Below are positions 1-24,000 of a stretch of DNA of 24,000 nucleotides, piece by piece. Origin of the DNA: an uncultured Methanosarcinales archaeon (GTDB lineage: Archaea > Nanobdellota > Nanobdellia > Woesearchaeales > GW2011-AR9); contig CAYFMJ010000002.1 of the NCBI GenBank assembly GCA_964344235.1, forward strand, positions 135,496-159,495, in the 5' to 3' direction. A program made the position numbers and the translations under genes. The notes under the pieces were generated by a model. That model saw only the letters and a list, made by a program, of their open reading frames with translations, had not been told where the DNA came from and searched no databases. Within the stretch, counting starts at the first letter, position 1. The number at the start of each line of letters is the position of its first letter.

Positions 1-38
1 ACGTTGGTCCGTCACAGGAGAGGTTAAGCAGAGAGAAT

Positions 39-389
39 ATGCCGCTCCATGAAGAAGTGGTTGCGTTTAGTAAAAAGTTGGCAGCGTATTTAGATGATTA
101 TGAAATCGTTTCAGAACATATTCCTTCACGTGTGGTAATGTTTGCGCGGAAAGAGTATAAGAGAGATGGTGTGTGGTGTACGTGGATTGATTTCCCCAAA
201 TGGAGCGAGGAAGTTGTGAAAGGTGAAGGTGTAGAGGCTGCAGAGTATTCCATCAAAACGCCGCAAGTTGGGTTGAGTGGTAAAGGAACATTAGATAATG
301 TTCCTGTTGAAGTTCGGGAGAAGTTGATGAAAGAACGTGGGATCTTTGTCGATGAGGAAACGGAAGAATTGAGTTTTTATGAAGAATGA
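39..389 (+). CDS. hypothetical protein (116 aa, acidic C-terminus)
   Basis: Uninterrupted ATG ORF, co-directional and tightly spaced with the next gene. No motif I recognise. Confidence 0.45.
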   Translation: MPLHEEVVAFSKKLAAYLDDYEIVSEHIPSRVVMFARKEYKRDGVWCTWIDFPKWSEEVVKGEGVEAAEYSIKTPQVGLSGKGTLDNVPVEVREKLMKERGIFVDEETEELSFYEE

Positions 390-429
390 ACTCCAACATC
401 TTTATATTGTCATTTATATTCTTTAAACC

Positions 430-1071
430 ATGTACAAAGTAGAACTTAAAATTTATCATAAGACGTGTTGGGGATCTGAGATTGGCCTGAAGTTTCCTCA
501 ATACCGGTTGTCATCGGTGGATTGTCGTTGGATTAAGAACCAAGTAGTTCATATTCTATTGGCTCGTGGTGATCCCGCTAATTTTACAAGGATAATACAG
601 TATCTTGAGCAGAGAAAAGATGTGTCCAAAGTTGAGGTTCTTAGTGAAGATGATCAAAGTCTTTATCTAAGGGTTTTAACGACGAGGAATAAACGTAGGA
701 CACAATTCTCAGACTTCTTTTTCGAGCATAATTGCTTTCCCGTAGTGCCGACGCGATTTGAAGGGAAGTACGAACTATGGACTTTGGGGACTGCTGATAA
801 AAAAAATATAACTGTAGTATATAATTTGTTGAAGAAACACCATCCTACAAAGATCAGTTCTCTTAAAGAAGAGAAAATGGAGAATGCACTCACCAAGAAA
901 CAGCGAGAAGTGCTTAACTACGCTCGCCACTTTGGCTACTATGAGTGGCCTCGAAAAAAGTCTGTAAGTGAGATTTGTGCATTGGTGAATATTCCAAAAA
1001 CCGTCTTTTTATCTCATCTTAGGAAAGCGGAAAATAAAGTGATGCTACATTTCTCGTCTCAGAGAGGATAG
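430..1071 (+). CDS. HTH_10 / COG3413-type predicted DNA-binding protein (bacterio-opsin-activator-like HTH)
   Basis: C-terminal 'LTKKQREVLNYARHFGYYEWPRKKSVSEICALVNIPKTVFLSHLRKAENKV' matches the LT.kQ.e.L..A...GYY..PR....elA..l.is.st...HLRkAE.K pattern of archaeal HTH_10 proteins. The N-terminus 'KIYHKTCW' is also typical of COG3413. Confidence 0.7.
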   Translation: MYKVELKIYHKTCWGSEIGLKFPQYRLSSVDCRWIKNQVVHILLARGDPANFTRIIQYLEQRKDVSKVEVLSEDDQSLYLRVLTTRNKRRTQFSDFFFEHNCFPVVPTRFEGKYELWTLGTADKKNITVVYNLLKKHHPTKISSLKEEKMENALTKKQREVLNYARHFGYYEWPRKKSVSEICALVNIPKTVFLSHLRKAENKVMLHFSSQRG

Positions 1072-1119
1072 ACTATGGTCTACAACAATTTAATATGTCG
1101 GTGGTTGTTTTAGTTCGTT

Positions 1120-1539
1120 ATGAAATTCAAACCATTTGAACATAAACTTGTGGCAGTACTGAACAAAAAGATTGAACAAGGTAGCGCAATGAATGCCTTA
1201 GCTCACCTGGCACTTGGGTTGGGCGGGTGTGTTTCAGATAGAAAGAAGTTGCGCCTTCAGGACTATACTGATGAGGGAAAACATCCTCAAATCTCAGATA
1301 TACCTTTTATTGTACTTCGAGCGAAATCTGGACAGATTAGGAATTTACGAAAAATAGCATTGGAACAAGGGTTTGTGTTTACTGACTTTACACACACAAT
1401 GCTTGGAGAGACGTATGTTGAACAGCATCAAAGTACTAAACAAACGAAGGAGGAAGATTTAGAGTATTTTGGCATTTGCCTCTTTGGTGAATGGAATAAA
1501 GTGTCTGAACTTACGAAGAAGTTTTCATTATGGAGATGA
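1120..1539 (+). CDS. DUF2000-like protein (139 aa)
   Basis: The overall pattern (N-terminal 'KLVAVLNKK...AMNALAHLALGLG', C-terminal 'YFGICLFGEWNKVSELTKKFSLWR') resembles DUF2000 family members as I recall them. Not verified by HMM. Confidence 0.5.
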   Translation: MKFKPFEHKLVAVLNKKIEQGSAMNALAHLALGLGGCVSDRKKLRLQDYTDEGKHPQISDIPFIVLRAKSGQIRNLRKIALEQGFVFTDFTHTMLGETYVEQHQSTKQTKEEDLEYFGICLFGEWNKVSELTKKFSLWR

Positions 1540-1542
1540 ACT

Positions 1543-2370
1543 ATGGCTTGTGAATTACACTTTGAGGTTTTGGGATCTGGTTCAGCGATGAATTATGAGT
1601 TAGGCCAGTCGAACTTTCGTTTACGTTATGGTAATAAACAGGTGATTTTTGATCTTGATGCAACTACTCTTAACACAATGGGCAAGAGAGACTTTCCAGG
1701 AGAAGTTGGCTCAATTACTGATGTTGTTATTAGCCATGTGCATGGTGATCATGTAAATGGCTTAGAAAATTTGGGATTTGTTAGTTACAATGTATTCGGA
1801 AGGGAAGGGGATCAAAGACCAACTATCCATGTAGCAACTGAAGCACAATTAGAAGCATTAAAAAGAGCATTCCATGATAAAATGAAAGACCAACAGTACG
1901 CTGACAATTCTCCAAGGCAAGTTGATTTTGACCATTACTTTGGATCGAGCGTTGGTGGAAGGGTGAGAGTTGAAGGGATGCCAGAGATGTGTTTTCATCT
2001 GACGTTACATGTTCAGGGTATGGAATGTTATGGCTTGTCTGTTCCAAGTCACGGCCTATGGGTTTCAGGAGATAGTCGTGAAGTGAAGGACTTTCCAGAA
2101 GGTACGGTTTTAGGATTCCGAGATGCAGCTGGTCCTGGGAGTGGTGCGAGAGTTCACGCTGATCTTGATCTTGGTGGTCGGTCTCCGAGAGAAAAAGCAA
2201 AGACGGTGCTTTATGGAGTGGGGGGAAATTGGCGAGATATAGCCCATAAGGCTGAGGCTTTGGGTTTCTTTGGTCTTGCTCTTCCTGGGGAAGTTTATAT
2301 CTTTGATGGAAATGGTAACGTAAAGAGGAGAGGACGTCCGTTTATTCACCAGATGGTTTCTTTGCAATAG
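1543..2370 (+). CDS. metallo-beta-lactamase-fold hydrolase
   Basis: 'VVISHVHGDHVNGL' is the HxHxDH zinc motif. An N-terminal 'EVLGSGSA' strand resembles RNase Z/PhnP-like MBL proteins. The start lies 3 nt after the stop of the upstream gene. Confidence 0.65.
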   Translation: MACELHFEVLGSGSAMNYELGQSNFRLRYGNKQVIFDLDATTLNTMGKRDFPGEVGSITDVVISHVHGDHVNGLENLGFVSYNVFGREGDQRPTIHVATEAQLEALKRAFHDKMKDQQYADNSPRQVDFDHYFGSSVGGRVRVEGMPEMCFHLTLHVQGMECYGLSVPSHGLWVSGDSREVKDFPEGTVLGFRDAAGPGSGARVHADLDLGGRSPREKAKTVLYGVGGNWRDIAHKAEALGFFGLALPGEVYIFDGNGNVKRRGRPFIHQMVSLQ

Positions 2371-2385
2371 TTTGTAACAAAACAC

Positions 2386-2393
2386 TTATAAAA
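2386..2393 (+). promoter_or_regulatory. TATA box (ttataaaa) preceded by caaaacac BRE-like stretch, for pfdA-ftsY
   Basis: Centre is about 26 nt upstream of the ATG at 2416, which is archaeal leaderless-promoter geometry. Confidence 0.55.
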
Positions 2394-2415
2394 TAACTTC
2401 TGATTTGTTGTAGGT

Positions 2416-2814
2416 ATGGAAGAACAAGAAATACAGCAAAAATTTATGCAATTTCAACAGCTACAGCAGCATATTGAACAGATTACTGAACATATCCAGA
2501 AACTGAATCAACAAAATATGGAAATTCAGGAATCAATTACTGCGTTACAGGAGTATTCTAAAGTTGAGGATGGTAGAGAAGTTTTAGCGCCGATTGCTAA
2601 TGGTATTTTTGTTAAGGCGAAAGCAGAAGGGGGGGAGAAGTTATTAGTAAATGTTGGTGCGAATACAGTAGTTGAGAAAACAGTAGAGCAAGTTGTTGGT
2701 TTGTTAGAGGAACAACAGAAGAAAGCACTTACGAAGATTGGTGAAGCAGAGAATTTAGTGGAAGGGTTTCAGAAGCAAACAATGGAGATTTATGAAGAGA
2801 TTCAGAAGGCGTGA
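2416..2814 (+). CDS. pfdA: prefoldin alpha subunit
   Basis: Coiled-coil N- and C-termini flank 'EVLAPIANGIFVKAKAEGGEKLLVNVGANTVVEKTVEQVV', the alpha-type double beta-hairpin core. It sits directly upstream of ftsY, as in many archaea. Confidence 0.8.
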   Translation: MEEQEIQQKFMQFQQLQQHIEQITEHIQKLNQQNMEIQESITALQEYSKVEDGREVLAPIANGIFVKAKAEGGEKLLVNVGANTVVEKTVEQVVGLLEEQQKKALTKIGEAENLVEGFQKQTMEIYEEIQKA

Positions 2815-2816
2815 AG

Positions 2817-4397
2817 ATGTTTGGTAAACTTAAGGATAAGTTAAAAGGGGCGTTGAATGTTTTTTCTAAGAAGACTGAGGAAGAAGCAGTTGATATTCCA
2901 GAAGAAGAGTTAGAGAAGGTAGAAGAAGTTTCTGAAGAAGTACCGGAAGAGAAACCTGAGCCTGTACAGGAAAAAATTCCAACAGCTGAAGATCTTGTTA
3001 AAGAAACAAAAGAGAAGTTTTCTAAACCCAGGAAAGTTGAGAAGAAAAAAGTTATGGCGCAGGATGTGGTGGATGACAAGCCTGCGAAGAAACCAGTGAA
3101 GAATATTCCAAAGGAAATTGAGAAAGAGAAGGTTGTTGAAACGGTTGAGGAAACTGTAAAAGAAGAAGAGCCAGTTATTGAAGAAGCGAAAGAGGAGCCT
3201 GTTGAATCAGAAGAAAAGATTGTTGAAGAGGTAAAGTCTGAGGAGAAAGAAGAGCCTATCACTGAAGAGAAGACCGAGGAACCGAAAGAAGAGTCGTCTG
3301 GGTTTTTTGGAAAAGTAAAATCGTTCTTTGGAAAGAAAGATGAAGAAGTTGAAGAAACAAAAGAAGGTGTTGATAAAGAATTACAGAAAGAATCCACGGA
3401 AGAAAAGCCAGCAGCAGAATCAAAAGAAGTAACGAAATCAGAAGAAACAGCCGAAGAAATCAAAGAAGAAAAAACAGAAGAGCCAGAAGCTGTTGAAGAA
3501 GTAAAAGAGGAAGAACCAGAGAAGAAAGGGTTCTTTGGGAAAGTAAAAGAATCACTAACAACGAAAAAGATTACGGCAGATAAATTTGAGAGTTTATTCT
3601 GGGAGTTAGAAGTTGTATTATTAGAAAATAATGTTTCTGTAGAAGTTATTGAGAAAATTAAAGAGGATTTGAAAGAAGAGTTAGTTGACAAACCACTCCC
3701 ACGAGACGTTCTTGGAAAGATTAACGATACACTACAGAAAACGTTGAATGATATTCTAGAATTTGAAACTGTTGATCTACTCAAAAATATTGAAGCGAAA
3801 GAAGGGCCGTATGTTGTTGCGTTGTTTGGCATTAACGGTGCAGGGAAAACGACTTCAATAGCTAAGTTAACGCATTATCTCAAAGAAAATGGCAAGTCTG
3901 TGGTGTTAGCAGCATGTGATACTTTTAGGGCAGCAGCAATTCAACAATTAGGAGAGCATGCAGAACGATTAGATGTGAAGATGATTAAGCATGATTATGG
4001 TTCTGATTCAGCGGCAGTTGCGTATGATGCAATTAAGTATGCTGAGAAAAATAATGTTGATGTTGTGTTAATTGATACAGCAGGGAGATTGCATAGTAAT
4101 ACAAACTTAATGGCGGAATTGGAGAAGATAATTAGAGTAACGAATCCAGATTTGAAAATTTTTGTTGGCGAATCAATTACAGGAAATGATTGTGTTGAAC
4201 AAGCGAGAAAGTTTAATGAGTTAGTGCAGATGGATGGTGCTATTCTAACGAAAGCAGATGTTGATGAGAAAGGGGGAGCACCTCTTTCAATTTCGTATGT
4301 GATTGGAAAGCCGATTTTATTTCTAGGAGTGGGTCAGGAGTATAAAGATTTAGAGAAATTCGACAAAGAGAAGATGTTAACGAGATTAGGGTTTTAA
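2817..4397 (+). CDS. ftsY: signal recognition particle receptor FtsY with long acidic E/K-rich N-terminal domain
   Basis: SRP-GTPase motifs 'GINGAGKTTSIAKL' (G1), 'DTAGR' (G3) and 'TKADVDEKGG' (G4). I prefer the ATG at 2817 (MFGKLKDKLKG) over the in-frame GTG at 2811 that overlaps the pfdA stop. Confidence 0.9.
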   Translation: MFGKLKDKLKGALNVFSKKTEEEAVDIPEEELEKVEEVSEEVPEEKPEPVQEKIPTAEDLVKETKEKFSKPRKVEKKKVMAQDVVDDKPAKKPVKNIPKEIEKEKVVETVEETVKEEEPVIEEAKEEPVESEEKIVEEVKSEEKEEPITEEKTEEPKEESSGFFGKVKSFFGKKDEEVEETKEGVDKELQKESTEEKPAAESKEVTKSEETAEEIKEEKTEEPEAVEEVKEEEPEKKGFFGKVKESLTTKKITADKFESLFWELEVVLLENNVSVEVIEKIKEDLKEELVDKPLPRDVLGKINDTLQKTLNDILEFETVDLLKNIEAKEGPYVVALFGINGAGKTTSIAKLTHYLKENGKSVVLAACDTFRAAAIQQLGEHAERLDVKMIKHDYGSDSAAVAYDAIKYAEKNNVDVVLIDTAGRLHSNTNLMAELEKIIRVTNPDLKIFVGESITGNDCVEQARKFNELVQMDGAILTKADVDEKGGAPLSISYVIGKPILFLGVGQEYKDLEKFDKEKMLTRLGF

Positions 4398-5749
4398 GCT
4401 GCTTCTTTGAAGAATTGGTCATAGATTTGACTCACAGCTTCATATCCTCGGTCTCTATCTACTGTAAGAACAAGACAGGGGCTGTTAAAACCCTTCTGAT
4501 GAGCTCTCACTTTTATGTTTGCGTCATCTAAGTGTAGAAGTGTGTTTGCGATGTCTCTTTGACTTAGACCCTGGCCAGCTACTACAATGACTCCCACATC
4601 ATCAATAACTCTGACTGCGTCTTCAGGAAGGTACCCTTCATGTCCCCTGCGAACTTGGTCTAGGATTCTGTGCTTAACTCTTGTAACTTCATTAACGCCA
4701 GATAACTCCTCGCGGTCAAAAACAAATGATGTGTCATCAACGCCCGAGAAAGCAAATTGTAGTGACCTGTCTTCTCTTTCTTCATTTTGGTATCTAGCTG
4801 CATCTAACACTCTTCTAACAACTCCTGCACTATCGTTTAAGCCAAAAGCGCTATTGTGATATACAACTAAGTCCTCTCGGTATCCAATCCCAACGACAGG
4901 ATGTCCTGGCTTTGATAATCTATCGCTTACTACATAGGTGCCTTCTTCAGGGAATTGATTTGTTCCTCTTATGTGAACGGGGATTGGTGTTCCTTCTAAT
5001 GGTGTGATTGCTTCTGGGTTGATGATTTCCATTCCGGAATAAGAAAGAATTCTCATCTCTAAACGAGTTATCTCTCTGACTATATCCGTTCCCGCTAATA
5101 TCTTCGGGTGAACGACACGTAGTGGGCCGTCTGTAAAGTTTTCATAAACATCAACATCAAGGCCTCGTGAAATAACTCCGCCGCTTTTGTCTGATCCTCC
5201 GAAAGTGAATGTGGCCAGTTCTCCACCAATTCCTCCATAAAAGCCAGGGAAGACGAGTGTCGCTTTTTCATCTCTTAATCTTGCAAGTCTTTCGTAGGTC
5301 TCTGAGGTTACTCTTGCTTTATCAAAAGAACCCCCCAACACGAGGAATTCAAGTGGGTCGATAAATTGACCGTCAATTTCTTCTGCAAATAATCGTGCTT
5401 GCCATTCTTCTCCGAACGCTTTGAGTGCAGCTAAATACCTCGCTTCTGGAAGTTTACTTTCGAAACGTTCTGTTAAAGACTGTTTAACTCTATCCGCACT
5501 TCCAGGGTAGATTTCTTCATAACGGCCAACGATTTTGTTGATGGTTATTCTCGCTGCAGCACTGTCTGATCTTTCCCCTGCTAATCTAACAAGAAGTTTT
5601 GTGACTCTGATATCGTCATCATAACGGCTCCCAGGTGCGGAGAGAACAACGTATTGAATGCCTCCCTCGCTCATAACCTCTGCAACTTTTAATATTTTTT
5701 TTCTTGTTGCGGTTGAAGTTCCACCGAATTTAGCGAGTTTCCGTGTCAT
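4394..5749 (-). CDS. aspartate kinase-like amino-acid kinase with C-terminal ACT-like domain (diverged)
   Basis: 'KFGGTS', 'VVLSAPGSRYDDD', 'TFGGSDKSG' and 'VYENFTDGP' correspond to the KFGGTS / VVSAPGKR / SRGGSD / YENFTDVDG blocks of the monofunctional aspartokinase class. The C-terminus 'VGVIVVAGQGL...IKVRAHQKGFNSPCLVLTVD' looks like an ACT domain. R is more frequent than K, unlike the core genes. Confidence 0.65.
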   Translation of the reverse strand: MTRKLAKFGGTSTATRKKILKVAEVMSEGGIQYVVLSAPGSRYDDDIRVTKLLVRLAGERSDSAAARITINKIVGRYEEIYPGSADRVKQSLTERFESKLPEARYLAALKAFGEEWQARLFAEEIDGQFIDPLEFLVLGGSFDKARVTSETYERLARLRDEKATLVFPGFYGGIGGELATFTFGGSDKSGGVISRGLDVDVYENFTDGPLRVVHPKILAGTDIVREITRLEMRILSYSGMEIINPEAITPLEGTPIPVHIRGTNQFPEEGTYVVSDRLSKPGHPVVGIGYREDLVVYHNSAFGLNDSAGVVRRVLDAARYQNEEREDRSLQFAFSGVDDTSFVFDREELSGVNEVTRVKHRILDQVRRGHEGYLPEDAVRVIDDVGVIVVAGQGLSQRDIANTLLHLDDANIKVRAHQKGFNSPCLVLTVDRDRGYEAVSQIYDQFFKEAA

Positions 5750-5775
5750 TTTGTGTCAGTTTACGTTATTCTTAT

Positions 5776-6546
5776 TTAAACTTGTTTTCTGTAACGTGGT
5801 TCTGGTTGGTTAGTGGCTGTTTTCTGAGCTTCGAATCTTTCGTATGCATCTCCAAGCCAAAGGATTAATTCCACTCCCATTGGTGCTCTGGAATCAACTC
5901 CGTATGTTGCTTGAAGATATTCGAAGCAGTCTTGGCTTGGTTTCTTGAATACGGGACAACCTCTTGCTTTACCGTGACCAAGTCTCTTGGCAACTTCCAT
6001 GTCTAAGCCTTTTGGCGAATCCCTATCAATTAAATCTATGTCAACAGGGTCCATATATGTTGGGCCTTCCATAACTCCAATAGCAGCTTTTGTTGCTCCG
6101 AGATGAGACAAACTTACATGTCCAAGGGTGGCTGTGGCCGTTAGATATTTTCTGGGTTCGCGAGCGTAGGTTTCTTTGAGTTTTAATGCCACTCTAACTG
6201 CAGTGAGGAGCCCTTTTTCCCCTATTGTTCTCAAAGTTGGAAACCCATGGGGAACTGCAACACGGCAATATGGGGAGGTTCGTACAACCAAGTCTACTTC
6301 TCGTATTTTTTTATCAACGTATGTGGCGTGGTCTTGTTTGGTTATGAATTTCCACCAGGTCTGCACCATAGATGCTTCTAAAATTTCTCTTAGGCTTGTT
6401 CTGCTTTCTTTTGGAATTGGTTCCTGGCCGTTAACTGCAAGTTTATGTTCTTCCCACCAAATTCTAAATACATCGGTTAAACCTTGTTCATATGCTCTAA
6501 ACCCAGCGGTTTGTTGTGTTGCGATGCTTGCATCGATTGAACCCAT
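5776..6546 (-). CDS. hypothetical protein (256 aa), first gene of a two-gene unit with the aspartokinase-like gene
   Basis: Intact ORF with a leaderless-type TATA 25 nt upstream and a 26-nt spacer to the downstream gene. No family recognised. Contains two HxS/Tx tetrapeptides (HATY at residue 73, HVSL at residue 143), which is only a weak cue. Confidence 0.5.
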   Translation of the reverse strand: MGSIDASIATQQTAGFRAYEQGLTDVFRIWWEEHKLAVNGQEPIPKESRTSLREILEASMVQTWWKFITKQDHATYVDKKIREVDLVVRTSPYCRVAVPHGFPTLRTIGEKGLLTAVRVALKLKETYAREPRKYLTATATLGHVSLSHLGATKAAIGVMEGPTYMDPVDIDLIDRDSPKGLDMEVAKRLGHGKARGCPVFKKPSQDCFEYLQATYGVDSRAPMGVELILWLGDAYERFEAQKTATNQPEPRYRKQV

Positions 6547-6567
6547 TTTTGCTTCAAATTGGCTTCT

Positions 6568-6575
6568 ATTTAAAT
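6568..6575 (-). promoter_or_regulatory. TATA box (minus strand reads atttaaat) for the 256-aa gene
   Basis: Centre is about 25 nt upstream of the minus-strand ATG at 6546. Confidence 0.5.
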
Positions 6576-6619
6576 CACTATTGGTTAGTGGTGGCCGTAT
6601 TCTCTATTTTTAGAAAATC

Positions 6620-6627
6620 TTTAAATA
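6620..6627 (+). promoter_or_regulatory. TATA box (tttaaata) of the orphaned methylthiotransferase 5' stub
   Basis: Centre is about 25 nt upstream of the ATG at 6649, the same geometry as functional promoters in this window. Confidence 0.5.
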
Positions 6628-6648
6628 TACACTCTTTAGCAAGCCATT

Positions 6649-6744
6649 ATGACATCATTTTATATCCATACGTATGGTTGCTCAGCGAATGTGGCGGACT
6701 CTGAACAGATGAAGACCCACTCCCCACCGGTCAAGTCCGGATAA
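6649..6744 (+). pseudogene. 5' stub of an MiaB/MtaB-family methylthiotransferase gene (21 homologous codons, then 10 unrelated codons and a stop)
   Basis: It translates to MTSFYIHTYGCSANVADSEQM-KTHSPPVKSG*. The first 21 residues parallel MTNVYFFTQGCSANVADSEQM of the intact gene at 7735, and GCSANVADSEQM is identical. The GC..N..DSE.M block is the conserved N-terminal motif of this family. Confidence 0.65.
6676..6711 (+). repeat. left copy of the 36-nt imperfect direct repeat (codons 10-21 of the methylthiotransferase)
   Basis: 'ggttgctcagcgaatgtggcggactctgaacagatg' versus 'ggatgtagtgctaatgttgctgactcagaacagatg'. That is 27/36 nt identical and 16/17 over the last 17 nt, with the differences mostly synonymous. 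Confidence 0.8.
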
Positions 6745-6746
6745 AG

Positions 6747-6754
6747 TATATAAA
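6747..6754 (+). promoter_or_regulatory. TATA box (tatataaa) for the homing-endonuclease / methylthiotransferase transcript
   Basis: AT-rich TATA-like octamer about 22 nt upstream of the in-frame TTG at 6773 and about 43 nt upstream of the ATG at 6794. Confidence 0.45.
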
Positions 6755-6793
6755 CAATTTCTTAGAATATTTTTGTTCATCAAAGGGGTTGAG

Positions 6794-7738
6794 ATGAACA
6801 AAAAATATCACTTCGAAATTGAACAAATTCTTGAGCTAGCAGATTTGTATGAGCTGGGAGTTCCTTTGAGAACCATTGCAAAAATTCATGGAATGAACTC
6901 TGCTACTCTTTGGCATAGACTCAAAAAGTATGAAGAACAAGAATTATTTCAGTTTAGGTCACGCTCTGAAACAGTCTTAATGACCTTGTCGAAGAGTAGA
7001 ACTAGCCCAAAAGGAGAAAAAACCAAGCGAGTTAAGGATTGGTTTAAGAATTTTGGAAGAGAAGGGATACTAGATATTCTTACTGTGTTTCTTCTTGTTG
7101 AAGCCTCAGCTGATTATAAGTATGGAATGATAAGACTGACTAATTCTGATGAAACACTACTTCAAATATTTACAGACATACTCTTATTACTTAACTTGGA
7201 ACCAAGACAAACAATCGATTCGAGAAATAATTTGCGAGTTGTTTTTAGTAGGAATTCTAGAACTCGGAAAGTGTTAGATGAAATTTATGTAAGAACTCCC
7301 ACTACCAAACACCAACCACGGAGGGGCACCGAAAATTGGGAAATGTATTTGAAGACAACGCAACCCAATTTGCTTTGGTTGTATGGTCGATCGAGAAAAT
7401 TAATTGAACTGTGTTTTCGAATCGCAATGTCCTGTGATGGTTCCGTTTTTAGGAGCAGGGGTATTAAGCATCTCCCCGATAGACCACAATTAACCCTAGT
7501 CTGTTTTCATCCGCTATTACTTTTACAATGGAAAGAGATAGCTAGCCTAATTGGACTCAACATGAATATCTCGGGGAAAAGAATTCGATCCAGGAGTATC
7601 GAAACTTCACGCAAATTTTTAAAAATGGGTGCCTTTTTAGAAGGTGTGAGGATATCCTCCAAAGGATCAAAACAATTTCGGGGAATAGAGAAAAATACCC
7701 GGTTGAATGATTTATTGAATACATATGATTTAAGATGA
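6794..7738 (+). CDS. LAGLIDADG-family homing endonuclease-like protein with N-terminal HTH; first motif degenerate
   Basis: The HTH is 'ILELADLYELGVPLRTIAKIHGMNSATLWHRLKKY'. 'LTVFLLVEASADYKYGMIRLTNSDETLLQIFTDIL' aligns with 'LIAHLIGDGCAYK...NIKYDITDPELLQQFVDDL' of the clear LAGLIDADG ORF at 12596-13336. The second motif is 'CFRIAMSCDGSV'. An alternative start is the TTG at 6773. The stop overlaps the next gene's start (ATGA). Confidence 0.65.
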   Translation: MNKKYHFEIEQILELADLYELGVPLRTIAKIHGMNSATLWHRLKKYEEQELFQFRSRSETVLMTLSKSRTSPKGEKTKRVKDWFKNFGREGILDILTVFLLVEASADYKYGMIRLTNSDETLLQIFTDILLLLNLEPRQTIDSRNNLRVVFSRNSRTRKVLDEIYVRTPTTKHQPRRGTENWEMYLKTTQPNLLWLYGRSRKLIELCFRIAMSCDGSVFRSRGIKHLPDRPQLTLVCFHPLLLLQWKEIASLIGLNMNISGKRIRSRSIETSRKFLKMGAFLEGVRISSKGSKQFRGIEKNTRLNDLLNTYDLR

Positions 7739-9015
7739 CAAATGTATATTTTTTTACACAGGGATGTAGTGCTAATGTTGCTGACTCAGAACAGATGGCA
7801 GGATTACTGGAGCAAGCTAAATTTAGCATAGTTAACAGAATTCAAGAAGCACATGTTATTGTTATGAATTCGTGTTCAGTTAAATCACCTTCTGAATCTA
7901 TGTTTTTCAAAACTTTGGAACAATTTAAGCAAGAACATCCGCATAAATTAATTGTGGTGGCTGGATGTATCCCAGAGGCTGATCCACGGAAGTTTAAAGA
8001 GTATTCAGTTGTTGGTACACAAAGCATTCATCATATCGTGCAGGTAGTGGAAGAAACACTGAATGATAATGTTTTACAGATTCTAGGAAATGAAGAAGTG
8101 CCACCATTGGATATGCCGAAAGTGCGAAAGAATCCTGTTGTAGAAATTATTCCAATTAATAGAGGTTGTTTGGGAGCATGTACATTTTGTAAAACGAAAC
8201 AAGCACGGGGGAATTTGATCTCTTACTCTGTTGATGAAATAGTTGATGTTGCTCAAAAAGCGTTATCAGAAGGAGTGAAAGAGATTTGGTTAACTTCACA
8301 GGATACATTTTGTTACGGTTTTGATATTGGGACAGATATTGTGGAGTTGCTCAATGAGTTGGTTAAGTTAGATGGTGATTTCTTTATTCGTGTGGGAATG
8401 GGTAACCCAGATCATATGCCGAAAGTGCAGGAGGGGTTAATTGAGGTGTATAAACATCCGAAGATTTTCAAGTTTTTGCATTTACCATTACAAGCAGGTC
8501 ATAATTATACTCTGCAGCAGATGCGTCGGAGGTATACAGTGCAGCAATTTAGAGATACAGTCGATGCATTTAGGAAAGCGATTCCTGAAATTAATTTGAT
8601 GACTGATATTATTGTGGGGTATCCAACAGAAAATGAAGATCATTTCTGGGGAACGTTGCAAGCTGTTAGACGAGTAACGCCAGATTCAATTAATATTTCA
8701 CGGTTCTGGCCACGGCCAGGTACGCCTGCTGCTGAATTAAAACCGTTAGATGGTGGAGAGGTAAAGAAACGATCAACAGTGATAACAGATATTTTTCATA
8801 ATATATCTACCCTGCAAAATGAACGATGGAAAGGTTGGGAAGGTTCTGTGTTAATTGATGAGAAAGGAAAGGATGGTCAATGGATTGGTCGGAATTATTG
8901 TTATAAACCAGTGATTGTTGAAGGGGATTTTAATTTAGGTGATTCAGTTAAAGTTCGGATTGTGAAAACTGGATTATTTGATTTACGGGGGGAAGTAGTG
9001 AATGGTACAGCGTGA
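7735..9015 (+). CDS. mtaB: archaeal-type (MtaB/CDKAL1-like) radical-SAM tRNA methylthiotransferase
   Basis: N-terminal MTTase domain cysteines (GCSANVADSE, NSCSVK, VAGCIPE), radical-SAM 'CLGACTFC' (CxxxCxxC) and a C-terminal TRAM-like segment 'GSVLIDEKG...VKVRIVKTGLFDLRGEVV'. Confidence 0.85.
   Translation: MTNVYFFTQGCSANVADSEQMAGLLEQAKFSIVNRIQEAHVIVMNSCSVKSPSESMFFKTLEQFKQEHPHKLIVVAGCIPEADPRKFKEYSVVGTQSIHHIVQVVEETLNDNVLQILGNEEVPPLDMPKVRKNPVVEIIPINRGCLGACTFCKTKQARGNLISYSVDEIVDVAQKALSEGVKEIWLTSQDTFCYGFDIGTDIVELLNELVKLDGDFFIRVGMGNPDHMPKVQEGLIEVYKHPKIFKFLHLPLQAGHNYTLQQMRRRYTVQQFRDTVDAFRKAIPEINLMTDIIVGYPTENEDHFWGTLQAVRRVTPDSINISRFWPRPGTPAAELKPLDGGEVKKRSTVITDIFHNISTLQNERWKGWEGSVLIDEKGKDGQWIGRNYCYKPVIVEGDFNLGDSVKVRIVKTGLFDLRGEVVNGTA
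7762..7797 (+). repeat. right copy of the 36-nt imperfect direct repeat (inside the intact gene)
   Basis: See the left copy. Homology ends at the same codon (Met21). Confidence 0.8.
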
Positions 9016-9056
9016 TGAAGCGAGATTATCTCTTGATGATACTGTAGGGGCTCCCA

Positions 9057-9353
9057 GTGTTGAGAACTCTTTCAACAAGGAAAGCTAAATGGGGTTTTGC
9101 TCTTACAACTATGGTTGCTGCATTTTATGTAGGAGATTCAAATCCAGATGTTGTTTCATTACCTCAAAATGCTTGGGAATATTTGCTTGCTGGCGTTCCT
9201 GCCGTTGGTACTGTGATTTCGTCTGGACTTGTAAATGGTCGCTATGCTTCACGCCAGGATTTTGAAACAATGTTTTCGGAAGGTCTTGCAAAAGGAACGA
9301 AATTAGCAGTTTTTAGTGCAATGCTTGGTTATGCCGCTGGATCTTTCTTCTAA
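9057..9353 (+). CDS. small hypothetical membrane protein (98 aa, GTG start)
   Basis: The ORF fills the gap between two genes and has two or three hydrophobic stretches. The non-ATG start and absence of any motif keep confidence low. Confidence 0.35.
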   Translation: MLRTLSTRKAKWGFALTTMVAAFYVGDSNPDVVSLPQNAWEYLLAGVPAVGTVISSGLVNGRYASRQDFETMFSEGLAKGTKLAVFSAMLGYAAGSFF

Positions 9354-9364
9354 TTATTCGAAAC

Positions 9365-9373
9365 TATTAAAAA
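9365..9373 (+). promoter_or_regulatory. TATA box (tattaaaaa) for alaS
   Basis: Centre is about 27 nt upstream of the ATG at 9396. Confidence 0.5.
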
Positions 9374-9395
9374 TCACTTTCATTCTATCTGTGAA

Positions 9396-11141
9396 ATGAA
9401 TGCAAAAGAGTTACGGGAGAAGTATTTTAATTTCTTTAAGGAGAAAGGACATGCTATTATTCCCTCAGCATCATTAATTCCAATGAATGATGCGTCAGTA
9501 TTATTCAACACAGCAGGAATGCAACCACTTGTTCCGTATTTGATGGGAAATGTTCATCCTGCCGGCAAAAGATTAGTTAATTTACAGAAATGTTTACGAA
9601 CGGTTGACTTTGAAAATATTGGAGATAATACGCACCATACGTTTTTCCAGATGTTAGGGAATTGGTCACTAGGGGATTATTTTAAGAAAGATACGATCGC
9701 CTGGAGTTTTGAATTCTTAACAGAAGTGTTGCAATTACCCTTAAACATGCTGGCGTTTACTGTGTATAAAGGTGATGACGTTGTGCCTGCGGATGAGGAA
9801 GCGGCACAGTTCTGGGAAGCGCATGGAGTTCCTAGAAAAAGAATTGCATTTTTAGGGAAAGATAACTTCTGGTCGGCTGGTGAGACGGGTCCATGTGGTC
9901 CATCAACAGAGATGTTTTATTGGACGGGTAAAGGAGAAGCGCCAGAGGAGTTTGATGCAGAGGATGAGCAGTGGGTGGAGATTTGGAATGATGTATTTAT
10001 GACGTATAATCGGGATGACAAGGGTAATCTGTCTCCATTACAACAAAAGAACGTCGATACAGGAATGGGTTTTGAAAGGGCATTAGCAGTGTTGAATGGG
10101 AAAGAGAGTGCATATGAAACGTCGTTATTTGCTGGTGCGATTCTCAAGTTAACAGAGTTAAGTGGAAGAAACTATGCGGACTGCAAGAAAGAGATGCGCA
10201 TTGTTGTTGACCATTTACGAGCAGCAGTGTTTGTGTTAGGTGATGAGAATGGTGTTGTGCCGTCAAATGTTGATAGGGGATATATTTTACGACGATTGAT
10301 TCGAAGAGCGATTCGGTTTGCCAAACAGATTGGTATTGATGAAATGTTCACTGCTGAGATTAGCAAGATCTTCATTGCAGAGTATGGTGAGTATTATACG
10401 GAGTTAGAGAAGAATAAAGAAAAGATTATTGGTGAGTTACAGAAAGAGGAACAGAAATTTGCATTGACGTTAGAGAAGGGATTGCGTGTGTTTGAGAAGT
10501 TAGCTGCGCAAGCAGATGTTATTTCTGGAAAAGATGCGTTCTTATTATTCCAATCATATGGTTTTCCATTAGAGATGACGCAGGAGTTAGCAATGGAACA
10601 GGGAATTAGTGTTGATGAAGCTGTGTTTAAAGAAGAATATGAAAAACACCAGGGCTTATCTCGAACAGCATCTGCAGGGAAGTTTAAAGGCGGCTTAGCA
10701 GATAATTCCCCTGAAACAACTCGGTTACATACAGCTACTCACTTATTGGCTGAGGCGTTACGAAGAGTGTTAGGTTCTGAGGTTAAGCAGCGAGGTTCGA
10801 ATATTACGCCTGAAAGACTGCGGTTTGATTTTACATTTGATAGAAAGTTAACGCCGGAAGAGATTAAAGCAGTTGAAGATGAAGTGAATAAAGTTATTGA
10901 TTCTCATGTTGAAGTTAGGCGAGTAGAGATGACGAAAGAGGAAGCAGTGAGGTTAGGTGCACAAATGGAGTTCGGTGCAAAGTATCCAGACAGAGTGAGC
11001 GTCTATTTTGTTGGTGAGTATTCTAAAGAATTTTGTGGTGGACCGCACGTAAAGAATACGTCTGAGATTGGACATTTTAAAATTGTGAAAGAGAAAAGTT
11101 CTTCTGGTGGTGTGAGACGGATTAAGGCTGTTTTGGAGTAA
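9396..11141 (+). CDS. alaS: alanyl-tRNA synthetase, bacterial-type catalytic and editing domains, short form lacking the C-terminal C-Ala region
   Basis: 'LFNTAGMQPLVPY', 'QKCLRTVDFENIGDNTHHTFFQMLGNWSLGDYFK' (class II AlaRS core), and editing-domain 'HTATHLL' (HxxxH) and 'CGGPHV' (CxxxH). The protein ends about 35 aa after CGGPHV, at 581 aa in total. Confidence 0.85.
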   Translation: MNAKELREKYFNFFKEKGHAIIPSASLIPMNDASVLFNTAGMQPLVPYLMGNVHPAGKRLVNLQKCLRTVDFENIGDNTHHTFFQMLGNWSLGDYFKKDTIAWSFEFLTEVLQLPLNMLAFTVYKGDDVVPADEEAAQFWEAHGVPRKRIAFLGKDNFWSAGETGPCGPSTEMFYWTGKGEAPEEFDAEDEQWVEIWNDVFMTYNRDDKGNLSPLQQKNVDTGMGFERALAVLNGKESAYETSLFAGAILKLTELSGRNYADCKKEMRIVVDHLRAAVFVLGDENGVVPSNVDRGYILRRLIRRAIRFAKQIGIDEMFTAEISKIFIAEYGEYYTELEKNKEKIIGELQKEEQKFALTLEKGLRVFEKLAAQADVISGKDAFLLFQSYGFPLEMTQELAMEQGISVDEAVFKEEYEKHQGLSRTASAGKFKGGLADNSPETTRLHTATHLLAEALRRVLGSEVKQRGSNITPERLRFDFTFDRKLTPEEIKAVEDEVNKVIDSHVEVRRVEMTKEEAVRLGAQMEFGAKYPDRVSVYFVGEYSKEFCGGPHVKNTSEIGHFKIVKEKSSSGGVRRIKAVLE

Positions 11142-11143
11142 TT

Positions 11144-11764
11144 CTATAAACTTCTGTCAATAAAATCTCCCTCATTTCTTAGTAGCATTTCGGGAACGAC
11201 TGGATGTTGTTTTACTGCCTCTGGAAATGGTACCTCATACTCAAAACGGAATTGGGAACTTGGATCGAGGGTAGCTACGCTCACTGGAAGAAGAGGGACG
11301 TAAAATGTACATTGGTCATCGCTTGCAGCGTATGTTGGTGCCCCAAACTGGGTAAAGTGAATGTTTGCTAGTACTGTTGCTCCCTCGCAAGTTGCTTGCG
11401 TAAATTCAAGCTCACGGTATGGCGGAAAGCGAAAGTCTTCGCCCGCTTCTAATACTTCGTTAAGACGCCACCATTGCCATCGAACTTCGTCTGCAAGATG
11501 TTTCAAGGAGATTTCTCGAAGATATACTGATATGTCATTCTCTGCAATAGTATTCAGACTTCTTTCCATAATTGGTCTTAATTCTGTGTCTAGACAAAGT
11601 GCTGTAAGAACCCAATCTGCTCTGCCGTAATAAAAGCCGGTTTCAAATAATAGCTCTGGATGGCTCTCTTCAATTTCTGTTGCTATGTGTTTGCCCACCC
11701 TTCTTTTGAACTTCTCAAAGTACTTGTAGTGTGCTTTCAGTGATTCAAGGAAGAGGTCTCTCAT
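11144..11764 (-). CDS. hypothetical protein (206 aa)
   Basis: ORF taken from the ATG (MRDLFLESL...). The 15-codon upstream extension in the ORF track begins at a GTG inside the tRNA-Gly T-loop intron and overlaps tRNA exon 3, so I rejected it. No family recognised. R-rich and K-poor. Confidence 0.5.
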   Translation of the reverse strand: MRDLFLESLKAHYKYFEKFKRRVGKHIATEIEESHPELLFETGFYYGRADWVLTALCLDTELRPIMERSLNTIAENDISVYLREISLKHLADEVRWQWWRLNEVLEAGEDFRFPPYRELEFTQATCEGATVLANIHFTQFGAPTYAASDDQCTFYVPLLPVSVATLDPSSQFRFEYEVPFPEAVKQHPVVPEMLLRNEGDFIDRSL

Positions 11765-11796
11765 TGTGTAAAAGTAAATGAATGCGCGGGCCGGGA

Positions 11797-11828
11797 CTTT
11801 CCAAAACACTGTTTTTTACAATGTAATA
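11797..11828 (-). other. tRNA-Gly intron 2 (32 nt, T-loop 59/60)
   Basis: It interrupts TTCAAG|T between T-stem halves CCGGG and CCCGG. It has an internal 7-bp helix ACATTGT/ACAGTGT. The BHB is relaxed, with only 3 of 4 central pairs. Confidence 0.65.
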
Positions 11829-11849
11829 CTTGAACCCGGGTCACAGCGT

Positions 11850-11863
11850 CTTTGCTGAAGCAA
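11850..11863 (-). other. tRNA-Gly intron 1 (14 nt, canonical 37/38)
   Basis: Bulge-helix-bulge (BHB) fold: central helix TTGC/GCAA, 5' bulge CA|T, 3' bulge AG|A adjacent to the anticodon stem. Confidence 0.7.
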
Positions 11864-11925
11864 TGGCAACGCCGTATACTAACCACTATACTACCCACGC
11901 ACAACCTCTCAAAGAAAATATGTTC

Positions 11926-11933
11926 TTAATAAA
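11926..11933 (-). promoter_or_regulatory. TATA box for tRNA-Gly (minus strand agtaaag-tttattaa)
   Basis: Centre is about 29 nt upstream of tRNA position 1. The same BRE/TATA string occurs in the rps12 promoter (cagtaaag-tttataaa). Confidence 0.5.
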
Positions 11934-11945
11934 CTTTACTAATCA

Positions 11946-11970
11946 GAAAAATAAAAGAAAGAAAAAAAAG
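11946..11970 (-). terminator. oligo-T tract terminator after the membrane-protein gene
   Basis: The minus strand reads cttttttttctttcttttattttt immediately after the stop at 11977. Archaeal RNAP terminates at T runs. Confidence 0.45.
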
Positions 11971-11976
11971 ATACTC

Positions 11977-12354
11977 TTAGTTTCGTGCTAGGCCAAACAC
12001 AGCTCGTAATGCAACGATAATTGTCGCTGGTACGAATAGTGTTAAAATTCCTCGCAAGATGTTGCCAATCATTGGTGCAACTGCATCAAATACTCCTACT
12101 TGGACCCCCAAGAAAGAGACTAATACTAACACCGTCCCACTGGTTAAGAAACCGGATGCTTCATTGTGGGAGACATTTAGCAGACCTACTACGACACCTA
12201 ATAGGAATACAACCCATAACATTGTTGCTTGGTATGGTCCTGTAAAACCTAATCCGAGAAGTACTGCTAAGACAACACCAACGAGAAATGCCCAACTCCC
12301 TACTAGATGTGCGTTACTCCGCCGTGGAGCTGCTGCTCTTCGTCTTTTTGCCAT
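11977..12354 (-). CDS. small integral membrane protein (125 aa, 3-4 predicted TM helices)
   Basis: The basic N-terminus MAKRRRAAAPRR is followed by long hydrophobic G/V/L-rich stretches. A GGTGA Shine-Dalgarno-like motif lies about 7 nt upstream of the ATG. Confidence 0.55.
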   Translation of the reverse strand: MAKRRRAAAPRRSNAHLVGSWAFLVGVVLAVLLGLGFTGPYQATMLWVVFLLGVVVGLLNVSHNEASGFLTSGTVLVLVSFLGVQVGVFDAVAPMIGNILRGILTLFVPATIIVALRAVFGLARN

Positions 12355-12471
12355 TTAACTATCACCTCTTTTTTTTAAGGGTCCTATGACGGGTTCCCTT
12401 ATAGTTTCCTACTATTATTTTTTTATTTATATGTCTTTTGTTTTTTATCCGTCTATTTTTATAGCAAAAAC

Positions 12472-12479
12472 TTAATAAA
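12472..12479 (+). promoter_or_regulatory. TATA box (ttaataaa) for the intron-rich tRNA
   Basis: Centre is about 27 nt upstream of tRNA position 1 (12503), so transcription should start at or within a few nt of the mature 5' end. Confidence 0.5.
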
Positions 12480-12541
12480 AGGGTTAGCGGTTTTCTGTGT
12501 ATCCCCTCTTAGTTTAGCTTGGCTAGAACGCTCCGCTGTGT

Positions 12542-12627
12542 GTTCTTAGGAAACTGAGAACAGGCGAGAGATAAGTTCACTGTTGGACTAAGCCTTTAGG
12601 GCTCTGGATGAAATACAGCCAGTGGGG
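12542..12627 (+). other. tRNA intron 1 (about 86 nt, at or next to 37/38)
   Basis: The central helix CTGT/GTGG and 3-nt bulges (GT|G and GG|A) are placed exactly as in tRNA-Asp of this window. The intron starts with an 8-bp hairpin tgttctta-ggaaac-tgagaaca. No inner BHB helix was found, so the motif is relaxed. Confidence 0.5.
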
Positions 12628-13336
12628 ACGGAGAGACATCTTCGGATGCTTCAAATCCCCGGTTCAAATCCGGGAGAGGGGACTCCGAAGGCAGGGTGTG
12701 CGTTCTCACCCTTGCCTTCACATATTTTTCAATTTTTTCTTGTTTTCTAACACAATAAAAACCAATTTCTTTGTAGAACTTTTCTATGTCTTTGATCACA
12801 ATTGCGAAAACATTTCTTTTTGCACCAAATCCCGATTTAATAGTGTTCTCTATTCCGAATTCAGAGATCATTTTTTGTACTTGTTTTAGGCCTTTGAAAT
12901 TGATTGAGTAGAGTCTTAAAATTAATCTTCTTCCTTCTGGGATTACACTCCCCTCGTCGTCGTATAGGGCTTTTAAGAACTCACGCTTGATGCTTTTACT
13001 AGCTTCTATAATTTCTTTTGGAACGGTCCAAGTCCTAGAGAAGTAATCACAGTAACTCTTAAGATCTTCATATGCTAATTTTGACCTAACTCTTGCGTAA
13101 GGAAGAAGCTTGCCCGTTTTTCCGGATGGCTTGAGTGCAACAACCGGTTTTAGCCCATAAACATTGTCTAAGTCATCAACAAACTGTTGTAGTAATTCTG
13201 GGTCTGTGATGTCATATTTAATGTTGTAATCAGTTCGGCACTTGTAAGCACAACCATCGCCAATCAAGTGAGCGATTAGCCTTGCTTTAGCTTCTGTTAA
13301 CTCTTTGAAGCCGGGTTTTAGTCTCTTGATTCTCAT
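12596..13336 (-). CDS. LAGLIDADG homing endonuclease (double-motif), free-standing, with about 35-aa C-terminal read-through tail antisense to the tRNA
   Basis: Motifs 'LIAHLIGDGCA' and 'FLKALYDDEGSV' are about 100 aa apart. A TATA-like ttataaatattaaaatt lies upstream on the minus strand. After about residue 210 the ORF runs through the terminator hairpin and tRNA exons 3 and 2, and stops inside tRNA intron 1. Confidence 0.8.
   Translation of the reverse strand: MRIKRLKPGFKELTEAKARLIAHLIGDGCAYKCRTDYNIKYDITDPELLQQFVDDLDNVYGLKPVVALKPSGKTGKLLPYARVRSKLAYEDLKSYCDYFSRTWTVPKEIIEASKSIKREFLKALYDDEGSVIPEGRRLILRLYSINFKGLKQVQKMISEFGIENTIKSGFGAKRNVFAIVIKDIEKFYKEIGFYCVRKQEKIEKYVKARVRTHTLPSESPLPDLNRGFEASEDVSPSPLAVFHPEP
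12636..12654 (+). other. tRNA intron 2 (19 nt, variable region about 45/46) with near-canonical BHB
   Basis: Outer helix GGGGA(12624-28)/TCCCC(12656-60), 3-nt bulge AAA, central 4-bp helix GGAG/CTTC, 3-nt bulge AGA, inner helix CATC-(TTCG)-GATG. Removal leaves a 5-nt variable loop AGATC. Confidence 0.55.
12687..12740 (+). terminator. stem-loop plus T-tracts directly after the tRNA
   Basis: gaaggcagggtg (12687-98) pairs with cacccttgccttc (12707-19), with one bulged base. It is followed by catatttttcaatttttt. It lies inside the 3' tail of the antisense HEG ORF. Confidence 0.4.
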
Positions 13337-13413
13337 ACTTGAATCTTGAATTTTAATATTTATAATTTCTATTAGTACTTGTCTAGTGGGTTGTGACTAC
13401 ACTTTCAAAACAC

Positions 13414-13421
13414 TTAATAAA
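13414..13421 (+). promoter_or_regulatory. TATA box (ttaataaa, preceded by caaaacac) for the HAD gene
   Basis: Centre is about 24 nt upstream of the GTG start at 13442. Confidence 0.5.
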
Positions 13422-13441
13422 TCGAGTAACTTGTCCATTCT

Positions 13442-14080
13442 GTGAAATACAAACTAATCATTTTTGACATGGACGGAGTTATCTTTCGAGATGTTAATTT
13501 TTGGTTAAGGGTGCATGAAGTATTTGGTACGTTAGAAAAAGGTAAAGTTCTGACAAAACAATATTTACATTCTGATTACGCAAAGCTTGTTGAGGAAGTT
13601 GTTGTAAAGTTATGGAAAGATAAAGATGCAACACCATACTTTGAGCTTGTTAATTCGTTAGAGTATTTACCTGGTGTAAAAGAAGTATTTGAATTTATTA
13701 AAAAACAGGATTTATTGACGGCAATTGTCTCCGCTTCTAGCATTGATGTAGCACGGAGAGTGCAAAAGGATTTTGGGGTGGACCATTTATTTGCGAATGA
13801 ATTGGTGATTCGGGAGAATCGTGTTACAGGAGAGTTTTTATGGCCGATTGCGCAGGGAAATGAGAAAAAAGCTGAGATTATTCGTCATCTCTGTCAAGAT
13901 CTAGGAATAAAGCCAGAAGAAGTTGTCTATGTGGGTGATTCTGATAAAGATATTGAAGCGTTTAAGGAAGTAGGATTGTCGGTAGCGTTTAATTCAGATT
14001 GTGAGGAGTTGAAAGCTGTGGCGACGCATATTGTGGATAGTGATAATTTAGCAGATGTTCTTCCATATATTGCAAAATAA
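13442..14080 (+). CDS. HAD-superfamily phosphatase (phosphoserine phosphatase-like, subfamily IB-like)
   Basis: Motif I 'IIFDMDGVI' (DxDG), motif II 'AIVSASS', and motifs III/IV 'K......VGDSDKDIEAFKEVG'. GTG start. Confidence 0.75.
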   Translation: MKYKLIIFDMDGVIFRDVNFWLRVHEVFGTLEKGKVLTKQYLHSDYAKLVEEVVVKLWKDKDATPYFELVNSLEYLPGVKEVFEFIKKQDLLTAIVSASSIDVARRVQKDFGVDHLFANELVIRENRVTGEFLWPIAQGNEKKAEIIRHLCQDLGIKPEEVVYVGDSDKDIEAFKEVGLSVAFNSDCEELKAVATHIVDSDNLADVLPYIAK

Positions 14081-14255
14081 CCATTAAAATAGCTGTTTAT
14101 TCGGGAATTCACCGATAGCTTTATAAACAAACCGCAGTTTTACCTCAAAAATGGCCGGGGATATTCTATAATTTAGCGACAAAGAGAGCTAGATCGTGGA
14201 ATGTCCTGCATAATTGCCCTGGTAGTGTAGCTCGGCCTAGCATGTTGCCCTGTCG

Positions 14256-14280
14256 GAAACTTTTTCGGAAGTTTGTGGAT
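14256..14280 (+). other. tRNA-Asp intron 1 (25 nt, 37/38)
   Basis: BHB fold: central CTGT/GTGG, bulges CG|G and AT|A, inner 6-bp helix AAACTT/AAGTTT. Confidence 0.75.
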
Positions 14281-14301
14281 AGGCAACGACCCGGGTTCAA
14301 A

Positions 14302-14333
14302 ACGTGAGGTGTTGAATCAACTCATGCTGAATG
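14302..14333 (+). other. tRNA-Asp intron 2 (32 nt, T-loop 59/60)
   Basis: BHB fold: outer helix is the T stem, central TTCA/TGAA, bulges AA|A and TG|T, inner helix CGTGAG/CTCATG. Confidence 0.75.
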
Positions 14334-14360
14334 TCCCGGCCAGGGCGTTTCAAGAAGCGA

Positions 14361-14382
14361 GCGAACATGGCAACATGTTCGC
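14361..14382 (+). other. perfect 9-bp hairpin in the 42-nt tRNA-Asp/tRNA-Lys spacer
   Basis: gcgaacatg-gcaa-catgttcgc. Confidence 0.6.
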
Positions 14383-14389
14383 AAGTCTC

Positions 14390-14506
14390 GGGCCGGTAGC
14401 TTAGCTTGGTAGAGCGCCTGACTTTTAGCAAAAAACAGGAGTTTTTTGAAACTTCCTGCCGAAAGTAATCAGGCGGTCGCGAGTTCAAATCTCGTCCGGC
14501 CCACCA
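14390..14506 (+). tRNA. tRNA-Lys(UUU) with one 40-nt intron at 37/38 and an encoded CCA
   Basis: Acceptor GGGCCGG/CCGGCCC, D arm GCTT-AGCTTGGTA-GAGC, anticodon stem CCTGA/TCAGG, spliced loop CTTTTAA, variable CGGTC, T arm GCGAG-TTCAAAT-CTCGT, A73, CCA at 14504-14506. Confidence 0.9.
14428..14467 (+). other. tRNA-Lys intron (40 nt, 37/38)
   Basis: BHB fold: central CTTT/AAAG, bulges TA|G and TA|A, internal helix CAGGA/TCCTG. Confidence 0.75.
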
Positions 14507-14515
14507 CTTTCCAAA

Positions 14516-14749
14516 ATGACAGACGTATCAAAACACATCCTCGTACCGAAACATACGAAAGTTTCCGACTCTGAGAAAGAAAAGATCTGTCAAGAATATA
14601 ATGTTGAGGCAGCTCAGTTACCGAAGATTTCTATTGATGATCCTGCTTTAGAGAAGCTTGATGTTAAGCCAGGTGATGTTGTTAAGATTGAAAGACAAAG
14701 CGTGACTGCAGGGAAAGCAGCATATTATCGCTTGGTGGTGGGTGCATAA
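14516..14749 (+). CDS. rpoH: DNA-directed RNA polymerase subunit H (Rpo5)
   Basis: 77 aa. 'HILVPKHTKVSDSEKEKI...LPKISIDDPALEKLDVKPGDVVKIER.S.TAG...YYRLVV' matches the RpoH/Rpb5 C-terminal domain. It is first in the canonical operon. Confidence 0.9.
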   Translation: MTDVSKHILVPKHTKVSDSEKEKICQEYNVEAAQLPKISIDDPALEKLDVKPGDVVKIERQSVTAGKAAYYRLVVGA

Positions 14750-16224
14750 TGGATCAGTCAATTCTCGTAAAGAAGTACTTTGAGGAAAACAAGTTTGTAG
14801 AAAGTAATATTCAATCATTTAATGCGTTTATTGAGAAAGGGTTGCAGGAAGTTATCGAGGAGAATAAAGAGGCAGAGCCAACAATTATCCCCCATAACAT
14901 TGAAAGTTTTAAGATTAGATTTGGCAGAATTACTGTAGGAAAACCAGAGATTACAGAAGCTGATGGAAGTAAGAGACCAATTTACCCGATGGAAGCGCGG
15001 TTACGAAAAATCACCTACCATGCGCCTATCTTCTTAGAAGTGAGCACATATATTAACGATGTGCAGCGAGAGAACTTCGTGGCAGAGGTTGGAAAGATGC
15101 CAATTATGTTACGGTCCAAGTTTTGTAATTTAGATGGCTTAAGCAATGAAGATCTTGTAAAGAAAGGGGAAGACGCAACTGACCCTGGTGGATATTTCAT
15201 TATTAACGGAACAGAGAGGGCGATTGTTAATGTTGAAGATTTAGCTGCAAATAATTTTGTTGTTGAATTGAATTCTTCAAAAGATTTTGTTGGACGATTC
15301 TTTGCATCACAGGGCTCATATAAAATTCCACACTCATTTGAGAAGAAGAAAGACGGTATCTATTACATGACATTTACACGTGTTAAACAGATGCCTGTTG
15401 TTATTGTTCTAAAAGCATTAGGATTAGTGCGTGATGAAGATATCATGAAAGCAATCTCAACGAAGAAAAATTACGATGAAATTATTGTGAATTTATTTGA
15501 GTTTGTTAATATCAAAACACAGGAAGAAGCGATTGATTACATCAGTAAGAGAATTGGTATTACGCAGGCAAAAGAAATCCGAATGGAACGAACCAAAGAT
15601 ACACTTGACAAATATTTATTACCGAACATTGGTATGGACTCAAGCTTACGGGCAGAGAAAGCACGTAACATTTGTAAGATGTTGAAGAAGTTCATTGATG
15701 TGAGTAATGGAACGCTTCCTGCTGACGATAAAGATCATTACATGAATAAGAGAGTTAGATTGAGTGGAGATTTATTATTGGACTTGTTTAGGGTTAATTT
15801 TAAAGTGCTAGTTGGAGACATTTTATACAACTTCCAACGAATCATTAAGCGAGGAAAACTTCCTAGTATTCGAGTTATTATCCGGGATAAGTTGTTAACG
15901 TCACGATTATATTCCTCAATGGCAACCGGAGAATGGGTTGGTGGAAGACAGGGTATCTCTCAGAGAATGGATCGAACGAACTTCTTAGGAATGGTTTCTC
16001 ATTTACAGAGAGTTGTGAGTCCATTATCAAGTGCACAGGAGAATTTCGAAGCAAGAGCGTTACATTGTACGCATGTTGGAAGATTATGCCCGATTGAAAC
16101 TCCAGAGGGAACAAATATTGGTTTACGGAAAAACTTAGCTATGCTTTGTTCATTATCACAGGAAGTTGATGGCAAAGAAGTTTTGGAAAAAATGAAAGAA
16201 ATTGGTCTACAGGAGGCTCACTAG
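14749..16224 (+). CDS. rpoB2: DNA-directed RNA polymerase subunit B'' (N-terminal half of split RpoB)
   Basis: 491 aa with N-terminal 'SNIQSFNAFIEKGLQEVI' and 'DPGGYFIINGTERAIV'. Its position is between rpoH and B'. The start overlaps the rpoH stop (TAATG). Confidence 0.92.
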   Translation: MDQSILVKKYFEENKFVESNIQSFNAFIEKGLQEVIEENKEAEPTIIPHNIESFKIRFGRITVGKPEITEADGSKRPIYPMEARLRKITYHAPIFLEVSTYINDVQRENFVAEVGKMPIMLRSKFCNLDGLSNEDLVKKGEDATDPGGYFIINGTERAIVNVEDLAANNFVVELNSSKDFVGRFFASQGSYKIPHSFEKKKDGIYYMTFTRVKQMPVVIVLKALGLVRDEDIMKAISTKKNYDEIIVNLFEFVNIKTQEEAIDYISKRIGITQAKEIRMERTKDTLDKYLLPNIGMDSSLRAEKARNICKMLKKFIDVSNGTLPADDKDHYMNKRVRLSGDLLLDLFRVNFKVLVGDILYNFQRIIKRGKLPSIRVIIRDKLLTSRLYSSMATGEWVGGRQGISQRMDRTNFLGMVSHLQRVVSPLSSAQENFEARALHCTHVGRLCPIETPEGTNIGLRKNLAMLCSLSQEVDGKEVLEKMKEIGLQEAH

Positions 16225-16225
16225 A

Positions 16226-18031
16226 ATGACTGATGTATACTTAAACTCACAGTACGTTGGAACGGTTGAAAATAGTAAGCACTTTGTTGACAATATTAAA
16301 GATCAGCGACGAAGTGGTTCCCTGCCAAATACAGTTAACGTTCACTTTAAGGAGGCAGCAGATGAGATTCATGTCTTTGCAGATGGTGGAAGAGCACGAC
16401 GCCCATTAGTTATTGTAAAAGAATCTAAGCCGCTTCTAACGGAAAAACATCTTGAACAGTTACATGCTGGAGAGATTACTTGGATGGATTTGGTACGACA
16501 GGGAGTTATTGAATACTTAGATGCAGCTGAGGAGGAAAATGCATTAGTGGCTGCGTTAGCAGAGGCCATTACTGAAGCTCACACACATTTGGAAGTAACA
16601 CCAAGTGTTATCAGCGGAGTTACGGCGGCTCTTGTGCCGTTTGGAAATTTTATGCCTTCACAGCGTTTAATTATTGGAAGTAAGAATCAGAAACAAGCAC
16701 TAGGATTTTATGCAGCTAATTATCATATTCGAATGGATATGGATGCTAATGTTTTACATTACCCACAAGCTCCATTGGTACGAACGATGATCCATGACAT
16801 GGCTGGTTATGAAGAACATCCAAGTGGACAAAACATGGTGGTTGCAGTGATGTGTTATGATGGATATAATATGGAGGACGGTGTTATTCTAAACAAAGGA
16901 GCAGTGCAACGTGGTTTAGCTCGAAGTACATATTTCCGACCAGTGAATGCAACAGAATTACGATATTCTGGTGGTTTAGTGGATGAAGTTTCCGTACCTG
17001 ACAAAGATGTGAAAGGGTATAGGAGCGAGCACGAATATAGATTCTTAGAAGGCGATGGTATTGTCTATCCAGAAGCGAAGCTTGAAGAAGGCGATGTGTT
17101 GATTGGACGAACAAGTCCACCGCGATTCCTAAGTAGCATGGATGAATATAACTTATCAGCAGCTGTACGAAGAGAAAGTTCTATTGGCTTAAAGCATGGT
17201 GAGAAGGGAGTAGCAGACTTTGTTGTTGTTACAGAGAATGAAGAAGGAAATCGATTAGTGCAAGTGCGATTGCGAGAAGAGAGAATCCCTGAGATTGGTG
17301 ATAAGTTTACATCACGACATGGACAGAAGGGTGTAACCGGAATTTTAGTACCACAGACAGACGCTCCGTTCTCCTCAACGGGAATTGTGCCGGATTTGAT
17401 TTTCACTCCACACGGTATCTCTTCACGGATGACCCTATCCCATCTAATGGAAATTCTTGGTGGGAAAGTAGCTGCTCTTTCCGGAAGATTTGTTGATGGA
17501 ACGTTGTTTAAGTCAGAGCCACAGGATGTGTTACGGAAAGAATTATTAGATTTAGGATTTAGACCTGATGGGACAGAAGTGTTCTTTGATGGACGAACTG
17601 GTAAGCAGATGCTTGCAAAGATTTACGTTGGAAATATGTATTATTTACGATTGCGACATATGGTTGCAAATAAAATGCAATCCAGAGCAAGAGGGCCTAT
17701 CCAGCTTCTAACACGACAGCCAACTGAAGGTAAGGCGAAAGAGGGTGGTCTACGGTTAGGAGAGATGGAGAAAGATACGCTTATTGCACACGGCGCTTCA
17801 TTATTGTTAAAGGAGCGATTCAATGCAGATAAAGTTGTTGTACCGGTTTGTGAGAAATCTGGCTTAATGGGCTATTACGATTTCCGACGAAATGGTGCAC
17901 CAATTTCTCCATTGTATGGAGAAAATTCAACAATGTCAAATGTTGAAATGAGTTATGCATTTAAGTTGTTGCTAGATGAGATTCGAAGTTTAGGTATCTA
18001 TGCAAAATTACATTTGGAGAATAAGTATTAA
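16226..18031 (+). CDS. rpoB1: DNA-directed RNA polymerase subunit B' (C-terminal half of split RpoB)
   Basis: 'GDKFTSRHGQKGV' and 'RLGEMEKDTLIAHGAS'. The ATG at 16226 is preceded by AGGAGG (16211-16216). The ORF-track start at 16202 is a TTG overlapping the B'' end. Confidence 0.92.
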   Translation: MTDVYLNSQYVGTVENSKHFVDNIKDQRRSGSLPNTVNVHFKEAADEIHVFADGGRARRPLVIVKESKPLLTEKHLEQLHAGEITWMDLVRQGVIEYLDAAEEENALVAALAEAITEAHTHLEVTPSVISGVTAALVPFGNFMPSQRLIIGSKNQKQALGFYAANYHIRMDMDANVLHYPQAPLVRTMIHDMAGYEEHPSGQNMVVAVMCYDGYNMEDGVILNKGAVQRGLARSTYFRPVNATELRYSGGLVDEVSVPDKDVKGYRSEHEYRFLEGDGIVYPEAKLEEGDVLIGRTSPPRFLSSMDEYNLSAAVRRESSIGLKHGEKGVADFVVVTENEEGNRLVQVRLREERIPEIGDKFTSRHGQKGVTGILVPQTDAPFSSTGIVPDLIFTPHGISSRMTLSHLMEILGGKVAALSGRFVDGTLFKSEPQDVLRKELLDLGFRPDGTEVFFDGRTGKQMLAKIYVGNMYYLRLRHMVANKMQSRARGPIQLLTRQPTEGKAKEGGLRLGEMEKDTLIAHGASLLLKERFNADKVVVPVCEKSGLMGYYDFRRNGAPISPLYGENSTMSNVEMSYAFKLLLDEIRSLGIYAKLHLENKY

Positions 18032-18054
18032 CTGGGGGGCAATAGGAAAACACA

Positions 18055-20625
18055 ATGAATAGACAAGTACACAAGCGGATCAAGAGCATCAGTTTTGGTG
18101 TGATGGCGCCAAACCATATCGTCGATGCAGCGGCAGCTAAAATTGTGACACCAGAATTGTATGACCGAGAGGGATACCCAGTAGATGGTGGTTTGATGGA
18201 TTTACGATTGGGTGTTATTGATCCTGGTTTACGATGTAAGACTGATGGTGGAAGATTAAAAGAATCGTTTGGTCACTTTGGATATATTGAATTAGCTCGA
18301 CCCGTTATTCACATTAAATTTGTGCGACAGATTCTGGACATATTACGGTGTACGGACAAAGAAACAGGACGATTATTGGTTTCTGATGAAGAAGTTAAGA
18401 AGTATATGAAGCAAATTGATACTGTTGGCCAAGAAGGTGGCGGTTTTGCTCTACGTCGGAAAAAGATTAAAGAGATTATTCGAAAAATTGCAGCTCGTAC
18501 AAAAGGTGCCGATGGTAAGCCACGAGAGAAAATTCGATTAGAAAAACCATATTCCTATTACGAGGGGGACACTCGATTAAGTCCGATTGAAGTGCGGGCG
18601 AGATTAGAGAAAGTGTCTGAAGAAGATCTTCCGTTATTTGGTTTTGCAAAAGGGTTTAGACCAGAATGGATGGTTCTAACTGTTTTACAAATTCCGCCAG
18701 TAACAATGCGGCCTTCGATTACGCTTGAAAGTGGTGAGCGAAGTGAAGATGATTTAACACATAAGCTGGGGGATATTGTACGGATTAACCAGCGATTATT
18801 TGAGAATATTAACGCAGGAGCTCCAGAGGTTATTATTGAAGATTTATGGGACTTACTACAGTATCACGTAACAACATTCTTTGATAACAGTGTAGCACAG
18901 TTACCGCCTGCTCGCCATAGGGGTGGACAGGTTCTGAAGACTCTTGCAAGTAGAGTAGCAAGTAAGGATGGAAGAATTCGTCATAACTTAGCGGGAAAAA
19001 GAACAGATTTCTCAGCACGGACAGTTATTTCCCCAGACCCATTAATTAAGTTGAATGAGGTTGGGGTGCCACAACGAATGGCAATGAACCTAACTGTGCC
19101 AGAAAGAGTGACTGAATGGAATAAAGAATATGTTAAGAAGTTTGTTGAAAACGGTCCTAAGAAATACCCTGGGGCAAATTATATTATCAAACCTGACGGA
19201 AAACGGAAAACAATTACTGTGGAGACACAGGAAGAGATTCTTGAGGAGCTGGATAACGGTTATATCGTGGAAAGACACTTGCTAGATGGGGATGTTGCAT
19301 TATTTAACAGACAGCCATCATTGCACAGAATGAGTATGATGTGTCATCTAGTGAAAGTTCTCCCAGGTAAAACGTTTAGATTAAACCCCTCTGTTTGTAA
19401 CCCATATAACGCAGATTTCGACGGGGATGAGATGAACTTACATATTCCTCAAACAGAAGAAGCGCGAGCGGAAGCGAAGATTTTGATGTTAGTAGAAACA
19501 CAGATTATCAGTCCTCGTTATGGTTTAAGTGTTGTGGGATGTATTCACGATGCAATTACAGGGAATTATTTGTTAACAAAAGAGCTAGTCTTCTATCGAG
19601 ATGAAGCAGCAGATCTACTGTTTAATTGTGGTGTAACTGATTTATCGAGACTACCAAAGAAAGAGAAAGTTGATGGGAAAGAAGTGTTCTCAATGTTACT
19701 GCCATCCGATTTTAGTTTTGTTGGAAAAGATAAGAGTGGCAATGAAGTTAAAATTGTTAACGGAATGTTGAAATCCGGGTTAATGGACAAGTCAAACTTA
19801 GGTCAAGAATCTGGGTTAATGCTGCGGAACATCTATGAAACGTACGGTCCAGCGTATACAGCAGGACTACTTGGAAGAATTTCGAAGTTAGGAACTCTTG
19901 TGTTAGCACGAAGAGGTTTCTCGATAGGATTACGTGATATGGATTTATCAGAAGAAACGATTGCAGATGTCGCCGCAGTTATTACAAAAGCAGAACAGGA
20001 TGTTGCACAGTTGGTTGACCAGTTCCATGCAGGAAAATTAGCGGCACTGCCAGGAAGAACCGTTGAAGAAACAGTAGAAGTGCGGATTTTGGAAGTGCTA
20101 AATAAAGCTCGGAATAAAGCAGGGGATGTGGCGATGAAACAAGTGAAGAATAGTTCTGCATTAACAATGGCTCGTTGCGGTTCTAGAGGAAACCCACTAA
20201 ACATCGCACAGATGACTGCGGTAGTGGGCCAGTTAGCTCTTCGTGGGAAGCGGATTGATAAAGGATTTAGTGGAAGAACATTATCATATTTCAAGAGAAA
20301 TGATTTGAACCCGAAAGCACGTGGGTTTGTTAAGAATAACTTTAAGTCTGGGTTAGCGCCGCATGAGTTCTTCTTTGGAGCTATGACGGGAAGAGACGCT
20401 CTGATGGATACCGCTTTACGAACACCTAAATCAGGATATTTATATCGAAGATTATCGAATGCTATGCAGGATCTTAAAGTTGAGTATGATAGTACTGTTA
20501 GAGATGCAAGTAGTAAGATTGTGCAGTTTGCGTATGGGGAAGACGGTTTAGACGTTTCCAAGACGAAGAACGGAGTTGTTGACGTTCCAACGATTATCAG
20601 AACGGTTGTGGGTGAGAAACAATGA
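18055..20625 (+). CDS. rpoA1: DNA-directed RNA polymerase subunit A'
   Basis: 856 aa with the catalytic '[13 protein letters not shown]' and '[20 protein letters not shown]'. Confidence 0.95.
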
Positions 20626-21764
20626 AAGAAGAACATCAGAAATTAGTGAATGAGTACAAGAAAAAATTACCTGCTTCTGTGTTAGCTGAGATTACTGATA
20701 CTGTTCCCGGAAATATTTCCAAAGCGGCTTTGACAAAGATTTTAGAGAAAACAGTTGAAACCTATGACGCTGCTCGTGTGAATGCGGGGGAATGTGTTGG
20801 TTTAGTTTCGGCAGAAAGTATTGGAGAGCCAGGTACCCAGATGACTCTGAACACATTCCACTTCGCGGGAGTTGCAGAGATGAACGTTACAACGGGTCTA
20901 CCACGAATTATTGAAATTTTTGATGCACAAAAATCAATCAAAACTCCAATGATGGAAGTTTACTTGAAAAGCCCCCACAATAAAGTTGAGAATGTTGCAA
21001 AGTTTGCTTCTCGTATTAAAGCAACATTGTTGGGAGAATTCGTTTCAGAATACTCATTAAACATCTTTGAGCAAACATTAACATTAAGGTTAAATATGGA
21101 TCTACTAGAAGCACACGGTCTACAAGTAAAGGATTTAGCATCATCCTCACGGACCAAAGCAAAAGGCTTTTCAGTGAAAACGGGAGAGAATGAGATTACG
21201 TATACACAGAAAGGTAAAGCAGAAGAGATTAAAGATTTGTATGCATTAAAGGAAAAGATTCGAAAAGTTAAGGTATCTGGTTTAAAGGGAATTACACAAG
21301 TTCTTCCTGTAAAGAGAGGGGAAGAGTATATTGTGTTAACGTCAGGTATTAACTTGAAAGAAGTGTTAGCAATGCCAGAAGTTGATCCAACACGAACTAT
21401 TAGTAACGATATTTATGAAATCAGAGATGTGTTAGGGATTGAAGCAGCTCGGCAAGCAATCATTAATGAAGTATACAAAGTTATTGAGGCACAGGGTTTG
21501 AATATTGATATTCGGCACATTATGTTGGTAGCGGATATCATGTCAGTGAGTGGGAAAGTAAAAGGTATCACTCGATACGGTGTTGTTAGTGAGAAAGCAT
21601 CAGTACTGGCTAGAGCGTCGTTTGAGACACCGATCACCCATTTAATGAATGCTGCATTGGAAGGCGAAGTTGATAATTTAACATCAGTTGTAGAAAATGT
21701 TATGATTAACCAACCAGTTCCTCTTGGGACTGGCTTACCTGGTTTAATCACAAAGATGAAGTGA
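20622..21764 (+). CDS. rpoA2: DNA-directed RNA polymerase subunit A''
   Basis: 380 aa with '[16 protein letters not shown]'. ATGA overlap with rpoA'. Confidence 0.95.
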
Positions 21765-21778
21765 GGGTGTAGGGAATA

Positions 21779-22066
21779 ATGGCAAAGCGAAAAGAAGTTG
21801 ATGAACAATCAAAAGAATTGAAAGGATTTGTACAGGGTAAGAAAGTTGTCTATGGAACTGATCAGGTTATGAAAGGCCTGAAAGCGAAGTCGCTTGTGAA
21901 AGTGTATGTTGCAAGTAATACTCGTCAGGATGTTCGTGAAGACATTGCACATTATGCTAATTTGGCAGGGATTCCTGTCGTTGAGTTAGGTTTTGACAAC
22001 GAGGAACTTGGTGTTTTCTGTAAGAAGAATTTCTTTGTTTCTGTTCTTGGCGTGATTGGTGCGTAA
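21779..22066 (+). CDS. rpl30e: 50S ribosomal protein L30e
   Basis: 95 aa with 'KSLVKVYVASN...IAHYANLAGIPVVELGFDNEELGVFCKKNFFVSVLGV'. Canonical position after rpoA''. Confidence 0.85.
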   Translation: MAKRKEVDEQSKELKGFVQGKKVVYGTDQVMKGLKAKSLVKVYVASNTRQDVREDIAHYANLAGIPVVELGFDNEELGVFCKKNFFVSVLGVIGA

Positions 22067-22484
22067 GTTGGTACGCATAAAGTTAGACCAAGAAGCGTTG
22101 GGTTTATCTGCAGTGTTTGAGAGAATGACCCGTGCGCGTGTGAAAGATTGCTTTAAAGAAGAAGATGCGTTATATTTTGTCGTTGCACCTGGTGAGCTCG
22201 GGAAAGCCATTGGAAAAGGTGGCGTAATGATTCGTAAGTTAACGGAGCGGTTTCGGCAACCAGTTCGAGTTATTGAGTTTAGAGATACGGTGGAGCGGTT
22301 TGTACAGAATGTCATTTACCCTGTGAAAGTGCAGCGGATTTACGTTGAAGATAATGTTGTGTTGATCTCAGATGAGGATCGATCAGTGAAAGGAAAAGTT
22401 ATTGGTAGGTCCGGAACACGGTTAGCGTTTGTCAATCGTGTGGTGAAGCGATTCTTTGATGTGAGTGAGGTTAAAGTCGTTTGA
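22056..22484 (+). CDS. nusA: archaeal NusA-like transcription termination/antitermination protein (two KH domains)
   Basis: 'GELGKAIGKGGVMIRKL' and 'KGKVIGRSGTRLAFVNRV' are GxxG KH motifs. Non-ATG start (TTG 22056, GTG 22059 or TTG 22068), so the exact start is uncertain. Confidence 0.8.
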   Translation: MVRKLVRIKLDQEALGLSAVFERMTRARVKDCFKEEDALYFVVAPGELGKAIGKGGVMIRKLTERFRQPVRVIEFRDTVERFVQNVIYPVKVQRIYVEDNVVLISDEDRSVKGKVIGRSGTRLAFVNRVVKRFFDVSEVKVV

Positions 22485-22511
22485 GAATACCGTTATTTGT
22501 CCACAGTAAAG

Positions 22512-22519
22512 TTTATAAA
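22512..22519 (+). promoter_or_regulatory. BRE/TATA (cagtaaag-tttataaa) for rps12-rps7
   Basis: Centre is about 26 nt upstream of the ATG at 22542. Confidence 0.55.
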
Positions 22520-22541
22520 TGAACTGGGTTGAGAAGAGAAT

Positions 22542-22961
22542 ATGGCTAATAAAGCACGAGGATTAGGAGCAGCAAAGAAGCTGATGAAGCGTCGGAGCAG
22601 CTCTAAGCTTCCGAATAAAACAAAGCGGAAGAAAAAAGTAGATCCTCTGGCTGGAAGCTCCCAAGCAAAGGCTATTGTTCTGGAGAAAATTCAGGTAGAA
22701 GCAAAGCAGCCGAACTCAGCAATGAGGAAATGTGCAAGAGTGCAATTAGTAAAGAATGGAAAACAGATTACTGCATTTATGCCGGGTGATGGTGCTCAGA
22801 AGTTAATCAACGAGCACGATGAAGTTATTATCGAATGTATTGGTGGAAAGATGGGTCGAGCAAAAGGAGATATTCCTGGTGTGAGATGGCAAGTTCTTAA
22901 AGTGAATGATCAGAGTTTGAAAGCGTTATTAGGCGGTAAGTTGGAGAAAGCAAGACGATGA
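22542..22961 (+). CDS. rps12: 30S ribosomal protein S12 (uS12)
   Basis: '[30 protein letters not shown]' and '[14 protein letters not shown]'. Confidence 0.95.
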
Positions 22962-23557
22962 GCGATATAAAATTTTTCAACAGATGGAGTGCTGGGGGAG
23001 TTACAGTGGAAGATCTTGGCTTACAAAAATACATGGCGCTTGATCCGCGAATTGTTCCGAAGACTGGCGCACGATATGCTGGAAATCGATTCCATAAATC
23101 ACAGACATTTATTGTTGAAAGATTAGCATCAAAGTTAATGAGTTCAGGTCACAAAGGGAAGAAACATTTTATGAGTTCTGGCCACAATACTGGGAAGAAA
23201 ACAAAAGTATTGAAAGTGGTTGAGAGTGCGTTGGCGAAAGCAGAAGCAAAGTTGAACGTAAACCCTCTCGCTATCGTTGTGAAAGCTATTGAGAATGCAG
23301 CACCTCGGGAAGAAGTTATTGCAATTGAGTATGGAGGAGCACGATATCCGAAAGCTGTTGACGTAGCGCCTCAGAGACGAATTGATTTAGTTCTGAAATT
23401 TATGGTACAGGGAGCGTATTCTAAGTCATTTAACAAGAAAAAGAGTATTGAAGATGCACTGGCAGAAGAATTAATCGCAGCATTTCAGTCAAGTGCTAAG
23501 AGTAATGCAATCGCTAAAAAGAGAGATTTAGAGCGACAGGCTGCAAGTAGTAAATAA
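22958..23557 (+). CDS. rps7: 30S ribosomal protein S7 (uS7)
   Basis: '[38 protein letters not shown]'. ATGA overlap with rps12. Confidence 0.93.
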
Positions 23558-23559
23558 AT

Positions 23560-24000
23560 ATGAGTTCTGATATTGTCTATGGGCATGTTGAACGTTATGT
23601 CGCCGCTCATTTAGGGAGGGACCCATGGATTCCGCTAAAATTGCGTGATATTGCTCTGTACGTTTTAGAGGAAGGGATTGTTGGAAGTCTTGATGAAGAT
23701 GCACGGAAAGAAGTCGGACCGGCAGTTTCTCTTGCTCTAGGTGGAAACTTTCAAAACATGCCCAAATTTACCTCTGATGTCGTTGATAGAACCAGGGAAG
23801 TTAGAGCGACTGTTGAAGATAATTATAGTGCTCTTGGTCTAGAGCCGTTTGGATTGAGAATAGCTTATTTTTGCAGTTTTTCTGCAAGACCCCAATATCA
23901 ACAAGTGGATTATCTTAGTAAATTGATGAGTGTTGTTGAGATGGAATTTGGTGGTGAGGCATGGTCTTTAAATCAATTGTGGCCTGCATTAGCAAGTCAA
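23560..24000 (+). CDS. hypothetical protein, 5' partial view (147 codons, runs off the window)
   Basis: My own translation from the ATG at 23560 (MSSDIVYGHVERYVAAHLGRDPWIPLKLRDIALYV...) has no stop up to 24000. It is not in the ORF track because it is open-ended. It starts 2 nt after the rps7 stop. It lacks the EF-2 GTPase N-terminus that usually follows rps7. Confidence 0.5.
   Translation, partial: MSSDIVYGHVERYVAAHLGRDPWIPLKLRDIALYVLEEGIVGSLDEDARKEVGPAVSLALGGNFQNMPKFTSDVVDRTREVRATVEDNYSALGLEPFGLRIAYFCSFSARPQYQQVDYLSKLMSVVEMEFGGEAWSLNQLWPALASQ

What the first reader, a model, noticed from the sequence alone, without database searches (positions are those of the whole stretch)
6616..7800. 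Homing-endonuclease cassette separates a promoter-bearing 21-codon stub of a tRNA methylthiotransferase gene from the intact gene, which carries a diverged copy of the same 21 codons
Two things are directly visible. 6649-6711 encodes MTSFYIHTYGCSANVADSEQM behind a correctly spaced TATA (6620-6627). 7735-7797 encodes MTNVYFFTQGCSANVADSEQM as the true N-terminus of a complete radical-SAM MTTase. The two copies agree 12/12 in amino acids over GCSANVADSEQM but only 27/36 in nucleotides, with mostly synonymous differences. The last 17 nt (GACTCNGAACAGATG region) match 16/17. Homology stops at exactly the same codon in both copies. The stub then runs into unrelated C-rich sequence and a stop. Between the copies lies a LAGLIDADG-type ORF with its own TATA, and its stop codon overlaps the MTTase start (ATGA). 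My inference is that a free-standing HEG invaded the 5' end of an essential-type gene by intron-less homing or gene conversion. The cassette would carry, or co-convert, a heterologous replacement 5' end, so the host gene stays intact and now depends on HEG transcription and translation. This resembles how integrative elements carry a replacement tRNA 3' end, but here it involves a protein-coding 5' end and a LAGLIDADG enzyme. I am not aware of this being described for archaea.
Basis: partly seen in the sequence, partly recalled or inferred. Interest (0 to 1): 0.78.

Follow-up and report, generated by a model that had tools for sequence, protein, structure and literature searches.

The report
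Homing endonuclease with replacement gene start
A selfish DNA-cutting-enzyme gene sits inside the front end of a tRNA-modification gene in a tiny (DPANN) archaeon; it keeps that gene working by bringing a substitute front end, leaving the original 21 codons as a dead stub, which mirrors a trick so far described mainly in fungal mitochondria.

Summary
Window 6649-6711 and 7735-7797 are two diverged copies of the first 21 codons of an archaeal-type ms2t6A methylthiotransferase gene (TIGR01578). Between them lies a 314-aa ORF that is a two-domain LAGLIDADG protein with an N-terminal HTH (AF2 pLDDT 94; best PDB folds I-OnuI, I-Tsp061I).

The same layout, stub then HEG then intact MTTase with stop/start overlap, recurs in 8 independent DPANN lineages. 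A stub is recognisable in 7 of them. None of 40 HEG-free orthologous loci has a stub or a HEG remnant.

The window stub sits behind the native promoter and resembles the 5' ends of the host's own clade (53/63 nt to L007). The 5' end in use is an outlier to that clade. The nine differences in codons 10-21 are all synonymous, so the two copies evolved as working genes in separate lineages.

No BHB or ribozyme intron signal was found.

Best reading: a free-standing LAGLIDADG homing endonuclease cassette that carries or co-converts a replacement 5' end.

It is the 5'-end, archaeal mirror image of fungal mitochondrial "mORF" gene hybrids (Allomyces atp6, Glomus), so it is a new variant of a known kind. 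Cleavage activity and current mobility are untested.

The parts
6620..6627 (+). TATA box (TTTAAATA) of the native MTTase promoter, now driving the stub
   Evidence: Sequence. HEG-free orthologues have a TATA at the same distance (about 25-32 nt) before their ATG. This implies a leaderless or near-leaderless transcript (inference).
6649..6711 (+). Stub: native codons 1-21 of the MTTase gene (MTSFYIHTYGCSANVADSEQM). The frame runs on to a stop at 6742-6744.
   Evidence: It matches the 5' end of HEG-free L007 at 53/63 nt and 19/21 aa. Its mean identity to the host clade is 46.3/63, against a within-clade mean of 48.3.
6717..6763 (+). Conserved left end of the cassette. It includes the palindrome CCGGTCAAGTCCGG (6727-6740) and the HEG TATA TATATAAA (6747-6754).
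   Evidence: Homologous to L002 3014-3061 (score 34 against null 13.5 +/- 2.4, 0/500). In L002 the palindrome arms change as CTGG...TCAG. A role as promoter or operator is inferred, not tested.
6794..7738 (+). Free-standing HTH + double-LAGLIDADG homing-endonuclease-like gene (314 aa). Motif 1 is LLVEASADY (E103); motif 2 is MSCDGSV (D215).
   Evidence: GGGG lies 8-11 nt before the ATG. The stop TGA at 7736-7738 overlaps the MTTase ATG.
7735..7797 (+). Replacement (cassette-associated) codons 1-21 of the MTTase (MTNVYFFTQGCSANVADSEQM)
   Evidence: Mean identity to the host clade's 5' ends is only 38.6/63 nt. The residue type MT-x-[VI]-[YH]-F-[FIV]-T is shared with the 5' ends in use in the other HEG-bearing loci. 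The right-hand limit of the foreign tract was not determined.
7735..9015 (+). Intact archaeal/eukaryotic-type tRNA ms2t6A methylthiotransferase gene (426 aa)
   Evidence: Pfam UPF0004 + Radical_SAM + TRAM. TIGR01578 at 419.4 bits, cut-off 314.7. The body is 75% identical to HEG-free L013 and 70% to L007.

Best explanation
A free-standing LAGLIDADG homing endonuclease gene (HEG) has inserted into the conserved 5' end of the ms2t6A methylthiotransferase gene of a DPANN (Woesearchaeota/Nanoarchaeota-like) archaeon. The junction follows codon 21.

The inserted unit consists of:
- a conserved left end with its own TATA box;
- the HEG;
- overlapping the HEG stop codon (ATGA), a substitute start codon and 5' coding segment for the MTTase.

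The host gene therefore stays whole. The original promoter plus codons 1-21 are left upstream as a stub.

Proposed mechanism (inferred):
1. The enzyme cuts HEG-free alleles within the conserved GCSANxADSEQM-coding DNA.
2. The break is repaired from a HEG-bearing allele. The donor's stub serves as the left homology arm and the gene body as the right arm.
3. This copies HEG plus replacement 5' end into the recipient and turns the recipient's own 5' end into the new stub.
4. Sequence differences in the carried 5' end would protect the HEG-bearing allele from being cut again.
5. MTTase translation is now coupled to HEG translation.

Shown here: the anatomy, the LAGLIDADG fold, recurrence in 8 lineages, strict co-occurrence of stub and HEG, native affinity of the stub and foreign affinity of the 5' end in use.

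Inferred: cleavage activity, target site, current mobility, expression coupling.
For: Anatomy.

The two copies diverged under purifying selection. Nine of 9 differences in codons 10-21 are synonymous, and 0/200,000 random sets keep the peptide.

LAGLIDADG fold with acidic residues kept at the ends of both motif helices (E103, D215).

The same stub-HEG-MTTase order, with stop/start overlap or a gap of 5 nt or less, occurs in independent assemblies from different samples: L001, L002-4, L005/L053, L006, L047-49/L054, L050, L055. The stub sequences and break points differ between them.

None of 40 species-representative orthologous loci has the HEG, a HEG remnant or a stub.

HEG-bearing genes are scattered in the MTTase tree. 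The window is sister to HEG-free L013 (75%), and L002 is sister to HEG-free L016 (74%).

The stub is clade-like (53/63 nt to L007; mean 46.3 against a within-clade 48.3). The 5' end in use is an outlier (mean 38.6).

The upstream prefoldin-FtsY synteny places the stub at the ancestral gene start.

A mechanistic precedent with demonstrated endonuclease-driven mobility exists in fungal mitochondria (PMC3630166).
Against: No HEG-free allele of the same species was found, and no near-identical HEG copy elsewhere. Recent mobility is therefore not shown.

HEG pairwise identities (42-65%) roughly track MTTase identities (38-65%). This fits long vertical co-inheritance with many losses as well as it fits transfer among relatives.

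The closest HEG-free relative, L013, also has the 'foreign' type of 5' end. This needs an extra assumption: a past invasion followed by HEG loss, or conversion of the 5' end without HEG transfer.

The 21-codon comparison is short.

If the target spans the codon 21/22 junction, the intact copy regenerates it. Immunity then has to rest on untested sequence differences.

One HEG-bearing lineage (L055) shows no recognisable stub.
Confidence: 0.72

Rival explanations
1. Domesticated LAGLIDADG/HTH protein. An ancient HEG insertion became a resident, WhiA-like DNA-binding regulator or first gene of an operon co-expressed with the MTTase. The stub is just the scar of that old event and nothing is mobile today.
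For: HEG divergence parallels MTTase divergence. WhiA structures are among the best fold matches. The protein has an N-terminal HTH, and some relatives have an extra C-terminal winged HTH. Stop/start coupling is tight in every lineage. No copies were found on viral contigs.
Against: The distribution is sporadic: absent from 40 of 40 species representatives, including the sister lineages of two HEG-bearing genes. Both catalytic acidic positions are kept across the family (D/E at 103, D215-G216 nearly invariant or invariant), unlike WhiA. The stubs are still readable and carry mostly synonymous differences, which is unexpected for a very old neutral scar. Truncated homologues exist in the protein library (P0009, P0010, P0017, P0122), as expected of a gain-decay-loss cycle, although contig ends could also explain them.
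Confidence: 0.18
2. An intron. Either an archaeal bulge-helix-bulge intron or a group I intron carries the LAGLIDADG ORF, and splicing joins codon 21 of the stub to codon 22 of the gene.
For: Archaeal rRNA introns do carry LAGLIDADG genes (I-Tsp061I is a top fold match). Homology of the two copies ends at the same codon.
Against: The best hBHBh' candidate (11/12) equals the mode of shuffled controls and does not lie at the codon 21/22 junctions. No Rfam family matches at E<=1 in 6300-8100. The downstream gene has its own ATG and a complete, conserved N-terminus, so splicing is unnecessary. Stubs in other lineages end at different codons (13 to about 26) and some are frameshifted.
Confidence: 0.02
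3. The duplication was made by another process, with the HEG as a bystander. Candidates are a target-site duplication of a transposon, integrase-mediated integration with an att site in the gene's 5' end, a local tandem duplication, or an assembly chimera.
For: Integrative elements that carry a replacement gene end are well known (general knowledge: tRNA 3' ends; icd with e14 and phage 21). In L047, 3.4 kb of other genes, including a reverse transcriptase, lie between stub and HEG.
Against: The 1.09-kb interval in the window encodes only the LAGLIDADG protein, with no integrase or transposase. The repeats are 67% identical with purely synonymous change in the conserved part, which is incompatible with a duplication made in situ. 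The architecture recurs in independent assemblies from at least 8 samples or lineages. The stub is present only where the HEG is present.
Confidence: 0.05

Closest known systems
Fungal mitochondrial mobile endonuclease ORFs (mORFs) that create gene hybrids: Allomyces macrogynus atp6; Glomus sp. atp6, atp9, cox2, nad3; Rhizopus atp9; Mortierella cox2 (PMC3630166, read)
   Same: A free-standing LAGLIDADG (or GIY-YIG) endonuclease ORF is inserted in a conserved gene. It carries a diverged duplicate of the displaced gene end, which becomes the functional end. The native end persists next to it as an unused remnant. The native remnant groups with close relatives and the carried copy does not. Differences in the conserved part are largely synonymous.
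   Different: In the fungal cases it is the 3' (C-terminal) end of organellar genes, with the ORF often fused in frame. Here it is the 5' end of a chromosomal gene in DPANN archaea. The element must therefore also supply transcription and translation initiation: its own TATA, and an ATGA stop/start overlap. The native promoter is stranded on the stub. The endonuclease belongs to a separate HTH-LAGLIDADG family.
Free-standing homing endonucleases of T4-like phages and intronless homing (SegB, SegF, SegG, MobE; PMC2790892, PMC2330249, PMC2988022 listed; details from general knowledge)
   Same: The HEG is not in an intron or intein. It is presumed to spread by double-strand-break repair with co-conversion of flanking markers. 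The HEG-bearing allele is presumed to be protected by sequence polymorphism.
   Different: Phage HEGs sit between genes, or split genes into two expressed pieces. They do not leave a stub or carry a duplicate gene end. They belong to other nuclease families (GIY-YIG, HNH).
Archaeal intron- and intein-encoded LAGLIDADG endonucleases (I-Tsp061I, I-DmoI, PI-PfuI)
   Same: Same fold and the same two-motif monomer architecture. PDB sequence-profile hits to PI-PfuI and I-Tsp061I and a fold hit to I-Tsp061I. Archaeal host, with a highly conserved target gene region.
   Different: Those preserve host gene function by RNA or protein splicing. Here no splicing element is detectable and function is preserved by a replacement 5' end.
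'Fractured genes': free-standing HEG between split-intein gene halves (PMC2677866, listed, not read in detail)
   Same: A free-standing HEG is lodged inside a conserved gene, and the gene's function is rescued by an accessory device.
   Different: Rescue there is by trans protein splicing of two gene halves. Here a single intact gene is restored by a duplicated 5' end.
Integrase-driven integrative elements that carry a replacement gene end (tRNA 3' ends; icd with e14 and phage 21; general knowledge)
   Same: Insertion inside a gene is rendered harmless because the element brings a copy of the displaced end, leaving a partial duplicate.
   Different: Those use site-specific recombinases and near-identical att repeats, usually at 3' ends. 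No recombinase is present here and the repeats are only 67% identical.

Membership tests
LAGLIDADG homing endonuclease superfamily | Two alpha-beta-beta-alpha-beta-beta-alpha core domains, each headed by a LAGLIDADG helix | tested here: met
   AF2 with a 67-sequence alignment: pLDDT 94.4, pTM 0.88. Elements: H79-102, E105-107, E112-117, H120-132, E138-142, E147-153, H155-167; and H201-215, E216-221, E230-236, H240-252, E258-260, E263-266, H269-277. Top Foldseek PDB hits are I-OnuI, I-Tsp061I (TM 0.66 on the target), WhiA, I-LtrI and I-AniI.
LAGLIDADG homing endonuclease superfamily | Sequence-profile membership | tested here: inconclusive
   The window protein alone is below the Pfam cut-off (PF14528: E 0.002, 18.8 bits against 22.5). 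However, 45/67 family members match PF14528 (best 1.4e-11), and the family profile hits PI-PfuI 1dq3 (E 9.4e-4) and I-Tsp061I 2dch (E 0.05).
LAGLIDADG homing endonuclease superfamily | Acidic catalytic residue at the C-terminal end of each LAGLIDADG helix | tested here: met
   E103 (D in most relatives) lies at the end of helix 79-102. D215-G216 lies at the end of helix 201-215. D/E103 is nearly invariant and G216 is invariant across the 67 sequences. The catalytic role is inferred from position only.
LAGLIDADG homing endonuclease superfamily | Site-specific cleavage of a long target in the HEG-free allele | not testable with these tools
   Needs purified protein and substrates.
Free-standing HEG / intronless homing | The HEG is not embedded in a self-splicing intron or an intein | tested here: met
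   No BHB motif above the shuffle null. No Rfam hit at E<=1. The ORF is separate, with its own TATA and start.
Free-standing HEG / intronless homing | Sporadic distribution among orthologous loci, incongruent with host phylogeny | tested here: inconclusive
   The distribution is sporadic: 0/40 species representatives, and HEG-free sisters of two HEG-bearing genes. But HEG and MTTase divergences are of similar size, so many losses are not excluded.
Free-standing HEG / intronless homing | Co-conversion of flanking host sequence from the donor | tested here: inconclusive
   The 5' end in use is an outlier to the host clade (38.6/63 against 48.3/63). Residues 22-110 show no clade affinity. The region is short and variable, and no donor was identified.
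mORF-type gene hybrid (Allomyces atp6 type) | Endonuclease ORF plus a carried duplicate of the displaced gene end that serves as the functional end | tested here: met
   The mirror orientation applies here (5' end).
mORF-type gene hybrid (Allomyces atp6 type) | The native displaced end is retained as a remnant and groups with close relatives, while the carried copy is divergent | tested here: met
   Stub: 53/63 nt and 19/21 aa to L007. Copy in use: 41/63. Caveat: the sister lineage L013 also has the divergent type.
mORF-type gene hybrid (Allomyces atp6 type) | Organellar (fungal mitochondrial) gene, with replacement of the 3'/C-terminal end | tested here: not met
   The context is archaeal and chromosomal: FtsY, prefoldin, AlaRS, an intron-containing tRNA. 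The related loci are Woesearchaeota/Nanoarchaeota MAGs. It is the 5' end that is replaced.
Archaeal BHB intron or group I intron carrying a HEG | Splicing motif at both boundaries (hBHBh' or ribozyme core), and an exon 2 that lacks its own start | tested here: not met
   The downstream gene starts with its own ATG and has the full conserved N-terminus.
WhiA-like domesticated LAGLIDADG regulators | Loss of catalytic acidic residues, a C-terminal HTH, and uniform presence across a lineage | tested here: not met
   The acidic residues are retained. The HTH is N-terminal. Presence is sporadic. The fold similarity to WhiA is the generic LAGLIDADG similarity.
Integrase-mediated integrative element with a replacement gene end | Encoded tyrosine or serine recombinase and near-identical att direct repeats | tested here: not met
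   The HEG is the only gene in 6712-7734. The repeats are 42/63 identical.

The most novel reading that the evidence does not exclude
The window shows one member of a DPANN-wide family of HTH-LAGLIDADG homing endonucleases that specialise in invading the 5' ends of conserved housekeeping genes without any intron or intein. These would include the ms2t6A MTTase in at least 8 lineages, and possibly ThrRS and an Endo_dU-family gene. Each member would bring a promoter plus a translationally coupled replacement start and 5' segment, so that it takes over expression of the host gene. The stub-to-HEG interval could even carry cargo, such as the RT-16 RNA and reverse-transcriptase module seen in L047. 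This would be a third general way, besides RNA and protein splicing, for a homing endonuclease to live inside an important gene in cellular chromosomes.
Probability: 0.4. Interest if true: 0.72.

Novelty: new variant of a known kind. Interest (0 to 1): 0.6.

Why it matters
Homing endonucleases are thought to survive inside important genes mainly by hiding in self-splicing introns or inteins. This locus, with its seven relatives, shows a splicing-independent solution in archaeal chromosomes. The element replaces the gene's 5' end and places the host gene's expression behind its own.

That has four consequences:
- It extends a mechanism known from fungal mitochondrial 3' ends to 5' ends and to DPANN archaea.
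- It predicts chimeric 5' ends, and possibly footprints of this kind in HEG-free genes such as L013, which could mislead phylogenies and annotation.
- It defines an uncharacterised HTH-LAGLIDADG family (228 representative proteins at E<=1e-3) with a predictable natural target, which is of interest as a source of meganuclease scaffolds.
- It gives a directly testable case: cleavage of the GCSANxADSEQM-coding DNA.

Tried and rejected
- **BHB intron.** I enumerated all hBHBh' pairings between 6680-6750 and 7700-7810. The best score was 11/12, against shuffled controls whose best scores were mostly 10-11. The best site was AT-rich and off the junction. Rejected.
- **Group I/II intron or other RNA family.** Rfam gathering scan on the whole window, and an E<=1 scan on 6300-8100, found nothing in the region.
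- **tRNA-like origin of the post-stub sequence.** ARAGORN and Rfam give nothing there.
- **PDB by sequence with the shallow 5-sequence profile.** No hits. The first AF2 run with 5 sequences was too poor to use (pLDDT 57). Both were solved with the 67-sequence alignment.
- **NCBIfam and PADLOC for the HEG.** No family.
- **HEG-free allele of the same species, or a closer HEG donor.** Only relatives at 75% (MTTase) or 62% (HEG) identity or less were found.
- **Viral contigs.** No relatives.
- **Right-hand end of the foreign tract.** Region-wise identities for residues 22-110 show no clear affinity, so the limit is unresolved.
- **Contexts of more distant family members.** P0013, P0014, P0015 and P0058 lie on contigs that are too short or in unrelated contexts.
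- **In-situ duplication or target-site duplication.** Rejected on the synonymous-only divergence.


Full report
**1. What is in the sequence**

The region reads as the first-stage reader described.
- A TATA box, TTTAAATA (6620-6627), lies 29 nt before ATG 6649.
- Codons 1-21 (6649-6711) encode MTSFYIHTYGCSANVADSEQM. The frame then runs into KTHSPPVKSG and stops at 6742-6744.
- A second TATA, TATATAAA (6747-6754), and a GGGG tract precede ATG 6794 of a 314-codon ORF.
- That ORF's TGA (7736-7738) overlaps ATG 7735 of a 426-codon gene, whose product begins MTNVYFFTQGCSANVADSEQM.

The 426-aa protein is a complete archaeal/eukaryotic-type tRNA ms2t6A methylthiotransferase. It has UPF0004, Radical_SAM and TRAM domains and matches TIGR01578 at 419 bits against a cut-off of 315.

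The two 63-nt copies compare as follows:
- 42/63 nt identical overall.
- 27/36 nt and 12/12 residues identical over GCSANVADSEQM.
- 7/33 nt identical just after codon 21.

The repeat is not chance. The local alignment scores 45 against 21.0 +/- 3.9 for shuffles, and 0 of 500 shuffles reach it.

All nine differences in codons 10-21 are synonymous, including a TCA/AGT serine switch. In a simulation, none of 200,000 sets of nine random substitutions preserved the peptide. The two copies therefore spent most of their divergence as working genes in different lineages. They are not the product of a duplication made on the spot.

**2. The ORF between the copies**

On its own the ORF only grazes Pfam: LAGLIDADG_3 at E 0.002 (below the cut-off) and HTH_23 at 0.0044.

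The word-indexed protein search found just four other clusters, 58-62% identical. A full HMMER search of cluster representatives found 228 proteins at E<=1e-3.

For an alignment of 67 of these:
- 45 match PF14528 individually, the best at 1.4e-11.
- The profile hits the PI-PfuI and I-Tsp061I endonucleases in the PDB.
- AlphaFold2 gives a confident model, pLDDT 94.4 and pTM 0.88. It has an N-terminal three-helix HTH and two alpha-beta-beta-alpha-beta-beta-alpha domains.
- The best structural neighbours are I-OnuI, I-Tsp061I, WhiA, I-LtrI, I-AniI and PI-SceI.

An acidic residue closes each LAGLIDADG helix: E103 (D in most relatives) and D215-G216. These positions are nearly invariant or invariant across the family. 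The protein therefore looks like a potentially active monomeric LAGLIDADG enzyme, not a WhiA-like dead one.

**3. The arrangement recurs**

Every homologue whose context could be read lies directly upstream of an MTTase orthologue, with the stop overlapping or within 5 nt of the MTTase start. The loci are L001, L002-4, L005/L053 and L006 (58-62% HEG identity). The more distant 414-420-aa relatives in L047-49/L054, L050 and L055 (42-44% identity) show the same.

Seven of these eight lineages have an upstream stub of the MTTase 5' end:
- MTSVYFFTQGCSA| in L002
- MTKVYFETAGCSHNFADSEQMAGLLK| in L005/L053
- ..KIYFETAGCSANQADSEQMA| in L001
- MTKIYLKTWGCSLNKADGEL| in L006
- MKICLETYGCTTNQVDSNII* in L050
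- MKVFIKTFGCQANYADSEVLAGILTTYK* in L047
- the window's own stub

Only L055 shows none. The stubs differ from the copy in use in their own locus, and they end at different codons (13 to about 26).

In L047 the stub lies 3.4 kb upstream of the HEG. Between them are two unknown ORFs, an RT-16 RNA and a reverse transcriptase.

Window 6717-6763 aligns with L002 3014-3061 (score 34 against 13.5 +/- 2.4; 0/500). It includes a palindrome (CCGGTCAAGTCCGG in the window, CTGGACAAGTTCAG in L002) just upstream of the HEG TATA.

**4. HEG-free alleles and who is native**

A scan of one genome per species returned 40 orthologous loci, all from Woesearchaeota, Nanoarchaeota or other DPANN-labelled MAGs.
- None encodes the HEG.
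- None has a HEG remnant at E<=1 apart from two negligible hits.
- None has a second copy of the N-terminal motif.
- They read straight through ...GA(A/G)CAGATG|GCNGG....

HEG-bearing genes are scattered in the MTTase tree. The window gene is sister to HEG-free L013 (75% over the body) and close to L007-L012 (about 70%). L002 is sister to HEG-free L016 (74%).

Upstream synteny (prefoldin, FtsY) is shared with many loci and places the stub at the ancestral gene start. Its TATA-to-ATG spacing matches that of HEG-free alleles.

The stub behaves as a member of the host clade. It is 53/63 nt and 19/21 aa identical to L007. Its mean identity to the clade is 46.3/63, against 48.3/63 within the clade.

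The 5' end in use is an outlier, with a mean of 38.6/63. It shares the pattern MT-x-[VI]-[YH]-F-[FIV]-T with the 5' ends in use in the other HEG-bearing loci.

This is what is expected if the element brought a foreign 5' end and displaced the native one.

**5. Caveats from the same data**

HEG pairwise identities (42-65%) are about as low as MTTase identities between the same loci (38-65%). The association is therefore old. Vertical descent with many losses cannot be separated from transfer among relatives.

HEG-free L013 also carries the outlier 5' type, and its residues 22-60 are 74% identical to those of HEG-bearing L001. I read this as a possible footprint: either invasion followed by loss, or conversion of the 5' end from a donor's intact copy without HEG transfer. 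It is an added assumption, not a demonstrated fact.

Residues 22-110 of the window protein show no clade affinity, unlike residues 111-372. The foreign tract may therefore extend well beyond codon 21, but the region is generally variable and I could not fix the boundary.

**6. Alternatives**

- *BHB intron.* Not supported. The best hBHBh' candidate scores 11/12, which is what shuffled sequence gives, and it is off the junctions.
- *Ribozyme intron.* Not supported by Rfam, even at E<=1.
- *Need for splicing.* None, because the downstream gene has its own start and a complete N-terminus.
- *Recombinase.* No integrase or transposase is present in the 1.09-kb interval.
- *Assembly artefact.* Excluded by recurrence in independent samples.
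- *Domestication.* This remains the main rival (about 0.18). The sporadic distribution, the retained catalytic residues and the well-preserved stubs argue against it.

**7. Mechanism proposed**

Steps marked (shown) rest on the results above; steps marked (inferred) do not.
1. The enzyme recognises the strongly conserved DNA encoding GCSANxADSEQM in HEG-free alleles (inferred; typical target choice of homing endonucleases).
2. The break is repaired from a HEG-bearing allele. The donor stub pairs with the recipient's promoter-proximal end, and the gene body pairs with the other end (inferred).
3. The cassette's left end, the HEG and the replacement 5' end are copied in. The recipient's own first codons become the new stub (anatomy shown; process inferred).
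4. Differences in the carried 5' end protect the new allele from being cut (inferred).
5. The MTTase is then translated by coupling to the HEG, through the ATGA overlap here and equivalent overlaps in the other lineages. Transcription comes from the HEG promoter, from read-through from the stranded native promoter, or from both (inferred).

**8. Comparison with what is known**

The closest precedent is the set of mobile endonuclease ORFs of fungal mitochondria. These insert into atp6, atp9, cox2 or nad3 together with a foreign C-terminal segment and leave the native C-terminus downstream as a remnant. They were first described for Allomyces macrogynus atp6. In Glomus, the native remnant is 91% identical to that of a relative, while the carried copy is 63.5% identical to the native remnant, with synonymous differences (PMC3630166).

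The present case is the mirror image. It involves a 5' end, a chromosomal gene of DPANN archaea and an HTH-LAGLIDADG family of its own. It also has an added requirement: the element must supply the initiation signals.

Full-text searches for such an arrangement in archaea or DPANN found nothing. This does not prove that it is undescribed.

I therefore class it as a new variant of a known kind.

Related family members abut other genes. One overlaps the start of ThrRS in L059, with a weak candidate stub (p about 0.02). Another overlaps the start of an Endo_dU-family gene in L056, with no stub. These hint that invasion of 5' ends may be the general habit of the family. That wider reading is the novel case (probability about 0.4).

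**9. Verdict**

Confidence is 0.72 that this is a LAGLIDADG HEG insertion with a replacement 5' end. Current activity and mobility are untested. Interest is 0.6.

Noticed in passing
window 14390-14503 (+): A tRNA gene with an intron of about 40 nt in the anticodon loop. Rfam RF00005 scores it at 58.4 bits, but ARAGORN missed it. The anticodon region CUUUUAG suggests tRNA-Lys(UUU). It marks the contig as archaeal.
   Followed up: partly
L047 482-5245 (GCA_018819765.1, JAHJPP010000010.1): Here the MTTase stub (482-568) is separated from the HEG (4001-5245) by 3.4 kb. The interval holds two unknown ORFs, an RT-16 RNA (RF03019, 2248-2413, 77.7 bits) and an RVT_1+HTH_40 reverse transcriptase with PADLOC RT/DRT-like hits. 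This is either cargo or a nested insertion inside the cassette.
   Followed up: partly
L059 554-613 and 807-1847: A more distant family member (P0019, 346 aa) overlaps the TTG start of a ThrRS gene (TTGA). A decayed look-alike of the ThrRS first codons (MRILQ...) sits right after the upstream gene. The support is weak: 10 of 500 shuffles reach the alignment score.
   Followed up: partly
L056 3001-4682: Another family member (P0011, 372 aa) overlaps the start of an Endo_dU-family gene, next to Cdc6/Orc1 and a DNA polymerase small subunit. No stub was detected.
   Followed up: partly
window 6717-6763; L002 3014-3061: The conserved left end of the cassette has a palindrome (6727-6740) whose arms co-vary between the two loci, immediately upstream of the HEG TATA. 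It could be an operator, a BRE-proximal element or an RNA hairpin. L005/L053 has a similar 4-bp stem with a 6-nt loop (GAGGTTAATTCCTC) at the same place.
   Followed up: partly
L013 3971-5086 (CAZRHO010000079.1): This is the HEG-free sister of the window's MTTase. It carries the 'foreign' type of 5' end (mean 39.3/63 nt to its own clade), and its residues 22-60 are 74% identical to those of HEG-bearing L001. It may be a footprint of a past invasion or of conversion without HEG transfer.
   Followed up: partly
proteins P0009, P0010, P0017, P0122: These are truncated homologues of the HEG (46-193 aa). P0122 is the closest known relative of the window protein's N-terminus. They may be decaying copies or contig-end fragments.
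   Followed up: no
window 9396-11141 (+): The alanyl-tRNA synthetase gene encodes only 581 aa (catalytic core plus second additional domain), which is short for an AlaRS. The same short form follows the MTTase in L002, L016 and L021.
   Followed up: no
window 5776-6546 (-) and 9057-9353 (+): The ORFs flanking the locus (256 aa and 98 aa) have no Pfam, NCBIfam or PADLOC match and no counterpart in any of the related loci. The intervals between FtsY and the MTTase, and between the MTTase and AlaRS, vary between lineages.
   Followed up: partly

Follow-up and report, generated by a model that had tools for sequence, protein, structure and literature searches.

The four tRNA genes of the window (the whole stretch of DNA that was analysed, 24 kb of a metagenome contig from a tiny-genome archaeon of the Woesearchaeota/DPANN lineage with ~40% G+C) are very probably tRNA-Gly(GCC), tRNA-Tyr(GUA), tRNA-Asp(GUC) and tRNA-Lys(UUU), carrying between them eight protein-spliced BHB introns that would be cut by an EndA splicing endonuclease most likely of the α type. 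The introns were located at 35/36 (one), 37/38 (four), 45/46 (one) and 59/60 (two). Every gene was interrupted, as the first-pass annotation had claimed (Table 1; for tRNA-Lys over 14390-14503), and no fifth tRNA candidate was found elsewhere in the 24-kb window. The two T-loop introns at 59/60 and the one at 45/46 lay where that annotation had placed them, while its total of seven introns became eight because tRNA-Tyr has three and not two. Splicing in silico restored a cloverleaf in which the anticodon loop and the T loop each have 7 nt.

Table 1. Coordinates of the tRNA genes, introns and 2-nt exon in the window, with the BHB score of each intron and its occurrence in orthologous genes.
Feature	Position	Strand	Description	BHB score	Orthologues with intron
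tRNA-Gly(GCC) gene	11783..11900	-	exons 11900-11864, 11849-11829, 11796-11783; ARAGORN tRNA-Gly(gcc) after splicing
Gly intron 1 (14 nt, 37/38)	11850..11863	-	strict BHB, central helix TTGC/GCAA	4/4 pairs, 4 Watson-Crick, h=7, h'=2	16/25
Gly intron 2 (32 nt, 59/60, T loop)	11797..11828	-	relaxed BHB, 3/4 central pairs TTCA/GGAA; outer helix = T stem		7/25
tRNA-Tyr(GUA) gene	12503..12682	+	exons 12503-12539, 12569-12570, 12628-12635, 12655-12682; ARAGORN tRNA-Tyr(gta) after splicing
Tyr intron 1 (29 nt, 35/36, within anticodon)	12540..12568	+	central helix CGCT (nt 30-33)/GGCG, 9-bp intron hairpin	(4,3,2,9)
Tyr micro-exon, 2 nt (A36 G37)	12569..12570	+	delimited by introns 1 and 2
Tyr intron 2 (57 nt, 37/38)	12571..12627	+	central helix CTGT/GTGG	see text	see text
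Tyr intron 3 (19 nt, 45/46, variable region)	12636..12654	+	HBh' type	(4,3,0,5)
tRNA-Asp(GUC) gene	14216..14347	+	exons 14216-14255, 14281-14301, 14334-14347; ARAGORN tRNA-Asp(gtc) after splicing
Asp intron 1 (25 nt, 37/38)	14256..14280	+	central helix CTGT/GTGG (one G-C, three G-U), 8-bp intron helix	(4,1,7,8)	45/63
Asp intron 2 (32 nt, 59/60)	14302..14333	+	central helix TTCA (nt 54-57)/TGAA, outer helix = T stem	(4,4,5,0)	51/63
tRNA-Lys(UUU) gene	14390..14506	+	exons 14390-14427, 14468-14503; CCA encoded at 14504-14506
Lys intron (40 nt, 37/38)	14428..14467	+	central helix CTTT/AAAG	(4,4,7,1)	54/68 (absent in 5)

The BHB motif was taken as a 4-bp helix flanked by two 3-nt bulges that contain the splice sites, with strict (hBHBh') and relaxed (hBH or HBh') forms. 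The four central pairs were formed in exact register at seven of the eight junctions, and three of the four at Gly intron 2. Three of the introns had strict motifs and five had relaxed motifs by our criteria, which count strictly adjacent helix pairs only, so that some motifs scored here as relaxed may be canonical to others. The relaxed motifs were those of Gly intron 2, with its three central pairs, Tyr intron 3, which has no exon-side helix, and the Lys intron, Asp intron 2 and Tyr intron 2, in which the adjacent intron-side helix is short or missing. G-U pairs predominated in the central helices of Asp intron 1 and Tyr intron 2. The chance of a strict BHB at a given site pair was ~4e-5 (119 of ~2.9 million pairs on the + strand), and the junction demanded by the cloverleaf was the top BHB of the whole precursor for Gly intron 1, Asp intron 1, Asp intron 2 and the Lys intron, with 4,000-6,000 site pairs per precursor. 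The register proposed previously, a central helix of nucleotides 32-35 with 3-nt bulges cut past the second base, was shared by Gly intron 1, Asp intron 1 and the Lys intron, and also fits the Tyr 37/38 intron provided that the upstream 35/36 intron is removed first. The precursor fold would place both splice sites in 3-nt bulges flanking a 4-bp helix and, going by established archaeal tRNA splicing, EndA would cleave both bulges and a RtcB-type ligase would join the exons, with the intron released, usually in circular form.

ARAGORN in default mode made no tRNA call in the window, and the Rfam tRNA model matched only the Lys gene even at E<=10, giving 58.4 bits with a 41-nt insert (ARAGORN tRNA-Lys(ttt)). 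The Gly and Asp genes were detected by ARAGORN only once the T-loop insert had been taken out. All four spliced products were called as canonical tRNAs by ARAGORN. In an ARAGORN intron search, suggested earlier as a check, the unspliced Tyr gene was miscalled as tRNA-His, with a false 24-nt variable arm in place of the 45/46 intron.

The tRNA-Tyr gene and its divided anticodon

The gene that the first-pass annotation had described as His-like was assigned to tRNA-Tyr(GUA), with an intron at 35/36 that splits the anticodon. Excision of this intron gives the anticodon GTA and collinearity with the relatives, and 33 of 33 syntenic orthologues contain CTGTAG, corresponding to the same anticodon. 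The apparent 86-nt anticodon insert was resolved into a 29-nt intron, a 2-nt exon and a 57-nt intron, the 2-nt exon being required by the loop CUGUAGA found in all relatives. A homologue of the first intron was identified at the same site in one relative (L025), where it is 28 nt long, forms a BHB at that length only, and has a central helix of GGCT/AGCC that is compensatory relative to that of the window. This split of the anticodon causes gene finders to mistake the tyrosine tRNA for a histidine tRNA.

The identity set of archaeal tRNA-Tyr consists of the GUA anticodon, the C1-G72 pair and the discriminator A73, while tRNA-His has a GUG anticodon and an extra G-1 opposite C73, which is either encoded or added after transcription. 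The spliced Tyr sequence contains C1-G72 and A73, with a T at position -1. It is very improbable that 12503-12682 is instead a tRNA-His(GUG) gene with one 86-nt anticodon-loop intron and a second intron or long variable arm, even though ARAGORN gives tRNA-His(gtg) with an 86-nt intron and the canonical register of this insert (a=39, b=126) also yields a BHB of (4,1,5,1). The histidine assignment implies U37 or else an off-register junction, and GTG is obtained only by counting the intron's first base as position 36; G-1 is not encoded, position 73 is A, and C1-G72 with A73 is the archaeal Tyr set. The exons of one relative (L032) are identical to the Tyr exons of the window except at position 36, the syntenic orthologues are all Tyr, and the 35/36 intron has a 9-bp hairpin, is bounded by a strong BHB and is shared with L025.

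With the gene read as tRNA-Tyr, nucleotides 32-33 of the precursor are common to the 35/36 and 37/38 motifs. The 37/38 motif scored (4,1,5,1) with intron 1 removed and (2,2,1,1) with intron 1 in place, and so forms only after the 35/36 intron has been removed, suggesting that splicing at this site is probably sequential. The exon A36 G37 would be ligated between the two excisions, requiring two ligations just two nucleotides apart; no precedent for a 2-nt exon was found in the literature searched. The central helix of intron 3 (GGAG/CTTC) recruits the 3' side of the anticodon stem and the intron itself forms the hairpin CATC-TTCG-GATG; introns at 45/46 were also found in L058 and L038.

The Tyr 37/38 intron was present in 33 of 33 relatives, with a length of 48-61 nt, a covariation-supported structure and a kink-turn-like hairpin that is conserved in the clade. 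The 3' segment of the intron pairs with nucleotides 30-34 of the anticodon arm, leaving U35 and A36 unpaired, and the kink-turn-like motif sits 6-7 bp above the bulge holding U35. The intron contains a single C'/D'-like pair, in which AUGA is invariant and GA is positioned 0-2 nt past stem a in 28 of 29 sequences, and the tails beyond CAGCC vary from 3 to 9 nt. No family in Rfam matched this conserved intron. A box C/D guide RNA contains C, D, C' and D' boxes, and its guide sequence stops 5 nt upstream of box D or D'. In a box H/ACA guide RNA the pseudouridylation pocket is flanked by two stems, the upper of which has a kink-turn, and the ACA box is ~14 nt away from the targeted U. The intron was rejected as a canonical box C/D guide, given its single C'/D'-like pair and the absence of a conserved terminal C or D box, and as a canonical H/ACA guide, given the variable tail without an ACA at a fixed distance and the absence of a separate 5' guide strand.

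Introns in the orthologous genes of relatives

The orthologue set comprised 189 genes upstream of rpoH from ~70 Woesearchaeota/Nanoarchaeia genomes (Gly 25, Tyr 33, Asp 63 and Lys 68). These contained 293 introns, with 0-3 in each gene, giving 1.55 introns per gene. The intron density, earlier considered unusual, is therefore high in absolute terms yet typical of the clade. The exons of the orthologues were near-identical, while the inserts were present, absent or variable in length (10-130 nt) and recurred at 37/38, 59/60, 15-23 in the D arm, 43-46 and 53/54. Uninterrupted alleles exist for Gly, Asp and Lys. Intronless Gly orthologues were found in 7 of 25 relatives, an example being L052 8811-8882 with 64 bits against the Rfam tRNA model, and the spliced Asp sequence gave 74/75 identity to the intronless orthologues of L052 and L008, the L052 copy scoring 56 bits with the same model.

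That these genes are pseudogenes in decay or have been hit by small mobile-element insertions, with working uninterrupted copies elsewhere, is scarcely credible. The view is limited to 24 kb of the genome and two nearby LAGLIDADG endonuclease-like genes indicate mobile DNA in the region, but the exons are undamaged, with up to 99% identity to uninterrupted orthologues, and the inserts all occupy recurrent positions and lie within BHB-type motifs. Upstream of rpoH, where the locus is conserved, ~70 genomes share the interrupted arrangement, and small genomes such as these usually contain one gene per tRNA; in a 2026 preprint on Nanobdellota the median is 35 tRNAs per genome. The mature tRNA sequences given here are those predicted by removing the inserts.

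Split tRNA genes were not seen at these four loci; a 2026 survey of 208 Nanobdellota genomes put undetected tRNAs down to possible split genes. Kaneta et al. (2018) included one Woesearchaeota genome and described a larger number of disrupted tRNA genes, along with tRNA sets that were not fully predictable (PMC5829648). There appears to be no earlier description of the locus-by-locus intron landscape over ~70 genomes.

The splicing endonuclease

Judged from the proteins of relatives, the enzyme of the clade is most likely a single-gene α-type EndA resembling the α4 enzyme of M. jannaschii. The hallmarks of (αβ)2 and ε2 enzymes are an α and β gene pair or a three-unit protein of ~395 aa, together with a specificity loop near the catalytic His. 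The EndAs named Woesearchaeota or Nanoarchaeota were single α units of 170-222 aa. The best 120 matches to a DPANN EndA profile, Woesearchaeota-named proteins included, consisted without exception of single-unit proteins (170-269 aa), none with the three-unit ε architecture. The clade EndA profile aligned gap-free to MjEndA (α4) and did not contain the insertions that N. equitans α and ARMAN-2 ε2 have beside the catalytic His, and no second EndA-like ORF was found within 10 kb of the EndA genes examined.

These single α units do not bear out the heterotetrameric or ε2 endonuclease predicted in the first-pass annotation, and the premise that a non-canonical position needs a broad enzyme also requires amendment, as in the literature it is the relaxed motif that matters and only five of the eight motifs are relaxed by our criteria. 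It is an unlikely alternative, though less so than the two above, that the introns are real but cut by an (αβ)2 or ε2 endonuclease. N. equitans, which belongs to the same GTDB phylum as Woesearchaeales, has an (αβ)2 enzyme, and a β subunit may be too diverged for detection. Published biochemistry ties relaxed BHB motifs to (αβ)2 or ε2 enzymes (PMC5829648, PMC4033280), and α4 enzymes are reported not to cut them (PMC5829648). The single-unit matches, the gap-free alignment without insertions before the catalytic His and the absence of a further EndA-like ORF nearby argue against such an enzyme, as does the report by Kaneta et al. (2018, PMC5829648) of α4-type EndA, carrying a loop they term L3, in several DPANN lineages where disrupted tRNA genes are more numerous. 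If the enzyme is of the α type, as preferred here, the relaxed motifs suggest that the EndA of this clade tolerates such motifs.

Comparison with known systems

The Tyr 37/38 intron resembles systems in which an intron or a guide RNA directs modification within the anticodon loop, namely eukaryotic tRNA-Tyr (pseudouridine-35), pre-tRNA-Tyr of the Sulfolobales (an H/ACA sRNA) and euryarchaeal tRNA-Trp (a box C/D intron). The likeness lies in a tRNA-Tyr intron kept in every genome examined, in its pairing with the anticodon arm that leaves U35 and A36 free, and in its kink-turn-like motif (PMC2651775). In C/D and H/ACA RNPs, motifs of this kind serve as L7Ae binding sites (PMC2651775). In contrast to these modification systems, the intron has neither a box D nor a fixed-distance ACA.

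ARMAN-1/2, with ε2 EndA, and N. equitans, with (αβ)2 EndA and both split and intron-containing tRNAs, are likewise small-genome DPANN archaea with multiple and non-canonical tRNA introns. The clade EndA differs from theirs in being a single α unit without either type of insertion, and unlike the split tRNAs of N. equitans none of the genes at these four loci is split.

The Thermoproteales (Crenarchaeota), such as Pyrobaculum calidifontis, likewise have BHB introns at 37/38 and at non-canonical positions, among them 20/21, 22/23, 45/46 and 59/60, with up to three introns per gene and closely spaced introns removed in succession; their record genome has 1.54 introns per gene, compared to 1.55 at these four loci (PMC4090602, PMC8450103). 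The present host is instead a DPANN woesearchaeote of ~40% G+C, and the Thermoproteales enzyme is an (αβ)2 EndA with a crenarchaeal specific loop, while the clade EndA is α4-like and lacks the loop. The 35/36 anticodon intron with its 2-nt exon is a further difference, position 35/36 being missing from the list in PMC4090602, which ends 'etc.'. The phenomenon itself is already known, and the present loci add a new and dense case of it.

Interrupted tRNA genes of the window and their relatives

The inserts proposed for the tRNA genes in the first-pass annotation were excised. ARAGORN classed the spliced products as canonical tRNAs for Gly(gcc), Asp(gtc) and Lys(ttt), the first two only after removal of the T-loop insert. 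Independently of the cloverleaf, each 5'/3' site pair of every precursor was scored for a bulge-helix-bulge (BHB) splicing motif, defined as a central helix H of 4 bp with two bulges of 3 nt, each cut after its second base, plus an exon-side helix h and an intron-side helix h'. For the first Gly intron, both Asp introns and the Lys intron, the top motif among 4,000–6,000 site pairs was the junction required by the cloverleaf. Of about 2.9 million plus-strand site pairs in the whole window, 119 had four Watson-Crick central pairs with h ≥ 5, a chance rate of about 4e-5, and the coincidence of motif and junction is far beyond this. The Gly intron at 59/60 had three of the four central pairs, the Tyr intron at 45/46 was an HBh' motif with a central helix that uses the 3' strand of the anticodon stem, and by our criteria five of the eight motifs in the window were relaxed. 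The two 32-nt introns at 59/60 were compared by eye for a sign of intron transposition and showed no mutual sequence similarity.

The mature sequences were then aligned in a splice-aware manner to 80 related loci and the junctions refined by BHB score, which yielded 25 orthologues of Gly, 33 of Tyr, 63 of Asp and 68 of Lys, most of them in one cluster just upstream of rpoH. The exons of these orthologues were near-identical, while inserts of 10–130 nt were present or absent by genome at a few recurrent positions. Introns at 37/38 were found in 16 of 25 Gly, 45 of 63 Asp, 54 of 68 Lys and, in this splice-aware tally, 32 of 33 Tyr genes, and introns at 59/60 in 7, 51, 26 and 17 of the same sets, respectively; the D arm (15–23), 43–46 and 53/54 were the other recurrent positions. 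Uninterrupted alleles were present in seven genomes for Gly and in five each for Asp and Lys. In one relative, L052, the Rfam tRNA model detected the whole cluster, with uninterrupted Gly, Asp and Lys genes scoring 64, 56 and 72 bits, and the Asp gene was identical at 74 of 75 positions to the doubly spliced Asp of the window. As judged from these alignments, the pattern of presence and absence is that expected of introns and not of pseudogenes or of insertions kept in the RNA. Together with the canonical spliced products and the junction motifs, this upholds the original reading of the inserts, which are real BHB introns.

Some relatives had three introns (D loop, 37/38 and T loop) in Asp or Lys; example loci are L058 (1179–1409), L077 (366–644), L069 (4726–4953) and L076 (9566–9722). 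The longest single intron, of 130 nt, was in the Asp gene of locus L042, and D-arm introns at about 19–23 recurred in Lys and Gly of more distant relatives. Among the four window genes an encoded CCA end (14504–14506) was present in Lys and absent from Gly, Tyr and Asp.

Detection of the unspliced genes by standard software was incomplete. ARAGORN in default mode found no tRNA in the window, and the Rfam tRNA model, at its gathering threshold, found Lys(UUU) alone (14390–14503, with a 41-nt insert) and nothing further at E ≤ 10. The intron search of ARAGORN called Lys correctly and added a 'tRNA-His(gtg)' at 12503–12683 with an 86-nt intron and a 24-nt variable arm, which is a miscalled tRNA-Tyr as described below; Gly and Asp were undetected by both programs in unspliced form. 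These misses are not evidence against the genes, because the models cannot bridge T-loop or multiple inserts. To our knowledge, DPANN genomes were not included in the training of the tRNAscan-SE intron models. No fifth tRNA was found in the window, where T-arm-like matches at 5353 and 20313 lay in coding regions and lacked an acceptor stem. Three of the four genes were thus missed or given the wrong amino-acid identity by standard tools. A 2026 survey covering 208 complete Nanobdellota genomes reported 'missing' tRNAs and speculated on split genes; multi-intron genes such as these explain the gaps more simply, and they influence how complete a genome is judged to be and what coding capacity it is credited with.

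A tRNA-Tyr gene with an intron inside the anticodon

The gene originally described as His-like was reassigned by comparison with its orthologues, all of which read CTGTAG, giving the anticodon GTA, where the window reads CTGTGT. C1-G72 and A73 form the archaeal tRNA-Tyr identity set, while tRNA-His needs G-1 and C73; the window gene has C1-G72 and A73, with neither an encoded G-1 nor C73. Its exons are those of the L032 tRNA-Tyr except at position 36. A strong BHB motif was located inside the supposed 86-nt intron, with the central helix CGCT (nt 30–33)/GGCG, bulges GTG and AGA cut after their second base, and a 9-bp hairpin. Excision of the corresponding 29 nt joined CTGT to AGATAAG in place of the G that follows it in the gene, which brought back GTA and made the gene collinear with its relatives; the product was now called as tRNA-Tyr(gta) by ARAGORN. 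A homologous intron at 35/36 was found in locus L025, where a BHB formed at one length only, 28 nt, with the central helix GGCT/AGCC, a compensatory change relative to the window that tracks position 30. Splicing as His, with introns of 86 and 19 nt, was rejected on the orthologue comparison. On these sequence comparisons the gene is a tRNA-Tyr with three introns, the 86-nt insert consisting of a 29-nt intron, a 2-nt exon and a 57-nt intron, and the count for the window rises from the seven introns first proposed to eight.

Exons (E) and introns (I) of the window tRNA-Tyr gene
Feature	Coordinates	Strand	Description
Tyr E1	12503–12539	+	
Tyr I1	12540–12568	+	35/36, 29 nt
Tyr E2	12569–12570	+	A36 G37
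Tyr I2	12571–12627	+	37/38, 57 nt
Tyr E3	12628–12635	+	
Tyr I3	12636–12654	+	45/46, 19 nt
Tyr E4	12655–12682	+	

The BHB of I2, scored as central pairs, Watson-Crick pairs among them, h and h', changed from (2,2,1,1) to (4,1,5,1) when I1 was taken out of the primary transcript. Because I2 improves in this way and the central helices of I1 and I2 both use nt 32–33, splicing of this transcript is probably ordered. Sequential removal of closely spaced introns has already been described (PMC8450103), and a limited literature search found no report of an intron within an anticodon or of a 2-nt tRNA exon. The window tRNAs are a new, dense case of a known phenomenon, in which two features are worth following up: the conserved kink-turn-like Tyr intron considered in the last section, and this anticodon-splitting intron with its 2-nt exon, an extreme case for ordered splicing and ligation.

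Host lineage, intron density and splicing endonuclease

The window has a G+C content of about 40%, and Pfam matches gave the gene order rpoH, rpoB'', rpoB', rpoA', rpoA'', an L7Ae/L30e-family gene, nusA, rps12 and rps7. RpoH (14516–14749) had an identical copy on a 78-kb metagenome contig in ENA (ERZ930065, project PRJEB17505), and others on shorter contigs of sister samples. Relatives of RpoB'' (14749–16224), 63–84% identical, were found in 80 genome contigs labeled nearly all as Woesearchaeota, Nanoarchaeota or Nanoarchaeia, and because of these labels the host is assigned, from sequence relatedness, to the Woesearchaeota within the DPANN archaea. Records titled 'uncultured Methanosarcinales archaeon' (L008, L010, L013 and others) contained RpoB'' 64–83% identical to that of the window, and since these MAG records also carry the Woesearchaeota-type tRNA cluster, their organism label appears to be wrong.

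Several neighboring genes were noted. Two ORFs resemble LAGLIDADG-type endonucleases, one at 12596–13336 (minus; Pfam LAGLIDADG_3, 6.6e-11) and one at 6773–7738 (plus; a weak Pfam match and an HTH domain), and since the loci of the 80 relatives contained no homologue of either, they look like insertions specific to this lineage. The first adjoins tRNA-Tyr, its final 29 codons overlapping the 3' part of the tRNA gene in antisense orientation, and within this antisense tail, a few bases 3' of the tRNA end, a hairpin of -21 kcal/mol followed by a T-run (12687–12719) looks like a terminator. The alanyl-tRNA synthetase ORF (9396–11141) is just 581 aa, with the catalytic and second additional domains, compared with 870 aa in L088, a Nanoarchaeota-type contig carrying an EndA gene; the window gene may be shortened or split. 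Genes related to tRNA also cluster in the window (39–389, 7735–9015 and 21779–22066), among them a radical-SAM methylthiotransferase of MiaB/CDKAL1 type (UPF0004, Radical_SAM and TRAM) and a wyosine-formation gene (Taw1/TYW1-like), of which the 3' end is present. The L7Ae/L30e-family ORF between rpoA'' and nusA is, from its operon position, probably L30e and not L7Ae proper.

The intron density of the window, 2.0 per gene, had been considered unusual, but it is typical of the clade, in which 293 introns were counted in 189 orthologous genes at the four loci (1.55 per gene). Published values are 0.21 per gene for archaea overall and 0.84 for Thermoproteales, and they reach 1.54 in the record genome, where 46 genes hold 71 introns (PMC8450103). 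The clade therefore looks as intron-rich as Thermoproteales, at four loci that were picked because of the finding and are not a genome-wide sample.

Non-canonical and relaxed introns are generally associated with (alpha-beta)2 or epsilon2 splicing endonucleases (EndA) bearing specificity loops, and an enzyme of one of these types had been predicted for this genome. No EndA was present among the 5,191 ORFs of the window and the loci examined. A search seeded with M. jannaschii EndA (sequence verified against PDB 1a79) retrieved proteins named Nanoarchaeota or Woesearchaeota, of 170–211 aa with both EndA domains, and a profile built from 14 of these found at least 7,971 homologues. The best 120, which included that of Ca. 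Woesearchaeota RBG_13_36_6, were all single units of 170–269 aa. Against the PDB the profile matched the alpha4 enzyme 1a79 best, without gaps, and lacked the insertions found just before the catalytic His in the N. equitans alpha subunit and the ARMAN-2 epsilon2 enzyme. By this comparison epsilon2 appears excluded for the relatives. An undetected beta subunit could still accompany their alpha unit, as an (alpha-beta)2 enzyme would have it, and no second EndA-like ORF was found within 10 kb of the relatives' EndA genes that were fetched. The predicted enzyme type is wrong or at least unsupported, while the kind of element was correctly recognized.

According to Kaneta et al. (2018; PMC5829648), alpha4-type EndAs (with the 'L3 loop') occur in several DPANN lineages whose tRNA genes are disrupted in greater number, and subunit type contributes least to substrate recognition. 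The published rule is that alpha4 enzymes cut strict motifs only (PMC5829648), and an alpha4-like enzyme, if real, would therefore conflict with this rule, given the proportion of relaxed motifs in the window. The clade combines about 1.5 introns per gene at the four loci with an EndA that aligns without gaps to a strict alpha4 enzyme, a combination on which the source of broad specificity can be tested directly by biochemistry. Some clade EndAs (P0095, P0096 and P0099, from Nanoarchaeota/Woesearchaeota MAGs) carry a Lys-rich N-terminal tail of 20–40 residues, which M. jannaschii EndA lacks and which could add non-specific RNA binding, with a bearing on relaxed substrate tolerance.

The conserved tRNA-Tyr 37/38 intron

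Unlike the other introns, the Tyr intron at 37/38 was present in all 33 relatives, its length varying little (48–61 nt; alignment A1, L008–L085). RNAalifold analysis of 30 sequences predicted three helices: a stem a/a', a small hairpin and a helix X. The predicted stem a/a' is 7 bp long, and in up to 14 sequences per pair both bases have changed with the pairing kept; helix X would pair tRNA nt 30–34 with CAGCC in the 3' part of the intron and tracks position 30 (G-C in 23 sequences, C-G in 5). In the predicted fold 96% of cells were paired, and the covariation score was 0.44 compared with 0.19 for shuffles, none of 500 reaching 0.44, and at most 0.12 for slid registers. In 28 of 29 sequences the internal loop between stem a and the hairpin had GA on one strand, 0–2 nt past stem a; the opposite strand carried an invariant AUGA 1–2 nt before stem a', and in this model the two make a box C'/D'-type kink-turn pattern. 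Formation of the predicted helix X competes with that of the anticodon stem and of the central BHB helix and leaves U35 A36 G37 bulged. That helix X is itself the splicing helix was rejected, since in all registers tried by hand either a loop of 8 nt or two of the four central pairs resulted. In the alignment neither a box D nor a fixed-distance ACA box is present, and the intron matched no Rfam family; it is therefore not a canonical C/D or H/ACA guide RNA.

A hypothesis only, and one considered unlikely, is that this intron might be a cis-acting RNP module serving as guide or chaperone. Its kink-turn would bind an L7Ae-family protein, and the 3' CAGCC would dock on nt 30–34 of the anticodon arm, rivalling the anticodon stem and the splicing helix. 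Docking would expose U35 A36 G37 in a bulge where modification could take place (pseudouridine-35, for instance, as in the pre-tRNA-Tyr of eukaryotes and Sulfolobales), after which the RNA would switch to the BHB fold and be spliced. If true, the intron would represent a so far uncatalogued class of intron-borne guide or chaperone, hosted by a clade with a plain alpha4-like EndA and one of the densest known sets of relaxed, non-canonical tRNA introns. The eukaryotic tRNA-Tyr intron, without which pseudouridine-35 is not formed, is one of the closest analogies, and the box C/D intron of euryarchaeal tRNA-Trp is another. The structured Tyr intron, seen in every genome examined, offers an archaeal counterpart to the tRNA-Tyr intron of eukaryotes, which is universally retained. 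A third analogy is the H/ACA sRNA of Sulfolobales, which base-pairs with pre-tRNA-Tyr in both its anticodon arm and its intron (PMC2651775).
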